From assembly GCA_023267535.1 (NCBI GenBank), contig JAHFNC010000004.1, forward strand, positions 3,757-67,756: 64,000 bases of DNA, written 5' to 3'. Of the stretch, positions 1 through 64,000 are shown piece after piece (within the stretch, counting starts at the first letter, position 1; the number at the start of each line of letters is the position of its first letter). The position numbers and the translations under genes are program-made. The notes below the pieces were generated by a model. The model was not told the origin of the DNA and did no database searches. It saw only the letters and a program-made list of their open reading frames with translations. Source of the DNA: a bacterium (GTDB lineage Bacteria; Patescibacteriota; Minisyncoccia; Phycocordibacterales; UBA5272).

Positions 1-1
1 A

Positions 2-172
2 ATTGCAACAAAGTATGAGAATAGTAAAAAAATAGATCACACAGAAGTACAAAAACTAACACAAGACTTAAAAAAACATTGGAAGATAATCAAAGGCGAA
101 GCTAAAGTTGCAAAAAAAGAAACTTTCAAAAGTGTAAAAAAGATAATAAAAAAGAAAAGTAAAAAAGATTAG
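2..172 (+). CDS. 3' fragment of a Lys-rich hypothetical protein (N-terminus outside window)
   Basis: Open frame 2 runs from the window edge to TAG at 170-172 (…KIIKKKSKKD*); no start inside the window. Confidence 0.3.
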   Translation: MATKYENSKKIDHTEVQKLTQDLKKHWKIIKGEAKVAKKETFKSVKKIIKKKSKKD

Positions 173-188
173 AATTTTAATATTTATC

Positions 189-563
189 TTACTTACTCGC
201 TCTTTTGGCTTCATTTGCTTTTGCTTTGGCTTTTAAAATTTCTTTTATAATTGTGGTCGGTATTTTTTGGTCGAACTTTATTTGTATGGTTTTACTTCCA
301 GTTCCGTAACCTTTCTTTTCTAGTGCTTCGCGGTCTTTACTTTGTAATGCGAAGGCGAGACCGAAAGTAACGTGATTCTTAAATACAGCAAATCCAGCGA
401 GAACACCATGATATTTGTAAAATGGCACACCCCAACTTATTCCTTCTTCTGCTTTTGGAATAGTCGCCTTTATTATTTTTCGAAGTTCTTTCATTGTCGG
501 GCGAGATTTTTCATCTGAACTGGCAATGTAGGAATCAACGTCTTTTGCTTTATAATTTCTCAT
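189..563 (-). CDS. DUF1801 (YdhG-like) domain protein
   Basis: 124-aa ORF; by memory it resembles the DUF1801/YdhG family (…GVPFYKYHGVLAGFAVFKNHVTFGL…), no search run. Confidence 0.55.
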   Translation of the reverse strand: MRNYKAKDVDSYIASSDEKSRPTMKELRKIIKATIPKAEEGISWGVPFYKYHGVLAGFAVFKNHVTFGLAFALQSKDREALEKKGYGTGSKTIQIKFDQKIPTTIIKEILKAKAKANEAKRASK

Positions 564-601
564 TTTCTTTATGAGATAATTTTATCATATTGTTGGTAAC
601 C

Positions 602-895
602 TTAACTTAAAGAAAAATAGAAAGTAGTGACTATTATTATTTGAATAAAAATCATCGTAAAAAGTCTCTTAAGACCCGCAAGCGATGAAAAAGAAAGACA
701 TTGGAATATGCTTTTTACTTTAGGGTTAAATAAATATATTGCCAAAGATAAAAAATAAATTATTGCTGCCATCACCGTGACCACCAGAAGATTCGGACCC
801 TCAGGGTCATTGAAAAAGAAGAACATTACTCTAGAGCAGACGAGAGCTGTTATACCTAAAATAATTAATGAAATCTTTTTTGATTTGTAATACAT
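602..895 (-). CDS. small hydrophobic membrane protein
   Basis: 97-aa ORF with 3 predicted TM-like hydrophobic stretches. Confidence 0.4.
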   Translation of the reverse strand: MYYKSKKISLIILGITALVCSRVMFFFFNDPEGPNLLVVTVMAAIIYFLSLAIYLFNPKVKSIFQCLSFSSLAGLKRLFTMIFIQIIIVTTFYFSLS

Positions 896-1183
896 ATTGT
901 AATTATACTAGAAAATTTACCAACATTGTTTTCTAAATACCACACTTTTTAAAGAAAAACGGTGCCTGTCCCCAATTCCAAATAGGTGTTTTAGGGATTA
1001 AGGATAGCACTAGTGTTGGAGATGTAGATATACGAAATTACGCGAAGTATATTTTGAGAGATGGGAAAGATATAGAAAAAAGAGAGTTGCTAGGATGTCT
1101 AAAAAGTAAAATTTTGCTATCAGATAAAAAGATCTACATAAGCGAAATTGAGTTAGTCCCAGTTAATCAAAAGTGATATAATT

Positions 1184-2650
1184 ATGAGTAAATTTATGTT
1201 TGAACAAACTTTTAAGAATATAGACGACATCTTACATAAAGATGCAGGATGCGGAAGTGAGCTTGATTATGTTGAACAAACCTCATGGGTACTATTTTTG
1301 AAGTACCTCGATGATTTAGAGAAAGACAAGAAAACAGCGGCTGAACTTGCAGGAAAAAAGTACACCAACATCATATCTACTGAATACAGTTGGACTACGT
1401 GGGCTACACCAAAAGGTAAAGACGGAAAACTTGATCATCATAAAGCCTTAACTGGAGATGATTTAAAAGACTTTGTTGATCTTAAACTTTTTCCTTATCT
1501 TAAGAAATTTAAAACCACAGCTTTAAGTCCAGATACTATTGAATACAAGATTGGTGAGATTTTTTCTGAATTAAAAAATAGAATTCATAGTGGATATAAC
1601 TTACGTGAAGTTATTAATCGTATAGACGAGCTTCGTTTTCGTACTCATGCAGAAAAGCATGAAATGAGCCACTTGTATGAATCTAAAATACAGAACATGG
1701 GGAATGCTGGTCGTAATGGTGGTGAGTACTATACTCCAAGACCACTTATTACTACTATTGTTAAAGTGGTAGCTCCAAAAATTGGAGACACTATTTATGA
1801 TGGTGCAGTAGGTAGTGCAGGATTCTTATGTGAAGCTTTTGATTACCTAAAGAAGAGTAAAAACCTTACAACGAAAGATGTAGAAATTTTACAAAAGAAA
1901 ACTTTTTATGGAAAGGAAAAGAAATCATTAGCATATATTATCGGTACAATGAATATGATTTTACACGGTGTAGAAGCTCCTAATATTATCCATACCAACA
2001 CTCTTGCTGAAAATCTTGCAGATATACAAGAAAAAGATCGTTATAATGTTGTGTTGGCAAACCCACCATTTGGAGGAAAAGAACGAGTAGAGGTACAGCA
2101 GAACTTTCCAATTAAAACAGGAGAAACTGCTTCTCTTTTCTTACAACACTTTATTAAGATATTAAAAGCAGGAGGTAAAGGCGGTGTGGTTATAAAAAAT
2201 ACATTTCTTAGTAATACAGATAACGCTACGGTTAGTTTAAGAAAGTTACTTCTTGAGAATTGTAACCTACATACAGTATTAGACTTACCTGCTGGAACTT
2301 TTACAGGTGCCGGTGTCAAAACAGTCGTACTCTTTTTTGAAAAAGGGTCCTCTACGAAAAAAGTATGGTTCTATCAACTTAACTTAGACAGAAATCTCGG
2401 TAAAACAAATTCACTTAGCGAGAAAGATTTAGAAGATTTTATTAAACTTCAAAAGAATAAAGCAGAAAGTGAAAACTCTTGGAGTATAGATATAAAAAAC
2501 ATAGACCAAAAGACTTTTGATTTAAGTGCAAAGAACCCTAACAAAAAAGAAGAGGTTGCTTTGCGTTCCCCAGAAGAGATTTTGAAAGAGATGAAAGCTT
2601 TAGATAAGGAGAGTGAAAAGATATTAAGCGGTATTATTAAATTGATATGA
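1184..2650 (+). CDS. hsdM: Type I restriction-modification system, N6-adenine DNA methyltransferase subunit M
   Basis: 488 aa; N12 methylase NPPF motif 'LANPPFGG'; AdoMet-binding 'DGAVGSAGF'; HsdM N-terminal domain. Confidence 0.9.
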   Translation: MSKFMFEQTFKNIDDILHKDAGCGSELDYVEQTSWVLFLKYLDDLEKDKKTAAELAGKKYTNIISTEYSWTTWATPKGKDGKLDHHKALTGDDLKDFVDLKLFPYLKKFKTTALSPDTIEYKIGEIFSELKNRIHSGYNLREVINRIDELRFRTHAEKHEMSHLYESKIQNMGNAGRNGGEYYTPRPLITTIVKVVAPKIGDTIYDGAVGSAGFLCEAFDYLKKSKNLTTKDVEILQKKTFYGKEKKSLAYIIGTMNMILHGVEAPNIIHTNTLAENLADIQEKDRYNVVLANPPFGGKERVEVQQNFPIKTGETASLFLQHFIKILKAGGKGGVVIKNTFLSNTDNATVSLRKLLLENCNLHTVLDLPAGTFTGAGVKTVVLFFEKGSSTKKVWFYQLNLDRNLGKTNSLSEKDLEDFIKLQKNKAESENSWSIDIKNIDQKTFDLSAKNPNKKEEVALRSPEEILKEMKALDKESEKILSGIIKLI

Positions 2651-3714
2651 ATGAAAAAAAAGAAGTAAAACATATTTTTATAGATTCGAATATTTTTTTA
2701 GATTTTTATAGATTAGGGAAAGAAGATTTAGAGAAACTTAATCAGTTGATTGACTTTGTTAAAAATGGTGATATTAAAATATATTTAACAAAACAGGTCT
2801 ACGATGAATTTTACAGACACAGAGAAGACACCTTTCAAAAAACATACAAAGGTTTTTTAGACTCAAAAACTGATATTCAGATGAATTCTATTTTTAAGAA
2901 TTATCCAGAATATAAAAAGATTACTCTTTTGAAAAAAGCTTTAGAGAAACTTAAGTCTGACTTAGGTCAAAAAGTAGAAAGTGACATGAGTTCAAAAAGT
3001 TTAATTGCGGATGAGGTTGTGAGAAAAATATTTGAAGCCTCTTTTTATATTGATTCGGATAAGTTTTTAGAAATGGCGATTATAAGACACAGACTTGGAA
3101 ATCCACCAGGTAAAAAAAATACTAGTTATGGAGATGAAATCAACTGGGAAACATTACTAAGTGTGGTTCCTGACGGAGAAAAACTAATAATAGTTAGTAA
3201 CGATGGAGATTACGAAAGTCCAATGTCAGAAAGAAAAATCAACGGCTATTTGGAAGCTGAATGGGATAAAAAAAAGAAATCAAAAATCTATTTATACAAG
3301 TCCCTAAGTTCATTTTTTAGAGAACACAACATTGCTATTGAGTTTGAAATTGAACAAGATAAAAGTTTACTTGTAGAAAATTTGATAAACAGTGGTAGTT
3401 TTATGGTAACTCACGAAGTTATAAGAAGGCTTTCAAAGTATAATTCATTTTCAGACGACCAAATAAAAGGTCTTGCTACAGCTTTACTAGGTAACTCGCA
3501 AGTACGGTCAATTATAGAAGATGATGATGTTAGAACTTTTTATAAAATAAACTTACTGTCTAGGTCTGATATTTTTGACGATGAAATGTGGAGTGAGATA
3601 GAGTCTCTTATTATAGTTAACCCAGTTCAGGTTAATAAAGATATTGAGGATATTATTAAAAGTCTTGATGATAAAATTGATGAAGATATCAATGTGGACG
3701 ACATTCCATTTTAA
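2647..3714 (+). CDS. PIN-like domain protein inside the Type I R-M operon (candidate abortive-infection/nuclease component)
   Basis: 355 aa; start overlaps hsdM stop (ATGA) and ends 3 nt before hsdS. N-term 'IFIDSNIFLDFY' … 'IIVSNDGDYES' gives acidic residues spaced like a PIN fold, with an acidic C-terminal tail. The family call comes from motif pattern only. Confidence 0.45.
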   Translation: MNEKKEVKHIFIDSNIFLDFYRLGKEDLEKLNQLIDFVKNGDIKIYLTKQVYDEFYRHREDTFQKTYKGFLDSKTDIQMNSIFKNYPEYKKITLLKKALEKLKSDLGQKVESDMSSKSLIADEVVRKIFEASFYIDSDKFLEMAIIRHRLGNPPGKKNTSYGDEINWETLLSVVPDGEKLIIVSNDGDYESPMSERKINGYLEAEWDKKKKSKIYLYKSLSSFFREHNIAIEFEIEQDKSLLVENLINSGSFMVTHEVIRRLSKYNSFSDDQIKGLATALLGNSQVRSIIEDDDVRTFYKINLLSRSDIFDDEMWSEIESLIIVNPVQVNKDIEDIIKSLDDKIDEDINVDDIPF

Positions 3715-3717
3715 TTT

Positions 3718-4839
3718 ATGAAAAAAGAAAACTGGGAAATAAAAAGTTTTGAAGAATGTCTTGAAAAAGTTGTTTATACAAACAAAATTCAAAGAAAAGA
3801 TTTTCTTGATAATGGAAAGCATCCAGTAATTTCACAAGAGAAAGATTTTGTTAATGGGTACTGGGATAATTCTAAAGATTTATTTAAGGTTAGAAAACCA
3901 GTTATAATTTTTGGTGATCATACACAAGTCTTAAAATATGTAGATTTTGATTTTGTTCTTGGTGCTGATGGTGTAAAAATACTTCAGCCTACAAGTGAGC
4001 TAGAACCAAGATTTTTTTACTATTATTTACAAAACATAAATATTGGTAGTTTAGGATACGCAAGACATTACAGATTATTAAAAGAGAGTGAAGTAGAATT
4101 TCCAAAGTCTCTTTTAGAACAGCAACGCATAGTGTCAGTTTTAGATAAAGCATTCGTTGATATATCTAAAGCAAAAGATATTGCTGAACAGAATCTTAAA
4201 AATGCAAAAGAACTTTTTGAAAGTTATTTACAGAGTATGTTTACAAATAAAGGAGATGATTGGGAAGAGAAAACATTAGGCGGTATTGCTTTTGTAAAAA
4301 GTGGAGGAACTCCTTCAAGGTCTAAAAAAGAATACTGGACAGGTAAAATAGCTTGGTATTCGTCGGGTGAATTAAATAATTTGTACACCACAACGCCAGA
4401 AAGATATATTAACGATTTAGCAATTAGTAACTCAAATGCAAAAATCTTTCCAAAAGGTTCTCTTTTAATAGGTATGTATGATACTGCGGCTCTAAAAATG
4501 TCTATATTAGACAGAGACGGTTCTTTTAATCAAGCTATTGCAGGTGTAAAACCTAATGACAAAATTGACTTAACTTTTATTTTACACTCTATCAACTCTA
4601 TCAAACCAGAATTACTTAATTTAAGACGTGGTGTTCGTCAGAAAAATCTAAGTCTTGAAAAGATAAAAAGTATCCCTACCTATGTTCCTCCACTTCAAGT
4701 ACAGAAGAATGTTGTTTCTAAATTAGGAGAACTTTCCACTGAAACAAAAAAACTTGAAGCAATCTATGAACAAAAATTAAATGACTTAGAAGAACTTAAG
4801 AAAAGTATTCTTCAAAAGGTATTTAACGGCGAACTATAA
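3718..4839 (+). CDS. hsdS: Type I restriction-modification system specificity subunit S
   Basis: 373 aa; lies between M and R genes; two TRD-like halves with coiled-coil conserved regions (…LEEL KKSILQKVFNGEL at C-term typical of HsdS). Confidence 0.8.
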   Translation: MKKENWEIKSFEECLEKVVYTNKIQRKDFLDNGKHPVISQEKDFVNGYWDNSKDLFKVRKPVIIFGDHTQVLKYVDFDFVLGADGVKILQPTSELEPRFFYYYLQNINIGSLGYARHYRLLKESEVEFPKSLLEQQRIVSVLDKAFVDISKAKDIAEQNLKNAKELFESYLQSMFTNKGDDWEEKTLGGIAFVKSGGTPSRSKKEYWTGKIAWYSSGELNNLYTTTPERYINDLAISNSNAKIFPKGSLLIGMYDTAALKMSILDRDGSFNQAIAGVKPNDKIDLTFILHSINSIKPELLNLRRGVRQKNLSLEKIKSIPTYVPPLQVQKNVVSKLGELSTETKKLEAIYEQKLNDLEELKKSILQKVFNGEL

Positions 4840-4860
4840 AAGTGCTATAATGTCAAGATT

Positions 4861-7182
4861 ATGAACGAATCTGAAACAAGGGCAGAGCTAATTGATCCAA
4901 AGCTAAAAGCTTGTGGTTGGGGTGTTGTTGAAGGATCTAAAATACTCCGTGAATACAATATTACTGCTGGTAAAATCCAAACTGGAGGTATAAGAGGAAA
5001 GCTACTTACTGCTGATTATGTATTGGTCTACAAAGGCATAAAATTGGCTGTGGTTGAGGCAAAGAGTGCAAATATAGGAGTTGGTGAGGGTGTTGCACAA
5101 GCCAAGCAATATGCAGAGAAACTAAAAATAGAAACAACCTATTCTACAAACGGAAAAGAGATATACAGTATCTGTATGAAAACTGGTGTTGAGGGTTTGG
5201 TTTCTGGTTATCTCTCACCTGATGAACTTTGGAACAAAACTTTTTCGGTTCAAAATGAATGGAGAGAGAAATTTAGTTCTATTCCTTTTGAAGATAAGAG
5301 TGGCTCTTGGCAATTACGTTATTATCAAGAAATAGCAGTAAAGAATGTTCTTGAATATGTTGCAAATGATAGGGACCGCATTTTGCTCACCTTAGCTACT
5401 GGTACAGGTAAAACAGCTATCGCTTTTCAGATAGTATGGAAACTATTTCAGACAAGATGGAATTTAAAACGTGACGGTTCTCGTCGTCCTCGTATTTTAT
5501 TTTTAGCAGATAGAAACATATTAGCCGACCAAGCATACAACTCTTTTTCTTCATTTCCAGAAGATGCTTTGGTGCGTATTAATCCTAAAGAAATAAGTAA
5601 GAAAGGAAGTGTGCCTACTAATGGGTCTATTTTCTTTACTATCTTTCAAACCTTTATGAGTGGTAAAGATGCCGAGGGAAACCCTGCACCATACTTCGGA
5701 GAATATCCATCTGATTACTTTGATTTTATTATTATAGACGAATGTCATCGTGGCGGTGCAAACGATGAAGGAAACTGGAGAGGTATCTTGGAATATTTTT
5801 CTCCTGCTGTGCAATTAGGTTTAACAGCTACCCCAAAGCGTAAAGATAATGTCGATACATATAAATATTTTGGTGAGCCAGTATATATTTATTCTCTTAA
5901 AGAGGGTATTAATGATGGATTTCTTACACCTTTTAAGGTTAAGCGTATTAAGACAACATTAGACGATTATATTTATACAAGTGATGACCAAATCATCGAA
6001 GGGGAAATCGAGGAAGGAAAACTTTATACCGAACCTGATTTTAATAAGATAATTGAAATTAAAGCGAGAGAAGAAAAGCGTGTGAAGGTATTTATGGACG
6101 AAGCAAATCAAAATGAAAAAGCTATTGTCTTTTGTGCTACTCAAGATCATGCGGCTGCGGTTCGTGATTTAATTAATCAATACAAGAAAAGTGCTGATCC
6201 AAATTATTGTGTCCGTGTTACAGCAAATGATGGAGAGATAGGCGAACAATTTTTAAGAGAATTCCAAGATAACGAAAAAACTATACCAACTATTTTAACG
6301 ACATCACAGAAACTTTCAACTGGAGTAGATGCTAGAAATATACGTAACATTGTACTCATGCGACCAGTGAACTCTATGATTGAATTTAAGCAAATTGTAG
6401 GGCGTGGTACACGTTTATTTGATGGTAAGGAATTCTTTACTATTTATGACTTTGTGGATGCTTATCACCATTTTGCGGATCCTGAATGGGATGGAGAACC
6501 GATCAGTCCAGTAGATGATGAACCTACGGAACCTAAACCACCAAAAGGGGTAGAGGGTGAACCACCTTTTCCTCCAGAACCACCAACAGAACCAAATAAG
6601 AAACTTAAGATTAAATTACGAGATGGAAAAGAACGTGAAATACAACACATGATAGCAACTTCTTTTTGGGGTGCAGACGGTAAACCTATTTCTGTGGAAG
6701 AGTTTTTACAAAACCTGTTTGGGACACTGCCTAGTCTTTTTAAGGGTGAAGAAGAGTTGCGAGAGATATGGAGTAATCCAATAACAAGAAAAAGTTTGTT
6801 AGAAAAACTAGACGAGGCTGGGTATGGAAAAGACGAACTAACTACATTACAGAAATTAATTGACGCTGAAAATAGTGATCTTTTTGATGTGTTGGAATAT
6901 GTATTTAATAGTGACGTTAAACCGATACCAAGAGAGATAAGAGTAGAAACATCACAGGAAACTATTTTTGAATCCCTTAATGATAAACAAAAAGAATTTA
7001 TTGAATTTGTGTTGAGTAAATATATTGAAACAGGTGTAGAAGAATTAGACCAAGAGAAACTACCAATACTTCTTACTAATAAATATCAGTCGCTAGAAGA
7101 TGCAAAAGATACACTAGGTGATATTGATTTGATTCGTTCGATTTTCTTCAAATTCCAAGAGAAACTATACGCAAAAGTATAA
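4861..7182 (+). CDS. hsdR: Type I restriction enzyme R subunit (short, EcoEI-R-C-type C-terminus)
   Basis: 773 aa. N-term 'MNESETRAELIDPKLKACGWG' nuclease domain with D…VVEAK; SF2 motifs 'TGTGKT' and 'DECHR'; Pro-rich linker then a C-terminal domain. Confidence 0.9.
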   Translation: MNESETRAELIDPKLKACGWGVVEGSKILREYNITAGKIQTGGIRGKLLTADYVLVYKGIKLAVVEAKSANIGVGEGVAQAKQYAEKLKIETTYSTNGKEIYSICMKTGVEGLVSGYLSPDELWNKTFSVQNEWREKFSSIPFEDKSGSWQLRYYQEIAVKNVLEYVANDRDRILLTLATGTGKTAIAFQIVWKLFQTRWNLKRDGSRRPRILFLADRNILADQAYNSFSSFPEDALVRINPKEISKKGSVPTNGSIFFTIFQTFMSGKDAEGNPAPYFGEYPSDYFDFIIIDECHRGGANDEGNWRGILEYFSPAVQLGLTATPKRKDNVDTYKYFGEPVYIYSLKEGINDGFLTPFKVKRIKTTLDDYIYTSDDQIIEGEIEEGKLYTEPDFNKIIEIKAREEKRVKVFMDEANQNEKAIVFCATQDHAAAVRDLINQYKKSADPNYCVRVTANDGEIGEQFLREFQDNEKTIPTILTTSQKLSTGVDARNIRNIVLMRPVNSMIEFKQIVGRGTRLFDGKEFFTIYDFVDAYHHFADPEWDGEPISPVDDEPTEPKPPKGVEGEPPFPPEPPTEPNKKLKIKLRDGKEREIQHMIATSFWGADGKPISVEEFLQNLFGTLPSLFKGEEELREIWSNPITRKSLLEKLDEAGYGKDELTTLQKLIDAENSDLFDVLEYVFNSDVKPIPREIRVETSQETIFESLNDKQKEFIEFVLSKYIETGVEELDQEKLPILLTNKYQSLEDAKDTLGDIDLIRSIFFKFQEKLYAKV

Positions 7183-7200
7183 TTTTTCTTACTCAAAAAG

Positions 7201-9744
7201 TTAGATCATTCTTTTCTTTATGTTTCGTACAAGATCAGTGATTTCTTTCTTTGCAATATCAGGGATTTTAAATATAGAAACATCAGTTTTTAATAACCAT
7301 TCGGCACATTCCTTTCTATCATAATCCATACTTTCAATGTGGTTAGAAATTTCAATGGCTGTATGTCTACTTAGTCCGAGATTGATAAGAGAAACTTGGG
7401 TCCTTTCAAATACCCCAAACTCGAGCCACATATTTAAATCAGGGACGGAATCAAGAAACTCAGGGTGATTCATACTAAGATAATACTTTAAAATATCAAT
7501 ATAACATGAAGAATACTTTGCAAATTTAAACCTAACATATTCTTCTATATCCCCCATTGTGTTTCTGATAATTAGTGAAAGCTTTTTCTTGGGATCTCTA
7601 TTCTCCCAGTACCTAATATTAGACTTTATTATTCTAGCAAGTGGATATCCTCTCATCCAATTAGTTACTAGAATGGTGTAGTAAGGTGCGAGCGCTTCGT
7701 GGTCCCCAGAAAGAATTCTACTTATTCTTTTTATAATTGCTATGTAGCAATTAGACGCATCTAAATCGTCAGGTAAAACAGGAATTAGGTTTTTTATGTC
7801 ATCATCATAATTTACAAAATAATCAAAGAGTTTTTGTTGAGATATGGGGTTTATACCGGGATTTCTAAAAATTATATCATCTGGTATTTGAAGTGACTCT
7901 TTTACTTTTGAACACTCTACCTCAAGTTCATTAATGAAATCTTCGTCAAGAGGTTCATTTTTTAAGGAAGAGTTTTTAAGGAATTTTGTGAAATAATAAC
8001 TAAAAGCATATTCATGGTTAGAGCTAGAAGTTTCTTTAAAGTTACCTCTTATGTATTCAAGAAGATCAGTTTTATTTTCTGAAGCTTCAGTGATTGCTCT
8101 CTTAATAAAGTGCTTTGTTTTTTCTCTGATAGGTATATTATCCCAATCTTCAGGATCAATACATATAATATTTCCTTGAAATTCCTTTTTTAGGCGACCA
8201 GCTCGACCAGCGAGATTCCAAAAATCAGCTCCTGACATCGGTACTTTATTTCCTCTTTTTGGTTTTCTTATAAAAATTGATTTTGCTGGAAGGTTAACTC
8301 CTTCGAGAAGGGTTGAAGTACATACTAAGTATTTAATATGACCCTCAGAATATAATCTTTCAATTTCTTTTCTAATAACAAGTGGCATGTTGCCGTAATG
8401 AAAAGCAATCTTTCTTTCTAGAACTTTAGCTAAAGCATATTCTGGATGAATTAATTTCTTTATTAAATCAATCAATTCATTTATTTGATCATCTTCTGTT
8501 TCCTCTTTAGTTCCGACAAGATCAAAAAGTTTTTCTGAAGCATCTTCAGCATCTGCTTGTCCATTTACATATATCATGTTGCCACCTTCATTTGAACCAA
8601 GTAAGTAGCAAAAAGTAGACAGTTTTTCTTTTTCGTTTAAAGTTTGATTTAAGTTAATTTGCCCCAGTGGAGTAGATATATTTTTTAGACATAGGTTTAC
8701 GCTCCACTGCTTAGGGTGCCCCACTAATTGTGATACCCAAATTAAATTTTGATTTACGGCAATATATTCAGTAACTATAGTAGACCTATCTTCCTGGTTA
8801 CCTAAGCCATCCAGTAGAACCCCAGGGTTTTGAGAGAATGGACTACAGAATAGTATTTTTATGGCTGGTAGTCGAGTTGTAAGCTCTTCAATTTTTTGTT
8901 GTAAAAGAATACCTCTACCACCATCTCCAATTTTTTGAGCTTCGTCAATGACAAGAAAATCAATCTTAAAAGTGGGATTGTCACTTAGAAACCAATGTAA
9001 TCTTTCTTGCGTAAATATAAATAGAGATGGTTTGTTTAAGTCCATTTCATCAGGTGACTGAGGTACAGAACTTAGGTAAACAGAATAGTCTTCCTTATTA
9101 AACAATTGATCAGAAAAATCTTGCTCTACTTGATTGATAAGTGCTCTGGTAGGGACTATGTAGACAATATTTTTTGGATTCTTTTTGTCGTTTAGTTGCT
9201 CTAAAACAAAAGTATTTAGAATAAATGATTTTCCAGAAGAGGTTGGAGCAGAAGCACTTAAATAGTTTGAACTGTATGCTTTATCGTAAAAGTCTTTTTG
9301 AAATTTATTAAGATATATTGGCTCTTCATTTGTTTTTGTAAAAATGATATGTTCCACATCTCTTCTTGCATTTTCAATTTTAAAAGGTAACGGTATATCA
9401 TTATCGTAATCTGAAGGTAGATATTTCTTATGGATAGCAAGATTAATAGCTGGTTTGTTTGTTAACTTATGCAAAATGATAGATGCTCCAATTCTTTGGT
9501 TCTTCTTTGTTTCTGCATCTGTTAAACAACACTGGGCAATCCTTAATGCTGCATCTTGACAATCTGGGTTATCTGAATGTGATATTATACTTGCACACAT
9601 TAATAAATGATCCCAGTTTGGTATGTAAAATAAGTCAGATTGTTGATTTAAAATTGGGAAAAGTTTTATTACCGAATTTCTAATAATAGATAATAGGTCT
9701 TGTTGAAAGCTTTTTAAGTTATAAACTTTTTCAGGAAGGGTCAT
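7201..9744 (-). CDS. hamB: Hachiman-like SF2 helicase (HamB candidate)
   Basis: 847 aa; Walker A 'TSSGKS', motif II 'VIDEAQ', motif VI 'LAGRAGR'; start overlaps the preceding DUF1837-like gene by 14 nt. Confidence 0.6.
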   Translation of the reverse strand: MTLPEKVYNLKSFQQDLLSIIRNSVIKLFPILNQQSDLFYIPNWDHLLMCASIISHSDNPDCQDAALRIAQCCLTDAETKKNQRIGASIILHKLTNKPAINLAIHKKYLPSDYDNDIPLPFKIENARRDVEHIIFTKTNEEPIYLNKFQKDFYDKAYSSNYLSASAPTSSGKSFILNTFVLEQLNDKKNPKNIVYIVPTRALINQVEQDFSDQLFNKEDYSVYLSSVPQSPDEMDLNKPSLFIFTQERLHWFLSDNPTFKIDFLVIDEAQKIGDGGRGILLQQKIEELTTRLPAIKILFCSPFSQNPGVLLDGLGNQEDRSTIVTEYIAVNQNLIWVSQLVGHPKQWSVNLCLKNISTPLGQINLNQTLNEKEKLSTFCYLLGSNEGGNMIYVNGQADAEDASEKLFDLVGTKEETEDDQINELIDLIKKLIHPEYALAKVLERKIAFHYGNMPLVIRKEIERLYSEGHIKYLVCTSTLLEGVNLPAKSIFIRKPKRGNKVPMSGADFWNLAGRAGRLKKEFQGNIICIDPEDWDNIPIREKTKHFIKRAITEASENKTDLLEYIRGNFKETSSSNHEYAFSYYFTKFLKNSSLKNEPLDEDFINELEVECSKVKESLQIPDDIIFRNPGINPISQQKLFDYFVNYDDDIKNLIPVLPDDLDASNCYIAIIKRISRILSGDHEALAPYYTILVTNWMRGYPLARIIKSNIRYWENRDPKKKLSLIIRNTMGDIEEYVRFKFAKYSSCYIDILKYYLSMNHPEFLDSVPDLNMWLEFGVFERTQVSLINLGLSRHTAIEISNHIESMDYDRKECAEWLLKTDVSIFKIPDIAKKEITDLVRNIKKRMI

Positions 9745-10714
9745 AGGTTATCCCAAGTGCCTCCAAGAAGTGCTTTCTAAACTCTTCCACAGAAGGAAAT
9801 GGAAGCAGAAAAACATGTATATCAAAAGTTTCAAGATTTGTATGTTTTGAAATATGTTTGACAACATTTTTTGACCAACCTTCTATTTCTTTGTTAATCT
9901 TTTCTTTTATTTGTTCAGTGGTTTCTGTGTTTGCAACGCTTGGGTATTTATCATAATCAAATCCAATGAGGCACACACCTTTATACCTTACCTGATTATG
10001 GAGAGGGTCGTCTTTGTCCAAATATTTTAATAGAGCAACTTCCAATCTCTCATCTATTACACTCAAGTTGTCCCTCATTAATTGTAAGTCTCTTTCTGCT
10101 GGAGCAGATATTCCTCCATCTGATAAAAGAAACTCTTTAAGACTTATGAAACATTTAGAGATGCCATCGTTTAAATCTTTGTACAGTTTTGATTCACCCC
10201 AATATAAAGATAGAATATCCCTTCCTTCTTCATTTAACTCCACAGAAACATGAATACCATCAGCTCCGTTCACATGGAGTTCTGGGTTTGTTTTTAATGG
10301 CATCTTACATAGTAGTTGGGGAATTTTTAGATACTCCTGAATAAGAATATAGAGAAGCATTTCACCACCTTCACCTGTCTTCTTTAGTGAAGTAAAAAGA
10401 CTTTTTGCTTTTTCAATAAGCTCGTAAGTTTTTGTGGTTGTGTTATGTTTTGTATCATATTCTTTTGCCACCTCATATTCTTTTCTTGGAATTGCATAAT
10501 CAGCTACATGCTTTGCCACAAAACGTGCAAAGTCCTTAGTGCGAGGTCTACCATTTCCGTCTAAAGTTAAAAAGTAACAATGTGAGGTTGCTTTAGTATC
10601 TTTTAAATTAACATTTGATATAACTTCAGTTATATAAGTATTTATTTCTTGTTTGCTTGTTCTCAGAAGATCAGCAATAAGTTCTGCAATATTATCTTGG
10701 TTAGCAGTAGTCAT
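9731..10714 (-). CDS. hamA: Hachiman-like HamA candidate (DUF1837-type PD-(D/E)xK nuclease)
   Basis: 327 aa; putative nuclease core 'GADGIH…LYWGESK' (D…ExK); immediately upstream of and overlapping the helicase gene, the canonical Hachiman arrangement. Confidence 0.55.
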   Translation of the reverse strand: MTTANQDNIAELIADLLRTSKQEINTYITEVISNVNLKDTKATSHCYFLTLDGNGRPRTKDFARFVAKHVADYAIPRKEYEVAKEYDTKHNTTTKTYELIEKAKSLFTSLKKTGEGGEMLLYILIQEYLKIPQLLCKMPLKTNPELHVNGADGIHVSVELNEEGRDILSLYWGESKLYKDLNDGISKCFISLKEFLLSDGGISAPAERDLQLMRDNLSVIDERLEVALLKYLDKDDPLHNQVRYKGVCLIGFDYDKYPSVANTETTEQIKEKINKEIEGWSKNVVKHISKHTNLETFDIHVFLLPFPSVEEFRKHFLEALGITYDPS

Positions 10715-10720
10715 ATTTTA

Positions 10721-11200
10721 TTAATTTAAGAATCTACTTATTGGTTCGTTGAGCAGCGATTCAGCAATTTCTATCAGAATATTATCTCTAAAGCTTTGAA
10801 AATCTTTAGCTCCATGGAAGGTGTTGCATCGTATTTGATATATACACTTCATAATATTCGTTACATCCTTTATATCAATAAGTAAAATACCCTCTAAGTT
10901 ATTTTTTGTGGGTCTCATATCCCTAATAGGTGTCTCCTTTTTTAAATCTTCTAATCTTTCTAAATATTTGGGAGAAGACCAGGTTTCTATAAAAATATTT
11001 TTTAGAATATTATCATTATTATAAAACCAGTTTAATTTATGACTGTCTGTGATATTTGCTGCATTACTTCGGAAAGACTCGTCTGTAATGTACGCGTCAA
11101 AAATCATCCAATAAATAATGAATCGAATCCATGCATCAGCTGTATTTTCATCGGCTTTCCTTTTCCATGTTCTAAGTCTTTCTATAAATTCAGGGTCCAT
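10721..11200 (-). CDS. small hypothetical protein with a HEPN-like Rx4H motif, first gene of the Hachiman-like operon
   Basis: 159 aa; 'IRCNTFHG' (R-x4-H) near the C-terminus of a predicted helical protein; 6-nt gap to hamA. Confidence 0.35.
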   Translation of the reverse strand: MDPEFIERLRTWKRKADENTADAWIRFIIYWMIFDAYITDESFRSNAANITDSHKLNWFYNNDNILKNIFIETWSSPKYLERLEDLKKETPIRDMRPTKNNLEGILLIDIKDVTNIMKCIYQIRCNTFHGAKDFQSFRDNILIEIAESLLNEPISRFLN

Positions 11201-11263
11201 ATACTCATTTTAGCATAAAACAATAAATCTTTCATTTACGCAAGAGTGATGACTTAAAAATCT

Positions 11264-11289
11264 AAAAAGCACCCGAAAGGGTGCTTTTT
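11264..11289. terminator. bidirectional rho-independent terminator hairpin
   Basis: Perfect palindrome AAAAAGCACCC-GAAA-GGGTGCTTTTT with A/T runs on both sides. Confidence 0.6.
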
Positions 11290-11382
11290 AGATTTGGCTG
11301 GCTACACTCAGTAGCTATGCAGTAACTGTATAGAGCTCTCATACGTTTCGACGCTCTCCGAGCGCCAGAACTGCGCTCGCAT

Positions 11383-11456
11383 TGGCTGGGGTACATGGAC
11401 TCGAACCACGATACTCAGGACCAAAACCTGATGTCCTACCATTAGACGATACCCCA
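11383..11456 (-). tRNA. tRNA-Gln (anticodon UUG)
   Basis: Minus-strand sequence folds as a cloverleaf. 5' TGGGGTA pairs with 3' TACCCCA-G-CCA; anticodon stem TCAGG/CCTGA with loop TTTTGGT (anticodon TTG); T-arm CGTGG-TTCGAGT-CCATG; CCA encoded. The acceptor matches the E. coli tRNA-Gln pattern. Confidence 0.85.
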
Positions 11457-11610
11457 AAATTATTTAATTAAATAAGGAATAATATATCATATTTTCACAA
11501 TTTATTCTACTCCTTGTGACTAAATAATATATAAAATTGACGAATATCATTTTATATTGTAGTTTTAAATTATTATCGCACTCAAACATCACAGTAAAGG
11601 GAACCATAAA

Positions 11611-11841
11611 ATGTCTAAAGTGATACCGATAGAAGTTAGCGATGAAGTGTATGCATCGATACAAAAACTCACTAGCAGTGACCCCGAGGGTATGAGATTG
11701 TTGTTTATCCGCGCTTTAGCTCGCGACGAACTCATTCAAAGGATTCTACCAAAACAGTTCTTTTATTTTTACGACAACGACTATCATCCTGTGGATTTTT
11801 CTTTTAATGCTGATAAATATAGAAAAGTCCCCAAGAGATAA
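11611..11841 (+). CDS. small hypothetical protein (GC-richer islet)
   Basis: 76-aa ORF; composition clearly GC-richer than surroundings; terminator follows. Confidence 0.4.
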   Translation: MSKVIPIEVSDEVYASIQKLTSSDPEGMRLLFIRALARDELIQRILPKQFFYFYDNDYHPVDFSFNADKYRKVPKR

Positions 11842-11847
11842 CAAAAT

Positions 11848-11882
11848 AAATCCACCCTAATTATTCAATGGGTGGATTTTTT
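11848..11882 (+). terminator. rho-independent terminator
   Basis: AAATCCACCC-loop-GGGTGGATTT followed by a T-run. Confidence 0.5.
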
Positions 11883-12012
11883 ATTTCAAACATTTTTTAA
11901 GAAAATATCAATATTTACACTTATTAAAAATAAATATAAAATGGCAATCAGTTTGTGTTAACGGGGGATGTTCTTTTATTTTTTTTGAATCAGGAGTGGA
12001 GGGAGATAATAA

Positions 12013-13034
12013 TGAACAAGCAAGCTGTGCTCTCTATTGTTCCAAATATTCCAAACGCTGAAGACGAAGATCCTGGCGTCGCCCTATTAATATCGGCCGA
12101 CCAGCTTCTTTTTGATCCAAATCAACCAAGAAAGAGATACACGAAAAAAGGTCTTGAGAAATTGGCTAAAAGCATTCAAGACCAAGGTTTGCAACAGCCG
12201 GTGGTCGTTACCTTTGCTTATCGTAAGAAAGGCATAGATTACTATTACATCAAGTTCGGCGAAAGGCGTTATCGCGCTCATATTTTGCTTGGCTACAAAA
12301 ACGTTCCTTGTCTTGTGAAGAAGGGGACCTACGACGGCAAGCTTGATGTGGAACGAGTGCTTGCGCAGACTTCGGAAAATAATTTGCGCGAACCACATTC
12401 GCACAGCGAGATGATTAACGTCCTTCGTTTGGTCGTTGAAGACGAACGAGAAAAGTCTGATGGCGTGATTGGCTACATCGGCAAAGCTCAAGAAAGATTT
12501 GCCACAGCTCTTGGCTATACCGCTGAGGCCACCAGAAGGTATCACGTTTTGGCTAATCTTCATTCGGAGTTAGTTGAGATGTTGGATATTGAAGACGAAG
12601 AAGAAGGGGACGAACGAGAAAAGCTTAACTTCAGCGTTGCTCTTTCTTTGGCTAGAGCACCAAAAGATGCTCAGCTTGGGATTCTTGAAAGGTCAAAGCC
12701 TCACTTTGAAAAGTCTCACAATCACGGCATTGCTTTTGTTTCTGAACAAGCAAGGTCTGTTCGCGAGAGTCGTGGTGAAAAGATAGTCGGCAGGAAGCCG
12801 AGCGAATCAATTGACCTTGTCAGGAAATTTCTAACCTTCACCAACAATCGCCACGATTTGGTCTTTGGGCAAATGAAGCCAGCTGAGATAAAAGCCATTT
12901 TGGCTTCGGCGAGCGTGACCACCGTTGATGTTTTGCTTAACGCAGTCATTATGGCCGCAACAAACCTGAAATCACTTCAGGCACTGATTCAAGAAAGGAG
13001 AGATTACAATTATAGAGAATTCAGAAAGAAATAA
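12013..13034 (+). CDS. ParB-like nuclease (ParB/Srx) domain protein
   Basis: ParB N-terminal motifs 'DPNQPRK…LEKLAKSIQDQGLQQPVVV…IKFGERRYRAHILLGYKNVPCLV'. Start chosen at ATG 12013 behind a GGAGG SD (ORF track extends to 11955); GC-rich relative to flanks. Confidence 0.65.
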
Positions 13035-13039
13035 TTTGT

Positions 13040-13075
13040 AAAAAGCAATCGTGAACACACCGATTGCTTTTTTGT
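13040..13075 (+). terminator. rho-independent terminator
   Basis: AAAAAGCAATCG-TGAACACAC-CGATTGCTTTTTT. Confidence 0.55.
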
Positions 13076-13276
13076 TTGTAATTTTGTTTTCAAATCTATA
13101 AGTAAAATTATTTGCAACACTAAAATATAAAAAGTCAAAATATTTTGTTTGGAAAACGAAGCTTATATTTCCTTGATTTTGGGTATCAACAATTAACACA
13201 CTTTTTTCACTTGCTCCATACTTGTATCGTGGTTTATACTTTAGTCATTATTATTTTTTAAATCTAAATTATTTTT

Positions 13277-13498
13277 ATGGAGACTCCAACTTTTCAACAC
13301 AACAAAGAAAGACCAGACGGTGATAACGAAAATTTTGAATTACATCTGTCCAAAGATCTTCCTGAATCGTTGAAGGAGTTGAAAAGAATTTCAGATAGAG
13401 TTCTCGAAGGATTATCGTGCAAGGATGCACAAGGAGCTGTCAGACTTTCATCACTAGCAGTATTCAGAAGCCAAATGGGGCTTGGAGAAAAGAGTTAA
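13277..13498 (+). CDS. hypothetical protein
   Basis: 73-aa ORF; no recognisable motif. Confidence 0.3.
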   Translation: METPTFQHNKERPDGDNENFELHLSKDLPESLKELKRISDRVLEGLSCKDAQGAVRLSSLAVFRSQMGLGEKS

Positions 13499-13571
13499 TA
13501 AGTGAATTGACATTTAACATTTTTTATGAGATAGTGACATCATAAATCCCTTTATTTTTAAGGGCAAAAAG

Positions 13572-13874
13572 ATGGCATTAATCAACGAAATCAAAGAAAT
13601 ATTAGACAAATCAGACCTTACTTTTGACGAAGCAAGGGCTTTTGAGACCGGACTTTCTATGCTTACAGACAAAGAGCAAAAAGAATTTGCTAAATATATT
13701 TCTAAAGATAAGGAATTAATCTATCCTCTCTATATAAATTTCAAAGCTAAACTTCATGCAGTGAACGGAACAAAGGAAGAATGGGAAGACGCTGTCAAAA
13801 CAGAAATTCATCAACTTGAAGAATATCTAACAAAAAAAAGAGTGGGCGACGAAGTGTCAAAGTCAAATCAATAA
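13572..13874 (+). CDS. hypothetical protein
   Basis: 100-aa ORF, helical/charged. Confidence 0.4.
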   Translation: MALINEIKEILDKSDLTFDEARAFETGLSMLTDKEQKEFAKYISKDKELIYPLYINFKAKLHAVNGTKEEWEDAVKTEIHQLEEYLTKKRVGDEVSKSNQ

Positions 13875-13930
13875 TTAATTTTGGCTTCTCCTCTAGAACA
13901 ACAGTCATTTAATATTGTATACTATTGTAA

Positions 13931-14470
13931 ATGAGGAATTTTACAAAAGCTGTAAAACAAATTTTCAATACTACAGACAGGTTTACTGTTTTTATTTTAT
14001 CTTTCTTTGTGGTGATGCTAGGGTATTTGTTTCTAGAAAACGGGAAAGATGCGCTGTCGGTATTTTCTTTTGAGTCATTTTCTTTTTTAACGAAGATAAA
14101 ACTATTTTCTTCAACTTTATTTGACCTTAATTCCTTCTTTCAACCAGCGATGTATGTCTTGGTGTCACTTTCATCACTGTTTACCGCTTTTGTGGCTTCA
14201 TTTTTATACATTTATTTCAAAACAAGAGGACAAGTCCTCATTAAAAGGAAAGTTTATAGCGGATTCGGACTATTCTTCGCAGTTATTGGTGTTGGGTGTG
14301 CCGCTTGTGGAGCAGTTTTTCTACAAGTAATATTAAGTGTCTTTGGATTCGGTGGAATATTAAAGTATTTCCCATATGACGGCGTGGAGGTTGGGTATTT
14401 GGGATTACTAATTTTAATAATTAACGCTTTTTCTTTGGCAAAAAAAGTAAACGAACCTTTGGTTTGTTAA
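13931..14470 (+). CDS. integral membrane protein
   Basis: 179 aa with ~4 hydrophobic segments. Confidence 0.45.
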   Translation: MRNFTKAVKQIFNTTDRFTVFILSFFVVMLGYLFLENGKDALSVFSFESFSFLTKIKLFSSTLFDLNSFFQPAMYVLVSLSSLFTAFVASFLYIYFKTRGQVLIKRKVYSGFGLFFAVIGVGCAACGAVFLQVILSVFGFGGILKYFPYDGVEVGYLGLLILIINAFSLAKKVNEPLVC

Positions 14471-14474
14471 ATTT

Positions 14475-15056
14475 ATGAAAATAAAAGGAGAAATATCATT
14501 GAAAGGAATTATACAAGGAACAGCTATTGGTCTTACTTTGGTCTTGGCCGTGCTCTACGCAGCTCAAGACGAAGGATTGGTAAATTTTAACTTACCAGAG
14601 AAAACAGCAAACACGATTGGCACTTATTATAAAGTTACCAGAGTGATTGATGGTGACACCATTGAAGTAAAAATGAACAGTGGTTTAGAAAAAGTGAGAT
14701 TGATTGGAATAAACACGCCGGAAATTGTTGACCCACGCAAACCAGTGGAATGTTTTGCAAAGGAAGCTAGTAACAGAATGCATTCTTTGGCTAGCGGACA
14801 AAATGTGAAGCTTGAATTTGATGATTCGCAAAGTTATCGTGATATTTACAATCGACTTTTGGCTTATGTTTATTTGCAAGATGGGGAAATGTTGAATAGA
14901 AAAATGATTGCCGAAGGTTATGCTTATGAATATACCTATATGGCTCCTTACAAATATCAAAAAGAATTTCGCGACCTGCAAACTTTTGTACAAGGAAGCG
15001 AGAGGGGACTTTGGGCCAAAGATACTTGTAACGGCAGTAAAGAGTTTCCAAAATAA
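14475..15056 (+). CDS. membrane-anchored thermonuclease (staphylococcal nuclease-like, SNase)
   Basis: N-terminal TM; SNase motifs 'RVIDGDTIEV', 'RLIGINTPE', 'YNRLLAYVYL'. Confidence 0.8.
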   Translation: MKIKGEISLKGIIQGTAIGLTLVLAVLYAAQDEGLVNFNLPEKTANTIGTYYKVTRVIDGDTIEVKMNSGLEKVRLIGINTPEIVDPRKPVECFAKEASNRMHSLASGQNVKLEFDDSQSYRDIYNRLLAYVYLQDGEMLNRKMIAEGYAYEYTYMAPYKYQKEFRDLQTFVQGSERGLWAKDTCNGSKEFPK

Positions 15057-15058
15057 TT

Positions 15059-15763
15059 ATGGACACAATACAAGATTTACTTAAGAAAATATTAGTCGCT
15101 ATTCCAATCTTGTTTTTATTTGGACTTATATATTTCGTAGCGAAAGAATTAATTTTATTAATCCCTTCTTCGCCTTCTGATTCGGCGACAACTACACAGC
15201 GTTCTTTGGGCTGGTATTTTTTCGGAGATTATTTACCATCACCAAACAACAAAGGACTTCTTGGAAAAGCCAAGACTCCAAGTGCTACAGATAATGTCTT
15301 CGTAGCAAGTAATATTTACGATAGCGGAGGAGGTGATAATAACACTACTTATGTCAGTTATGATGCTAATGGCAAAGCGATTTATACCAAAGGAATACAA
15401 GCTCGTCCGAACCCGGGAGCGAATAAAACTTTCCAAAAAGAATTATATCTTAGAAATTTATCAATTTATACAGGAGGACATATTTATACTGGGCTTTCTT
15501 TTACTGGCGAAGCAAAGAACACAATGTTTGATAACACAGGGAAATTTCAGATGCTTGTGACCGATATGTACGGAAGAGTTATTACCATGGCTTATGCGCA
15601 AGCGAGCACGGCATGGTCAATTCCAGGGTGGACTAGATTTAATATAGTGATAACCTCAGCTCTTCCAAACAAAGTGCAATGTCAGCTAGTTTTTCTCGCT
15701 GCACAAGGTTCTAGAGATGGAGCAGACGGAGTTCATATAGAAATACCAGAATTTTGTAATTAA
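15059..15763 (+). CDS. secreted/membrane-anchored hypothetical protein
   Basis: 234 aa; N-terminal hydrophobic anchor; Ser/Thr/Gly-rich ectodomain. Confidence 0.5.
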   Translation: MDTIQDLLKKILVAIPILFLFGLIYFVAKELILLIPSSPSDSATTTQRSLGWYFFGDYLPSPNNKGLLGKAKTPSATDNVFVASNIYDSGGGDNNTTYVSYDANGKAIYTKGIQARPNPGANKTFQKELYLRNLSIYTGGHIYTGLSFTGEAKNTMFDNTGKFQMLVTDMYGRVITMAYAQASTAWSIPGWTRFNIVITSALPNKVQCQLVFLAAQGSRDGADGVHIEIPEFCN

Positions 15764-15786
15764 ATAAATAATCAAGATTAAGAAAA

Positions 15787-15812
15787 GAAAAAGCACCTAT
15801 TCGGTGCTTTTT
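15787..15812. terminator. bidirectional terminator between convergent genes
   Basis: AAAAAGCACC-TATTC-GGTGCTTTTT. Confidence 0.6.
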
Positions 15813-16201
15813 GAAAGCTGTTCAATCAGTCTTTCGTCGTCTTCTGGATGAAGGGCAGCGTGAGCAAATTCTGGATTGGTTTTGATTTGATTATTCCAGT
15901 CATCAATCAATTCTTGAGTGTGTCCAGCTTTCGCTTCTCTTTCCGCCTCTTTTTTTCTTTTGTTTGCTTCTCCTGCAATGTGAGAAATGTAACTTCTCAC
16001 ACCCGAAGGCATAGAGTAGTAACCGTCTTTAAAACCAATGGCGTTTGCTACATTGTTTTTCTTTTGGTTGAAACTACCGGCAAAAGTATCATAGGCTTCA
16101 AAGAACTGTTTCCCTACGGCAACATCTTTATCTGTCCAAGGCATCTCTTTCTCCAATAATTTGTCAGAAGGGGTTTTATTTGGAAAAGATTCTATGCTCA
16201 T
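15797..16201 (-). CDS. hypothetical protein
   Basis: 134-aa ORF; charged, no motif recognised. Confidence 0.45.
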   Translation of the reverse strand: MSIESFPNKTPSDKLLEKEMPWTDKDVAVGKQFFEAYDTFAGSFNQKKNNVANAIGFKDGYYSMPSGVRSYISHIAGEANKRKKEAEREAKAGHTQELIDDWNNQIKTNPEFAHAALHPEDDERLIEQLSKSTE

Positions 16202-16216
16202 AATACAATATTTTGT

Positions 16217-16663
16217 CTAAATGACAAGTCTGTCGATAACTGATTTTACTAGAGCACCGTCAGCATTACTTCCAAGCTCTCTCATCATTGTTCCAACAAA
16301 TTGTCCTTTCTTGGTTGCGTCGATTGGTGATTCGGCTAATTTTGCTTTAACTTTCTCTTCAATTTCCGCTTCAGACATTTGTGCTGGAAGCAAAGCTTCG
16401 ATTATGACAAGTTCTGCTTGTTCACTTTCTGCTAAGTCAGGACGACCACCGGAAGTAAATTGTTCGATAGAATCTTTACGTTGCTTAGCTAATCTTTTTA
16501 TCACTTTCATACAATCATCATCAGAAAGTGGCTCCTGTGGAGGTCTGCCTTGAGCAACTAATTCATTTGTAAATGCAGCCGAGATTCCGCGCAAAACTTG
16601 TAATTTATCCATTTCTTTTGCCATCATGGCTGCTTTAATTTGAGCTTTTATATTTTCTTGCAT
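16217..16663 (-). CDS. yqeY: GatB/YqeY domain protein
   Basis: 148 aa; typical YqeY family sequence (…LVAQGRPPQEPLSDDDCMKVIKRLAKQRKDSIEQF…). Confidence 0.8.
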   Translation of the reverse strand: MQENIKAQIKAAMMAKEMDKLQVLRGISAAFTNELVAQGRPPQEPLSDDDCMKVIKRLAKQRKDSIEQFTSGGRPDLAESEQAELVIIEALLPAQMSEAEIEEKVKAKLAESPIDATKKGQFVGTMMRELGSNADGALVKSVIDRLVI

Positions 16664-16712
16664 AGTTTTAAAAGTATATCATAAGTTGAAATTCGCGTGA
16701 TATACTTTCCCT

Positions 16713-17765
16713 ATGTTAATGACTTTTTTAATTATTTTGGGAATTATTATCTGTGCGCTTTTGGGAATGATTCTAATGCGTCAGAACGATGCTAAAGACG
16801 TAAAAGAAGATGACCAAACATTTTTAATTCTCCAAGATCAGTTAGAAAAATTACGAAATGCTGTAGAAAACAAATTAGAGCGTTCACAATCAGAGCTGCA
16901 TCAAGTTCTTCATCGTCAGGATTCAGAATCAAAACGTCTCATCACCGAAATCACCAAAGAATTAACCGAAGTGAAAGAAGGGAACAAGCAAGTTTTTTCA
17001 ATGACTGAGCAATTACAAAATCTTGAGAAAATTTTAACCCATCAAAAGCAACGTGGGAATTTAGGCGAAGCATCACTTGAACTTATTCTTTCAAATATGA
17101 TGTCTCCTGGGCAATACGAAATGCAATACAGATTTAAGACCGGTGAAGTTGTAGACGCTGTCATTCATACTAAAGACGGCATCATACCAGTGGATGCTAA
17201 GTATTCACTTGATAATTATCAGAGATTAATGAACGCTACCGACGAAGAAGAGACTGCTTATTATCAAAATGAATTCAAAAAAGATATTCAAAAGCGAATT
17301 GACGAGACTTCAAAATACATAAAGCCAGATGAAGGCACACTACCTTTTGCTTTTATGTTTATTCCAGCTGAGGGAATCTATTATGACCTACTTGTGAATC
17401 AAGTTTCCAAAGGTGCAATCAACACGCAAAATTTAATTGAGTATGCTTATAATAAAAGAAAAGTGATTATTGTTTCGCCGACAACTTTCTACGCATATTT
17501 GCAATCAGTGCTTTTTGGGTTCAAAGCTTTTCAGATTGAAGAGAGCGCCAAAGGTATACAAAAGAAAGTGGAGGACCTAGGAAAGCATTTAGCTGTTTAC
17601 GAAGATTACATGAAGAAGTTAGGTAATACATTAGGAACGACAGTTAATCATTACAATACCGCATACAAAGAATTAAAAAAAGTTGATAAAGATGTACTAA
17701 AAATAACTGGCGAAGAAATCGGATTGGAAGTTTTAACATTGGATAAACCAGACATTGAAGAATAG
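16713..17765 (+). CDS. rmuC: DNA recombination protein RmuC
   Basis: 350 aa; N-terminal TM plus coiled coil; RmuC C-terminal domain '…PVDAKYSLDNY…FMFIPAEGIYY…'. Confidence 0.8.
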   Translation: MLMTFLIILGIIICALLGMILMRQNDAKDVKEDDQTFLILQDQLEKLRNAVENKLERSQSELHQVLHRQDSESKRLITEITKELTEVKEGNKQVFSMTEQLQNLEKILTHQKQRGNLGEASLELILSNMMSPGQYEMQYRFKTGEVVDAVIHTKDGIIPVDAKYSLDNYQRLMNATDEEETAYYQNEFKKDIQKRIDETSKYIKPDEGTLPFAFMFIPAEGIYYDLLVNQVSKGAINTQNLIEYAYNKRKVIIVSPTTFYAYLQSVLFGFKAFQIEESAKGIQKKVEDLGKHLAVYEDYMKKLGNTLGTTVNHYNTAYKELKKVDKDVLKITGEEIGLEVLTLDKPDIEE

Positions 17766-17826
17766 ACAAAATGGTGATAGTATGGCATTAGTTTGCTCTT
17801 CAGCACTCTTACATGAGGGAAAAGTA

Positions 17827-18096
17827 ATGGAAACAGTCACTGTTCTCAGGTTCACAACCTTGTGCAAACTTCCAGACTCTCCGGATCATTGTTTAGGTGC
17901 AATTTATTTCTATGCACCAAAAGGAATTGCCATTCTAGAAATCGGAGAAACACCCGAAAAAATCATTCATAAGTTCTATTTGGTTCCTGATGTCCGAGTG
18001 AGATTGCCACACTGCGAGCCGGCGGCACTTGAAGGAACCGTGGAGATTCCCAAGTCTCTTTTGGATGAAGCCAAAGAAGCTCTGGGTTTGGTGTAA
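17827..18096 (+). CDS. hypothetical protein (GC-richer orphan)
   Basis: Start chosen at ATG 17827 behind GAGGG SD (ORF track extends to 17755); ~45% GC versus ~33% for flanks. Confidence 0.35.
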   Translation: METVTVLRFTTLCKLPDSPDHCLGAIYFYAPKGIAILEIGETPEKIIHKFYLVPDVRVRLPHCEPAALEGTVEIPKSLLDEAKEALGLV

Positions 18097-18148
18097 TAAT
18101 ATGAACACGAAAAGTTAAATCCTATGGTTGCGACTATGGGATTTTTGT

Positions 18149-18176
18149 TTGCTTAATTTAGATTTTAATGTATAAT
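18149..18176 (+). promoter_or_regulatory. sigma70-like promoter for rplU (near-leaderless)
   Basis: TTGCTT, 16-nt spacer, TATAAT at 18171-18176; ATG at 18186. Confidence 0.5.
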
Positions 18177-18185
18177 AGTCAAATT

Positions 18186-18503
18186 ATGTCATTTGCTGTA
18201 ATACAAACAGGCGGAAAGCAATACCAAGTCGCAGTGGGCGATGAGATTGTTGTTGAGAAAATAAAGGGAGATTATAAAGTTGGAGACAAAGTTCAAATCG
18301 AATCTGTTGTTTTAAAAGATGACGGAACAACTACCGAACTAGGAGCTCCTTTTATTAAGGGCGCATCAGTTGAGGCAACAATCGCTGACTCAGGAAAACT
18401 AAAGAAAGTTATGGTTGTTCGTTACCGTCAGAAATCAAGATATCACAAGAGAAATGGTCATCGCCAACCATTTATGTCTCTAAAGATAGAAAGCATTAAA
18501 TAA
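18186..18503 (+). CDS. rplU: 50S ribosomal protein L21
   Basis: 'MSFAVIQTGGKQYQVAVGDEIVVEKI…RYRQKSRYHKRNGHRQ'; the upstream ATG at 18168 is rejected because it sits inside the -10 box. Confidence 0.85.
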   Translation: MSFAVIQTGGKQYQVAVGDEIVVEKIKGDYKVGDKVQIESVVLKDDGTTTELGAPFIKGASVEATIADSGKLKKVMVVRYRQKSRYHKRNGHRQPFMSLKIESIK

Positions 18504-18530
18504 TTAATTTTAAAATACAGAAAAGAAAAA

Positions 18531-18555
18531 AGCCACTTCCTTAGAAGTGGCTTTT
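18531..18555 (+). terminator. rho-independent terminator after rplU
   Basis: AGCCACTTC-CTTA-GAAGTGGCT plus TTT. Confidence 0.55.
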
Positions 18556-18804
18556 ACCATTGGCGTGTAGCTCGGGTGTGTTTTTAATTTTATTTATTTC
18601 GTTTTGGATTAGCAATGAACTCAAAAGAAAATAGGCAACGAAAATAGATATAATCACAAACACCATTAACTCAAACATATATTTAGTATCAAAGGCTTCT
18701 GATCCAACTTCAGATACATAGAGCAAAAGTATCAGAAAAGACATGGTTAGACCAAGAAGTGCATGAGTACGTTTTTCTTCCAAATAGTCAAAGTTCATAT
18801 TCAT
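18541..18804 (-). CDS. small membrane protein (uncertain)
   Basis: 87-aa ORF with 2 TM; its 3' end overlaps the rplU terminator hairpin. Confidence 0.3.
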   Translation of the reverse strand: MNMNFDYLEEKRTHALLGLTMSFLILLLYVSEVGSEAFDTKYMFELMVFVIISIFVAYFLLSSLLIQNEINKIKNTPELHANGKSHF

Positions 18805-18859
18805 AATTAGAATCCCCCCGGTTCTTTTAATGAAATCTGCTAATTATGTTATATCACAA

Positions 18860-19486
18860 TTAATCTCTTCTTTCAAAAGCACTTTTGAAAGTGTCACGGT
18901 CAACATACTCAAGTTCCAGCCCAGAAGAAAGTCCTCGCGCAAGAGAAGACATCTTCACATCTTTAATTCCAACAATTTGCGCGAGAGTATTTTCTACATA
19001 TTCTTTGGTGTTATCTCCGTAGTCAGTAACTGGTAAAGCGAAAATTATTTCAGATATTTTTTTGCTTTCAATATCAGAATGAACTCGTGACACTAATTCT
19101 CTTATTCGTATAATTTCCGAAGGCTTGTCAGTTAGTGGTGGAAGAAGTCCTCCTAAAATAAAATACATTCCATTATATGAGCCAGTTTTTTCTATGGCGT
19201 CTAGGTCTAATTCTTTTTCTACAATCATCAAAACATTTTTATCTCTGGACTCAGTGTCACAAATCACACATTTAGTTTTGTCATTTCTTAAATTATTGTC
19301 TCCAAAAAATCTGAAACAAGAGTCGCATTGTTTGCCGGTGAATTTCAATTCTTCCAAGGCTTTGATTAATTGTTCTTTGAAATGAAAATGTTCACGAAGC
19401 AAAAAGTAAACAAACCTCTTGGCTTGTTTTGGTCCAATCCCCGGAAACCTCATAAATAATTCCACCAACTTATCCGAAGCGTTCAT
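18860..19486 (-). CDS. recR: recombination protein RecR
   Basis: 'LVELFMRFPGIGPKQAKRFVYFLL', C4 zinc finger (CDSC…CVIC), Toprim domain. Confidence 0.9.
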   Translation of the reverse strand: MNASDKLVELFMRFPGIGPKQAKRFVYFLLREHFHFKEQLIKALEELKFTGKQCDSCFRFFGDNNLRNDKTKCVICDTESRDKNVLMIVEKELDLDAIEKTGSYNGMYFILGGLLPPLTDKPSEIIRIRELVSRVHSDIESKKISEIIFALPVTDYGDNTKEYVENTLAQIVGIKDVKMSSLARGLSSGLELEYVDRDTFKSAFERRD

Positions 19487-19564
19487 ATTTGAGAATTATA
19501 ACATTTATTAGAATATACATATTATGATGAAAAGCTGCTATAATCCAAACAATAAATTATTGTA

Positions 19565-20269
19565 ATGAAGAAAATTCAAGACGACATAATTAGCTACAGA
19601 GAGATGTGTGATATAGAAAATGTTCAAACACTTCAGCGTGGAATGAATTTTCGTATGAACCAAAAATACTCCGTCATATTAATGTCCCAAAGATCAAACG
19701 CTCCATATATTGATAAGGTTCATGCGGATGGTTTAACTATTGAATATGAGGGACACGACGTCTCCAGAATTACAAATGAGCCCGCCTATAATCCAAAGCA
19801 ATATGATCAATCAGAGAAATTACCGAGCGGGAAATTAACACAAAATGGATTTTTTATAAAAGCTGTAAAAGAATTTAAAAAAAGTATGGCTAATCCAGAG
19901 CTTGTTAAAATTTATGAAAAAGTTTTTCCTGGTGTTTGGTCTTTGAAAGGCTATTTTGATCTCATTGATTACAGAAATGTTAGAGATGAAAAAAGAAATG
20001 TGTTTCGCTTTATTCTGAAATTATCAAATCGTCAAGAAAATTATGATTCAAAGGTTGCGAAAATTGAACACACAAGATTGATTCCGTCAGAAGTAAAAAG
20101 AGAGGTTTGGAAACGAGATGATGGAAAGTGTGTTATTTGTGGAGATACAAAAAATTTACACTTTGACCACGATCTTCCTTTTTCAAAAGGGGGCACAAGT
20201 TTATCAACAAAAAATGTGCGCTTACTTTGTATGAGACATAATCTTCAAAAATCAGATAAGATAATTTAG
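19565..20269 (+). CDS. HNH endonuclease with uncharacterised ~170-aa N-terminal domain
   Basis: C-terminal HNH motif 'CVICGDTKNLHFDHDLPFSKGG…LLCMRHN'; N-terminal domain not recognised. Confidence 0.7.
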   Translation: MKKIQDDIISYREMCDIENVQTLQRGMNFRMNQKYSVILMSQRSNAPYIDKVHADGLTIEYEGHDVSRITNEPAYNPKQYDQSEKLPSGKLTQNGFFIKAVKEFKKSMANPELVKIYEKVFPGVWSLKGYFDLIDYRNVRDEKRNVFRFILKLSNRQENYDSKVAKIEHTRLIPSEVKREVWKRDDGKCVICGDTKNLHFDHDLPFSKGGTSLSTKNVRLLCMRHNLQKSDKII

Positions 20270-20278
20270 TATTTCTAC

Positions 20279-20287
20279 TTATCCACA
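20279..20287 (+). promoter_or_regulatory. consensus DnaA-box motif TTATCCACA
   Basis: Exact 9-mer immediately upstream of the lexA operator/promoter. Confidence 0.3.
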
Positions 20288-20296
20288 GTTGTTCTA

Positions 20297-20325
20297 TTGC
20301 AGTAGAACAATCGTTCTAATATACT
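20297..20325 (+). promoter_or_regulatory. lexA promoter (TTGCAG-17-TATACT), probably leaderless
   Basis: -35 at 20297-20302, -10 at 20320-20325; ATG at 20329/20332. Confidence 0.45.
20303..20318. promoter_or_regulatory. SOS box (Cheo-type GAAC-N4-GTTC LexA operator)
   Basis: Perfect palindrome TAGAACAATCGTTCTA in the promoter spacer, 11 nt upstream of lexA; an overlapping second palindrome GTTCTATTGCAGTAGAAC lies just 5' of it. Confidence 0.6.
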
Positions 20326-20328
20326 GAA

Positions 20329-20895
20329 TTGATGAATGAGGAAGAAATTTTAATATCATTTTTTACGGAAAATAAAAGAATGCCAACATACGAAGAGATG
20401 AAAGGTCTCTTCGGTGTGGCTTCAAAAAACACTGTGGCTTTCAGAGTAAATAAATTATTAGAAAATGGTTTCTTGATTAAGAAAGGAAGTAAAATTGCTC
20501 TTGCTCAATCTGGCTCAGTTGTGAGATTGGGAACTGTTCAAGCTGGATTTCCAACTACTGCAGACGAAGATGTCGTATCCGAGTTATTATCACTTGATGA
20601 TTTTTTAATAGAAAGAAAGAGTTCAACATATATGTTGGAAGTGGTTGGTGAATCAATGAAAGATGCCGGAATAATTGAAGGCGACTTGGTTTTAGTAGAA
20701 AGAGGAAAGACTCCACGTCGTGGAGATATAGTTCTAGCACTTGTTGATAATGAATACACGCTGAAATATTTAGAAACAGAAAAAGGAAAACCAGTGCTTG
20801 TGCCAGCCAATAAATTATTTAAGAAAATCTATCCAAACCCAAACAAATTAAAAATCGAAGCAGTTTTAAAAGCAGTAATTAGAAAATATAGATAA
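20329..20895 (+). CDS. lexA: LexA repressor (S24 peptidase)
   Basis: N-terminal wHTH; 'VVGESMKDAGIIEGDLVLVERG…GDIVLALVDNEYTLK' (Ser/Lys dyad cleavage domain). Confidence 0.9.
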   Translation: MMNEEEILISFFTENKRMPTYEEMKGLFGVASKNTVAFRVNKLLENGFLIKKGSKIALAQSGSVVRLGTVQAGFPTTADEDVVSELLSLDDFLIERKSSTYMLEVVGESMKDAGIIEGDLVLVERGKTPRRGDIVLALVDNEYTLKYLETEKGKPVLVPANKLFKKIYPNPNKLKIEAVLKAVIRKYR

Positions 20896-21045
20896 ACATA
20901 TGAAATTATTTAACATCACAATTACAATACAGAGCTCCATAAAAAACGACGAGCCAGTTTACAAAAATGAACTAATAAGTAGACACATTAATTTCGCTTC
21001 AAAACTTACTCAACTTTCTAGATTATAAATAACTATTTCAAATAT

Positions 21046-21477
21046 ATGTCACCATCACCACGCGCCATAATACAAATAAGCACAACAGGAAAGAATTTTT
21101 CTCGTATAAATTATAGTCGTCGCATGTATGCCGTCATTAGACGTTATACACCGGACGTGGCTGAGGGTAATATAAATGAATGCTTTGCTGATATAACCGG
21201 ACTTCGCACTTTCTTTAAAATGTCATACAAAGAATTGGCAGAAAAAATTCTTAAAGATTTAAATAAAGAAATTGGTGTGCAATTTACAATCAGAATTACT
21301 TCAATGAAAGCCTTTCAAAATGCAAAAACTAACAGTAGAAACTCCAAGAGTATTTCTACTTACAAAGAATTAAACAAACTTTTTGCCGGACTATCATTTG
21401 TTGAAGCCAAAAATCGTAAAAGCTTAATTAGTAGAAGAAGAAAATTTGCCGTACCATTTATTGGTAAGGTTGCATAA
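21046..21477 (+). pseudogene. degenerate Y-family (DinB/UmuC-like) DNA polymerase remnant
   Basis: 143 aa. 'YSRRMYAVIRRYTPDVAEGNINECFADITG' matches the Y-family motif Y..S..V..I…VE.[S-I-D-E]AFLD.TG but catalytic Asp→Asn; 'RITSMKAFQNAKTNSRNSK' ≈ the KFLAKIASD..NKP motif. N-terminal ~70 aa (DMD motif) and C-terminal half absent; in-frame stop at 21019 upstream. Confidence 0.5.
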
Positions 21478-21483
21478 TTATTT

Positions 21484-22026
21484 TTGGTCGTGAAAGAGAT
21501 AAGCTATAAATTAAAAATTAGTAAAAAATCCAAAAGATTAAAACTTGCTGTCTATCATGACGGTACTGTTTTGGTTACTGTTCCCAGAGGTGTAACTAAA
21601 GAAATTGTTAAGAGTTTTGTGTTAAGTAAATATAAATGGATTACTAAAAAAGTAGAATTTTTTAAAAAGTATCCAGCTAGAGCACTGCCTAAAAATAATA
21701 AGAAAGCTTTTGAAGAAAATAAAGAGGTGGCTTACAAGATTGCTATTGAAAGACTAGAGCATTTTAATAAGTTCTATAAATTGAAATGGAATAACATAAC
21801 CATAAAGAATACAAAAACCCGCTGGGGAAGTTGTTCAAGAAAAGGAAATTTAAATTTTAATTACAAAATAGCACTACTTTCTCCAAAGCTTAGAGATTAC
21901 ATAATCGTTCATGAGCTTTGCCATTTAGGAGAATTCAACCACTCGCAAAAGTTTTGGACATTAGTTTCAAAAACTATTCCAAATTATTTAGAGTTAAAAA
22001 AGGAACTAAAAATAAATATTTTTTAA
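21484..22026 (+). CDS. YgjP/DUF45 family zinc metallopeptidase-like protein (HExxH)
   Basis: 'RWGSCSRKGNLNFNYKIALLSPKLRDYIIVHELCHLGEFNHSQKFW' — characteristic DUF45 signature. Confidence 0.75.
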   Translation: MVVKEISYKLKISKKSKRLKLAVYHDGTVLVTVPRGVTKEIVKSFVLSKYKWITKKVEFFKKYPARALPKNNKKAFEENKEVAYKIAIERLEHFNKFYKLKWNNITIKNTKTRWGSCSRKGNLNFNYKIALLSPKLRDYIIVHELCHLGEFNHSQKFWTLVSKTIPNYLELKKELKINIF

Positions 22027-22079
22027 TGTTTTATTAAATCGTCTGTATTAAATTGAAGAAATTTGTTAATATAGCTCAC

Positions 22080-23198
22080 ATGTCACTTTCAATAGGAATT
22101 GTTGGACTACCAAATGTTGGCAAGTCAACACTATTTAACGCCATTACAAAAAAATCTGTTCCAGCGGAAAATTATCCGTTCTGCACCATTGACCCATCGG
22201 TGGGTGTGGTTGCTGTGCCGGATGCACGACTTGAAGTTTTGTCTAAAATTTCTGGCTCTAAAAAATTAATTCCAGCTATTGTTGAGTTTGTAGATATTGC
22301 GGGTCTCGTAAAAGGAGCCTCATCTGGCGAAGGACTTGGAAACGCCTTCTTGTCACATATTCGTGAGACCGACGCTATCGCGGAAGTGGTGCGTATTTAT
22401 GAAAACGGCGAGTTAATCCACGTGGAAGGAACAATCGACCCACTTCGTGATATTGAAATCATTAATATGGAATTGATTTTGGCTGATATGCAAACAGTTG
22501 AGAAAAGAAGTCAGACCATTGGTCGCGACGTTAAACGCGGAGACAAAGACGCAATTAAATTACAAGGACTGCTGGATGTCTTCAAGAAAAATTTTGATGA
22601 AGGAAAACTAGCTAACACACTTTCGTTTGATGAAGAAGAAACAAGATTAATTAAGGATTTGCATTTAATTACTATGAAGCCGTTTCTTTACGTGTTGAAT
22701 AAACAATCTGGCGGAAAAAATTTAGACGAAATGAACCTGTCTGCCGGACAGGCAGGTGATGAACGATTCCAAAAGTTAATTGAGTATTTTAAAAAGAATA
22801 ATTTTAAATATGTAATAGTAGACGCCAAGATTGAAGATGAATTGAAAGATTTTGAAGGAGAAGAAAAAGAAATAATGCGTAAGGAAATGAATGCCAATGA
22901 CAATGGAGTGGATAATTTAATCAAAGCAGGATATGACTTACTTGGTCTTGAAACATATTTAACAACAGGAGAGGTTGAAACTCGCGCCTGGACGATTAAA
23001 AAGGGCTCTACTGCACCAGTTGCAGGCCAAGCGATACATACTGACTTTAAAGATAAATTCATCCGTGCTGAGGTTGTAGCTTATGATGATTTAGTTAAAG
23101 CTGGAAATTATGTTGAAGCAAAGACAAGGGGATTGCTACGCACGGAAGGAAAAGATTATATAGTCAAAGATGGCGATGTAATAGAGTTTAAGATTTAA
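22080..23198 (+). CDS. ychF: ribosome-binding ATPase YchF
   Basis: '[23 protein letters not shown]', TGS C-terminal domain; start chosen at 22080 (ORF track 22053). Confidence 0.85.
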
Positions 23199-23413
23199 AA
23201 TTAATTCATCTACTTTGTCACAATTTCATTTTTGTCAGTCGTCGTAGGATATCTACGCCTTCTTCCAAAAATTCTTTGTTTCGTGTATCTAAAGCAATTT
23301 TAAAGCTTAAACAAATTCAAAATATAAAATTATTTTACCTTAGTTTAAGTTTGCATGTTTATTCGTTTTAGTTTAATCTGTGTTTCTAGTTCTTTTATAA
23401 ACAGAGGTTAGTA

Positions 23414-23719
23414 ATGTCAGATATTCTTTTGGTAAAAACTGGGCAAACTCACAAAGTTACCCAACCGCAGCTTGATTGTCTTAAAATTCTTACAGAAAAG
23501 AAAGGGAGATTTGTACTTGTTTTTTATGTTTGGGAACAATATCAATCATTAACAAAAAAAGAAGGTCGTCCTGACGAAGGGCACACTTCTTCAAGAATGA
23601 TCGCTAATGATCTAGATGATTTATTCAACAAAAAAATCATTGAAAGAGGTGCTCACAGTGAAAGCGCCCCGCATTCCTGTAAAGGTTATAGAATCATTGA
23701 AGATTTTGAAATCGTTTAA
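23414..23719 (+). CDS. hypothetical protein
   Basis: 101 aa; AGAGG SD; no motif. Confidence 0.4.
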   Translation: MSDILLVKTGQTHKVTQPQLDCLKILTEKKGRFVLVFYVWEQYQSLTKKEGRPDEGHTSSRMIANDLDDLFNKKIIERGAHSESAPHSCKGYRIIEDFEIV

Positions 23720-23742
23720 CTTTAAATGGAGGATATACACGA

Positions 23743-23997
23743 ATGTATTCTCATAATGAAATAAAGGAGCAAAATAATCCCGACTGCAAAGAATGTTTTG
23801 GTGCTGGCAATATCCTCGTTTATTTTGTTGACCACAGAAAGAAAAGGGTCATAGAGGAATGGGTTTACTGCACCACCTGTTACCCAACTAGTTCTTGCTT
23901 TGGATTTGATAAATCCTGCAATTTTGCGGAAGAAATTTCCAAAGAAGATGCAGACAACCTCGTAAAAGAAAAAGGTTACGACTTGCACGTTCCTTAA
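23743..23997 (+). CDS. Cys-rich small hypothetical protein
   Basis: 84 aa; GGAGG SD; CxxC…C…CxxC…C…C pattern; followed by terminator. Confidence 0.4.
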   Translation: MYSHNEIKEQNNPDCKECFGAGNILVYFVDHRKKRVIEEWVYCTTCYPTSSCFGFDKSCNFAEEISKEDADNLVKEKGYDLHVP

Positions 23998-24024
23998 ATC
24001 AGCGCCACTTGCGCTGATTTTTAT
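23996..24024 (+). terminator. rho-independent terminator
   Basis: ATCAGCGC-CACTT-GCGCTGAT plus TTTTT. Confidence 0.6.
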
Positions 24025-24086
24025 TTTTATAAATCGGCCTTGTTTTCCTGATTACAGAAACACTCCTTGTGGTATTTAAATAATTA

Positions 24087-24446
24087 TTGTACAGTTTAAT
24101 TTGTAACGTCTGTTCTTTAATTGTTACGAGAGGGGACATCATGAGTGATATGGACGACTGCTCTTCAGGACAAGAACTTGCTATAAATGCTGCCAGAAAA
24201 TTGAACAAAATAAATCCTAATCACGAACTTCTCAATCTTTTCAATTTTGGTGGAAAAGGATGTGACGAAAAAAAGTTTGAGGAGAACTGGGAAAATTTTC
24301 AAGTTCGTTTCGGAAAGCCTGGTGCCAGTAAAGAAGAAAGAGGGACTTCGCCCGGCCAAGCATACTTTTGGGCACAATATTACTTAGCGCTAGAAAAAGC
24401 ACTAGACGAAAAAGCCAAATACGAACCAATGTATGTTCCTGTGTAA
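24087..24446 (+). CDS. hypothetical protein
   Basis: 119 aa; GAGGGG SD; terminator follows (24456-24478 GGAGAC-CGCGA-GTCTCC plus TTTT). Confidence 0.4.
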   Translation: MYSLICNVCSLIVTRGDIMSDMDDCSSGQELAINAARKLNKINPNHELLNLFNFGGKGCDEKKFEENWENFQVRFGKPGASKEERGTSPGQAYFWAQYYLALEKALDEKAKYEPMYVPV

Positions 24447-24514
24447 TTTTTAATGAAGGAGACCGCGAGTCTCCTTTTGTTTTTATCTCTTTATTTTGTA
24501 TAATCAATTGACCT

Positions 24515-26401
24515 ATGACTGTAAGTGAAATTAGAGCAAAATTTTTATCATATATGGAAATGAAGGGGCACAAAGTTGTCTTTTCTTCGTCATTAAAACC
24601 AGAGAATGACCCAACCACACTCTTTACTGGCTCCGGAATGCAACCAATGCTTCCATATTTGCTTGGTCAGCCTCACGAATTGGGAAAAAGGATCGCTGAT
24701 TCGCAAAAATGTTTTCGTTCACAAGATATAGATGATGTTGGAGATAACCGCCACACCACTTTCTTTGAAATGCTTGGAAATTGGTCATTTGGTGATTATT
24801 TTAAGGGAGAAGAAATCGTCTGGATGTTTAATTTTTTAATTGGTGAACTTCACCTTGACCCAAAAAACTTCTACGTAACTTGTTTCAAAGGAAATTCTAA
24901 TTTAAATATTCCAAGAGATGATGTATCGGCTGACTTGTGGAAAAAAACTTTCAAACAAAAAGGATTAGATGTAAAAGTTGGAGAGAATCCAGAAGTTGAT
25001 GGAATAAAAGAAGGAGAACATATTTTCTATTATGACGAGAGAAAAAATTGGTGGTCTCGTTCTGGAATTCCAAAGAATATGCCAGAAGGTGAGCCTGGGG
25101 GGCCAGATTCTGAAATGTTTTATGACTTTGATTCTGATTTATCAAAAAAGATTCACGCTAATTCAAAATTTAAAGATAGTGTTTGTCATGTGAACTGTGA
25201 TTGTGGAAGATTTTTGGAAATTGGAAACAATGTTTTTATGGAATACAAGAAAGTTGGAAATGGCTTTGAAGAATTGCCACAGAAAAATGTTGACCACGGC
25301 TCTGGACTAGAAAGACATGCTTGTGCTGTAAATAATGACGAAGATATTTTTAATATCGATGTATTTAATGAAGCAAAAAATACTATAGAAAGATTATCTG
25401 GTAAAAAATATCGCGATGATGAAAAAGTAACTTATGCTTATCGTGTAATTCTTGATCATCTTCGTGCCGGAACATTTTTAATTGGAGATGATGTTTTACC
25501 AGGGAATAAAGATCAGTCATATTTCGTGCGCCGACTTATTCGTCGTTCAGTGAGATTCGCCAGAAATTTAGGAATTGATAAAAATTTTACAAAATCAATC
25601 GCGCTTTCATTTATTGAAGTTTATAAAGACGAATATAAAAATCTAAACGAAAAGAAAGAAATCATTTTATTTGAAATGGAAAAAGAAGAGACTAAATTTA
25701 GAGCCACTCTTGAAAAAGGAATAAAAGAATTCGAGAAAATCGGTAGTAGAGACATTTCAGGACACAATGCATTTGATTTACTTCAATCTTACGGATTTCC
25801 AATTGAACTTACAATTGAACTAGCAAAAGAAAGAGGTTTAAATGTTGATTTAGTTGGATTTGAAGAAGAAAAGAAAAAGCATTCTGAAAGTTCTCGCACT
25901 GCTTCCGCTGGAAAGTTTAAAGGAGGACTAGGAGGAGACGGAGAAATAGAAACAAAATATCATACAGCTACACACTTATTACACGAAGCATTACGCCAAG
26001 TACTTGGAGAACACGTGGAACAAAAAGGTTCAAACATCACATCCGAAAGATTACGTTTTGATTTTTCTCATAATGAAAAAATGACAGACGAAGAAAAGAA
26101 AAAAGTTGAAGATTTGGTAAACGAAAAAATAAATGAAGCATTGCCAGTGAAAAGAGAAGAGATTAAGAAAGATGAGGCCATAAGTAGAGGCGCAATTGGA
26201 CTTTTCGGTGATAAATATGGCGACGTGGTTACGGTTTATAGAATCGGAACTGGCGAAAAAAGAGGGGATACAAATTTGTTTTCAATGGAATTATGTGGTG
26301 GTCCTCATGTTGCCAACACCAAAGAACTTGGTCACTTTAAAATAGTAAAAGAAGAAGCAGTCTCTGCCGGTGTTCGTCGAATAAAAGCGATTTTGTCTTA
26401 A
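24515..26401 (+). CDS. alaS: alanyl-tRNA synthetase, short form lacking the C-Ala domain
   Basis: Class II motifs 'TLFTGSGMQP', 'RHTTFFEMLGNWSFGDYFK'; editing-domain 'HTATHLLHEALRQVLGEHVEQKGS…CGGPHV'. 628 aa; ends right after the editing domain. Confidence 0.85.
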   Translation: MTVSEIRAKFLSYMEMKGHKVVFSSSLKPENDPTTLFTGSGMQPMLPYLLGQPHELGKRIADSQKCFRSQDIDDVGDNRHTTFFEMLGNWSFGDYFKGEEIVWMFNFLIGELHLDPKNFYVTCFKGNSNLNIPRDDVSADLWKKTFKQKGLDVKVGENPEVDGIKEGEHIFYYDERKNWWSRSGIPKNMPEGEPGGPDSEMFYDFDSDLSKKIHANSKFKDSVCHVNCDCGRFLEIGNNVFMEYKKVGNGFEELPQKNVDHGSGLERHACAVNNDEDIFNIDVFNEAKNTIERLSGKKYRDDEKVTYAYRVILDHLRAGTFLIGDDVLPGNKDQSYFVRRLIRRSVRFARNLGIDKNFTKSIALSFIEVYKDEYKNLNEKKEIILFEMEKEETKFRATLEKGIKEFEKIGSRDISGHNAFDLLQSYGFPIELTIELAKERGLNVDLVGFEEEKKKHSESSRTASAGKFKGGLGGDGEIETKYHTATHLLHEALRQVLGEHVEQKGSNITSERLRFDFSHNEKMTDEEKKKVEDLVNEKINEALPVKREEIKKDEAISRGAIGLFGDKYGDVVTVYRIGTGEKRGDTNLFSMELCGGPHVANTKELGHFKIVKEEAVSAGVRRIKAILS

Positions 26402-26442
26402 AATTACTTCTAACTTTTTCTTTTTAAGTTTATACTTAACTC

Positions 26443-26826
26443 ATGCCACATTACTTACTCATTGAAGTTGATGACTCTAAGACAAATCTAAAATATGTCG
26501 TTGATGAGAATGTTTTAGCTACTCATTCTCACGATTTTGGTTTGAAACATTTGGAGTCACACGCCATGAGTAAGATCGCTTCTTCGAAATTCTTAGACGG
26601 AGTGTTTTATATTCTAGAATACATTTCTCTTTACGAAAGAATTCCTACGGAATTTGTTTTATGTTCACCGCGCTATTCATCTTGGATAAAAAATTTAATC
26701 GAGGAAGCCTCTTATACACAGTTTTACACAAACAAAATTCCAGTGTGTGTTAAAATAGACGGCAATAGGGAGGCTTCTTCTAACTATGCAAGACATAAAA
26801 AAACCACATTCTCGTTCAAAGTCTGA
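26443..26826 (+). CDS. hypothetical protein, possibly a divergent YqgF/RuvX-like nuclease
   Basis: 127 aa downstream of alaS (the usual alaS-yqgF synteny); 'LLIEVDD…' and 'EFVLCSP' loosely echo YqgF 'LGLDLG…IVVGLP'; weak. Confidence 0.3.
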   Translation: MPHYLLIEVDDSKTNLKYVVDENVLATHSHDFGLKHLESHAMSKIASSKFLDGVFYILEYISLYERIPTEFVLCSPRYSSWIKNLIEEASYTQFYTNKIPVCVKIDGNREASSNYARHKKTTFSFKV

Positions 26827-28123
26827 CAACGATATAAATTCGCGTGTTGAGCAATTTGAAAAAAGATCTTATCTTCTTAAAAAAGAAAGAGAAGAAGAAA
26901 GAAGCGATGAGAAATACAATAAAATTCCTATAAAAATCAACAAAAAAAACAGAAGTGACTCAATTCACATTCGTCGAAAGTCAGGTACAAGTTTCGGAAC
27001 ATGGGTATTTATTGGTTTTGTTTTACTTTTGGTTACAATTGTTTGTTTACTTTCTTTTGTCTTTAATTCAGCAACAATTACCTACAAACCAAAATATTCA
27101 GATATAGATTTAAATAATCAAAATAAGAATTTCACTTTTAATTTACAAGGAACAACAGGCGCTGTTCACTTTGTAATTGCCACTACGACAATAACCAAAA
27201 CTCAAGTTCTTCCACTGTCTGAATCAAAAGCAGTACAAAGCAAAGCTTCTGGAAAAATAATTGTTTACAATAAATTTGACTCTTCTCCACAAAAATTAAT
27301 TAAAAATACTCGTTTCGAATCGTCCGCCGGAAAAATCTACAGAATAAATCAGTCAATCACTATCCCAGGTAAAAATGGAGATACTCCAGGAAGTGTGGAA
27401 GTTACTGTTTATGCAGATAGTTATGGCTCTGATTATAATTCTGACCCAACTGATTTCACTATTCCCGGATTCAAGGGCTCGCCACGATACACCGGATTCT
27501 TTGCAAGGTCAGACGGAGCATTAACAGGAGGTGCTTCTGGTAACGCTTCTATTGCTTCACAGACAGATATAAATTCTGCGAAGGATGAATTAGCTTTAGA
27601 ATTGACCCAAGAGTTAAAAACTGCACTTAAGAAGACAACAATGAATGGATATTTAGGTTTGTATGACAACATTCAAGTAAAGTTTGCTGACAATGAAGCC
27701 GATTTGAAAGTTGGTAACGCTTCAACTTATCAAGTGACGGCGACTGGTATTCTTATGTTTGTAGACAAAAAGGAATTAGCCACCGAAATTGCCAAAACAT
27801 TACCAACAGAAAGATACACCAATGAAGATGTAAGATTGGATAATTCTGACAAGTTGAAGTTTTCATTAAAGGATTCGGCTGATATTGAGAGCACAAATAG
27901 TATCGACGTTTTGGTTGAAGGTAATCCGCGAATTGTTTGGACAACCAATGTTGAAATATTAAAGCAGAAATTAATTGGTCATAATAAAGCTGATTTTACA
28001 AAGGTTATGCATGATACTTCATCTATTGATAGCGCTGAAATAAACTTCTCTCCATTGTGGCTTAGTACGTTCCCTGGTGCAGAAAATAAAATAAAGTTCG
28101 TTGAACAAATCGGAAAGAACTAA
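26786..28123 (+). CDS. membrane-anchored extracytoplasmic hypothetical protein
   Basis: 445 aa; basic N-terminus, one TM (~aa 70-95), Ser/Thr-rich ectodomain; overlaps the previous ORF by 41 nt (true start uncertain). Confidence 0.5.
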   Translation: MQDIKKPHSRSKSDNDINSRVEQFEKRSYLLKKEREEERSDEKYNKIPIKINKKNRSDSIHIRRKSGTSFGTWVFIGFVLLLVTIVCLLSFVFNSATITYKPKYSDIDLNNQNKNFTFNLQGTTGAVHFVIATTTITKTQVLPLSESKAVQSKASGKIIVYNKFDSSPQKLIKNTRFESSAGKIYRINQSITIPGKNGDTPGSVEVTVYADSYGSDYNSDPTDFTIPGFKGSPRYTGFFARSDGALTGGASGNASIASQTDINSAKDELALELTQELKTALKKTTMNGYLGLYDNIQVKFADNEADLKVGNASTYQVTATGILMFVDKKELATEIAKTLPTERYTNEDVRLDNSDKLKFSLKDSADIESTNSIDVLVEGNPRIVWTTNVEILKQKLIGHNKADFTKVMHDTSSIDSAEINFSPLWLSTFPGAENKIKFVEQIGKN

Positions 28124-28174
28124 TTTGTGTTGATTTATTATGCTTTCACTGATAAAATCAAATCTCAACTAACT

Positions 28175-28387
28175 ATGAACAACGAAGAAATTGAATTAGT
28201 GGAAGGAAGAGTAACCGAGGCGTTACCAAGCACCCTCTTTCGTGTTCAAACAAAAGACGGAAAAGAAATACTGTCATATTTGGGAGGAAGAATGAGAGTA
28301 AACAAAATAAAAATCTTAGTAGGAGACAGAGTAACAGTTCAAGTTGATCCATATGGGGGAAAAGGGAGAATAATCAAAAGACTGTAA
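28175..28387 (+). CDS. infA: translation initiation factor IF-1
   Basis: 'EGRVTEALPSTLFRVQTKDGKEILSYLGGRMRVNKIKILVGDRVTVQVDPYGGKGRI'; start at 28175. Confidence 0.85.
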   Translation: MNNEEIELVEGRVTEALPSTLFRVQTKDGKEILSYLGGRMRVNKIKILVGDRVTVQVDPYGGKGRIIKRL

Positions 28388-28434
28388 AGTTTTGAATTAT
28401 AGATTTCATTATTAACTAAAAATAGCCAATTATA

Positions 28435-28463
28435 TTGCATTTAATTTAAATATATAGTAGAAT
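28435..28463 (+). promoter_or_regulatory. candidate promoter for the rpmJ-rpsM-rpsK-rpsD-rpoA-rplQ operon
   Basis: TTGCAT, 17 nt, TAGAAT, 20 nt upstream of rpmJ ATG. Confidence 0.4.
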
Positions 28464-28482
28464 AGCTACCATATTTTCTTTT

Positions 28483-28596
28483 ATGAAAGTTAGATCATCA
28501 CTTAAAAAAATTTGTTCGAAATGTAAGATGCTTAAGAGAGGTGGAGTACTTCGCGTAATTTGCGTTACTCCAAAACATAAACAATGCCAAGGCTAA
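28483..28596 (+). CDS. rpmJ: 50S ribosomal protein L36
   Basis: Not in ORF track (37 aa): [37 protein letters not shown]. Confidence 0.8.
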
Positions 28597-28603
28597 ACTA
28601 TAT

Positions 28604-28984
28604 ATGCGTATTTCAGGTATAACACTTCCAGAAAATAAGAGATTAGAGATTGCCCTTACGGCTGTTTATGGTGTCGGACGTCCTCGCGCTAAGAAAATAT
28701 TAGACAAGCTAAAGCTTGATTGGGGAATGAAGACTGCCGATCTTACACCAGAGCAAGAAAATGCTATTCGTAAAGAGATTGAATTATTCAAAACCGAAGG
28801 GGATTTGAAAAGAGACAATCAACAAAACATTAAAAGACTAAAAGACATCAAGGCCTACAGAGGTACACGTCATACCAAGCACCTTCCAGCCAGAGGACAA
28901 AGAACAAAAACAAATAGCAGAACTGTTCGTGGAAATGTTCGTCGTACTATGGGTAGCGGTCGCAGAAAGGTTGAGAAGACCTAA
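28604..28984 (+). CDS. rpsM: 30S ribosomal protein S13
   Basis: 'MRISGITLPENKRLEIALTAVYGVGRPRAKKIL'. Confidence 0.9.
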   Translation: MRISGITLPENKRLEIALTAVYGVGRPRAKKILDKLKLDWGMKTADLTPEQENAIRKEIELFKTEGDLKRDNQQNIKRLKDIKAYRGTRHTKHLPARGQRTKTNSRTVRGNVRRTMGSGRRKVEKT

Positions 28985-28994
28985 AAAATAATAT

Positions 28995-29429
28995 ATGGGT
29001 AAAAAAAGAATTGTAAAAAAGAATAGTTCCGGAGTAGATAATGCCCTAAAAGCAAGATCTTTAGCTAGAGCAACAAAGAAGAAAATTGTTGAAGGTATTT
29101 TGTATGTGCAATCAACCTACAACAACACCGCCTTGTCATTAACAGATAAAGCAGGGAACGTTTTGGTTTGGTCATCGTCTGGTGCGCTTGGCTTCAAGGG
29201 AGCTAAAAAGGGTACACCCTTTGCAGCATCTAAGATTGCTGAGCTTATTGGTGAGAAGGCACAACAGATTGGTCTTAAGGAAGTTTCTGTAATCGTAAAA
29301 GGAGTTGGTTCAGGTAGAGAATCCGCAATTAGAACTTTTTCGGCTTTCGGAATTGAAATTACTAAAATAGTGGATAAGACACCAGTTCCACATAACGGTC
29401 CGAAGCCTCGTAAGCCTCGCCACGTATAA
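28995..29429 (+). CDS. rpsK: 30S ribosomal protein S11
   Basis: 'GILYVQSTYNNTALSLTDKAGNVLVWSSSGALGFKGAKKGTPFAA'. Confidence 0.9.
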   Translation: MGKKRIVKKNSSGVDNALKARSLARATKKKIVEGILYVQSTYNNTALSLTDKAGNVLVWSSSGALGFKGAKKGTPFAASKIAELIGEKAQQIGLKEVSVIVKGVGSGRESAIRTFSAFGIEITKIVDKTPVPHNGPKPRKPRHV

Positions 29430-29440
29430 TTTTAAATATT

Positions 29441-30079
29441 ATGAGTAGAATCACATGTAAAACTTGTCGTCGTTTGGGAGAATCGGTCTGTGGCCGTGAG
29501 AAGTGTGCTTATAAGAAGCGCCCTTATACTCCAGGAAAGCTAGATAGCGAAAAGAAAAGAAGATCAGCACTATCAGAATACGGTGAGCAACTTCGTGCTA
29601 AGCAAAAGATGCGTATCACTTACGGCCTAATAGAAAGACAATTCGCTACTTATGTTAAAGGCGCGACTCTTGTTCAAAAAGCTGTTAAAGGAAAAGATGC
29701 AGTCAAGGAAACAATTTCTCCTTCACTTAAACTTTATAGATTACTAGAAGGAAGATTGGATAACATTGTTTATCGTTCAGGAATTGCAAACACAAGAGCT
29801 CTTGCTCGTCAGCTTGTAAACCACGGACACGTAACTGTTAACGGTCGCAAATTAAGTATTCCTTCACACCAAACAAAAGTCGGTGATGTAATCTCTATCC
29901 GTGAGGGTAGTAAGGTTGCGAAAGTTTTTGTTGGTTTGGAAGAAAAATTAACAGCTTTAGCACCAAGTAGTGTCGTCTCTGTTAATCCAAGTAAGTTGGA
30001 AGCAAAAATAACTGGACTTCCACGTGAAGTGGAGCCAGCATTTGATACTCAGAAGGTTCTTGAGTATTACAGTAGATAA
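29441..30079 (+). CDS. rpsD: 30S ribosomal protein S4
   Basis: N-terminal zinc-ribbon 'CKTCRRLGESVCGREKC', S4 RNA-binding domain. Confidence 0.9.
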   Translation: MSRITCKTCRRLGESVCGREKCAYKKRPYTPGKLDSEKKRRSALSEYGEQLRAKQKMRITYGLIERQFATYVKGATLVQKAVKGKDAVKETISPSLKLYRLLEGRLDNIVYRSGIANTRALARQLVNHGHVTVNGRKLSIPSHQTKVGDVISIREGSKVAKVFVGLEEKLTALAPSSVVSVNPSKLEAKITGLPREVEPAFDTQKVLEYYSR

Positions 30080-30084
30080 CCCGA

Positions 30085-30120
30085 AAATGCAAGTGGATAA
30101 GAAAAACTTGCATTTTTTTG
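30085..30120 (+). terminator. terminator/attenuator hairpin between rpsD and rpoA
   Basis: ATGCAAGT-loop-ACTTGCAT followed by TTTTTTT. Confidence 0.5.
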
Positions 30121-30185
30121 GTTTTTCTAGTATTATTAGATAACTTTTATAAAGCGCGCTAATTTAAAGACTTTTTTATTTTTTT

Positions 30186-31148
30186 ATGTCTTCACACTCT
30201 ATTATTTTGCCATCAAAACCAAGAATCGTTAAAGAAGACGCCCTACACGGCGTCTATGAAATTGACGGTCTATATCCAGGATATGGACACACTTTAGGTA
30301 ATTCCTTAAGAAGGATTATTCTTTCTTCTATACCAGGAGCTGCTATTACTTCTCTTTCAATAGACGGAGTAAAGCATGAATTCTCTTCAATTGACGGCAT
30401 TAAAGAAGACGTTATAACAATAATTCTAAACTTAAAGAAGCTAAACTTTAAACTACACACAGACGAAGGACAGAAGGCGACACTAAAGATAAAGGGTGCG
30501 AAGATAGTTACCGCTAATGACATTTCAATTCCATCACAGCTAGAAATACTTAACAAAGATGAGTACATTTGTGAATCAACTGCAAAGGACGTAGATGTTG
30601 TTGTTGAATTAACAATTGAAAAAGGCCTTGGTTATGTTCCTCGTGAAGAAATCCAAAAAGAAAAAGCTGATATCGGCTCTATTATTTTAGATGCTGCTTT
30701 CACTCCAATTCGTCGTGCAAGTTACGAAGTTGAGAATATGCGTGTTGGTGACAAAACTGACCACAATCGTTTAAGAGTTTCTATTGAAACAGACGGAACA
30801 ATTACTCCACACGAAGCACTAGAGCATTCAATCCACACAATGATTAGTCAATTACAAGCTGTTGTTGGTTTTAGAGAAGCAACTCCTGTAGCTCAAAAAG
30901 AAGAAGCTCCTGTCGCAAAAATATCAGAAGCTGATCTTGATGAGAGCGATGTTACAAAAATCAAAGTAGAGGATTTAAATCTTTCTACAAGAACTTTAAA
31001 CGCAATTATCTCAGCCTCAATCAGAACAGCCGGTGGTCTTTCTCGTAAAACAGAAGATGACCTTCTAAATACTGACGGTCTAGGAATAAAGGGAATTGAT
31101 GAAATAAAGAAGGCACTAGAAAATCTAGGACTTACACTTAAACAATAA
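30186..31148 (+). CDS. rpoA: DNA-directed RNA polymerase alpha subunit
   Basis: 'GYGHTLGNSLRRIILSSIPGAAITSLSIDGVKHEF'; alpha-CTD at C-terminus. Confidence 0.9.
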   Translation: MSSHSIILPSKPRIVKEDALHGVYEIDGLYPGYGHTLGNSLRRIILSSIPGAAITSLSIDGVKHEFSSIDGIKEDVITIILNLKKLNFKLHTDEGQKATLKIKGAKIVTANDISIPSQLEILNKDEYICESTAKDVDVVVELTIEKGLGYVPREEIQKEKADIGSIILDAAFTPIRRASYEVENMRVGDKTDHNRLRVSIETDGTITPHEALEHSIHTMISQLQAVVGFREATPVAQKEEAPVAKISEADLDESDVTKIKVEDLNLSTRTLNAIISASIRTAGGLSRKTEDDLLNTDGLGIKGIDEIKKALENLGLTLKQ

Positions 31149-31165
31149 TTAGAAATTAAAAAGGT

Positions 31166-31519
31166 ATGAAGCATCACAAGTCATTCAGAAAATTCGGTAG
31201 AGAAAAAAATGGTCGCAAGGCGTTCGTCAGAGGTCTGATTATAAACCTTGTTCGTCATGGAAGAATTGAAACAACTCTTGCTCGCGCAAAAGAGATTCGT
31301 CCTTTCGTTGAAAAATTAGTTACTCTAGCTAAAAGCGATACTGTTGCCAGAAGAAGATTAGTTACTTCTCGTATTATTAATCAAGAGGATGAGACAATTA
31401 AGCTCTTCAAAGAACTTGCTCCAAAGTATAAAGAAGTAGCTGGAGGATACACTCGTATTATAAAATTGCCAAACCGTCTTTCTGATGGAGCTGAAAAGGC
31501 AATTATAGAATTTGTATAA
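31166..31519 (+). CDS. rplQ: 50S ribosomal protein L17
   Basis: 'MKHHKSFRKFGREKNGRKAFVRGLIINLVRHGRIETT'. Confidence 0.9.
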   Translation: MKHHKSFRKFGREKNGRKAFVRGLIINLVRHGRIETTLARAKEIRPFVEKLVTLAKSDTVARRRLVTSRIINQEDETIKLFKELAPKYKEVAGGYTRIIKLPNRLSDGAEKAIIEFV

Positions 31520-31528
31520 AATAAATTT

Positions 31529-31873
31529 ATGAACTACACAATTGACGCCACAAATAAACCCCTAGGAAGACTTGCTTCAGAAGTAGCATCTATTTTGAAT
31601 TCCAAAAATGATGTTAACTTCGTTAAGAACAGAGTAGAAGAAATGACTGTCACTGTAACTAATGCTTCTAAAGTAAAAGTAACTGGCAATAAAATGAAAG
31701 ACAGTGTCCATAAGTCATTTTCTGGATATCCAAGTGGATTAAAAGAAAGAACACTTAACTATGTTGTTGCTAATAAAGGTTTTAGTGAAATTATAAGACA
31801 CGCTATAAAAGGAATGCTTCCAAAGAATAAATTACAAGATATTCGTATGAAGAATTTAACAATTGAAGAATAA
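31529..31873 (+). CDS. rplM: 50S ribosomal protein L13 (short)
   Basis: 'IDATNKPLGRLASEVASIL…VTGNKMKD…AIKGMLPKNKL'. Confidence 0.85.
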   Translation: MNYTIDATNKPLGRLASEVASILNSKNDVNFVKNRVEEMTVTVTNASKVKVTGNKMKDSVHKSFSGYPSGLKERTLNYVVANKGFSEIIRHAIKGMLPKNKLQDIRMKNLTIEE

Positions 31874-31878
31874 AGATT

Positions 31879-32286
31879 ATGACTACTGATACAAAAAATC
31901 GCTATATTGAAGGAATTGGTCGCAGAAAGACTGCTATTGCTCGTGTTCGTATAACTCCTGCTACTAAAGGGTCTTTCACTATAAATGATAAAGACATAAA
32001 AGTATATTTTGATACTAATGATTTACAAGCAATCGCTCAAAGTGCCATTACCAAAACTGAAATCAAAGATAAATTTTTAATAACAGTAAAAGTTTCTGGT
32101 GGTGGAATACACGCACAGGCTGAAGCAATTCGTCACGGACTTTCTCGTGCTTTAGTTATAAGAGACGAAGATATAAAAAACACCCTAAAGAAATTAGGTT
32201 TCCTAAAGAGAGATCCAAGACAAGTTGAAAGAAAGAAATTCGGACTTAAGAAGGCTCGTAAAGCTCCAACATGGAGTAAGAGATAG
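31879..32286 (+). CDS. rpsI: 30S ribosomal protein S9
   Basis: Ends '…KKARKAPTWSKR'; 'GGGIHAQAEAIRHGLSRAL'. Confidence 0.9.
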   Translation: MTTDTKNRYIEGIGRRKTAIARVRITPATKGSFTINDKDIKVYFDTNDLQAIAQSAITKTEIKDKFLITVKVSGGGIHAQAEAIRHGLSRALVIRDEDIKNTLKKLGFLKRDPRQVERKKFGLKKARKAPTWSKR

Positions 32287-32297
32287 GTTAGGTAATT

Positions 32298-32324
32298 TAA
32301 ACCCCCGCGAAGGGGTTTTAAATT
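32298..32324 (+). terminator. rho-independent terminator after rpsI
   Basis: AAACCCC-CGCGAA-GGGGTTT. Confidence 0.55.
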
Positions 32325-32384
32325 TGACAGAATAGACGATTTCGTTTATATATAATAGGTGCCTAAGGAGCACTTTTTTAAATT

Positions 32385-32963
32385 ATGAAAAAAGAAGAAA
32401 ATAAAAATGCCACAGAAATGGAGGAAATGACAGATGATGTAGAATTTGAAGAAGTGAATGAAGAAGGAGAAGTAGATACAAAAACTACGATTAAAAAATT
32501 AAGAATAAAAGTAAAAGAATTAGAAGCCGAAAAAAGAGAATACTTACTAGGTTGGCAAAGAGCTCAAGCTGATTATGCTAATCTAAAAAAAGAACATATT
32601 GGAGATATGGCAAATAGAACTAGACTAGCCAACAAAAATCTCGTTGAAGATTTAATTCCAGTTCTTGATTCTTATTACATGGCTAGAAATAATGCGGAAG
32701 CTTGGAATAAAGTAGACTCGGGATGGAGAAGCGGTATTGAATATATTTTTAATCATTTCTTATCAGTGTTAGAAAAAATAGGACTCTCATCTTTCGGAGA
32801 AGTTGGAGAAAAATTTAATCCGATTATCCACGAAAATATTGAAATTGTATCTACCGAAGATTCTTCAAAAAATGATATAATAGAGAGTATATTAGCAAAA
32901 GGATACAAAATGGGAGATACAATAATACGTCCGGCGAGAGTAAAAGTATTTCATTCTGCTTAA
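32385..32963 (+). CDS. grpE: nucleotide exchange factor GrpE
   Basis: Acidic N-terminus, coiled coil, 'YLLGWQRAQADYANLKK', C-terminal beta domain. Confidence 0.8.
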   Translation: MKKEENKNATEMEEMTDDVEFEEVNEEGEVDTKTTIKKLRIKVKELEAEKREYLLGWQRAQADYANLKKEHIGDMANRTRLANKNLVEDLIPVLDSYYMARNNAEAWNKVDSGWRSGIEYIFNHFLSVLEKIGLSSFGEVGEKFNPIIHENIEIVSTEDSSKNDIIESILAKGYKMGDTIIRPARVKVFHSA

Positions 32964-33003
32964 GATAAAAGTTAGTAAATTATAAATTTAATTATTTAAA
33001 ACT

Positions 33004-34872
33004 ATGTCAAAGATTATTGGTATTGATTTGGGAACAACAAACTGTGCTGTGGCCATCATAGAAGGAGGACAGCCGAAAATAATAGAAAATGTTGAGGGTA
33101 ATAGAACTACCCCTTCTGTTGTTTCTGTAAATAAAAATGGTGAAAGATCTGTGGGTCTTATCGCTAAGCGTCAAGCCGTAACCAACGCCAAAGATACTAT
33201 TTACGGAGTAAAGCGCTTCATGGGACATTCTTTTAAAGATAAGGAGGTTCAAAATGACATTCCTAATGTAGCGTATGGTATTAAGGAAGGAGATAACGGC
33301 GGAACATTAATCACACTTTCCGGGAAAGATTATCGTCCAGAAGAAATTTCAGCAATGATTTTACAAAAAATAAAAGCTGATGTAGAGGCTAAACTTGGAG
33401 AAAAAATCACTGAAGCGGTGATAACTGTTCCTGCATATTTTAATGATACACAACGTCAAGCAACAGTAGACGCCGGAAAAATTGCCGGCCTTGATGTTAA
33501 AAGAATTATTCCTGAACCGACAGCAGCCGCTCTTGCATATGGTTTTAACTCACAAAAAAATGAAAAGCTGGCTGTCTTTGATTTTGGTGGAGGCACATTT
33601 GATATTTCTATTTTAGAAGTAGGGGATGGGGTGGTTGAAGTAAAATCAGTTGATGGTGACTCTCACCTTGGAGGACGTGACATTGACCAAAAGTTTGTTC
33701 AATTTATCGCATCTGAATTTAAAAAAGAATCAGGTATTGATATTACAGCTGACCCATTAGCACTTCAGAGATTAGATGAGGCCGCAGAAAAAGCAAAACA
33801 CGAACTTTCAACTCAATTAGAAACCGAAATAAATCTTCCGTTTATTACATCAGACGCTAATGGTCCAAAGCACTTGGTTATTAAGGTAACAAGAGCGTCA
33901 CTTGAAAATATTGCAAAAGAATTTATAGATAGAGCTTTAGTTATTACACAAAGAGCGTTGGACAATTCTCCATTTAAAAAAGAAGAAATACATGAAATTA
34001 TTATGGTTGGCGGACAAACCAGAATGCCAATGATTGTTGAAGCTGTTAAAAATCTTTTTGGAAAAGAACCAAACCGAACAATTAACCCAGATGAAGTGGT
34101 AGCGCTCGGCGCCGCTGTTCAAGCTGGAGTTCTTCAAGGTGATGTAAAGGATGTTTTACTTTTGGATGTCATTCCGCTTTCACTTGGGATTGAAACCATG
34201 GGTGGAGTTTCTACAAAACTTGTTGAGAAAAACATGACTATACCAACATCAAAGTCACAAATATTTTCAACCGCTGCTGATAATCAGACTTCAGTTGAAA
34301 TTCATATCGTTCAAGGAGAGCGTCCGATGGCTACAGATAACAAATCACTAGGTAGATTTATTCTAGACGGTATTCCACCTGCGCCTCGTGGTATGCCTCA
34401 AGTGGAAGTAACTTTTGATGTTGACGCTAATGGCATACTACAAGTAAAAGCAAAAGATAAAACCAGTGGAAAAGAACAATCAATTCGCATAGAAGCCTCA
34501 TCTGGTTTAACTGATGAGGATATCAAGAAGATGCAACAAGATGCTGAAGCTCATGCCGAAGAAGATAAAAAGAAAAGGGAGTTGGCTGAAGAGAAAAATA
34601 TGTCAGATGCTTTAGTTCATACCGCCGAGAAAGCACTTAAAGAGGCTGAGGGTAAAATAGGAGATGATGTAAAGAAAGAAATTGAAGATAAAATAAATGC
34701 TTTAAGAACTGCTCGTAATGGTGAAGATGTATCTTTGATTAAATCTTCGGCCGAGGAATTATCTGCTTCTATGATGAAAATAGGTGAAGCTATGCAAAAA
34801 GCACAATCGGAATCAAATACTACTGAAACAAACACAGAAAATACAAACCCTACTGACGAAAATAAAGGATAA
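33004..34872 (+). CDS. dnaK: chaperone DnaK (Hsp70)
   Basis: '[15 protein letters not shown]', '[12 protein letters not shown]', 'VGGQTRMP'. Confidence 0.95.
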
Positions 34873-35001
34873 AATACTTAGGAACTTGTTGCGAAGTATT
34901 TTATCCTTTTCAACTCCTCGGCTCGGAAATGTGAAAGATTACTTTTCCACTTCTCTCGCTCTACGTCGTTAATAAAACAACTGAATAATCTAAAAACAAA
35001 A

Positions 35002-35030
35002 ACAGCCGTCGCAATTCCTGCGACGGCTGT
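35002..35030 (-). terminator. terminator of the antisense gene between dnaK and dnaJ
   Basis: ACAGCCGTCGCA-ATTCC-TGCGACGGCTGT; the T-run is on the minus strand (complement of the A-rich tract at 34993-35001). Confidence 0.55.
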
Positions 35031-35035
35031 TAAAT

Positions 35036-35818
35036 TTAAGAGCATTGATAAACTTCGTTCACAGCCTTTTTCATTTCTTCTTCTGTAACGATTGGTCTTT
35101 CTTCATTTAGAAAGTTTTGTAAATTACTGACGTTTATGAGAGACAAAACATCCCTCAACGGCCTGTTGAACCTTCCGTATTCAATAGGAGAAATCAGTAG
35201 CGTATTTTTTCTCTTAAGGAAATCAAAAAACGGAATTCCGTTTACCCTACAAAAGTTACGACAAGCATCATTAAACAAATCACACAGCGAATGGACCAGT
35301 TGTTGATCATACATAAAATCTGATCCATCATGATAACGGAAACACCAGTGAAAGGACCTCCTAGCCAGAGTATGTTTATGTTTTTTGTAAATCAAATCAA
35401 TCAAATTTTTTGCTTTGTTGCAGATTTCTTCCTCTTGATGATCGCCGTGCTGTATCCAACTGACAGTGGCAGAAGAAGGAAAAACATTTTCTGAAAAAAC
35501 TTCGCCAGTATAACTGACAGAGAATTTAACTGCGATAACAGGAGTGGAAACCCCTTCTCGTAAACCAAAATACCTTTTGATATCTCTGTTAAAAAGATTT
35601 ATGCTTTGTGGCATTTTTGAGTAAGGAAGATTTTTTAAACACATGTCTACAACTTCGGTGTTTAAAAAACGAAGTGGAGGAATAATACCCACCACAACTA
35701 AAACCCATCCAGTCTCATTTTCTTCAACAAAAAATCCGTCTTCCCTGACCATAGCACCAACCGGGTCAAGGGCTAAGCAATGAAAAACTTCACTACTCTC
35801 ACTTATCAAGGAGCTCAT
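35036..35818 (-). CDS. hypothetical protein inserted antisense in the hsp70 operon
   Basis: 260 aa; Cys/His-rich C-terminal half (HWCFRYHDGSDF…LCDLFNDACRNFC); GC-richer than flanks; own terminator. Confidence 0.5.
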   Translation of the reverse strand: MSSLISESSEVFHCLALDPVGAMVREDGFFVEENETGWVLVVVGIIPPLRFLNTEVVDMCLKNLPYSKMPQSINLFNRDIKRYFGLREGVSTPVIAVKFSVSYTGEVFSENVFPSSATVSWIQHGDHQEEEICNKAKNLIDLIYKKHKHTLARRSFHWCFRYHDGSDFMYDQQLVHSLCDLFNDACRNFCRVNGIPFFDFLKRKNTLLISPIEYGRFNRPLRDVLSLINVSNLQNFLNEERPIVTEEEMKKAVNEVYQCS

Positions 35819-35908
35819 TTTTCCTCCACTTTTTAATTATGGAAAACTGTTAAGTATACTATCACGATTCTTTATAAAATCAATTATTATTGTTATAATA
35901 GAGACCAT

Positions 35909-36202
35909 ATGAATTTAACCGCCTTAGCTAATAGTTTTACAACAAATGTAATCAGTGCCATCGCTTTTTTATTAATGACTGGTTCAATAACGGCATTTTT
36001 TTACGGAACTTTTGTATTTCTTGTAAATCAACAAAAGGGAGATAGCGCAAAAAGTAATGATGGAAAACAATTTATGTTATGGGGATTAATTTCACTTTTT
36101 GTTATGTTTTCTGTTTGGGGGATAATAACAGCTCTACAAGTCAATCTTGGGTTTGGCACAAGCACCAACATACAAATTCCTGCCATGAACGTTGGTCAAT
36201 AA
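35909..36202 (+). CDS. small two-TM membrane protein
   Basis: 97 aa; two hydrophobic helices separated by a charged loop. Confidence 0.4.
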   Translation: MNLTALANSFTTNVISAIAFLLMTGSITAFFYGTFVFLVNQQKGDSAKSNDGKQFMLWGLISLFVMFSVWGIITALQVNLGFGTSTNIQIPAMNVGQ

Positions 36203-36266
36203 TTTTTGTTTTTAGTGTAAATAATTTAGACTTTATATATTTGTTTTTTTATGTTATAAATCTTCT

Positions 36267-37352
36267 ATGACAAAGAACTATTACGATGTTTTAGGAATCG
36301 AAAAATCAGCTTCAAAAGATGAAATTAAGAAGGCTTTTTATAAGCTAGCTTCAAAATATCACCCTGATAAAAAAGGAGGAGACGAGGCTAAATTCAAAGA
36401 AGTAAACGAAGCCTATCAAATTTTATCCGATGAAAAGAAGAGGAAAGAATACGATACCTATGGACAAACATTTTCTGGCTCTGGAGCAAGAGCGGGGGGA
36501 TTTGGTTTTGAGGGATTTGACGCTTCTGACTTTTCAAATATGCAATTTGATTTTGGAGACTTAGGAGATATCTTTGGTGATATGTTCGGAATGGGTGGAT
36601 CACCATTTGGTGGGCCTCGTCAAAAAAGAGGGCGCGATATTTCTCTTGAGGTAGACATTTCTTTTTCCGAATCAATTTTTGGAACACAAAGAGATGTGCT
36701 GATAAGCAAAGTTGGACAATGTAAAACCTGCAAAGGAACAGGGGCAAAACACGGAACCGAAACAACAACTTGTGAGATTTGTAACGGTAAAGGAAAAGTT
36801 CACGACACTAAGAAAACTTTTATGGGAACATTCCAAACTGTAAAGACTTGCAGTAACTGTAATGGTAAAGGAAAAGTTGCCAAAGAGAAATGTCACGATT
36901 GTCGTGGAGCTGGAGTTCATACTATGAAAGAAGATATTCACATAGAAGTGCCGGCTGGAATATCAAACGGAGAAATGATTAGATTGTCACAAATGGGAGA
37001 AGCTATCTCAGGAGGACTGTCTGGTGATTTATATGTCAGAGTGAATGTCGCGTCTCATAAAGAATGGAAAAGGGAGGGAGCTGATTTAATTATTAAGCAT
37101 AGTATTAAATTAACTGATGCTTTACTTGGAGCAAAGCACACGATACACGGATTAGATGGCGACATAAATATAGAAATTGCACCTGGCGCTTCCGCTGGAG
37201 AAATTTTACGAGTAAGGGGACGAGGCGTTCCTTCTGTTCACGATAAAATAAAAAGAGGAGACGCTCTTGTAAAACTAGACATCATTATGCCAAAGAAGTT
37301 AACCAAAAAAGCGATGAAGTTAGTGGAGGAAATGAAAGAGGAGGGGCTATAA
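36267..37352 (+). CDS. dnaJ: chaperone DnaJ
   Basis: J-domain with 'HPD'; G/F region; four CxxCxGxG zinc-finger repeats. Confidence 0.9.
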   Translation: MTKNYYDVLGIEKSASKDEIKKAFYKLASKYHPDKKGGDEAKFKEVNEAYQILSDEKKRKEYDTYGQTFSGSGARAGGFGFEGFDASDFSNMQFDFGDLGDIFGDMFGMGGSPFGGPRQKRGRDISLEVDISFSESIFGTQRDVLISKVGQCKTCKGTGAKHGTETTTCEICNGKGKVHDTKKTFMGTFQTVKTCSNCNGKGKVAKEKCHDCRGAGVHTMKEDIHIEVPAGISNGEMIRLSQMGEAISGGLSGDLYVRVNVASHKEWKREGADLIIKHSIKLTDALLGAKHTIHGLDGDINIEIAPGASAGEILRVRGRGVPSVHDKIKRGDALVKLDIIMPKKLTKKAMKLVEEMKEEGL

Positions 37353-37418
37353 AACAAAAAAGTACACGACCTTTATGTGCTTTAGTTTTTCTGTTTATTA
37401 AGTTACAATATTCATATT

Positions 37419-38420
37419 ATGTCTAATTCATCTAATAAAAAAGTTCTAGTTTCTGGTATAAAACCAACTGGCCGACTTCACTTCGGAAATTATTTTGGAG
37501 CAATGAAGCAGAATATAGAACTTGGAAATAGTGGTGAATACGAAAGCTATGTATTCATTGCTGACTATCATGCTTTAACAACAGTTAAAAATGGTGATGA
37601 ATTGAGAAAACAAACTATTGAGGCGGTGGCCTCATATCTTGCTTGTGGTCTTGATACAACTAAAGTTATTTTATTTAAGCAATCAGATGTCAGAGAAGTG
37701 ACCGAACTTACTTGGATATTTAATAACTTGGTAACGGTTCCTTACATGATGAGAGCTCACGCTTTCAAAGACCAAGAAGCTAGAAGTAAAGATGTTAATG
37801 TTGGATTATTTGATTATCCAGTTCTAATGGCATCAGATATTTTAATTTATGATGCTGATATTGTGCCGGTTGGAGCGGACCAAAAGCAACATATTGAATA
37901 CGCTCGTGACATCGCTGGGTATTATAACCGTGCCTATAACATTGAAGAATTTAAATTACCAAAAGAATTAATAATGGCCGGAGTAGAAAATGTTCCTGGT
38001 ATTGATGGACAAAAAATGAGTAAGAGTTATAACAATCATATTGAACTTTTTTGCTCTGATGATGAATTAAAAAAGAGAGTTATGAGTATTGTTACAGATA
38101 GCGCCACACCTGAAGACAAAAAGAATCCCGATGAAAATAATATTTACAAAATTCATAAACTTTTTTTGAATAAAGAAGCAGATGAGGTGTTGCGTTCTAA
38201 ATTTTCAAATGGCGGATACAGTTACAAGGAAGCTAAAGAAGAATTACTAGCAACAATAATGAAATGGAGAGAAGGGAAGCTAGAAAAATATAATCACCTT
38301 GTGGATAACTTTTCAGAATTAAATTCACTACTTGAGAAGAATGGAGGGGTTGCTTGCGAAAAAGCAAAAATTAAAATGGAGAAAATTAGAAAAACAGTAG
38401 GATTAACAAATACTTTTTAG
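37419..38420 (+). CDS. trpS: tryptophanyl-tRNA synthetase
   Basis: 'GIKPTGRLHFGNYFGA', 'KMSKS'. Confidence 0.9.
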   Translation: MSNSSNKKVLVSGIKPTGRLHFGNYFGAMKQNIELGNSGEYESYVFIADYHALTTVKNGDELRKQTIEAVASYLACGLDTTKVILFKQSDVREVTELTWIFNNLVTVPYMMRAHAFKDQEARSKDVNVGLFDYPVLMASDILIYDADIVPVGADQKQHIEYARDIAGYYNRAYNIEEFKLPKELIMAGVENVPGIDGQKMSKSYNNHIELFCSDDELKKRVMSIVTDSATPEDKKNPDENNIYKIHKLFLNKEADEVLRSKFSNGGYSYKEAKEELLATIMKWREGKLEKYNHLVDNFSELNSLLEKNGGVACEKAKIKMEKIRKTVGLTNTF

Positions 38421-38446
38421 TAAAATAAATTAAAACGAATTTGAAA

Positions 38447-38477
38447 TAAAACAAGACAAGAGATGTCTTGTTTTTTC
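38447..38477 (+). terminator. rho-independent terminator after trpS
   Basis: ACAAGACA-AGAGA-TGTCTTGT plus TTTTTT. Confidence 0.6.
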
Positions 38478-38552
38478 TTTTTGTCAAAATTGTGATTATA
38501 ATTTTTTTGTAATAGACTTTTAACAGCAGTTGATCTTTTGTGGAGATGTTAA

Positions 38553-38810
38553 ATGAATGAACTTCAAAAAAATGGAAATCGTTTACCTTCTTGTGCCGGA
38601 GTCTTTCTAGCCAAGGACCAAAACGGAAATACTTTCGAATTGGAAGTTGTCTGGAGACCAAACGGTATCCCGAAACAAAAAGGTCTCTTCGTTCTCTTTC
38701 CAGGGAAAACCAGTAACGACGACCAATTTGTTCCAGTCACTGGTACTGAGTATGACTTCCTGGCAAAAATAGGAGACATAAGAACGGATTACTTTGAAGC
38801 TTACGGTTGA
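38553..38810 (+). CDS. small hypothetical protein (GC-richer orphan)
   Basis: 85 aa; own terminator at 38812-38855 (GCGCGAAAGCAGGT…ACTTGCTTTCGCGC plus T-run). Confidence 0.35.
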   Translation: MNELQKNGNRLPSCAGVFLAKDQNGNTFELEVVWRPNGIPKQKGLFVLFPGKTSNDDQFVPVTGTEYDFLAKIGDIRTDYFEAYG

Positions 38811-38884
38811 GGCGCGAAAGCAGGTTACAAACTTGCTTTCGCGCTTTTCTTTTTAATTAAATCAAAATTTGGTAGTATATATAA

Positions 38885-40291
38885 ATGCGAATTTATATAA
38901 AAGATTTAAATAAATATATTGGACAAGAGGTCAAGATATCGGCTTGGGTTGATGTTAGACGAGATCAAGGAAAAATGATTTTCGTCGATTTAAGAGACTC
39001 AACTGGTAAAGTTCAAGGTGTGATTCTTCCGTCACACGAAAAAGCCCTTCTGGTTGGCGAAAAAATACGTACAGAGTGGGTTTTAAACGTAACTGGTCAA
39101 GTAAACCAAAGACCAGAAAAAAACAGGAAATCAGAGGTTTTAAACGGAGATATCGAACTTGAAATTTTAGACATTGAAATTCTAAACGAGGCCGATACTC
39201 CAGCTTTTGATATTTCCACCGATGGTTATGAAGTAAATGAAGATGCTCGTTTTAGAAAGAAGTATCTTGATAATCGCCGTGCTCGTATACAAAGAAATAT
39301 TACAATGCGTCACAAGGTAAATTTATTTATTCGTGAATATTTAGACAAGGAAAACTTTTTAGAAATAGAAACACCGCTTTTAACTAATCCAACACCCGAA
39401 GGATCAAGAAGCTATATTGTTCCATCAAGAATTTATCCTGGCGAATTTTATGCACTTCCACAGTCGCCACAACAATACAAACAACTTTTAATGTCTTCTG
39501 GTTTTGATAGATATTTCCAAATTGCCAGATGTATGCGCGACGAAGACACGAGAGGTGATAGACAACCAGAATTTACTCAAATGGACATGGAGATGAGTTT
39601 TGTGACTCGTGAAGATGTTATGAAAGTAAACGAAGACCTTCTTATAAAATTAGTTACCGAATTATTCCCAGAGAAAAAAATTCAAACTGTGCCATTTCCA
39701 GTTTTCTCATACAAAGAGGTAATGGAAAAATACGGTACTGATAAGCCAGACTTGAGAGAAGATAAAGAAGATAAAAATTTATTAGCTTTCTGTTGGGTTA
39801 TTGATTTCCCAGCATTTGAAAGAACGGGGGAAGATAATGTTGACGGAACAGGAGAGTGGACATTCACTCATAATCCATTCACTGGTGTAAAAGATGATTT
39901 TATTTCTGATTTGAGAGAAAAGAAAAATATTGAAAATATTATTTCTACACAATACGACATTGCAATGAATGGTTATGAAATTGGTGGTGGAGGAATCAGG
40001 TTACACAAAGCGGAAGATTTAAAAAAAGTTTTTGAAATAATGGGGTATAGCGACGAAAGAATAGAGACAAATTTCGGACAAATGCTTATGGCCTTCAATG
40101 AAGGAACTCCACCGCACGGAGGTATTGCTTGGGGATTAGACAGATTACTGATGATATTACTTAATGAACCAAACATCCGTGAAGTTATGGCCTTTCCAAA
40201 AACAGGAGAGGGTAAAGACTTATTAATGCAAGCACCGTCAAAACCAGCAGATAAGGTGTTAAAGGAATTGAAGATTAGTATTAATAAATAA
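38885..40291 (+). CDS. aspS: aspartyl-tRNA synthetase (short, archaeal/non-discriminating type)
   Basis: N-terminal OB fold; class II motifs 'FYALPQSPQQYKQLLM', 'GGGIRLH', 'PPHGGIAWGLDRL'. Confidence 0.9.
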   Translation: MRIYIKDLNKYIGQEVKISAWVDVRRDQGKMIFVDLRDSTGKVQGVILPSHEKALLVGEKIRTEWVLNVTGQVNQRPEKNRKSEVLNGDIELEILDIEILNEADTPAFDISTDGYEVNEDARFRKKYLDNRRARIQRNITMRHKVNLFIREYLDKENFLEIETPLLTNPTPEGSRSYIVPSRIYPGEFYALPQSPQQYKQLLMSSGFDRYFQIARCMRDEDTRGDRQPEFTQMDMEMSFVTREDVMKVNEDLLIKLVTELFPEKKIQTVPFPVFSYKEVMEKYGTDKPDLREDKEDKNLLAFCWVIDFPAFERTGEDNVDGTGEWTFTHNPFTGVKDDFISDLREKKNIENIISTQYDIAMNGYEIGGGGIRLHKAEDLKKVFEIMGYSDERIETNFGQMLMAFNEGTPPHGGIAWGLDRLLMILLNEPNIREVMAFPKTGEGKDLLMQAPSKPADKVLKELKISINK

Positions 40292-40306
40292 AAGTTAACA
40301 AACAAA

Positions 40307-40335
40307 AATAGCGTGACGCAATGCGTAACGCTATT
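40307..40335. terminator. bidirectional terminator
   Basis: AATAGCGT-GACGCAATGCGTA-ACGCTATT flanked by an A-run and a T-run. Confidence 0.55.
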
Positions 40336-40352
40336 ATTTTTGTGAGCGATGA

Positions 40353-40565
40353 CTAAGAATCAAAATCTATTTCATCGCCACAATCCAATACTGGAATTCC
40401 GAAGTTGCAATCGCCACAAAGGGGCTCATTGCTTTCTGACCTGTAATTCATTTCTCTGTCGATGATGTCTAGCGGTTTACCACATCTTGAACATTTTACC
40501 GCTTTTGATAGGGAAAAGATTGGTTGTTGTGTTGTCTTTTTGAATGAAGATGCGCCAAGACCCAT
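40353..40565 (-). CDS. small zinc-ribbon protein
   Basis: 70 aa with CxxC…CxxC. Confidence 0.35.
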   Translation of the reverse strand: MGLGASSFKKTTQQPIFSLSKAVKCSRCGKPLDIIDREMNYRSESNEPLCGDCNFGIPVLDCGDEIDFDS

Positions 40566-40673
40566 GATTACCCCCTATGTGACTTATTTGACTACTAAGA
40601 ACAATTTCTGTCAATATTATATACCTTTCCATTTAATTTGTCATCATTAAATTTATGTTAAAATATATATATT

Positions 40674-41801
40674 ATGTTTCGTAAAAATTTATTACTTCTA
40701 ACATTTTTAATATCAATGTTTAGTTTCGCTTCCGCGGCAACTTTTGATAAAGCAATATGGATTCCTTATTGGGGAAAAACAGGTGGGGCGTCATCTACTC
40801 TTCCTAATTTATCTTCAATTACTCAAATCAGTCCTTTTTCTTTCGAATTACAAACTGATGGAACATTAAAAAATGCTTTAAAAATAGAGGAGGCTCCTTG
40901 GCCTGATTTAATCGCTCAAGCAAAAAAGAAAGGAATAAAAATTTATCCAAGTATTTTATCTTATCCACATAACGATAAAGAAAAACAAATTCAATATTTA
41001 CTACTTGCTCAAAAAGCAAAACGTATCGCTCACGAAAAAGCAATTGTTGCTTTAGTTAAAAAATATAAGTTCGATGGAATAGACATAGACTACGAAGCAA
41101 AGATTGCTGAAACTAAACCATATTTCTCGGCCTTCTTAACAGAACTAGGAAAATTACTTCACGCCAGTAATAAAAAATTAATTTGCACCGTGGAAGCTAG
41201 AACTCCGCCGGAAAGTAGATATGCCACAACTTCCACTCAAGTATTATCAAAAGTGGAATACGCAAATGACTACAAAGTGATTGGAAAGGTTTGTGACCAA
41301 GTTCGCATTATGACTTATGACCAATTAAATGATGACGCTTCACTTGTGCAAGATAACTCTGCTTATCTTTATAGACCAGTATCTGATATAACTTGGGTTA
41401 AAAAAGTTTTAACTTTAGCATTAGAAGATATACCTGCTAAGAAAATACTAGTCGGTGTTGCAACTTATGGTTATAAGTATGAAATAATTTCTGGAACAGC
41501 CACTAGCACTAGATATATTCGTATTGGTTCTATGAATTTTATTTATGCTGATCAATTAGCAAAATCAATCGGAATAACTCCAACCAGAAATACAGCCGGG
41601 GAATTATCTTTTAATTATGCCACGACAACTGATTACTCTGGACAATCTTTGGGTGGTTGGAAACAGTACATGGTTTGGTATTCAGACGCTCAAGCCATTG
41701 CTGATAAAATAAAAATCGCAAAATTATATAAATTGGGAGGGGTGGCTATATTTAAAATAGACGGCTCGCAAGATGAAAATATTTGGAAAGTAATAAAATA
41801 G
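40674..41801 (+). CDS. secreted glycoside hydrolase family 18 (chitinase-like) domain protein
   Basis: Signal peptide; GH18 catalytic motif 'FDGIDIDYE'. Confidence 0.7.
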   Translation: MFRKNLLLLTFLISMFSFASAATFDKAIWIPYWGKTGGASSTLPNLSSITQISPFSFELQTDGTLKNALKIEEAPWPDLIAQAKKKGIKIYPSILSYPHNDKEKQIQYLLLAQKAKRIAHEKAIVALVKKYKFDGIDIDYEAKIAETKPYFSAFLTELGKLLHASNKKLICTVEARTPPESRYATTSTQVLSKVEYANDYKVIGKVCDQVRIMTYDQLNDDASLVQDNSAYLYRPVSDITWVKKVLTLALEDIPAKKILVGVATYGYKYEIISGTATSTRYIRIGSMNFIYADQLAKSIGITPTRNTAGELSFNYATTTDYSGQSLGGWKQYMVWYSDAQAIADKIKIAKLYKLGGVAIFKIDGSQDENIWKVIK

Positions 41802-41855
41802 CCTTCTTATAACTGTGAATAATAATATCTTTTAAAGGTGTTAAAATAAGAATAC

Positions 41856-42701
41856 ATGGAATTTACTGTAAAATTGGATCGCTTTGAAGGTCCATATACA
41901 AAACTGCTTGAGCTAATAGAAGCAAAAAAATTATCTATAACTGAAATCAGTTTGGTTTCTGTGGCTGATGATTATATTAACTATATAAAAGCAATCGAAA
42001 ATGAGAGCTTAAATGTTTTTGATGTCTCTCAGTTTATTGTGGTGGCTTCGACTTTGATTTTAATGAAAGCAAAATCACTTTTACCGAATATAAGCTACAC
42101 CGAAGATGAAGAAAAAGAAATTCATACCTTAGAAGAAAAATTAGAACTTTTCTCAATATTAAAAAGAGCTTCAAAAAATGTTGCCGGCATTTTTATGAAA
42201 ACTCCAATGTACGGAAGAGAAAGAATAAAATATAAAGGAAAGCCAGTTTTTGTTCCTGATAATCACATTACAGTAAATAATTTAAAATCTATCGCTATTC
42301 TCACTATTGCTTCCTTTAAGCCAAGAGAACAACTGAAAGAAATAGTAGTTAAACAAAAAGTCCGTATAGAAGAAGTTATAGAAAACCTTATGAAGAGAAT
42401 AGAGGAAGCCAAGGACTCTTCTTTCTTAAAAATAATTCACGGTGTCACACATTCCTTTGAAGATAAAAAGAAAATGCTAATAGTTAATTTTTTGGCATTA
42501 CTTGAACTTATTAGGACTGGTCAGGTTGATGCTAATCAAGATGAAAAAACTAATGACATAACATTAGACATAAATAATAAAAGTCTAGAAGCAAAAACAA
42601 TTGATGATTCTTTAGAAGAATTACTGAAACCTACCGAAACGCCAACAGTTACTCCGGTGATTCCAGTGATTAATGACGACCCTAATAATATGATAAAATA
42701 A
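41856..42701 (+). CDS. scpA: segregation and condensation protein A
   Basis: 'KLDRFEGPYTKLLELIEAKKLSITEISLVSVADDYINY'. Confidence 0.8.
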   Translation: MEFTVKLDRFEGPYTKLLELIEAKKLSITEISLVSVADDYINYIKAIENESLNVFDVSQFIVVASTLILMKAKSLLPNISYTEDEEKEIHTLEEKLELFSILKRASKNVAGIFMKTPMYGRERIKYKGKPVFVPDNHITVNNLKSIAILTIASFKPREQLKEIVVKQKVRIEEVIENLMKRIEEAKDSSFLKIIHGVTHSFEDKKKMLIVNFLALLELIRTGQVDANQDEKTNDITLDINNKSLEAKTIDDSLEELLKPTETPTVTPVIPVINDDPNNMIK

Positions 42702-42705
42702 AAAT

Positions 42706-43218
42706 ATGTTACAAAAATTAATGACAATCTTGTTTCTATCTGGAGACGAAATATCGATTGATAATCTTGCTAAGCTTTGCGAAGTATCTGTTGTAGATAT
42801 GGAATCAGCTTTTTCTGAGTTGAAAATGTATTTAAATGAAGGAGGTCTTGATTTATTGATTAACAAAGGAATGGTTTCAATCGCCACCAAAGCAGAACAG
42901 GCAAAAATTGTTCAAAATTTCTGGGTAGGGGAATTAAGTGGCGAATTAAGTCCTGCCACACTTCAAGTTTTAACATTAGTTGCTTACTTAGGATCACCAA
43001 CTCAAAAAGATATATCTTTTATTCGCGGGGTCCAATCATCTCAATCTATCAGAACACTTTCTGTACGTGGAATGGTTACAAAGCAAGGAGAAATATGTAC
43101 AATAACAACTGACGCTTTAAAATATCTTGGCGTTACTAGAATAGAAGACTTGCCAGATTTTGCAAACATAAACAAGGATTTAAAGCAGAAACTAGAATTA
43201 CTTTATAAGGAACAGTAA
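42706..43218 (+). CDS. scpB: segregation and condensation protein B
   Basis: Tandem winged-helix; 'LQVLTLVAYLGSPTQKDISFIRG'. Confidence 0.8.
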   Translation: MLQKLMTILFLSGDEISIDNLAKLCEVSVVDMESAFSELKMYLNEGGLDLLINKGMVSIATKAEQAKIVQNFWVGELSGELSPATLQVLTLVAYLGSPTQKDISFIRGVQSSQSIRTLSVRGMVTKQGEICTITTDALKYLGVTRIEDLPDFANINKDLKQKLELLYKEQ

Positions 43219-44153
43219 TGATTAAGCATTTCAAAAAAGATTTTGTATCAAATGTTTTGGTTTATATTTTAGCGACTATTTTTATATTAAGTCTTTCTTC
43301 TTTATCAAATAATTTTCAGAATGAGAAAGATTGGCTTAAGAAAAATAAACAAAAACTAAATCAAGATACTTTAAATTATAATACTACTCCATTTCAAAAT
43401 TTAGAAATAAAGGCGAAGGCCTTTGTTGTTTATGATTTAGTAGAAAATAAAGTTATTTTTGGTAAAAATGAAAAAAGAACTTTACCTTTGGCAAGTATTA
43501 CAAAAATAATGACCGCCTTAACGGCCTTAGCTAATGAAGATAAAGAAAAGCTCATAACCATAGGAAAAATAAATCCTGACGGAAGTTACGATTTGGGTCT
43601 TAAAAAAAATCAGATTTGGAAATTAGATGAACTCATTAAATACACACTTCTATTTTCTTCAAATGACGGAGCTCAGGTAATTGCAAATAATGATATTGGA
43701 GGATCTGATGAGTTTATAAAAAAAATGAACACCAAAGCAAAAGCTTTAGATTTAAACATGTACTTCACTCATCCGGCTGGTCTTGATTTAAATAATCAAA
43801 TTGGCGGACTTGGAAACGCCGTAGATGTTGCAAAATTAATGGGTTACGCGGTAAATGATTTTCCAGATATTTTAGAAACAACAACAAAGGCAAGAAATTC
43901 AGTAATTGCAAATAAAGAAATAATAAGAGGTATCCCCAACACAAATCAATCAGTAGACCAATTTGCTGGCATAGAAGCATCAAAAACTGGCTACACAGAC
44001 AGTGCTGGAGGAAACTTAGCCCTAGTCGTAGACGTCAGTTTGGGACGCCCTGTGGCTATTGTTGTTTTAGGTTCAACAAAAAACGAAAGATTTACTGATG
44101 CTGTAAAACTTTATAATGCTTTGAAAGAAAGCTTGATAGGGTCAGTAAAATAG
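43218..44153 (+). CDS. dacA: D-alanyl-D-alanine carboxypeptidase (S11, PBP5/6-like)
   Basis: SxxK 'SITK', 'SSN', 'KTG' motifs; N-terminal TM. Confidence 0.8.
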   Translation: MIKHFKKDFVSNVLVYILATIFILSLSSLSNNFQNEKDWLKKNKQKLNQDTLNYNTTPFQNLEIKAKAFVVYDLVENKVIFGKNEKRTLPLASITKIMTALTALANEDKEKLITIGKINPDGSYDLGLKKNQIWKLDELIKYTLLFSSNDGAQVIANNDIGGSDEFIKKMNTKAKALDLNMYFTHPAGLDLNNQIGGLGNAVDVAKLMGYAVNDFPDILETTTKARNSVIANKEIIRGIPNTNQSVDQFAGIEASKTGYTDSAGGNLALVVDVSLGRPVAIVVLGSTKNERFTDAVKLYNALKESLIGSVK

Positions 44154-44191
44154 CTGACATTTAGGAAATTTTCGTGTTATAATAAACACGT

Positions 44192-45262
44192 ATGTTTCTG
44201 TCTATTGACCCCCTAAAAGTCCTTCTTCCTGCTGTTGTTTCTTTCATCATTGGTGTATTGATTGCTCCAACAATTGCTAAATTTTTGGTTAAAAACAAAC
44301 TTTGGAAAAAGAAAAATGTATCAAAAACTATTGATGGAAAAGAGGCTACTATAACGGCCTCTCTTCATAATGATGTTGGAAATCCGATACCAAGAATGGG
44401 TGGAATCGTTGTTTGGGCTTCTGTTTTTATAACTACCCTCATCTTTTGGATTTTTGCGCACATTCATCCAACAGATTTATCTGAGAAACTTTACTTCATT
44501 TCTAGAAATCAAACATGGCTTCCTCTTGCTGCAATGTTAGTTGGTGCTATCGTTGGAGCAATAGATGATTTACTGGTAGTGGAGTGTTTTAATAAATCTG
44601 GTACATATATTGGTGGTGGATTATCTTTTCCAGTAAGATTTTTATCTGTATCACTACTTGGATTATTTGCTGGTTGGTGGTTTTATGCAAAACTAGAAGT
44701 AGACACTGTTCACATTCCATTTAATGGCGATATTCATTTGGGTGGAATTTTATTTATTTTATTTTTCATCTTGGTAACATTGGCCACATTTTCAACTGGA
44801 GTTATAGATGGAGTAGACGGACTCTCTGGTGGCGTCTTGTCATCAGTTTTTGCAGCTTATGGAATGATTGCGTTTGCTCATGGTCAAATTAACATTGCTG
44901 CTTTTTGTTTCGTAGTGGTTGGAGCAATACTTGCTTTTTTGTGGTTTAATATACCGCCAGCTTTATTTTATCTCTCAGAAACGGGAATGCTGGCCTTATC
45001 TTTAACGCTTTCTGTCATAGCTTTCTTAACTAATGCTGTTTTATATCTTTTAATAATTGCTTTACCACTTGTAGTAACAACCGTCTCTGTCATACTTCAG
45101 TTATTCTGGAAAAAGGTCTTTAAAAGAAAATTATTTTTAGTAGCACCACTTCATAATCATTTCCAAGCTAAAGGTTGGCCAGCATACAAAGTATCTATGC
45201 GTTACTGGCTTGTTTCTTATATATGTGCAATTTTTGGAGTCATAATTACTCTAATAAGTTAG
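44192..45262 (+). CDS. mraY: phospho-N-acetylmuramoyl-pentapeptide transferase
   Basis: Multi-TM; 'PRMGGIVV', 'IDDLLVV', 'APLHNHFQAKGW'. Confidence 0.85.
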   Translation: MFLSIDPLKVLLPAVVSFIIGVLIAPTIAKFLVKNKLWKKKNVSKTIDGKEATITASLHNDVGNPIPRMGGIVVWASVFITTLIFWIFAHIHPTDLSEKLYFISRNQTWLPLAAMLVGAIVGAIDDLLVVECFNKSGTYIGGGLSFPVRFLSVSLLGLFAGWWFYAKLEVDTVHIPFNGDIHLGGILFILFFILVTLATFSTGVIDGVDGLSGGVLSSVFAAYGMIAFAHGQINIAAFCFVVVGAILAFLWFNIPPALFYLSETGMLALSLTLSVIAFLTNAVLYLLIIALPLVVTTVSVILQLFWKKVFKRKLFLVAPLHNHFQAKGWPAYKVSMRYWLVSYICAIFGVIITLIS

Positions 45263-45263
45263 T

Positions 45264-46358
45264 ATGTTTTCTAAAATAGATAAAATATTACTTGTAACCA
45301 CAATCGTCACGCTATTTTTTGGATTAATTATTTTCGGCTCAGCTGCCTTAGGGGTGCTTGCAATAAATGAAGCGAAATTTTATTCGGTTATAAAGAGTCA
45401 ATTAATCTTTGCTTTAGTGATTGGAATAATTGCACTTTTTATTGGTGCCAGTATCCCTTATTCTTTTTACAAAAAATACGCCTACTATATTTTTATAGGA
45501 GCACTTATTTTTACTGCGCTTGTTTTTATTCCAAAGCTATCACAGTATCACGGTGGAGCTAGACGTTGGATAGATTTAGGAAGTATATCTATCCAACCGA
45601 GTGAATCACTGAAATTAGCTTTTACCATTTTCATGGCTTTTTGGTGTGTTAGATACAGAAATAAATTTAGAGATTGGAAATTTGGGTTACTTCCATATTT
45701 TGTTGGATTGGGACTTGTTTCCGTTGTTATGGTACTTCAAAAAGATTTTGGAACATTAGCTGTGATATTAATGTCATCATTTGCTGTCTTTTTTACAGGA
45801 GGAGCACGGCTGAAACACATTTTGATTATGATTGTTATCAGTGTCTTAGGTTTTTCCGCATTACTTTATGTAAGACCTTATATGATGGAAAGAATTAAAA
45901 CTTTTATAAACCCAAGCTATGATGACAGGGGAGCTTCGTGGCAATCAAATCAATCATTAATTGCTATTGGAGCCGGAGGACTGTTTGGTAGGGGACTTGG
46001 TCAGAGCATACAAAAGTTTACATATTTACCAGAACCAATAGGGGACTCAGTTTTTGCTGTCTTGGGAGAGGAATTAGGCTTGGCAGGTATAATAATAATT
46101 TTTATTCTTTATGGTATATTAGGATTTAGGGGGTATTTTATATCATTTAATTCAGAAGACTTTTTTGGTCTGCTTTTAGGTGTAGGAATAACAACTATAA
46201 TTTTATCTCAGGCATTGGTCAATATTTCGGCAATGCTTGGAGTTATACCTCTAACAGGAATTCCGCTTCCTTTTGTGTCTCACGGTGGAACAGCATTGGT
46301 CGCGTCACTTTTTGAAATTGGTATACTTTTAAATATTTCTAAAAAACAAAATATATGA
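45264..46358 (+). CDS. ftsW: SEDS-family peptidoglycan glycosyltransferase FtsW/RodA
   Basis: 10 TM; 'QPSESLKLAFTIFMA', 'GLGQSIQKFTYLPEPIGDSVFAVLGEELGLAG'. Confidence 0.85.
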   Translation: MFSKIDKILLVTTIVTLFFGLIIFGSAALGVLAINEAKFYSVIKSQLIFALVIGIIALFIGASIPYSFYKKYAYYIFIGALIFTALVFIPKLSQYHGGARRWIDLGSISIQPSESLKLAFTIFMAFWCVRYRNKFRDWKFGLLPYFVGLGLVSVVMVLQKDFGTLAVILMSSFAVFFTGGARLKHILIMIVISVLGFSALLYVRPYMMERIKTFINPSYDDRGASWQSNQSLIAIGAGGLFGRGLGQSIQKFTYLPEPIGDSVFAVLGEELGLAGIIIIFILYGILGFRGYFISFNSEDFFGLLLGVGITTIILSQALVNISAMLGVIPLTGIPLPFVSHGGTALVASLFEIGILLNISKKQNI

Positions 46359-47467
46359 AAATAGTTTTAACAGGTGCAGGAGGAGGACATTTTTACCCAT
46401 TGGTTGCAGTGGCTGATAGAATTCGTAAAGAAGTTTTCCTTCAAAAAATTGTTAGTCCAGAAATATATTTTTTGTCTGACGCTCCTTATGACGAAAGAGA
46501 ATTGTTTAATTCTCAAATAAAATTTATTCAAATACCAGCTGGGAAATTAAGACTTTACCCATCGCTAAAAACTTTTACAGATATATTTAAAACAGCTTAT
46601 GGATTATTTGTCGCTTTCAGAGAAATGTACAAGCTTTACCCAGACGTTGTTTTTGCTAAAGGTGGATATTCAAGTTTTCCTGTAGTTTTTGCTGCTAGAT
46701 TATTATCAATTCCAGTTTTCATACACGAAAGCGATACTGTAGCTGGCAGAACAACCAAGTGGGCCGGAAAATTTGCTGCCAGAGTTGCCGTTTCGTATGG
46801 AGAAGCCGCTAAATTTTTCCCGATGAAAAACTTAGCTCTTACTGGTCAACCAATAAGAACAAGATTGTTACCTCCGATTGATTTTGAAAGAAAATATCCA
46901 GAAGGAAAAGAAAGAAAAGTTATCTTAGTGTTAGGAGGGTCACAAGGAAGCCAAAGACTAAACGATGCTGTTTTTACGGCTCTTCCTGAAATTCTAGAAA
47001 AATATGACGTTGTTCATCAAGTGGGAACAAATAATTTTGAAGATGTAAAAAAACTTTCTGAGTCATTACTTAGAAACAATCCAAATAAAGATAGATATTT
47101 TGCTGATGGTTTTATAGATGTCGCTTTGTTTTATCCAAAAGCTGATTTAGTTATTACTCGTGCTGGTTCTGTTTTGTTTGAGCTGGCAATATGGCAATTA
47201 CCATCAATTGTGGTTCCAATACCAGAAACAATTAGTCGAGATCAAAGAAGTAATGCCTATGCATACACAGAAAAAGGAACTGGCGTAGTGTTAGAAGAAA
47301 ATAATATATCCAAAAGTGTTTTGATGTCCCAAATTAAACATTTTCTAGAAGACAAAAAAGTTTACGAAGAAACTATTAAAGCCTGTCATAAATTTGATGA
47401 TTCAAAATCAGCAGCTACAACAATTGCTAGAGAAATAATAAGTGTCGCTCTAAGCCATAACGATTAA
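46355..47467 (+). CDS. murG: UDP-GlcNAc:lipid I N-acetylglucosaminyltransferase
   Basis: 'LTGAGGGHFYP', 'GGSQGS'. Confidence 0.85.
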   Translation: MKIVLTGAGGGHFYPLVAVADRIRKEVFLQKIVSPEIYFLSDAPYDERELFNSQIKFIQIPAGKLRLYPSLKTFTDIFKTAYGLFVAFREMYKLYPDVVFAKGGYSSFPVVFAARLLSIPVFIHESDTVAGRTTKWAGKFAARVAVSYGEAAKFFPMKNLALTGQPIRTRLLPPIDFERKYPEGKERKVILVLGGSQGSQRLNDAVFTALPEILEKYDVVHQVGTNNFEDVKKLSESLLRNNPNKDRYFADGFIDVALFYPKADLVITRAGSVLFELAIWQLPSIVVPIPETISRDQRSNAYAYTEKGTGVVLEENNISKSVLMSQIKHFLEDKKVYEETIKACHKFDDSKSAATTIAREIISVALSHND

Positions 47468-47468
47468 T

Positions 47469-48821
47469 ATGCTCAATAAATTAAAAAATATTTTTAATGA
47501 TAAAAAAATAGTTGTCAGATTCGCTCCGTCACCAACAGGTCTTCTTCACCTCGGTAATTATAGAACAGCTGTTTTTGCTTATCTATATGCTAGAAAAAAT
47601 GGTGGTAAATTTATTTTGAGAATAGAAGATACAGACAGAGAAAGAAGCAAAAAAGAATACGAAGAAAACATAATAGAAAGTTTAAAATGGCTTAACATTG
47701 ATTACGATAATTTTTATCGTCAAAGTGAAAATTTAACTTCACACACCAAACATTTAAAAAAATTAATTGAAGAAGGTAAAGCTTTTATTTCAAAAGAAGA
47801 AGCAAAAGACGGTAGCGGTATTATGCGCGAATTGGTCCGATTTAAAAATCCAAACAAGGATGTAATCTTTAATGATATTATTCGTGGAGAAATAAAAACA
47901 AATACGACTGATCTTGGAGATTTTGTTATTGCTAAGTCAATAACTGAACCATTATTTCATTTAGCGGTTGTGGTTGATGATTACGAAGAAGGCGTGACCC
48001 ATATTTTAAGAGGAGAAGACCATATACCAAATACTCCTCGCCAAATTTTAATTCAGGAGGCACTTGGTTTTCCACATCCAACGTATGCACATTTACCACT
48101 TGTTTTATCGGAAGACAGAACAAAGCTATCAAAAAGAAAAGGAGCATTGCCTGTAACAGCTTATAGAGATATTGGATATTTACCCGAAGCTCTTATAAAC
48201 TTTATGGCTTTTATTGGATGGAATCCAGGAGGAGAAAAAGAAATTTTTTCAAAAGAAGAATTGGTTAAAATTTTTGATTTATCTGACATACAAAAAGGTG
48301 GAGCAATCTTCAATGAAGAAAAATTAAAATGGATGAATAAAGAACATTTAAAAAAAGAATCTAAAGATAAACAGTTTTCAAATATAAAAAAGTTTTTAAG
48401 TGAATATGATGACGGAATTATTAAAAGAGCACAAGACACAATAATAGAAAGAATTTCTTATTACGGTGAAATTGATTTGATAAAAGAAAATGAATTTGAG
48501 TTCTTAATAAAAAGACCAAAAATAACAGGGGACAAACTTGTTTGGAAAACATCAAACAAAGAAAAAACTATAGCTAACTTAATAGGGGTATTGGACGTAC
48601 TATCTAAAACATCTCTTGAATCAATTGATTCAATCAAAAATAATCTTATGCCATATGCCGAAAAGAACGGTAAAGGAGATGTTCTTTGGCCACTTCGTTT
48701 TGCATTGTCAGGACAAGATAAATCTATGGATCCATTTACCATTTGTTATATTCTTCAGTCTGTTGAAGCAAAAGAAAGAATAGAGAACGCAATAAAACTT
48801 CTTAATCAAACAACAATGTAA
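47469..48821 (+). CDS. gltX: glutamyl-tRNA synthetase
   Basis: 'RFAPSPTGLLHLGNYRTAVFAYLYAR', 'KLSKRKG'. Confidence 0.9.
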   Translation: MLNKLKNIFNDKKIVVRFAPSPTGLLHLGNYRTAVFAYLYARKNGGKFILRIEDTDRERSKKEYEENIIESLKWLNIDYDNFYRQSENLTSHTKHLKKLIEEGKAFISKEEAKDGSGIMRELVRFKNPNKDVIFNDIIRGEIKTNTTDLGDFVIAKSITEPLFHLAVVVDDYEEGVTHILRGEDHIPNTPRQILIQEALGFPHPTYAHLPLVLSEDRTKLSKRKGALPVTAYRDIGYLPEALINFMAFIGWNPGGEKEIFSKEELVKIFDLSDIQKGGAIFNEEKLKWMNKEHLKKESKDKQFSNIKKFLSEYDDGIIKRAQDTIIERISYYGEIDLIKENEFEFLIKRPKITGDKLVWKTSNKEKTIANLIGVLDVLSKTSLESIDSIKNNLMPYAEKNGKGDVLWPLRFALSGQDKSMDPFTICYILQSVEAKERIENAIKLLNQTTM

Positions 48822-48824
48822 TAC

Positions 48825-50120
48825 ATGAAGATGAGCTCTTTTCAAAAATCAATATTTTTATTTGTGACATCATTTTTTTTGATGGCTAATGTCTATGGAG
48901 CAACAGTAGATGAAATGAAAGCAAGCATCGATGATATAACTCAAAAAATACAAACTCTTGATAAAGAAATAGCTCAGTACAATAAACAAATAAGCCAAAC
49001 TCAAGGACAAGCTAAGACGTTGAAACAAGCGATTACTAATCTAGAAGTTAGGCGTGCTGCTTTACTTAAGGAAATAGATAAGACTAAATTAAATATTACT
49101 AAAACTGAAGATGATATATCTAAAACACAATCAAAAATTTCTGTAACTCAACAAAAAATAAATAATAACAATCTTTCGTTGGCTGAAATTATAAGGGGAA
49201 TTAATCAACAGGAAAATTCAGCCCCACCTATGCTGGGAATACTAGAAAAGAACAGTAGTATTTCTTCTGCTTTAGATGTTGTTAAAAGAAGCACTGATGT
49301 AAGTAATGCCGTAAATGAAAAAATTAGAAATCTACAGGATGCTAAAGTTGATTTAAGCAACACTAAACAAGAATTTGAGGTGCATAAGAAACAGCTTATT
49401 GACCTTAATAAAAATCTTTCTGACCAAAAACAATTAGTTGAACAAACTAAAGCTGATAAGAATCAATTGCTTTCTGAAACTAAAAATAAAGAAAGCGAAT
49501 ACCAAAAACTTTTAGCCGACAGAAAACAAAAGAAGGATCAAATGGAATCTGAATTAGGAGACATCGAATCGAAATTAACAGCTGCTGTTGATTTAAGTAA
49601 ACTTCCATCCTATGGAAGTGGAGCTCTTCATTATCCTGTTGATGTTGTAAAAATTACCCAGTACTTCGGTAACACTCCATTTGCTACCAAGAACCCACAA
49701 GTATATAACGGTATGGGACATAACGGTGTAGATTTTGGAACACATGTCGGAACCGTTGTGTATTCCGCAGCCGATGGCATTGTAGCTGGTACAGGAAACA
49801 CAGACGCTGGTTGTGTTGGCGTATCTTATGGAAAATGGGTTCTAATCCGTCACAACAACGGATTGTCTACTTTATACGCTCACTTATCAGTTATAGATGT
49901 AACAGCAGGTCAATCGGTTACAACGCATCAAAGAATTGCGCTATCTGGCAATACTGGTTACAGTACTGGTCCTCATGTTCACTTTACGGTATACGCTTCT
50001 TCAGCTGTTCATATAACAAGTCCAACAGAATATAAAAGTAAAGTTTGTGGAACTTATATGATAATGCCTATTGCTCCACGAGATGCTTACCTTAATCCTT
50101 TAACTTATTTGCCTCAATAG
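48825..50120 (+). CDS. M23 family metallopeptidase with N-terminal coiled coil (EnvC-like)
   Basis: Signal peptide, long coiled coil, LytM motifs 'HNGVDFG…', 'ALSGNTGYSTGPHVHF'. Confidence 0.8.
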   Translation: MKMSSFQKSIFLFVTSFFLMANVYGATVDEMKASIDDITQKIQTLDKEIAQYNKQISQTQGQAKTLKQAITNLEVRRAALLKEIDKTKLNITKTEDDISKTQSKISVTQQKINNNNLSLAEIIRGINQQENSAPPMLGILEKNSSISSALDVVKRSTDVSNAVNEKIRNLQDAKVDLSNTKQEFEVHKKQLIDLNKNLSDQKQLVEQTKADKNQLLSETKNKESEYQKLLADRKQKKDQMESELGDIESKLTAAVDLSKLPSYGSGALHYPVDVVKITQYFGNTPFATKNPQVYNGMGHNGVDFGTHVGTVVYSAADGIVAGTGNTDAGCVGVSYGKWVLIRHNNGLSTLYAHLSVIDVTAGQSVTTHQRIALSGNTGYSTGPHVHFTVYASSAVHITSPTEYKSKVCGTYMIMPIAPRDAYLNPLTYLPQ

Positions 50121-50145
50121 TAAGGGGATACATACTACCGAGATT

Positions 50146-50241
50146 ATGATAACTTTTACTATTCCGGCCTTCATATTGATAATTCTTACAGTTCTCATTA
50201 TAGGAACAATAACTGGCGCTTTGTTTATCTTGAAAAAATAA
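50146..50241 (+). CDS. 31-aa hydrophobic peptide (speculative)
   Basis: ATG…TAA ORF MITFTIPAFILIILTVLIIGTITGALFILKK, 17 nt downstream of a GGGGA SD-like. Confidence 0.2.
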   Translation: MITFTIPAFILIILTVLIIGTITGALFILKK

Positions 50242-50299
50242 AATCATAACTAGTAAGATAACCTAAAATGATACATAATAACGCTTTTTATTATATAGA

Positions 50300-50408
50300 G
50301 TCGTAAAGTACCGTTGTAAGACATTTTAGGGATCTTAATGTCTTACAACGGCTACAATCTTTTACGACAATACATAATAAGAGTTTTTGTTATGTATTGT
50401 CGTAAAAG
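50300..50408. repeat. compound palindromic element (two overlapping perfect hairpins)
   Basis: Hairpin 1 has a 15-bp perfect stem (50311-50325/50337-50351) plus an outer GTCGTAAAG/CTTT(T)ACGAC stem. Hairpin 2 has a 19-bp perfect stem (50359-50377/50390-50408). They share segment 50359-50368. Confidence 0.5.
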
Positions 50409-50543
50409 ATATATTGTGCGACATTGCCTATATAAATCCCCCGATACGAAAACCTTGAAAACTAGACAACTTTACTTAGCGTCATAAATAACATTTTAAA
50501 ATAATTTACAAACAAGCTTTCTCTTACCCTTTCAATCGTCAGA

Positions 50544-51305
50544 CTAATTACTAGAATTCTGATTCCTCCATTCATATAACACCACCGCCGTTGCTACTGA
50601 CGCATTCAAAGACTCACACAATGGATTTGTTTTGATTGATATCTTAAAATCACACATTTCAAGTGTTTTAAGTCTTATACCAGACCCCTCTTTACCTATA
50701 ACCAAAACTGTAGGACTATCAAATTTTGTTTTATTTAATTCTGTGTCACCGTCGCCAGCTAAACCATAAATCCAAAATTGTTTTTCCTTTAACTTTTCAA
50801 GTGTATTGTTTATATTTCCAATTCTGACAATTGGTATAGCAAAGTTCATGCCAGAAGCTGTCTTGATTACCGTTGTAGTTACTTGTGTTTGATCATGCTC
50901 AGGCATAAGAATTGCATCGGCTCCGAAAGCGACAGCACTACGAATTATAGCTCCGACATTATGAGGATCTTCTAATTCATCAAGCAACACGAAAAGTGGA
51001 TTACCCTCTTTGGTTTTTATTTTTTCTAAAATAAAATCTAAATCTGAATACAAAGATTTATTGTTAAGTAATGCACACACACCTTGGTGTAAAACTTCTT
51101 TCCCTGACATACTTTCTATCTCACTTCCTGTAACTACTTCATAAGAAATTTTATTACTCTGAACAAGGCTAATTATTTCTGGATTACTCTCTGATTGTTT
51201 GGTTAGATATAATTTTTCTATTATATGACTATTATCTCGCTTTTGAGCAAAAATAGCCTCTTTTAAAGGGTTTTTGCCACATAAATAGACTTTATTGGTG
51301 TTCAT
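50544..51305 (-). CDS. SpoU/TrmH-family RNA 2'-O-methyltransferase (RlmB-like)
   Basis: 'LLDELEDPHNVGAIIRSAVAFGADAILMP', N-terminal substrate-binding domain. Confidence 0.8.
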   Translation of the reverse strand: MNTNKVYLCGKNPLKEAIFAQKRDNSHIIEKLYLTKQSESNPEIISLVQSNKISYEVVTGSEIESMSGKEVLHQGVCALLNNKSLYSDLDFILEKIKTKEGNPLFVLLDELEDPHNVGAIIRSAVAFGADAILMPEHDQTQVTTTVIKTASGMNFAIPIVRIGNINNTLEKLKEKQFWIYGLAGDGDTELNKTKFDSPTVLVIGKEGSGIRLKTLEMCDFKISIKTNPLCESLNASVATAVVLYEWRNQNSSN

Positions 51306-51322
51306 AGTGTGGATATTATAAC

Positions 51323-51349
51323 AAAAAATCCCCTATTTTGGGGATTTTT
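51323..51349. terminator. rho-independent terminator
   Basis: AAAATCCCC-TATTTT-GGGGATTTT. Confidence 0.6.
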
Positions 51350-51365
51350 ATATTGTTTTGAAAAT

Positions 51366-51782
51366 TTATCTGAATTGAGGTGTGGTGGTTGCTGTATTTG
51401 TTTTTGGTTTTGTCTGCTTTACAGTTTTACTTTTTACGCTTACCTCTGCTTTTTTTGATTCTACTTTTTTAGCGATTACAGATTTTTTAACCTCTCCGTT
51501 CCCACGAATAGCTGTTGACGATGCTTTCATTTCAACATTCTTTTTAGTCTCTGCTATTTTTTCTGTTGAAGTAGCACTTCCTTTCCATTTTATGGTGCTT
51601 GTAGCAACTGGATGAAAAGCTTTCACTACTGGTTTTTTAATTTCTTTTTTTACTTCCTTCTTATTCTTAACTATCGTACTGCCTGTATTTTGTCCGAGAG
51701 TCTGTGCGAAAGAAGATAAAGGGAACAAAGCTAGCGTTCCAACTATAATTGATGTTTGAATTATTTTTTTCTTACTAATCAT
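51366..51782 (-). CDS. secreted Lys/Thr-rich hypothetical protein
   Basis: 138 aa; signal peptide; low-complexity K/T/S-rich. Confidence 0.45.
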   Translation of the reverse strand: MISKKKIIQTSIIVGTLALFPLSSFAQTLGQNTGSTIVKNKKEVKKEIKKPVVKAFHPVATSTIKWKGSATSTEKIAETKKNVEMKASSTAIRGNGEVKKSVIAKKVESKKAEVSVKSKTVKQTKPKTNTATTTPQFR

Positions 51783-51910
51783 AAATTTACAAATTTGCGT
51801 TTGTTATTAACTATTAAATACATTAGCAGGGACTACAAAAATTGTGGCCTAAGACCCGCTTATTTAATAATATATGAAAAATGGCTTTTTTATTGCAGTT
51901 ATCCCCAAAT

Positions 51911-52759
51911 TTAAACAATATATAGATCTTGATTAAAAGCACCAAGCCCAACGTTTTTACCGCCACCGTTTAAGATGGTTTCAAACGGGCGACAAAAGAT
52001 ACAACCCTCTTCTCCTCTTGGACAATTAAATCCTCCTCCTGTAACCCCCTTTTCTCTTGCTTCTTTTACCTTAATGGCAACTTCCATAACATCTCTACGC
52101 GCTTCATCTTTATCTGGTAATTCTTTTTCAACAATCTTATCGCTATCTAAATACCAATATGAAGCCTTAGACACTTTTCTTTTTTGTAAAGCATTACACA
52201 ATAAAAGGTATATAGGTAACTGTAATGATTTTTCATTTTCTTCATTCTTTCCAGTTTTAAAATCAATTATATGAAGAGAGTCTGTTTTTGGTAAATATTC
52301 TATCCAGTCTATAAGACCATTTAATATTAAATTATCATCTTCGCTTAAATAAAAATTAGGATTCATTTTTTCTTGCGGAAGTTTTATTATTTTATTTCCT
52401 AAAAATCTTGGATTATTAATTACTGTTTTTATCATTTCAATACCTCTCTTTTTATAATCTTCCTCTTCTTCTTTTGATTTGAATCCACCTTTCTCGCCAG
52501 TTACTTTTTCCCATTCTTTTTCGAAATCATCTAACAAATTACGATTCAAACGAACATCTGACGGGAATTTTGCTAACCCTTCAAGCACTTCGTGCACTGC
52601 CACACCTAAAGATAAGGCAGGGGTAACTATATTCATCTTTCTTCCAGTTTTAGGATCTTTGTAAATATTTCGTAAATAATAAAGACGAGGACATTTAAGA
52701 AAATCCCCCATCGATGAGTGTGACACCCAAACTGCTTTATATTTATCAGGTAAAGCCAT
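51911..52759 (-). CDS. Cas4/AddB-like PD-(D/E)xK nuclease with Fe-S cysteine cluster
   Basis: N-terminal Cys ('FLKCPRLYYL'), 'IIDFKTGK' nuclease motif, C-terminal 'CPRGEEGCIFC'. Confidence 0.65.
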   Translation of the reverse strand: MALPDKYKAVWVSHSSMGDFLKCPRLYYLRNIYKDPKTGRKMNIVTPALSLGVAVHEVLEGLAKFPSDVRLNRNLLDDFEKEWEKVTGEKGGFKSKEEEEDYKKRGIEMIKTVINNPRFLGNKIIKLPQEKMNPNFYLSEDDNLILNGLIDWIEYLPKTDSLHIIDFKTGKNEENEKSLQLPIYLLLCNALQKRKVSKASYWYLDSDKIVEKELPDKDEARRDVMEVAIKVKEAREKGVTGGGFNCPRGEEGCIFCRPFETILNGGGKNVGLGAFNQDLYIV

Positions 52760-52782
52760 TATAATTTGTATTTTAACATGAA

Positions 52783-53484
52783 CTAGAAAAAGGCTTCTGT
52801 ATAAATGTTTTCTTCAGAAATACCACCGTCCCTTAATCCCTTCCACATTTCACGAACAAAAGAAATTGACCCACAAATAAAAAATTCTTTATTTCTAATT
52901 TCGTTATTAATATGATTAATAATTTCTTTAGCATCTATCCTTCCCTTTATAAAAAAATTATCTAAATCACTCTCTTGTGTAATAAAATATTTAACCATAA
53001 AGTTATTATGTGAAGATGAAAAATAATCAAATTCATTTTTAAAAACAATATCTGAAATATTTTTATTACTATAAAATAAATACATATTTCTTTTAGAATT
53101 ATTATTTAAATGATGTGTAATCTGGCTTTTAAAAGGAGTGATTCCCATGCCTCCTGCTACAAATACTAAATCTGTTTCTTTATTTTCTGTATAAAAAAAT
53201 CCATACGGATTGGAAGAAACAACTTCGTCTCCAATTTTTAAATCATTCAATTTAGAAGAAAATTCTCCTACTTTTTTTATTGTTATGCTAAATGTATTAT
53301 CATCAATTTTATCTGACACACTATATGCTTTCCCCTCTTTGATTTCTGTGTCTGGAAAAAAAATAGTAATAAACTGCCCGGGAATAAAAGAGGTTTTTTC
53401 TTGACTATATAATTTAAGAGTAAAAATATTATTACCCCTATCTTCTTTATCTATTACTTTTAACTTTGTTTTATTTCCTTCCAT
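52783..53484 (-). CDS. FAD/NAD(P)-binding oxidoreductase (ferredoxin-NADP reductase-like)
   Basis: 'PGQFITIFFP', 'KAYSVS', 'VAGGMGITPF'. Confidence 0.7.
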   Translation of the reverse strand: MEGNKTKLKVIDKEDRGNNIFTLKLYSQEKTSFIPGQFITIFFPDTEIKEGKAYSVSDKIDDNTFSITIKKVGEFSSKLNDLKIGDEVVSSNPYGFFYTENKETDLVFVAGGMGITPFKSQITHHLNNNSKRNMYLFYSNKNISDIVFKNEFDYFSSSHNNFMVKYFITQESDLDNFFIKGRIDAKEIINHINNEIRNKEFFICGSISFVREMWKGLRDGGISEENIYTEAFF

Positions 53485-53905
53485 AATTTTCTTCGTAATC
53501 TTTTATTGCTTCACGTAATGCCAAATGACCAAGTACCGAGCAATGATATTTTCTATCGGGTAACCCTCCTAATCTATCAATAATAGCTTCTGGCGTAATG
53601 TGTTTAGCTTTAGAAATTTCCATACCGTCATTTTCTAATACCATTGTAGACATCATAGAAGTAGAAGCAATCGCCGAAGCACAACCAAATGTTCTCCATT
53701 TACATTCATAAATATTTTTCTTATCTTTGTCTATCTTTATCCAAACCACCATCATGTCTCCACAAGCTGGGCTTCCAACAATTCCAATACCATCGGCTTC
53801 GTAATTACTTTCATCTAAAAGAATGTTTCGCGGACTCAAAAAATGATCTTTAACAACGTCGCTGTATAACCAATTATTTACATCACAAATTTGTTTATCG
53901 TTCAT
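53471..53905 (-). CDS. iscU: Fe-S cluster scaffold NifU/IscU
   Basis: 'GSPACGDMMVVWIKI…CKWRTFGCASAIASTSMMSTMV'. Confidence 0.85.
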   Translation of the reverse strand: MNDKQICDVNNWLYSDVVKDHFLSPRNILLDESNYEADGIGIVGSPACGDMMVVWIKIDKDKKNIYECKWRTFGCASAIASTSMMSTMVLENDGMEISKAKHITPEAIIDRLGGLPDRKYHCSVLGHLALREAIKDYEENYGRK

Positions 53906-55214
53906 ATATTTTTAAAGTAAGAGCTGACATTTGTGTTAAATCTTCAACGATTTTAGGAAAAATATTGAGGACTCTATCTATATCTTCTTTAGTTGTATGT
54001 CGGCCAAAAGAAAATCTCAAACTTCCGTGAATAAGTTTTACATCTTGTCCGATAGCTAAAAGTACATATGATGGTTTCAAATCGTTTGAGGAACAAGCCG
54101 AACCAGTAGAAACTTCTATTCCTAAATTATCTAATTTAAGAAGCATTGACTCCCCTTCTATGTAGGGAACGGTGACATGCGTAATTGATGGAGATCTAAA
54201 TTCTAGAGGAACATTAATTAAAATATTTGGAATTAATTCCTCCAATTCCTCTACAAAATATTTTTGTAGACTTTTTAATCTTTCATATTCTTCTTTTCTA
54301 TTTTCTTGTGCTTTAGTGAGCGCTAAAGAAAATCCAAAAATATTGGCAATGCTTTCTGTCCCACTTCTTAGTCCCCTCTCCTGTCCACCACCGAAAACTA
54401 TTGGGTGTAATTTAATGTCATTTCTTTTATAAAGAAGACCAATACCAGCAGGCCCATAAATTTTAGAACTATTGATAGTCATCAAATCTACACCTAAATC
54501 TTTTACATCTAAAGAAAAAAGATTCGCCGCCTGACAAGCGTCTGTATGTATTAAAGGTTTAAATGGAGTTTCATTTTTTATTCTTTCAGATAATTCTTTT
54601 ATGGGCTGTATGGTTCCAATTTCATTGTTTACGTACATTACGGAAATTAATATTGTCTTTGTGGTAATTAGAGTTAAACATTCTTCTATTTTTATTCTGC
54701 CAAAATTATCAACTGGCATAAAGCTTATTTCAAACCCTTCTTTTTCTAATTGATTAACTGCTTCTATAATTGATTTGTGTTCAATAGAAGAAATAATTAT
54801 ATGATTCCCATTTTGACGATTAGCGCGAGCAAAACCTAAAATAGCTAAATTATTTGCTTCTGTCCCTCCGCTCGTGAAGATAATTTCATTATCGTTTGAA
54901 TTAATTATTTTTGAAATATCAATTCTTGCATTTTCAATTATTCTTTTTGCTTTTCTGCCACTAGTGTGAACAGAAGAAGGGTTGCTATAATCTAATCCAA
55001 AATACGGAAGCATTGTACGAAACACCTCTTTATCAATAGGAGTGCTTGCTGCATAATCTAAATATATTCTTCTATCAGCGACGCCAGACGAGAGAAGTGA
55101 GAAAGTATTCTTTTTCACTTCCGAGTCAAGGAGCTGAAAAGGTAAACGCTCCTTAGTAGCATCCTTGTGATTCTTATCTTGTTTAACTTTACCTGATTCC
55201 GCAATATTTAACAT
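53895..55214 (-). CDS. nifS: cysteine desulfurase (NifS/IscS class V aminotransferase)
   Basis: PLP-Lys region 'TINSSKIYGPAGIGLLY', active-site 'STGSACSS'. Confidence 0.85.
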   Translation of the reverse strand: MLNIAESGKVKQDKNHKDATKERLPFQLLDSEVKKNTFSLLSSGVADRRIYLDYAASTPIDKEVFRTMLPYFGLDYSNPSSVHTSGRKAKRIIENARIDISKIINSNDNEIIFTSGGTEANNLAILGFARANRQNGNHIIISSIEHKSIIEAVNQLEKEGFEISFMPVDNFGRIKIEECLTLITTKTILISVMYVNNEIGTIQPIKELSERIKNETPFKPLIHTDACQAANLFSLDVKDLGVDLMTINSSKIYGPAGIGLLYKRNDIKLHPIVFGGGQERGLRSGTESIANIFGFSLALTKAQENRKEEYERLKSLQKYFVEELEELIPNILINVPLEFRSPSITHVTVPYIEGESMLLKLDNLGIEVSTGSACSSNDLKPSYVLLAIGQDVKLIHGSLRFSFGRHTTKEDIDRVLNIFPKIVEDLTQMSALTLKIYER

Positions 55215-55875
55215 AATTTTGTAATCCCTTTTGAAAGGATGTTAATTCTTCTTCTGAGTAAGTAATCTTATTTTTAAATTGTGGGTTTAGAATTTTAGTT
55301 GAAACAAATTTTTGTAAATAATATTTTTTTGCACCCCTTATTTCTTCCCCTATTTCTAAAACATCAGATTCCGATACTAAAGATTTAATAAGAGTTGTTC
55401 TAAATTCATAATCTATAGGCGATGACAAAAGTAAATCAATACTTTGTCGTATTTTCTCGATATCGACCGGACGAGAAACAGTTTGGCTATATTTTGAAAG
55501 TGGAGATTTTATATCCATAGCAATATAATCAACAACACCTTCACTTATAGCTTTTTTAAGAACACTCGGATTTGTACCGTTTGAATCAAGCTTTACCAAA
55601 AATCCTAATTCTTTTATTTTTTTAATAAATGAAATTAAATCATTGTGCATTGTCGGTTCACCGCCGGTTATAACCACACCATCTAACAACCCAACTCTCG
55701 TTTTTAAAAAATCCATTACTTCTTCTTCGTTTATTCTAGTTTCCACTGTCTCATCGACCAATTCTGGATTATGACAATAAGGACAACGGAAGTTACATCC
55801 AATGGTGTATAAAATACAAGCTGTTTTTCCTGGATAATCAATTAGAGTAAATTTTTCTAATCCTCCGAATATCAT
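55189..55875 (-). CDS. nrdG: anaerobic ribonucleotide reductase activating protein (radical SAM)
   Basis: 'CNFRCPYCHNPE', 'GVVITGGEPT'. Confidence 0.85.
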   Translation of the reverse strand: MIFGGLEKFTLIDYPGKTACILYTIGCNFRCPYCHNPELVDETVETRINEEEVMDFLKTRVGLLDGVVITGGEPTMHNDLISFIKKIKELGFLVKLDSNGTNPSVLKKAISEGVVDYIAMDIKSPLSKYSQTVSRPVDIEKIRQSIDLLLSSPIDYEFRTTLIKSLVSESDVLEIGEEIRGAKKYYLQKFVSTKILNPQFKNKITYSEEELTSFQKGLQNYVKYCGIR

Positions 55876-58037
55876 TTTTGAATTACTAATGGAGACTCTA
55901 TTAATTTTGACTCAATAATATTGTGCTCATACATTTCTCGGCAATCAAATTCAGCTCGTTTACCTTCATTCCATTGACTCACTGGACGAATATAACCCAC
56001 TATTCTTGAATAAACTTCGCATTCATTATTGCAAGTTGGACATAAATGTTTTTCACCATTTATATACCCATGAGAAGGACAGACGCTGAAAGTTGGGGTT
56101 AGCGTAAAGTATGGCAATTTAAAATTCTCACAAATCTTTTTGACAAGCACAGGAACAGATGATGGGTCAGCAACTCTTTCTCCTAAGAAAAGATGCATAA
56201 CTGTTCCACCGGTGTATTTTGTTTGCAAACCATCTTGAATTTCTAAAGTTTCAAAAATATCTTTTGAAAAATTAACTGGTAAATGAGAAGAATTAGTGTA
56301 ATAAGGATTGGCTTTTTTATTATTATAATCGTCTTCATTAGCAACAAGTATGTCAGGGAAAGCTTTTTTGTCATTTAATGCAAAACGATAGGCAGTCCCC
56401 TCTCCTGGTGTTGCTTCTAGATTAAATAAATTATCTGTCTCTTTTTGATATTGCACTAATCTTTCACGCATAAAATCCAATACGTCTGAAGCAAAAGCTC
56501 TCCCTTTTACAGTACCAATATTTTCTCCAAGTAAATTAAGAGAAGCTTCGTTGGTTCCAATCAAGCCAATGGTAGAGAAATGATTTTTCCAATATTCACC
56601 ATAGGACTCTTTTATTTTTCTTAAATAGAATTTTGTATATGGATATAGATTGGCGTTAGTTAATCTTTCTAACATTTTTCTTTTAATCTCCAAGCTTTCT
56701 TTGGCAATATCCATTTGCAAAGCCAGCGAGTCGTAAAATTCTTTTTTAGCTTTTCTTATGTCTTTCGGAAATTTCTTGCTAGCTTTGTAAGCAAGACGTG
56801 GAAGATTTATGGTTACCACACCAACTGAGCCAGTTAAAGCGTTTGCACCAAACAATCCTCCTCCACGCCTATCTAATTCAGCGACGTCTAATCTCAAACG
56901 ACAACACATTGATCTTGTGTCTTCCGGCTTCATATCTGAACTAACAAAATTACTAAAATACGGAATACCATATTTAGCAGTTATTTCCCAAAGACCTTTT
57001 AGGTTAGGATTATTCCATTCAAAATCTTTGGTGACATTCACTGTTGGAATTGGAAAAGTAAAGACTCTACCTGAGGCGTCCCCTTCATACATAACTTCAA
57101 AGAGAGCTTTGTTAAACATGTTCATCTCTCTTTGAAATTCTTTGTATGTTTCAACTTGAGGTTTACCGCCGATAATTACCTTTGTGTCTTTAAAATTTGC
57201 CGAGGGTGTTAAATCAAGAGTGATGTTTGAAAATGGAGTTTGAAATCCAACTCTGGTTGGTACATTCATATTAAAGATGAATTCTTGAAGCCCTTGCTTA
57301 ACCTCATCAAAGGTAAGTCCATCATAACGAATAAACGGTGCAAGAAGTGTATCAAAATTAGAAAAAGCAATGGCGCCAGCTGCCTCACCTTGAAGCGTGT
57401 ACATAAAGTTGACTGCTTGCCCCAAAGCGGTGCGAAAATGCTTAGGAGGGGCAGATTCTACCTTACCAACTACCCCCTTGAACCCTTCAGTAAGTAAATC
57501 CATTAAATCCCAACCAACACAGTAAACAGAAATAAGACCTAAATCGTGAATATGTATATCTGTTTTCTCATAGGCATCTCTTATTTCCTTGGGATATATC
57601 TTATTTAACCAGTAAGTCTTACTAATTTCACCAAAAACATAGTTATTTAACCCTTGCAAGGAATATTCCATGTTACTGTTTTCTTTCACTTGCCAATCAC
57701 TTCTATCCAAATAATTATCAACCATGCCAAGTGACATAGAAGTAGCAAAAGCGCGAAGTTCAGCATGTTGCTTTCTGTATAGAATATAGGCTTTAGCTGT
57801 TTCTTTGTATTGAGAACGCATCAAAACTAACTCCACCACATCTTGAATATCTTCAACAGTTGGCTCGTTTCCGACTATATTTTTGTCCACTATAGAAATA
57901 ACCTTTTTTGATAGTATTTCTGCCTCCTTCGCATCAAATTCTCCAGTAGCTTTACCTGCTTTGACTATTGCTATGGTAATTTTTTTATAGTCAAAGGCTA
58001 CTTTGGCACCATTTCTTTTGATAATGAATTTTGGCAT
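55872..58037 (-). CDS. nrdD: anaerobic ribonucleoside-triphosphate reductase
   Basis: N-terminal ATP-cone, C-terminal zinc ribbon 'CPTCNNEC' and glycyl-radical 'RIVGYIRPV'. Confidence 0.9.
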   Translation of the reverse strand: MPKFIIKRNGAKVAFDYKKITIAIVKAGKATGEFDAKEAEILSKKVISIVDKNIVGNEPTVEDIQDVVELVLMRSQYKETAKAYILYRKQHAELRAFATSMSLGMVDNYLDRSDWQVKENSNMEYSLQGLNNYVFGEISKTYWLNKIYPKEIRDAYEKTDIHIHDLGLISVYCVGWDLMDLLTEGFKGVVGKVESAPPKHFRTALGQAVNFMYTLQGEAAGAIAFSNFDTLLAPFIRYDGLTFDEVKQGLQEFIFNMNVPTRVGFQTPFSNITLDLTPSANFKDTKVIIGGKPQVETYKEFQREMNMFNKALFEVMYEGDASGRVFTFPIPTVNVTKDFEWNNPNLKGLWEITAKYGIPYFSNFVSSDMKPEDTRSMCCRLRLDVAELDRRGGGLFGANALTGSVGVVTINLPRLAYKASKKFPKDIRKAKKEFYDSLALQMDIAKESLEIKRKMLERLTNANLYPYTKFYLRKIKESYGEYWKNHFSTIGLIGTNEASLNLLGENIGTVKGRAFASDVLDFMRERLVQYQKETDNLFNLEATPGEGTAYRFALNDKKAFPDILVANEDDYNNKKANPYYTNSSHLPVNFSKDIFETLEIQDGLQTKYTGGTVMHLFLGERVADPSSVPVLVKKICENFKLPYFTLTPTFSVCPSHGYINGEKHLCPTCNNECEVYSRIVGYIRPVSQWNEGKRAEFDCREMYEHNIIESKLIESPLVIQK

Positions 58038-58116
58038 ATTTTTGTGGTTTTTTGTTAATTTTGGTGGTTAATATTTTCATCTTAAGCCCTGTTGATAAGA
58101 TGCGCAATAGAACAAC

Positions 58117-58125
58117 TGTGGATAT
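58117..58125 (-). promoter_or_regulatory. DnaA-box-like motif (TGTGGATAT)
   Basis: Reverse complement ATATCCACA has 8/9 identity to TTATCCACA; lies in the AT-rich nrdD upstream region. Confidence 0.3.
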
Positions 58126-58173
58126 AAAAAGTCCTTATTTTACAAGGTTTTTTTGGAAAATAAAATATTTTAG

Positions 58174-58182
58174 TTATCCACA
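58174..58182 (+). promoter_or_regulatory. consensus DnaA box TTATCCACA
   Basis: Exact 9-mer in the AT-rich 348-bp divergent intergenic region. Confidence 0.35.
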
Positions 58183-58385
58183 GTTCCGTTTTTAAAATGA
58201 TTGTGTTTTAGCAAAAATTGTAAATCTCTTTTTCCATATTTTTGATTGAATTTTTATAAAAAAATAATTTAATTTTTAAAATTATAAATTTATATATGCA
58301 AATGATTCGCATTTGTATCGACACTAGACTTTATTTCAAAAAAAAGTTAGATTAATTAAAGTTTAGTTCTTATGAGGTCATTCCA

Positions 58386-58880
58386 ATGACACAACTGATT
58401 ACAAAAATAAACATTGCTCATCTAGCGTCGCTTGCAAAAATTCCCAAAAAAGAATTACCAATTTCTTCACTCAAGAATAAATCAGCTCCCCTTCCATTTG
58501 ACGCAGAAAAAAGAGAGTCTGTCATCCGTGCACTTTTTCGTGTAAGAAATTTTTGCACTGAAGAGTTAGGAAGAGGAACTTTAATCTTTAATGAAAAAAT
58601 GTTGAACATCGGACTGCAATTCGCAAATTTATCACTTCATCATCTCAAACAAAACCAAAATGAGGATGATATTCTTCTTGAAAATTTTTTGGATGAATAT
58701 AAATACATACTTAAGAACTTGCGAATGATTGATGTGGAAAAAGTAAGTGACGCTATCCCCTTCTGGAAAACAGGTGCGAGCCGCGCAGAATTTAGGCGCA
58801 GCGCAAATGTTTCTGTTGGCGGTAAAGCACATCCGACTTTTCTTCTTTTTCTTTTACCACGCACATTACAAGAGCTGTAA
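58386..58880 (+). CDS. hypothetical protein
   Basis: 164 aa; no motif recognised; terminator follows. Confidence 0.45.
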   Translation: MTQLITKINIAHLASLAKIPKKELPISSLKNKSAPLPFDAEKRESVIRALFRVRNFCTEELGRGTLIFNEKMLNIGLQFANLSLHHLKQNQNEDDILLENFLDEYKYILKNLRMIDVEKVSDAIPFWKTGASRAEFRRSANVSVGGKAHPTFLLFLLPRTLQEL

Positions 58881-58884
58881 AACT

Positions 58885-58916
58885 AAACGCGACAACAAGT
58901 CGCGTTTTATTTTTTA
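58885..58916. terminator. bidirectional terminator between convergent genes
   Basis: AAACGCGAC-AACAA-GTCGCGTTT plus T-run. Confidence 0.6.
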
Positions 58917-61900
58917 TATAATCTCATTAATCAAATCATCTTCAAAAGCAATTATCCCCTTATAACTCTTATCATAATTAGAAACATCTGGAAAATCTAA
59001 GTTTACTATTTTTTTGTATACGGCTTCTATTAATTTCTTTACTCTCTCTATTTCTGCTTCATTTATATCTAATGGTAATTCAATTATTTTTCCTTCATCA
59101 TTTTCTTCTACAAATTGTAGACTTAAATTTTTTACTGAAAACTTGTTGTAAGAAGAGCTGTTTTCTAAAAGAAGTTTATATATAATTAATTGTTGTCGAT
59201 ATTTATGTAATTTTATTTTTGTGTCATCATCTTTTCCTTCCCAAGAGGAAAAAGATTTTCCTGTTTTAAAATCTATAACTTCATAGAAATTATTAACTAC
59301 TCGTAAAAAATCTATCTTACCCGTCAAATGAGCACTGTTAATAATTACTCCTTCACTCTTCATATCAACTTCTATTTTGTCATCGTCTTTAAAAGATTTA
59401 ATTTTTTCATCATAATATTTTTTAAGAACAATTTCTCCCCTATCTTTCATAAACTTATAATCAGAAATATTTAATCTGGAACGCGATAATATAAAATCAA
59501 ATTTAGATAAAATGTGTGAGAGTTTTGGTTTCTCACCAGCGTTGTATTTTGGGTACACAATCATTTCTTCTATCGCTTTGTGTATTGCTGAGCCATAAGC
59601 ACCTGAGGCGTTCATCGGCTGTGGAAAATGAAGTAAATTTTGTTCAACAAAAAATATTGGTCCACCATTTTTAATATCTAAAAAATTATTCAAATGCGTT
59701 ACTGGCATTTTATAGTTCTCTACAAGTTTGGATAACATTGCCCATTCGTCTTCTTTTATTTTATTTACTCCTATTCCTAAAATACTTTCGTGGTCTTCTT
59801 CGCTTATTTCTAAAGACTTAGCATCAACCTCTTTAATTAAATCTTGCGGTAAGTAACGCAACATCTCTTCATGACCACTTATGTGTAGTGTATGTTTAGC
59901 ACGAGTAATAGCCACGAAAAACAATCTAATAAAATCATCTTCTTCGTCTCCAGCTGGATTTATTAATTGAGAAAGAGCTGATGGAATCGGTGCTTTGTTG
60001 ACCATGTTTCCCCTTGTCCAAGGTTTATCATGAGCATTTATAATAAACACTTCTTCAAACTCAAGACCCTTAGCAGCATGAGCGGTCATTAATTGTATTG
60101 AAAATTTATTTCTAGTAAATAATGATTCACTGATAAGAGGAATGTTATTATCTTTATGCATCTTAACAAATTGCGTCACATCGGAAGCTGTAATTGTCTC
60201 TCCTTTCTTCCACTCACGCAGAGCGTCAATAAAAGTCTTAAGTGAAGCCAAAAAATAAACATAAGTAGCTGGAGTGTTTTTTAATTTTTCTTTTGAGAAA
60301 TAAAATTCCTTGAAATTACTTTTCTCTATAAACTTTTCAATCAAATTTTCAAGTGGCAAACTTTTAGCCTCCACAGATAAATCAGTAAGAAGTTCATAAA
60401 TTTTGTGTAATTTTTCATCCTCTGATATTTTGAGAGCTTCTATCCAAGATATATTTTTTGTCTTAGCGTTTACAGCAACATTAAAAATTTCTTTATGACT
60501 TAAATTTAAAAATTTATAAGATAAAATCTCTGGTAACAGATAATCTTTATTATTTTCGTAATTTAAAACCGAAGACACATATTCACAAACAATAATGAGT
60601 TGTCTTATATGTTCTTCATCAAAAACATTCGCCTTCTTAATGTATTCATAAGGAATAGACAATTTATCAAGATACGGAAGTATAGCTTGTAAATCTTTAT
60701 GATTACGAGAAAGAATGGCTATTTCTTTTGGATCTACTCCATCATCCAATACTTTTTTTATTTTTCTAGAAACATCAGAATATTCTTCTACCTTAGAATT
60801 ATATTTAATGATTTCTATTTTCCCGTTTGGTAGATTTTTATTTTCTGATTTTAGTTCTTTAACAATATCCTCAAATCTATTTTCCAATCTAATTTTCCCT
60901 TTGGTGATTATTTGTCTGGCAAAAGAAACAACATCTTTAGTAGAGCGATAATTTTTATCAAGCACTATTGTCTGAACATCTTTATAAGTCTTTTCTCTAA
61001 ATTCCATAATATGAGACACTTCGGCTCCTTGGAATTTATAAATTGCTTGATCGTCATCTCCCACAACACAAACATTGGGATGCCCCTCATGAATCGGGCT
61101 TGAAGTGATGGCTTTAACTAAACTCATCTGAGCAAGATTAGTATCTTGAAATTCATCAATCATAATATATTGGTATTGTTCTTCAAGTTCGTTTCTTAAA
61201 ACATTTTTATTACGCAATATATGAGCCACTTCAATAATGGTGTCATCGTAATCATAAAGACCCAGCTCATGCATTTTGTTTTCATACAATTCGTAAATTT
61301 CAGCTACTGCTAAAATTTTATCGTAATTGTAACTCTCTTTTAAAATTGGAGTACTTTCATCAACCGCTAAATATTTCTTCTTGAAATCCGCTATCGGCTC
61401 AGTCTTTCCAATTACAAAAGATTCTTCGACGGCATTTTTTAAGGCTAGAGAAATAAATTTACTGGTTGTGGTCTTTAATTTATCTAGTGAAGAAATAATG
61501 TTATTAAAAACTTCTAACTTCTTTACATTTAATCTTTCTACTGGCCATAAAGCAAAAACTTCATTTATATCTTTATAATCTTCTTTGATAGAAGTGACTA
61601 TCGTTTTATATTCTTCCGGAGTGTATCCACCGGATTTTATGTGTTTTATTCTGTCTGTCACATCTTTTAAATAAGCAAACCCAAGTTCTGGATGTTTAGC
61701 ACTTAGCGGATGTTTATGTAGAAGGGACTTAAAAATTTCTGTAATTATTTCGGCACGAGTAATATCATTTGCTTGAGAAAAATTTGTAGCGTTGTAAAAA
61801 TATTCTGGGTATCGTCCAATAACGTAATTACAAAAAGCGTGGAAGGTAAAAATATTAACCCTAAAGGCATCTTCCTTTATCAAAGAAGATAATCTTTCTC

Positions 61901-62168
61901 GCATATTAATAGCTCCGTTTTCTGTAAAGGTTAAGCACAAAATGTTTGATGGTGTAGCCAAGCCTAATTTCAAGATGTTAGCGACACGAAGTGATAAAAG
62001 CTCTGTCTTTCCACTCCCCGGCCCAGCGATTACCATTACAGGACCATCAGTTGTATCTACAGCAAGCTTCTGCTCTTTATTTAATTTCTGATAACGAGAT
62101 TCAAATTCTGCATTCTTTGATTTTGATTCATTATTTATTCTCATACTTAGAAAGTGCCTCCTTAGCAT
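58914..62168 (-). CDS. UvrD/PcrA-type helicase fused to C-terminal PD-(D/E)xK nuclease (AddA-like)
   Basis: 1084 aa; 'AGPGSGKTE' Walker A; UvrD helicase motifs; C-terminal 'VIDFKTGK' nuclease motif. Confidence 0.8.
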   Translation of the reverse strand: MLRRHFLSMRINNESKSKNAEFESRYQKLNKEQKLAVDTTDGPVMVIAGPGSGKTELLSLRVANILKLGLATPSNILCLTFTENGAINMRERLSSLIKEDAFRVNIFTFHAFCNYVIGRYPEYFYNATNFSQANDITRAEIITEIFKSLLHKHPLSAKHPELGFAYLKDVTDRIKHIKSGGYTPEEYKTIVTSIKEDYKDINEVFALWPVERLNVKKLEVFNNIISSLDKLKTTTSKFISLALKNAVEESFVIGKTEPIADFKKKYLAVDESTPILKESYNYDKILAVAEIYELYENKMHELGLYDYDDTIIEVAHILRNKNVLRNELEEQYQYIMIDEFQDTNLAQMSLVKAITSSPIHEGHPNVCVVGDDDQAIYKFQGAEVSHIMEFREKTYKDVQTIVLDKNYRSTKDVVSFARQIITKGKIRLENRFEDIVKELKSENKNLPNGKIEIIKYNSKVEEYSDVSRKIKKVLDDGVDPKEIAILSRNHKDLQAILPYLDKLSIPYEYIKKANVFDEEHIRQLIIVCEYVSSVLNYENNKDYLLPEILSYKFLNLSHKEIFNVAVNAKTKNISWIEALKISEDEKLHKIYELLTDLSVEAKSLPLENLIEKFIEKSNFKEFYFSKEKLKNTPATYVYFLASLKTFIDALREWKKGETITASDVTQFVKMHKDNNIPLISESLFTRNKFSIQLMTAHAAKGLEFEEVFIINAHDKPWTRGNMVNKAPIPSALSQLINPAGDEEDDFIRLFFVAITRAKHTLHISGHEEMLRYLPQDLIKEVDAKSLEISEEDHESILGIGVNKIKEDEWAMLSKLVENYKMPVTHLNNFLDIKNGGPIFFVEQNLLHFPQPMNASGAYGSAIHKAIEEMIVYPKYNAGEKPKLSHILSKFDFILSRSRLNISDYKFMKDRGEIVLKKYYDEKIKSFKDDDKIEVDMKSEGVIINSAHLTGKIDFLRVVNNFYEVIDFKTGKSFSSWEGKDDDTKIKLHKYRQQLIIYKLLLENSSSYNKFSVKNLSLQFVEENDEGKIIELPLDINEAEIERVKKLIEAVYKKIVNLDFPDVSNYDKSYKGIIAFEDDLINEII

Positions 62169-62739
62169 CCGTCAAAGCTTTTGAATATTTCAAAACAAGA
62201 GAGTGGTCGTTACCTAATCTTTCCTTAAACAAAGATAAAAGTTCTTCATAAAACCAAGAAACCTTATCTAAATTGCCAACCGCTCTTTTAAAAACATTGT
62301 GATTATTTTCTTCTAAATCATAAATTAAACTACCGAGGTTATGAGTTTTATCAGCTACACTTATAAGAATACTTTTATCATTAGCGTTACGAAGAGTTTC
62401 TAGATATGCTTTCTTTCTATCCATCCAAGGCATTTGCATATCATCTGGTAAATTGGCATCTAGTGGCTCAGTCACTCCTTTTACAAGTAGGGCTACAGTT
62501 TCTCCGCAATCTTTTTTTAAATCTTCATAAGAATAATCTGGCACATCTTCCAATGCGTCATGCATAATCCCAGCGATTAAAATATCTTCATCATCTGTTA
62601 TTTCACTCAATAAAATCATGGTCGAAACTAAGTGGGAGATATACGGTGTTCTGACAAAGTCTTTACGTATTTGGTTTTGATGTAGTCTGGATGATAAATT
62701 TATTGCGTATTGTAAGCGAGTTGTAAGATTCATATTCAA
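62131..62739 (-). CDS. HD-domain phosphohydrolase
   Basis: 'HLVSTMILLSEI…IMHDALED' (H…HD…D); overlaps the helicase start by 38 nt. Confidence 0.75.
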   Translation of the reverse strand: MNMNLTTRLQYAINLSSRLHQNQIRKDFVRTPYISHLVSTMILLSEITDDEDILIAGIMHDALEDVPDYSYEDLKKDCGETVALLVKGVTEPLDANLPDDMQMPWMDRKKAYLETLRNANDKSILISVADKTHNLGSLIYDLEENNHNVFKRAVGNLDKVSWFYEELLSLFKERLGNDHSLVLKYSKALTDAKEALSKYENK

Positions 62740-62757
62740 TGATTATAGCAAGAAATC

Positions 62758-62782
62758 AAAAGCGCGCCTAAGGCGCGCTTTT
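62758..62782. terminator. rho-independent terminator
   Basis: AAAAGCGCGCC-TA-AGGCGCGCTTTT. Confidence 0.6.
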
Positions 62783-62918
62783 AGCTATTTTTCTACAACC
62801 TTCTTTGGTTTCTTTTTTTCTTTTCTTTCTCTGTGATTTCCTTTTGCCATATTTTTTATTTGGTTATATTTTAAGTATAGCTAAATTAAAAAAGTAAAGA
62901 AGTGGACAACGTATAAAG

Positions 62919-63278
62919 TTAATTTTTGCCACATAATTTAGATAATCTTCTTCCGGACGTAATGGCTTCTTCTTCATTGTTAAAATAAATTCTATTTTCC
63001 TCTTTTATTCTGTCAGCAGCACTACACCAAGAAAATGTGTAGGTAGCTCCATTTTTGCTGGCAAAAATCTTTTGGTTTTCACTTAGGTTAGCGCTAATTT
63101 CTCCTATATTTTCTAGGTATTTTAAATCTTTTTTATGAATATTGTTTTCATAGTAAATAAATATAGAAAAACCAAAAAAAGTTATGGTAACTACGCTGAT
63201 TATTACCAAATCAAATAAATGTAGTCTACTGTTGATTTTTTTAAGATATTCTTGTATAATACTACTCATTAATTTCAT
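62919..63278 (-). CDS. membrane-anchored protein with Ada-like zinc-binding (Sunset-type) C-terminal domain
   Basis: N-terminal TM; C-terminal 'TYTFSWCSAADRIKEENRIYFNNEEEAITSGRRLSKLCGKN' fits the Ada_Zn_binding pattern (Y.F…C……I…N…F.S.EEA…G.R..K.C). Confidence 0.45.
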   Translation of the reverse strand: MKLMSSIIQEYLKKINSRLHLFDLVIISVVTITFFGFSIFIYYENNIHKKDLKYLENIGEISANLSENQKIFASKNGATYTFSWCSAADRIKEENRIYFNNEEEAITSGRRLSKLCGKN

Positions 63279-63294
63279 TTAATTATTATAAACT

Positions 63295-63570
63295 ATGGCA
63301 ACAAGAAAAGCCGCTGGTTCGGCAAAAAACCTAAAAGATAGTAAGCCAAAATACCTAGGTACAAAGCTCTACGCTGGAGAAACTGCAATGGCTGGTAATA
63401 TTATCGTTCGTCAAAGAGGAACAAAAATAATGGCCGGCAAAAATGTTGGTGTTGGAAAAGATCACACTCTTTACGCACTAAAGACAGGTAAAATTAAATT
63501 CACTGAAAAAAGAAAAGTTGGATTTGATGGATCTTGGAAGAAAAAGAAAGTAGCAAACATTGAGCTATAA
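63295..63570 (+). CDS. rpmA: 50S ribosomal protein L27
   Basis: '[37 protein letters not shown]'. Confidence 0.9.
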
Positions 63571-63574
63571 AATT

Positions 63575-63602
63575 AAAACTCACCATTATAATGGTGAGTT
63601 TT
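63575..63602. terminator. rho-independent terminator
   Basis: AAAACTCACCATTATAATGGTGAGTTTT. Confidence 0.6.
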
Positions 63603-63849
63603 AATTTATGTCTTTTAATCCTCCTAAATTTTTTGCATTCACGTACCCTAAGCCCTTTAAAATTTTTGTAGCTACCCCTGCTCTTCCACCCGCCATACAA
63701 TAACAGCCAATATCTTCGTCTTTTTTAATTTTGGAAATTTCTCCCAAGTCTCCTTTTATAATTTGCTCTATTGGAATATTTATTGCTCCTTCTGCATGTT
63801 TACTTTTATATTCCTCTTTTGTTCTGACGTCAATTAAAATTTGGCTCAT
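63601..63849 (-). CDS. rhodanese-like sulfurtransferase domain protein
   Basis: 'ILIDVRTKEEY…GAINIP…CYCMAGGRAGVA' (active-site Cys loop). Confidence 0.8.
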   Translation of the reverse strand: MSQILIDVRTKEEYKSKHAEGAINIPIEQIIKGDLGEISKIKKDEDIGCYCMAGGRAGVATKILKGLGYVNAKNLGGLKDIN

Positions 63850-63850
63850 A

Positions 63851-64000
63851 TTATTTTATATTTATGAACACTTCTCCGATCTTGTCACCTTGTTTTATTT
63901 TAACTTTATGAAGACCTAGATTCTTTATCTGTCCTCCTATAATTATTTGCTTTGGATCAACAGATAATTTTGTGGAATTAAAAATAGCGTCTACTATATC
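63851..64000 (-). CDS. 3' end of a minus-strand gene continuing beyond the window
   Basis: Open frame on the minus strand ending …VKIKQGDKIGEVFINIK* with stop at 63851-63853; identity unknown. Confidence 0.3.
   Translation of the reverse strand, partial: DIVDAIFNSTKLSVDPKQIIIGGQIKNLGLHKVKIKQGDKIGEVFINIK

Follow-up and report, generated by a model that had tools for sequence, protein, structure and literature searches.

Extra nuclease genes inside hsd operons are known from PrrC and RloC. PrrC has been classed as a HEPN tRNase; it carries an NTPase domain, and in the prr locus prrC lies between hsdS and hsdR. A second arrangement is the 'decoy immunity' of Ronin, in which RonA, a 61-aa membrane protein, operates with HsdMS and is triggered by ArdA, Aop1 and Ocr (bioRxiv 10.1101/2023.04.06.535777). 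In Ronin loci the effector gene is found in close linkage with hsdM and hsdS, and hsdR is usually absent.

A different precedent comes from the PIN_12 family of nuclease domains (PF16289, formerly DUF4935). [quoted passage not shown] DUF4935 proteins have been described as ~350 aa long, their N-terminal PIN region being followed by a further region at the C-terminus, and their genes as mostly mono-cistronic (Matelska et al. 2017). The PIN_12 family and stand-alone anti-T7 defence by Cosus are thus already known, and the new detail reported here is an acidic linker ending in DDIPF. This ending resembles the C-terminal tail of SSB (SSB-Ct), for which the sequence DDDIPF is documented (PMC5872125) and which recruits replication and repair enzymes (PMC5872125, PMC7145534).

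The window analyzed is a 64,000-nucleotide stretch of bacterial DNA (GCA_023267535.1 JAHFNC010000004.1:3757-67756). Gene calls read from the sequence place hsdM, ORF355, hsdS and hsdR in a single co-directional block (1184-7182), and gene identities were assigned with Pfam, PADLOC and NCBIfam profiles. The features are as follows.

1184..2650, plus strand: hsdM, Type I methyltransferase subunit, 488 aa (Pfam N6_Mtase, 2.1e-61, and HsdM_N; PADLOC MTase_I, 4e-160)
2647..2650, plus strand: ATGA overlap of the ORF355 start and the hsdM TGA stop (direct sequence reading)
2647..3714, plus strand: ORF355, PIN_12/DUF4935-family protein, 355 aa (Pfam PIN_12, PF16289)
2674..3213, plus strand: predicted PIN nuclease domain, aa 10-189, with long helical inserts (conserved columns, Foldseek, Pfam)
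3343..3612, plus strand: predicted all-helical C-terminal domain, aa ~233-322 (partial PADLOC PDC-S34 match, conserved residues, model)
3613..3711, plus strand: acidic, variable C-terminal linker, aa 323-355 (composition, lower pLDDT)
3697..3711, plus strand: terminal pentapeptide D-D-I-P-F, matching the SSB C-terminal tip (direct sequence reading)
3718..4839, plus strand: hsdS, specificity subunit, 373 aa, two target-recognition domains (Pfam Methylase_S, two stretches; PADLOC Specificity_I, 8.6e-61)
4861..7182, plus strand: hsdR, Type IB restriction/translocase subunit, 773 aa (NCBIfam EcoAI/FtnUII-family; Pfam ResIII, EcoEI_R_C, HSDR_N)
7201..10714, minus strand: Hachiman, hamB 7201-9744 and hamA 9731-10714 (PADLOC HamB, 5e-285, and HamA, 4e-121; Pfam HamA, 4e-63)
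11383..11456, minus strand: tRNA-Gln, bordering the hsd and Hachiman block on its far side (ARAGORN)

Judged from these matches, the host operon is a complete Type I R-M system of family IB (EcoAI-like). The HsdM translation contains the NPPF catalytic motif ('LANPPFGG'), and HsdR, which scores 795 bits against the EcoAI/FtnUII-family R subunit profile NF046051 (cutoff 550) and has a visible DECH box, is apparently intact. The ORF355 ATG (2647-2649) overlaps the hsdM TGA (2648-2650) within the string ATGAATGA (2647-2654), and the ORF355 TAA (3712-3714) precedes the hsdS start (3718) by 3 nt. Since its start overlaps the hsdM stop, ORF355 should be made whenever the methylase is made. The sequence-only reading had described this four-gene block with a translationally coupled ORF355; direct reading bore out every coordinate and both junctions, and the peptide segments quoted for ORF355 were found in its translation. 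The same 4-nt overlap with an upstream methylase gene occurs in six homologous loci and, in two further loci, involves methylases outside Type I, namely, a Type III-like Mod and a Type IIG enzyme. The closest ORF355 homolog is labelled Gracilibacteria, bacteria that read TGA as Gly; because of this label, and because the hsdM stop is TGA, the genetic code was checked. Code 11 fits the window (coding density of 0.877; TGA as stop in 5 of 63 genes), and reading TGA as sense brought no gain over code 11 for the window genes. The hsdM/ORF355 overlap is therefore real.

ORF355 matches the Pfam PIN_12 profile over its full length (E = 1.1e-19, 71.9 bits, cutoff 32), with aa 10-189 covering positions 1-172 of 172, so that the earlier suggestion of a DUF4935-type family was exact. 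The analysis of 120 homologs with 32-93% identity revealed that D13, E54, D163 and D186 are invariant, as is the RLGNPPGKK loop of the PIN domain, and that D122 and D188 are conserved in ≥90%. The acidic residues singled out beforehand (D13, E54 and D186/D188) all fall in this set, the first three being invariant, and the putative catalytic acids are D13, E54, D122, D163 and D186, plus D188. An AlphaFold2 model of ORF355 had a pLDDT of 93.1. The top-ranked Foldseek matches in the PDB were nearly all PIN folds (HARP, VapC, Rrp44), but these were weak and individually non-significant (best E = 0.065); a viral 'PIN like domain' protein matched the model with E = 2.6e-4. The profile match and the conserved residues identify ORF355 as a member of the PIN_12 (DUF4935) family, with a predicted PIN fold. 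Its architecture (355 aa, PIN domain at 10-189, helical domain at ~233-322) agrees with that given by Matelska et al. (2017). Pfam, NCBIfam and PADLOC returned domain matches to PIN_12, PIN_8 and the PDC-S34 C-terminal domain only, and NTPase or HEPN-type anticodon-nuclease domains were not found with these libraries.

The region following the PIN domain had been described as a long acidic tail. Most of it is instead a folded helical domain (about aa 233-322) according to the model, whereas an acidic tail of about 33 residues does stand at the end. The PADLOC candidate PDC-S34 matches aa 233-302 of ORF355 only (E = 1.2e-13; profile positions 297-366 of 384), and a P1-plasmid homolog from E. 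coli shows the same partial match. As the N-terminal ~296 profile positions have no match, ORF355 is not a full-length PDC-S34 member, and its C-terminal domain appears to be an orphan fold common to both. T255, H256, N283, Q285, D292, D294 and F298 are conserved in this domain among the 120 sequences. Modeled alone it reached a pLDDT of 84, with no significant PDB match (best E = 0.86), and our literature search found no paper on PDC-S34.

ORF355 ends in ...NVDDIPF-COOH, an acidic-acidic-[I/L]-P-F motif preceded by a variable acidic linker. The linker has a pLDDT of 67-82 in the full-length model and of 54-62 in the isolated-domain model. Acidic residues make up 27% of the final 40 positions in homologs ending in PF, compared with 17% of the remainder of the protein. 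The PF ending was present in 71 of 120 close clusters, 50 of which carried [DE][DE][ILVM]PF, and in 48 of 141 distant representatives; by comparison, none of the 1,223 other genes of 80 loci had an SSB-like ending. The SSB-like tip thus occurs on about a third of the PIN_12 family, and the other two thirds lack it; other clades have different conserved ends, such as EE[YF]YKH in Clostridia. The last five residues of ORF355 equal the SSB tip, and the linker before them varies in length and sequence, whereas the tip itself is conserved from phylum to phylum. ORF355 lacks an OB fold and is no SSB, and binding to SSB partners would be an analogy drawn from sequence. A search for a docking site of the tail located none, and we found no defence nuclease described in the literature as carrying an SSB-tip motif.

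The comparison with Cosus gave likeness in the catalytic domain. Cosus (from plasmid pKAZ2, KR827391.1) matches the full PIN_12 profile with E = 2.4e-36, compared with 1.1e-19 for ORF355; its D14 occupies the profile position of ORF355 D13, the first catalytic Asp, and both proteins have 'GD...' and 'S-x-D' motifs. Each is encoded by one gene on variable or mobile DNA and has a nuclease followed by a second region, and the two are similar in size (382 aa in Cosus, 355 aa in ORF355). However, the proteins are not related in their C-terminal halves: Cosus lacks a PDC-S34 match, an acidic linker and a DDIPF tip, and the alignment by hhalign of the 120-sequence ORF355 profile with Cosus spanned only 35 columns (E = 0.26), short of full-length homology. 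Cosus is an integron cassette uncoupled to any methylase, whereas ORF355 is coupled to hsdM; Cosus is also the experimentally validated member of the pair, ORF355 being known here from sequence and model.

ORF355 homologs numbered 206 by word-index search, and the PIN_12-type family comprised 949 clusters at 50% identity (E <= 1e-30). Among 80 species-level homologs, 17 were members of Type I operons and 20 lay in an R-M cluster of any kind, at several positions. Homologs are accordingly embedded in R-M operons far above chance expectation, as the sequence-only reading required. None of the three outcomes that it had named as refuting (a predicted structure without a PIN fold, acidic residues not conserved, homologs not enriched in R-M or defence neighbourhoods) was obtained. 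In the window's clade, 7 of 10 homologs directly follow hsdM even when other passenger genes are present, but ~75-80% of the homologs across species have no R-M neighbour. R-M linkage is genuine in this family without being general. R-M-embedded members come from at least three PIN_12 clades, with the orders M-PIN-S-R, M-S-PIN-R (five loci) and R-M-PIN-X-S, and one locus has retained, ahead of its PIN gene, a duplicated 3' fragment of hsdM. The preservation of the tight hsdM-PIN junction in the window's clade, this fragment included, suggests something beyond casual hitch-hiking.

Some relatives that share 77-83% identity with ORF355 are found without hsd genes. The PIN gene of IncY (P1-type) phage-plasmids lies exactly where P1 has res-mod and adjoins darB and ulx, which are anti-restriction genes. 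HEPN_AbiU2, AbiEii, a serine recombinase and a Schlafen/AlbA_2-domain protein are among the neighbours elsewhere, and many homologs are flanked by housekeeping genes (Mur ligase, ribonucleotide reductase, ribosomal protein L27). Unrelated passengers (AntA-like, Mrr-like and UvrD-like helicase) are found in the hsdM-hsdS junction as well, and in these small-genome bacteria the junction may be a slot that collects defence cassettes. In the window, Hachiman adjoins the hsd block, which places the latter within a defence island; the tRNA-Gln gene is a possible island boundary.

We consider it most likely, with a confidence slightly above even, that ORF355 is a self-contained second-layer anti-phage nuclease, a passenger in the hsdM-hsdS junction that is co-expressed with the methylase. 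It would be a metal-dependent PIN_12 nuclease acting on its own rather than as a restriction-enzyme subunit, and its substrate would be RNA or DNA; that the substrate is RNA was an assumption of the sequence-only reading. Its autonomy from HsdMS is suggested because most homologs have no R-M neighbour, because its close relatives occur without hsd genes and because Cosus acts alone; the defence role is supported by homology of the catalytic domain with that of Cosus and by defence-type contexts, namely, the adjacent Hachiman genes, the R-M clusters, the res-mod slot of P1-type plasmids and abi-type neighbours. The N-terminal PIN domain would be the effector, and the helical C-terminal domain together with the acidic DDIPF tail may control or target it. 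The tail might inhibit its own nuclease by folding back onto it, like the acidic tails of SSB-type proteins, or might dock the nuclease onto SSB-tip-binding proteins at replication or repair sites. Counted against this preferred reading are that the likeness to Cosus is confined to the PIN domain, that the hsdM-PIN junction is tight and preserved in the window's clade, that many family members lie beside housekeeping genes, that the Foldseek matches to solved PIN structures are individually non-significant and that the search for a docking site of the tail found none.

If ORF355 is active, PIN_12 defence, so far represented by Cosus, would extend to a subfamily of far greater size and different build, and a soluble PIN nuclease would join the short list of R-M-embedded effectors (PrrC, RloC, RonA). 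The hsdM-PIN junction would then offer a clean natural test of whether such passengers guard the methylase or are co-expressed neighbours only, and the SSB-like tip (F355 or DDIPF) a simple mutable handle on the control or targeting of a single-protein nuclease.

A less favoured and rather unlikely alternative, the one put forward in the sequence-only reading, is a guard of the PrrC/Ronin type, argued by analogy: HsdM or HsdM2S would hold ORF355 inactive, and a block by an Ocr-, ArdA- or Stp-like protein would release it to degrade cellular or phage nucleic acid and abort the infection. PrrC/EcoprrI/Stp and Ronin are its precedents; the M-S-PIN-R loci match the position of prrC, ORF355 would plausibly add a back-up defence layer, and Ronin supplies the conceptual model in which HsdMS suppresses an effector until an anti-restriction protein binds. 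The recurrent start/stop overlap with methylase genes of three R-M types, the frequent hsdM-PIN order and the attached hsdM 3' fragment, the repeated embedding of several clades and the proximity to darB and ulx on P1-type plasmids all fit this alternative. The two precedents nevertheless differ from ORF355. The PrrC effector is HEPN and that of ORF355 PIN, and masking and unleashing would be carried over to ORF355 by analogy only; RonA is a small membrane protein, whereas ORF355 is a 355-aa soluble nuclease in an operon with hsdR intact. The largely R-M-free and mostly mono-cistronic distribution of the family, the close relatives without hsd genes, and the protection by Cosus without an R-M partner, at high MOI too, argue against a guard, and on balance the evidence leans away from a latent RNase set free by blocked restriction.

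A bolder reading, which we regard as doubtful, is that DDIPF functionally mimics the tip of SSB. As a decoy, it would be grabbed by phage replication or recombination proteins whose evolved target is host SSB, and the PIN nuclease would thereby be freed from auto-inhibition; as a tether, it would place the nuclease on host SSB partner proteins at replicating phage DNA. Were the mimic true, the coupling to hsdM would unite DNA-modification-based and replication-based sensing in one operon. DARNA (PD-T7-3) offers a parallel, conceptual only: it too defends as one protein, in which an RNase at the N-terminus precedes a helical C-terminal domain, and it is tied to SSB and ssDNA biology; its nuclease, however, belongs to the HEPN and not the PIN type, ssDNA that phage SSB presents is what activates it, and it is not reported to carry an SSB-like tip (bioRxiv 10.64898/2026.02.22.705581).

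It appears improbable that ORF355 is a genome-maintenance or RNA-processing nuclease without an immune role, its tip joining the SSB partner network and the hsd site being a gene-collecting junction. The match to SSB-Ct, the homologs between housekeeping genes and the unrelated passengers of the hsdM-hsdS junction are compatible with such a role, but family members occupy mobile or variable sites (the tRNA-associated defence island, islets with a serine recombinase and the P1-type res-mod slot), the domain family includes a mobile-integron cassette, Cosus, that is a proven defence protein, as well as a PIN-only relative in a Ralstonia phage, and the tip is missing from two thirds of the family. 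Least probable of all is a VapC-like toxin whose C-terminal domain and tail serve as a built-in antitoxin in an addiction module stabilizing the hsd operon or island: R-M systems by themselves behave as addiction modules, VapBC architecture is missing (~355 aa in ORF355 versus ~130 aa, with no antitoxin gene upstream and no small antitoxin ORF beside ORF355, which is flanked directly by hsdM and hsdS, so that any inhibition must act in cis), and there is no sign of a labile inhibitory part, against which stand the fitness cost of Cosus, the higher tail pLDDT in the full-length than in the isolated-domain model, compatible with folding back, and the placement of the ORF355 type of PIN domain in the VapC structural group (Matelska et al. 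2017).

A six-frame listing of open reading frames placed four co-directional genes between positions 1184 and 7182:

1184-2650, hsdM, 488 aa
2647-3714, ORF355, 355 aa
3718-4839, hsdS, 373 aa
4861-7182, hsdR, 773 aa

Direct reading of the junctions verified the arrangement claimed in the sequence-only reading, namely a four-gene block with an overlapping hsdM stop and ORF355 start and a 3-nt gap before hsdS. The ORF355 ATG (2647-2649) overlaps the hsdM TGA (2648-2650), and the ORF355 TAA (3712-3714) is followed 3 nt further on by the hsdS ATG. A promoter and terminator scan found no terminator-like site on the + strand between hsdM and hsdS, a weakly informative result, the matches being no commoner than in shuffled sequence. 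HsdM contains HsdM_N and N6_Mtase domains with an NPPF motif, HsdS contains two Methylase_S domains, and the NCBIfam model for EcoAI/FtnUII (Type IB) gave HsdR a score of 795 bits (cutoff 550); the genes flanking ORF355 represent a complete and, apparently, intact Type I system. The genetic code was checked because the nearest homolog of ORF355 is labelled Candidatus Gracilibacteria, bacteria that read TGA as glycine, and because hsdM ends in TGA. Genetic code 25 (TGA = Gly) was ruled out, as reading TGA as sense did not improve coding density and TGA is a rare stop. Code 11, with a coding density of 0.877 and TGA ending 5 of 63 genes, fits, so the overlap between hsdM and ORF355 is genuine.

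The assignment of ORF355 to the PIN-like proteins was borne out by a Pfam profile search, which identified the very family named beforehand, DUF4935. ORF355 matched its current profile, PIN_12 (PF16289), over all 172 positions (E = 1.1e-19, 71.9 bits, cutoff 32), and PIN_8 was a second, weaker match. An alignment of 120 homologs (32-93% identity) revealed that D13, E54, D163 and D186 are invariant, that D122, D188 and N15 are conserved in at least 90% of the sequences and that the R-L-G-N-P-P-G-K loop (aa 147-156) shows little or no variation. The AlphaFold2 model is confident (pLDDT 93.1, pTM 0.82). Up to about aa 225, strands alternate with helices and long helical inserts are present; an all-helical domain (aa 234-322), a helix (aa 326-344) and a lower-confidence tail follow. 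Sequence searches found no relative of the family in the PDB (best hit, VapC AF_1683, E = 0.31), and Foldseek returned no significant PDB match (best E = 0.065); its weak top ranks were mostly PIN proteins, including HARP RNase P, VapC and the Rrp44 PIN domain. The sole significant viral structural match was a phage "PIN like domain" protein (E = 2.6e-4). Taken together, a PIN fold is well supported by the profile match and the conserved residues, and the fold searches are only consistent with it.

No significant structural neighbor was found for the helical C-terminal domain, an orphan that was modelled in isolation (pLDDT 84); the best matches were small TPR/ARM-like repeats (E = 0.86). In a word-index protein search, a single fragment was the sole, uninformative match to this domain alone. 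The match of ORF355 to PDC-S34, a candidate defense family of PADLOC, is confined to this region (aa 233-302, E = 1.2e-13); a literature search returned no paper on PDC-S34. The ORF355 subfamily is large: at 50% identity, a profile search yielded 949 clusters at E <= 1e-30 and 5,106 at E <= 1e-3.

DUF4935 was described as a new PIN-like family of unknown function, with an unexplained C-terminal region and usually mono-cistronic genes; the same study made the general remark that coupling to Type I restriction-modification (R-M) subunits occurs among PIN-like nucleases (Matelska et al. 2017, PMC5499597). A validated member is Brc24, an integron-encoded anti-T7 protein named Cosus, for which the substitutions T12A, D14A and D96A lowered protection by a factor of more than 10^5, the gene itself imposing a fitness cost of 11% (bioRxiv 10.1101/2024.07.02.601719). 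We located the brc24 cassette on plasmid pKAZ2 (KR827391.1; positions 4001-5149 of the fetched locus L083, 382 aa). Like ORF355, Cosus matched PF16289 over the full profile (E = 2.4e-36), but it did not match PDC-S34, and its alignment with the profile of the ORF355 family was confined to the surroundings of the "GD...S-x-D" motifs and was not significant (E = 0.26). The catalytic domain of ORF355 therefore belongs to the family of a validated stand-alone defense protein, whereas the subfamily and the C-terminal module differ. DARNA, an RNase triggered by SSB/ssDNA, was ruled out as a relative since it is a HEPN and not a PIN protein, and the parallel to ORF355 is conceptual only.

Homologs also occur on mobile elements. 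In Escherichia coli IncY (P1-type) phage-plasmids and phage JL22, a homolog with about 35% identity is located between lxc/ulx/darB and mat/ref, exactly the slot that in the P1 reference (NC_005856) harbors res and mod of the EcoP1I Type III R-M system. This PIN_12 homolog, which lacks the DDIPF tip, was present on P1-type phage-plasmids (for example, the IncY plasmid NZ_CP083486.1) in 21 Escherichia records as well as in Klebsiella and Salmonella. Its position in the res-mod slot is an independent pointer to a defense role. Ralstonia phage RSA1 (NC_009382: 12551-13120) and phage YO375_6 have a gene for a PIN-only relative, which aligns with ORF355 aa 10-189 at 27% identity; the nuclease domain is thus present in phage genomes too.

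A feature unseen in the sequence-only reading is the C terminus of ORF355 (...NVDDIPF), the last five residues of which match the tip of bacterial SSB (DDDIPF). In SSB, this tip brings in many proteins of replication and repair (PMC5872125, PMC7145534). In ORF355 homologs, the tip is preceded by a linker of variable length and sequence that is richer in acidic residues than the remaining protein (27% versus 17%). Among the 120 closest clusters, 71 end in PF and 50 in [DE][DE][ILVM]PF; for 79 species-level homologs, these numbers were 22 and 11, respectively. A PF end was present in 48 of 141 full-length representatives (<=50% mutual identity), and an acidic-hydrophobic-P-aromatic end in 41 of the 141; none of 1,223 other genes of the same loci encoded a product ending in [DE][DE][ILVM]PF or [DE]-x-[ILVM]PF. 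PF-tipped members were found both in and outside R-M operons. Other clades carry different conserved ends, such as EE[YF]YKH in an R-M-linked Clostridia clade: six loci (L035, L036, L038, L046, L060 and L066) have in common E-[ED]-[YF]-[YF]-[KR]-H, five of them with the PIN gene directly downstream of hsdM. The extreme C terminus thus looks like a clade-specific short motif and not a single universal one. The pLDDT of the tail region was 67 to 82 in the full-length model versus 54 to 62 in the isolated C-terminal domain, a difference that is compatible with, and weakly suggests, packing of the tail against the remaining protein. A search for a docking site among body residues whose conservation is restricted to PF-tipped proteins left a single candidate, K157 of the GNPPGKK loop, which was set aside, the signal being weak and confounded by phylogeny. 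A literature search found no paper on an SSB-tip-like motif on a defense nuclease.

We surveyed 80 loci, one genome per species, in which genes were called and neighbors identified by tblastn and Pfam. The gene immediately upstream of the PIN homolog encoded HsdM in 9 of 77 cases and HsdS in 4, and the gene immediately downstream encoded HsdS in 6 of 69 cases and HsdR in 4. Seventeen of the 80 homologs were within Type I operons (truncated or one-gene-removed cases counted), and three more were in other R-M clusters, arranged as Mod-like methylase-PIN-x-Res-like helicase (L007), downstream of a Type IIG enzyme gene (L074) or flanked by a Res-like helicase and two methylases (L002). Tight same-strand coupling to the upstream gene (gap <=30 nt) was observed for 27 homologs, and this gene was an R-M gene in 15 of them. 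In the clade of the window (>=66% identity), the PIN gene directly followed hsdM in 7 of 10 sampled contexts, even beside other passengers. Well under 1% of genes are expected to neighbor a Type I gene. Considering the survey counts and the hsdM-PIN contexts, the linkage is far above chance adjacency as judged from this general expectation alone. The R-M linkage is real; it dominates in the clade of the window and is a minority in the family as a whole, about 75 to 80% of which lacks any adjoining R-M gene.

The insertion position varied: M-PIN-S-R (the window, L001, L008 and a Clostridia clade), M-S-PIN-R (L006, L009, L010, L011 and L057) and R-M-PIN-X-S (L088). In a neighbor-joining tree, R-M-embedded members were spread over at least three clades. 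HsdM identity was 73 to 89% within the window-like clade and only about 25% versus the Clostridial HsdMs; the host Type I systems thus belong to different families. In L004 (2067-5671), hsdM is followed by an AntA-like 295-aa gene, a duplication of the last ~40 hsdM codons and the PIN gene. The duplication suggests recombination at the conserved 3' end of hsdM as the route by which cassettes reach the junction between hsdM and hsdS. Other genes at such loci include a UvrD-like helicase gene between hsdM and hsdS (L009), a YgjP-like metallopeptidase gene after hsdR (L006) and, between PIN and hsdS, an Mrr_cat-like 298-aa gene (L091) or an unknown 293-aa gene (L088). Relatives 77 to 83% identical to ORF355 also occurred away from hsd genes: within a serine-recombinase/AbiEii/HEPN islet (L090), as part of another cluster of methylase and helicase genes (L084-L087) and alone (L003). 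In L061 (2289-3967), a HEPN_AbiU2 gene overlaps the PIN_12 gene start by 4 nt, combining HEPN and PIN nuclease domains in one operon.

With moderate confidence, we propose that ORF355 is a self-sufficient PIN_12 defense nuclease. It would ride in the hsdM-hsdS passenger slot and be translated together with the methylase, and its C-terminal domain and SSB-like tail may control or target the nuclease; we infer its nuclease activity, substrate, defense role and tail function. The sequence-only reading suggested instead a PrrC-like effector activated when restriction is blocked; in this PrrC- or Ronin-type guard model, HsdM or HsdMS would hold a nuclease that anti-restriction proteins set free. 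Precedents exist (bioRxiv 10.1101/2023.04.06.535777) and the preserved hsdM-PIN junction is in accordance with it, but many relatives lack R-M genes and Cosus acts autonomously and non-abortively, which makes a guard rather unlikely. Less likely still are a non-immune genome-maintenance nuclease, which we consider improbable, and a cis-inhibited VapC-like addiction toxin, slightly more so. As a self-sufficient defense nuclease, ORF355 would join two known kinds, the PIN_12 defense protein and the R-M operon-embedded effector; what sets it apart, and can be tested, is the SSB-tip-like end.

The surroundings of the hsd operon contain the following features:

7201-9744, - strand, hamB of Hachiman, 847 aa (PADLOC, 5e-285)
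9731-10714, - strand, hamA of Hachiman, 327 aa (PADLOC, 4e-121)
10721-11200, - strand, 159-aa ORF, 6 nt upstream of hamA on the same strand
11383-11456, - strand, tRNA-Gln, bordering the island on its far side
11955-13034, + strand, ParB_N-domain ORF, 359 aa, just past the tRNA-Gln
14475-15056, + strand, SNase-like protein (SNase, 3.7e-22), a few kb past the island
16713-17765, + strand, RmuC-family protein (8.6e-54), a few kb past the island

The complete Hachiman pair (7201-10714) is tail-to-tail with hsdR, with stop codons 18 nt apart, and since it adjoins the hsd operon, the region from 1.2 to 11.2 kb forms a small defense island. The 159-aa ORF had no Pfam or NCBIfam match and a weak PADLOC match to the DzbB C terminus (E = 1e-4); it could be a candidate third Hachiman-associated gene. 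The GC content around the ParB_N ORF is 0.44 to 0.46 versus about 0.31 elsewhere, which suggests that this stretch is separately acquired DNA. Alanyl-tRNA synthetase is encoded at 24515-26401, and the backbone is thus chromosomal.

Follow-up and report, generated by a model that had tools for sequence, protein, structure and literature searches.

The two overlapping palindromes that lie between convergent genes in this 64-kb stretch of Saccharibacteria DNA (64,000 nucleotides, hereafter the window) flank, and in part contain, dif, where the chromosome is most likely cut and religated so that sister chromosomes can separate. We judge it likely that the 28 bp at 50397-50424 are the chromosomal dif of Saccharibacteria, and that the palindromes are composed of copies derived from it. 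We found no earlier description of such a site for the phylum; a literature search on dif or Xer in Saccharibacteria and Patescibacteria, and on the sequence itself, returned nothing relevant. These ultra-small epibionts, like other Patescibacteria, have a chromosome biology that is almost unstudied. What defines a dif site is that it is bound and recombined by one or more Xer-family recombinases, which FtsK activates at division.

The M23 peptidase gene ends at 50120 and the SpoU/TrmH-like gene at 50544. A preliminary description gave the interval between them as a convergent gap of 420 bp; its size is correct (423 bp), and it is not empty, as it holds a conserved short open reading frame (ORF). 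The palindrome sequences quoted there are all present, and the 15-bp and 19-bp stems are confirmed, the second extending to 24 nt with 96% complementarity (50357-50380 with 50387-50410). The features of the region are as follows.

50147-50243, plus strand: conserved hydrophobic ORF of 31 codons (MITFTIPAF...), with no further gene between it and the dif region
50271-50307, plus strand: degenerate direct repeat (37 nt) of the inner palindrome and the dif left arm, 81% identical to 50370-50406
50300-50325, plus strand: site A, a diverged direct copy of dif by arm matching; GTCGTAAAG (L-like, 50300-50308), TACCG, TTGTAAGACATT (R-like, 50314-50325)
50311-50325 pairing with 50337-50351, no strand assigned: hairpin 1, a perfect 15-bp stem with a loop of 11 nt; R-like arm of site A against R' arm of site B
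50337-50368, minus strand: site B, an inverted dif-like copy by arm matching; AATGTCTTACAA (R'), CGGCTACAAT, CTTTTACGAC (L')
50359-50377 pairing with 50390-50408, no strand assigned: hairpin 2, 19 bp, perfect; L' arm of site B against the left arm of dif
50397-50424, plus strand: putative dif (Xer recombination) site; TTGTCGTAAAA (50397-50407), GATATA (50408-50413), TTGTGCGACAT (50414-50424)

The putative dif is an imperfect palindrome with an 11-6-11 layout, made up of the 3' arm of hairpin 2 and the next 18 bp. Read from the sequence, its arms are symmetric at 11 of 14 positions, and its consensus across related loci is ATGTCGTAAAA, GATATA, TTGTGCGACAT. A 21-nt core, GTAAAAGATATATTGTGCGAC (50402-50422), finds exact matches in at least 120 metagenome contigs and also in 18 viral contigs. 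Among the metagenome contigs listed, the core occurs once per contig and no contig is repeated; among those matches, contigs with a single copy reach 973, 914, 830, 775 and 609 kb, and ten are longer than 300 kb. The window likewise holds one copy of the site. Across 114 distinct loci, conservation extends outside the 21-mer used for searching, to positions -5 to -1 (A T G T C) and +21 to +23 (R T T), with the upstream G, T and C of the block present in 102, 97 and 109 of the 114. It then stops abruptly: the conserved block is 28-29 bp long, from -5 to +23, and nothing is kept beyond it. In the window's own clade, the flanks also show a motif of the TATATAAATCCCCC type (TATAAT-N-CCCC; 50431-50441, plus strand) to the right of dif.

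Searches with the canonical dif patterns CATAA-N6-TTATG and ATAATnTAnATTATGTnAAnT did no better than chance and did not match the site. Because pattern searches built on the ATAA-N6-TTATG core missed it, we describe it as a divergent dif and not as a canonical XerCD site. The CATAA-N12-TTATG core of hairpin 2 was considered as a dif candidate in its own right and rejected, since the inner palindrome is the non-conserved part of the structure.

In the window and in most related loci, dif sits at the probable replication terminus, as marked by the shift in GC skew and the convergence of genes. GC skew in the window has positive values up to about 50 kb and negative values beyond; the cumulative G-C curve has its maximum at 49,839 (plateau 49,308-50,437) and the cumulative A-T curve at 50,515. 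Window genes lie mostly on the plus strand from 11,955 to 50,120 and mostly on the minus strand from 50,544 to 63,278, converging at dif. Among the 37 loci that extend 2 kb or more on each side of the site, coding is mainly plus on the left in 35 and mainly minus on the right in 31. In 30 of these loci the left flank has the higher skew, and the mean right-flank skew over the loci is near zero (-0.005). Plus-strand genes occupy the right side in five loci, three of which (L056, L105, L109) have phage flanks in common. Genes of the right flank differ between loci. Synteny on the left (mraY-ftsW-murG and so on) is conserved, and this alone could explain the plus orientation to the left of dif. 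GC skew and gene orientation are not independent indicators, and here both were read from a 64-kb window.

The junctions of filamentous prophages offer a separate view of the site. In L150, murG' and an ftsQ-like gene are followed by site 1, TTGTCGTAAAAGATATATTGTGCGACAC, an element of 5.4 kb, and site 2, TGTACAAAAAAGATATATTGTGCGACAT. The left arm of site 2 is degenerate, while its centre and right arm are identical to those of site 1. The element encodes small coat-like ORFs, a Zot-like ATPase (PF05707, phrog_197), a G2P Rep protein (PF23343) and a DUF2726 protein, and no recombinase gene was found in it. This two-site pattern is repeated in L149, L152, L153, L154, L105, L136 and L046. In L149, L150 and L152-L154, two direct sites 5.1-5.9 kb apart surround a Zot and G2P inovirus that lacks a recombinase, and at least one prophage array is tandem. 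These sequences show filamentous prophages without an integrase inserted at dif, with the site at one end and a partial copy of it, in direct orientation, at the other. No prophage lies at dif in the 64-kb window; the examples come from other Saccharibacteria. In L009 and L010, a 6-kb MarR/RND block lies to the right of dif; we looked for another dif-like site at its border and found none that was convincing.

A recombinase gene lies close to the site in one subclade. In L100, the neighbour of the site encodes a 319-aa protein of the Xer family, which matches the XerC, XerD and XerA models at E values of about 1e-65 and scores below the NCBI equivalog cut-offs for XerC and XerD. Loci L155 and L157/L158 were reached from homologues of this protein without use of the motif; L155 carries a site with one mismatch about 790 bp from xer, and L157/L158 a site with four mismatches about 1.9 kb from it. 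In this subclade (L100, L155, L157/158) xer lies 0.5-1.9 kb from the site; in most loci it is not adjacent. A motif search found no xer gene within the 64-kb window, and many contigs of nearly 1 Mb carry Xer homologues. By analogy with known systems, we infer that Xer acts at 50397-50424. One or more tyrosine recombinases of this family would bind to both arms and swap strands over the central region, so that chromosome dimers are resolved at the terminus, and filamentous phages without an integrase would hijack the same reaction.

How might the palindromes have come about? The repeat at 50271-50307 is the trace of a tandem duplication, of about 99 bp, of the dif region. The fragments that had been seen to recur, TACATAATAA at 50272 and 50371 and GACATT at 50320 and 50420, do so as described and are part of this 37-nt direct repeat (50271-50307 against 50370-50406). 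The compound palindrome probably arose by duplication of dif, giving site A in direct orientation, with a diverged centre and right arm, site B in inverted orientation, and C, which is dif itself. In L099, the position of site A reads GTCGTAAAA-CACTAC-TGTGCGACATT, with arms near-identical to those of dif, and the position of site B reads AATGTCGCACA-GTAGCCGGAT-CTTTTACAAC.

The left half-site is common to A, B and C; B therefore has two possible partners, A and C, which produces the appearance of a switch. The outer pairing of GTCGTAAAG (50300-50308) with CTTTTACGAC (50359-50368) rivals hairpin 2 for the shared decamer. Unconstrained folding yields hairpins 1 and 2 (-61.3 kcal/mol), and an extended hairpin 1 forms when the 3' arm of hairpin 2 is withheld (-42.8 kcal/mol). 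Mutually exclusive structures exist in the formal sense that the preliminary description proposed, and they arise because the three pairing partners are copies of one dif half-site. The choice between the two pairings does not affect any terminator that has a proper U-tract. By folding and by reading of the sequence, A:B and B:C each give two stems, L':L and R':R, separated by an unequal central bubble. The 161-nt stretch folds with z scores of -10.2 on the plus strand and -10.4 on the minus strand, and none of 200 shuffles did as well.

Compensatory change has maintained both stems. Spacers that we took as orthologous through the SpoU gene were uninformative, as contigs of the same species are 100% identical and show no covariation. 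The next SpoU relatives (70-74% amino acid identity) differ in synteny, and their convergence point carries a bidirectional terminator of the ordinary GC-rich kind. The homologous element was located downstream of the M23 gene in L010. Over the window, L010, L092 and L099, double compensatory changes affect 6 of the 15 pairs of hairpin 1; for both stems together (31 pairs), 95.2% of positions are paired and 10 pairs carry double changes, so that the covariation sought across relatives is there. None of 500 shuffles matched this combination of pairing and double changes, and slid controls gave 28-48%. The inner palindrome of hairpin 2 (50369-50398) varies in sequence between lineages, yet it is paired in L010, L092, L099, L043 and L047; the last two, more distant loci carry analogous hairpins. 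Hairpins are confined to a minority of lineages and are absent from the sister lineages L082, L088, L101 and L009, with none at all between the small ORF and dif in L082. Hairpins that pair the dif right arm with downstream DNA showed no excess (15 loci against 20 control loci). We know of no precedent for hairpins that are built from dif half-sites and maintained over long divergence.

The function of the hairpins is a more tentative matter. We favour a role as a barrier: it is quite possible, though short of probable, that they act as RNA (single-strand) structures that stop transcription from the dcw-gltX-M23-small-ORF block, or insulate dif from it, before the site is reached. Counting against such a role are the restriction of the hairpins to a minority of lineages, the lack of any in L082 ahead of dif, the reversed T/A polarity of hairpin 2, and the fact that, on the strand of the M23 gene, A.C accounts for three of four mismatches in the stems. 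Alternatively, A-B-C could be a working device in which an extruded hairpin or cruciform, or a single-strand fold, hides the left arm of dif or offers a decoy Xer site, and so controls the timing of Xer or blocks integration by phages; we regard this as improbable. If it were true, it would amount to a DNA-structure switch on chromosome dimer resolution; as a separate matter, Saccharibacteria would then run an Xer/dif system of their own, possibly with a single recombinase, on a non-canonical site.

Transcription termination could instead be the whole story, with the hairpins as mere terminators of converging operons and the 28-mer as some other protein-binding or regulatory site that overlaps them incidentally. 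The position between convergent genes fits this idea, and canonical terminators are found 20-50 nt to the left of the site in other lineages (e.g. L025, L030, L033, L053, L110). The earlier remark that neither hairpin has a clean U-tract was fair, but a TCTTTT follows hairpin 1 by 2-8 nt in all six loci with such hairpins. A loose consensus scan also flags hairpin 2 as terminator-like, with four G-C pairs and the tail GATATATTGT. The polarity of hairpin 2, T at the 5' side and A at the 3' side, is the reverse of that in the genome's own bidirectional terminators (11258-11295, 34864-34909, 63570-63607). Terminators leave unexplained the duplication of centre and right arm at the prophage junctions, the adjacency of xer and the 11-6-11 symmetry. 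Nor do they explain why the site is single, among the matches listed, in contigs near 1 Mb, or why the hairpin arms are copies of its own half-sites; we therefore consider this account very unlikely. A structured RNA of about 125 nt, like a small RNA or riboswitch, with a three-way junction closed by GUCGUA (50300-50305) and UGCGAC (50418-50423) and the 28-mer at its core, is less probable still. The fold is very stable, closing stem included, both stems covary, and most stem mismatches are compatible with G.U pairing on the minus strand. Against it, conservation ends sharply: what more than 110 related loci keep is just the 28-29-bp block, and no RNA of about 130 nt. Outside one clade the hairpins are absent, as is the partner of the closing stem, while the 28-mer is invariant; promoter-like sites are as frequent as expected (5 found, 5.1 expected). 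At gathering thresholds, Rfam models detect tRNA-Gln alone in the window, and at E-value thresholds the matches are generic miRNA-like hairpins far below the cut-off. Such an RNA would also leave the prophage junctions unexplained. The suggestions of a riboswitch, an attenuator or a 6S-like RNA are likewise not supported, given the location at the 3' ends of convergent genes, the lack of an Rfam family and the absence of the fold from most relatives.

Two further explanations invoke mobile DNA. The locus could be the scar, or a miniature non-coding derivative, of a CTXphi-type element that depends on Xer: when a folded attP with two inverted dif-like sites integrates in single-stranded form, one end would receive a hybrid site (A) and the other an inverted site, a loop and a restored dif (B-loop-C). 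The phage genome would then have been lost, so that A-B-loop-C remained, and the hairpins would be a relic or a still-active folded attachment site of single-stranded DNA. Indeed, the order of A (direct), B (inverted) and C (direct) fits such an integration product. A has a good left arm and a diverged right arm and C is perfect, as expected, and both A:B and B:C fold into L':L stem, bubble and R':R stem. Xer-dependent inoviruses do use the site in this phylum, but in those we found the attP is of the double-strand type, its left arm is degenerate and it has no partner in inverted orientation; next to the phage attP of L150 we found no compound-like hairpins. The locus itself holds no phage genes, and the viral contigs scanned with the hairpin 1 core gave no match. 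A neutral relic should decay, whereas these stems have been kept by compensatory changes while the C-terminal regions of M23 are just 69-87% identical. Removal of a genome from between inverted repeats is an additional ad hoc step, and on balance we think this origin unlikely. A single viral match to the hairpin 2 core, inside an integrase-like ORF, was judged to be chance, as were the 26-30-nt matches that were all that blastn returned from phage records. The palindromic, hairpin-rich architecture and internal repeats would also fit a dispersed repeat of the MITE or REP type. This reading is effectively refuted: neither arm recurs in the 64 kb even with up to three mismatches, relatives carry one copy per contig and always at the same locus among the matches listed, and contigs of the same species are identical there. 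A chromosomal dif with copies derived from it is the reading that we prefer, and a recombination site was itself among the candidates first proposed; hairpin 2 supplies, with its 3' arm, the left arm of this 28-bp Xer-type site.

A dif defined by its sequence would give Saccharibacteria genomes a terminus landmark by which they can be closed and oriented, and a simple marker for Xer-dependent prophages and islands. It could also serve as a target for genetic tools, through Xer-mediated excision or integration of markers. Filamentous phages of the phylum would integrate as the inoviruses of Vibrio and Xanthomonas do, and many IMG/VR contigs could be linked to their hosts. The site adds a dif variant that departs from the canonical consensus, and half-site hairpins maintained for so long may have implications for the control of access to dif.

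Published predictions of such sites, made for 16 phyla, used as criteria a palindromic structure and a location where GC skew shifts (PMC3025954). Saccharibacteria fall outside these published predictions. The site resembles dif/XerCD of E. coli and B. subtilis in its 28-bp length, its imperfectly inverted 11-bp arms and 6-bp centre, its single copy per chromosome-sized contig, its place at a skew shift and gene convergence, and its high conservation across the taxon. It differs in lacking the canonical ATAA-N6-TTAT core and in having more symmetric arms (9 of 11 positions in the consensus). In addition, the Xer-like recombinase here falls under the XerC/XerD equivalog thresholds, and extra dif-like copies able to form hairpins flank the site. 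With its divergent, taxon-specific sequence it resembles difSL/XerS, difH/XerH, archaeal dif/XerA and Legionella dif/XerL. In the XerS and XerH systems the recombinase gene lies close to dif; here too it does so in one subclade, whereas xer is not adjacent in most loci. The dif of Legionella was found through a mobile element that mimics it, LME-1, including a modified downstream site (PMC9765430), and the Saccharibacteria site was likewise recognised through a mimicking mobile element. As in integrative elements that exploit Xer (IMEX), such as VGJphi/CTXphi-type inoviruses, the gonococcal genetic island and LME-1, an intact site and a copy with one degenerate arm and an identical centre bracket the prophage. 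By contrast, the window has no prophage, and its dif-like copies, about 100 bp of non-coding DNA, lie on the opposite side of dif.

A structural parallel is CTXphi attP(+), which Val and colleagues reportedly found in 2005 to fold as a single-stranded hairpin. Both it and the present element (as A:B or B:C) consist of two inverted dif-like sites that can fold into an Xer-like duplex with an unpaired central bubble. The element described here differs in being chromosomal, with no phage genome and with loops of 11 and 30 nt instead of about 90 nt, and it is known as a foldable sequence alone. In the pdif modules of Acinetobacter plasmids, Xer-type sites of alternating orientation bracket gene cassettes of kilobase size; several such sites alternate here as well, but at intervals of 11 and 30 bp and on a chromosome. 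Finally, the hairpins have features in common with Rho-independent bidirectional terminators, namely stable stems between convergent genes, compensatory changes and a U-rich run after hairpin 1 and hairpin 2 on the plus strand, and are set apart from them by a U-tract 2-8 nt away from the stem and by the reversed T/A polarity of hairpin 2.

We consider it likely that the compound element between the convergent M23 peptidase (+) and SpoU/TrmH-like (-) genes, a spacer of 423 bp, is a dif locus accompanied by dif-derived, hairpin-forming pseudo-sites; our confidence in any role for the hairpins is lower than in the identity of dif. The palindromes and sequences quoted in the preliminary description are present as described.

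Features of the spacer
50147-50243, + strand: 31-codon hydrophobic ORF, MITFTIPAFILIILTVLIIGTITGALFILKK, directly 3' of the M23 peptidase gene
50311-50325 with 50337-50351: hairpin 1 (hp1), 15 bp perfect, 11-nt loop
50359-50377 with 50390-50408: hairpin 2 (hp2), 19 bp perfect, extending to 24 nt at 96% complementarity (50357-50380 / 50387-50410)
50397-50424: conserved 28-mer, ATGTCGTAAAA-GATATA-TTGTGCGACAT, an 11-6-11 imperfect palindrome

The sequence GTCGTAAAG (50300-50308) can pair with the decamer CTTTTACGAC (50359-50368), which is also the 5' base of hp2. Folding is ~10 standard deviations better than that of dinucleotide shuffles on both strands. The unconstrained minimum-energy fold contains hp1 and hp2 together (-61.3 kcal/mol), and extended hp1 appears only when hp2's 3' arm is kept from pairing (-42.8 kcal/mol). 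The mutually exclusive pairing that had been proposed thus exists as an alternative fold, but the riboswitch reading attached to it is not supported. The 31-aa ORF probably encodes a genuine small membrane protein that gene callers overlook. Its MxTFTIPAF... peptide is kept in related loci L009, L010, L082, L088, L092 and L101, the last with two tandem copies.

Same-species contigs carry an identical spacer throughout. The closest named relatives are Candidatus Saccharibacteria MAGs, and relatives found via the SpoU gene (62-74% amino acid identity) differ from the window in gene order. In L010, a MAG locus whose SpoU is 70% identical, this small ORF again lies 3' of the M23 gene, with a recognisable version of the compound element after it. 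Its outer parts are identical to those in the window, hp1 carries compensatory changes, and the inner part of hp2 is wholly different in sequence with pairing retained. A stretch of 27 nt, GTCGTAAAAGATATATTGTGCGACATT, is 100% conserved between the two, and L009 keeps the same 27 nt with no hairpins. The 21-mer GTAAAAGATATATTGTGCGAC was found in at least 120 contigs of a metagenome scan, up to 973 kb long, with one match each. Oriented on the motif, the matches listed collapse to 114 distinct loci, among which conservation beyond the searched 21-mer is limited to positions -5 to -1 and +21 to +23, with unrelated flanks; this gives a conserved unit of ~28 bp. This 28-mer is present as a single copy in the window. 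Clade-specific motifs lie beside it: TATAAT-N2-9-CCCC(C/T) to the right in the window's clade (window 50431-50441; L009, L010, L018, L082, L088, L092, L099, L101) and, in a second large clade, CCCCT-N6-GACGTAT-N5-AATCATCT 20-65 nt to the left (e.g. L024, L026, L035, L045, L046, L115, L126) and GTTAAGTCTAT to the right. These could be accessory sequences or promoters.

Gene convergence with G exceeding C on the left top strand indicates a replication terminus. In the window, GC skew switches sign at ~50 kb, with cumulative maxima at 49,839 for G-C (plateau 49,308-50,437) and at 50,515 for A-T, and genes lie mostly on the + strand from 11,955 to 50,120 and mostly on the - strand from 50,544 to 63,278. 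This reading of skew and convergence also rests on Kono et al. (PMC3025954). Pattern searches found no canonical dif pattern. Among the matches listed, 37 loci extend at least 2 kb to either side of the 21-mer; coding is mainly + on the left in 35/37 and mainly - on the right in 31/37, and GC skew on the left exceeds that on the right in 30/37. Gene order to the left is shared among loci (mraY-ftsW-murG, in some with gltX and M23 or ftsQ) but the right flank lacks conservation, so convergence belongs to the site and not to any single gene pair. Three of the five exceptions to convergence (L056, L105, L109) have inovirus-prophage flanks in common with viral-contig loci. In L121 and L036, M23/GltX lie inverted on the opposite side of the 21-mer (+310 to +1593 and +2649 to +4737 from the motif); the site can therefore face either way with respect to the genes that usually adjoin it. 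Around the terminus, gene content varies as well, since L010 (12825-18810) and L009 (13434-20084) hold between dif and the point of gene convergence a ~6-kb block, encoding a 182-aa ORF, a MarR-family regulator, a YknX-like adaptor and an RND pump, that the window lacks. No second dif-like site was found at the borders of this block.

Mobile elements use the same site. The 21-mer is present in 18 IMG/VR contigs, which are host-prophage junctions. One of them, L150, reads as follows.

Order of features in L150 (element at 2059-7518)
Left host side: murG', ftsQ-like gene, then site 1, TTGTCGTAAAAGATATATTGTGCGACAC
Element, first part: 78-aa ORF; three coat-like ORFs of 45-58 aa; 417-aa ORF with Gly/Ser/Asn-rich linker; 130-aa membrane ORF
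Element, second part: 246-aa Zot-like ATPase (PF05707; phrog_197); 88-aa ORF; 306-aa G2P-type Rep (PF23343); DUF2726
Right side: site 2, TGTACAAAAAAGATATATTGTGCGACAT, start of a second tandem element, then - strand host genes

Site 2 matches site 1 exactly in its centre and right arm and is degenerate in its left arm. Paired sites 5.1-5.9 kb apart also occur in L149, L152, L153 and L154, the same pattern is seen in metagenome loci L105 and L136, and in L046 sites 2.2 kb apart enclose a 2.2-kb element. No recombinase gene is encoded in the site-bracketed elements. An intact site, a partner site degenerate in its left arm and an element without a recombinase are the signature of Xer-dependent integration (IMEX, integrative mobile elements exploiting Xer). 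The Legionella dif was found by the same logic, and a modified downstream site forms there too (PMC9765430). Integrase-less filamentous-phage prophages thus sit at this 28-mer in other Saccharibacteria (IMG/VR contigs L137-L154; L105, L136, L046). Prophages of oral TM7 were reported by Shaiber et al. (PMC7739484), with no dif site described alongside them in the available text.

Matching the dif arms L (GTCGTAAAAG) and R (TGTGCGACAT) against the spacer resolves the compound element into three units.

dif-like units of the compound element
50300-50325: A, direct dif-like, GTCGTAAAG-TACCG-TTGTAAGACATT
50337-50368: B, inverted dif-like, AATGTCTTACAA-CGGCTACAAT-CTTTTACGAC
50397-50424: C, the putative dif itself

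In hp1, A-R is paired with B-R'; in hp2, B-L' is paired with C-L, closing a 30-nt inner palindrome. The pairings are mutually exclusive because the L half-site is common to A, B and C. Locus L099 is the plainest case, with A reading GTCGTAAAA-CACTAC-TGTGCGACATT and B reading AATGTCGCACA-GTAGCCGGAT-CTTTTACAAC. A 37-nt direct repeat at 81% (50271-50307 versus 50370-50406) is present, and A with its upstream sequence therefore traces back to a tandem duplication of the dif region, ~99 bp in length. The inner half-sites of hp2, ACAATACATAA-N14-TTATGTATTGT, have an exact match at 5257-5292 of a viral contig (L016; IMGVR_UViG_3300037453_000521), in the 3' part of a 369-aa integrase-like ORF; we judged this a chance match and not a related site, because that part of hp2 is not conserved.

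Among the matches listed, strong left-arm hairpins occur only in the window, L010, L092, L099, L043 and L047, with a weaker one in L058, and at least 8 left-arm positions are paired in 15/102 loci versus 3/102 controls. The right arm of dif has no comparable hairpin excess over controls. The window, L010, L092 and L099 fall in one clade by M23 C-terminal identity; hairpins are absent from the clade's other members L082, L088 and L101, and from L009 despite its sharing L010's gene order. In an alignment of the four bearers (window, L010, L092, L099), 95.2% of cells in 31 stem pairs are paired and 10 pairs show two-sided changes (6 in hp1, 4 in hp2). No shuffle of 500 reached this pairing and number of double changes, and a slid-partner control gave 28-48% paired. 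Drawn from four related sequences and no formal test, these figures are indicative of stem maintenance by compensatory changes. In three lineages the sequences of A-R and B-R' have moved away from that of the dif right arm yet still complement each other; the conserved property is complementarity, not identity to dif. Such a pattern points to selection for a single-stranded fold (RNA, single-stranded DNA or cruciform) and speaks against Xer binding at those copies as the selected function. To our knowledge, long-term upkeep of hairpins built from dif half-sites has no precedent.

Such a fold could act as a transcription barrier in front of dif, a role that we advance tentatively. The hairpins come after the final ORF of the left gene block, TCTTTT stands 2-8 nt past hp1 in all six hairpin loci, hp2 passes a loose terminator scan, and in many other lineages an ordinary terminator is found 20-50 nt to the left of dif. 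However, L082 does without any hairpin, A.C accounts for three of the four mismatches in the stems when read on the M23 strand, and a barrier leaves the conserved A-L half-site unaccounted for. The T/A polarity of hp2 is, moreover, opposite to that of the genome's clear bidirectional terminators, for which three palindromes served as internal standard.

Long perfect or near-perfect palindromes with A-tract/stem/T-tract layout, which look like ordinary bidirectional terminators
11258-11295
34864-34909
63570-63607

CTXphi-type integration is expected to leave an A...B-loop-C layout, which is the one seen here; that the hairpins are a scar or miniature of such integration nevertheless seems to us unlikely. 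We think it similarly improbable that they regulate access to dif or form an anti-IMEX device.

An Xer-family gene in L100 (-1478 to -519 relative to the motif) is the sole recombinase-like ORF adjoining the site among the matches listed; it hits XerC, XerD and XerA models at E ~1e-65, below equivalog cut-offs. Its homologues number in the thousands, some in contigs of 0.8-1 Mb. The DNA around two of them, fetched without use of the motif, contains the site with 1 mismatch ~790 bp from xer (L155; site 3186-3213, xer 4001-4960) and with 4 mismatches ~1.9 kb from xer (L157/L158; site 2096-2123, xer 4001-4963). In this one subclade, an Xer-family gene lies 0.5-1.9 kb from a dif-like site. The site carries 1-4 substitutions there, and the exact-match scan therefore under-counts the family.

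Among the candidates initially offered for the compound element, a recombination site is supported by the conserved 28-mer, its probable terminus position, the prophage junctions, the xer nearby in one subclade and the single copy in the window. A riboswitch or small RNA is not supported, as no Rfam family matches the element and L009 keeps the core without hairpins; a MITE is disfavoured by the failure of either hairpin arm to recur within the 64-kb window and by the one match per contig. No dif is known to have been described before in the phylum Saccharibacteria. The dif prediction of Kono et al. (PMC3025954) spans 16 phyla, and TM7 is not named in the available text; our literature search found no paper with the 28-mer sequence. 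Judged from sequence, the putative dif has the structure, copy number, position and IMEX use expected of a dif site. It does not match the canonical XerCD consensus and belongs most naturally among the divergent dif variants of the difSL, difH, XerA and XerL systems. The closeness of xer to the dif-like site in the L100, L155 and L157/L158 subclade likewise resembles the single-recombinase XerS and XerH systems.
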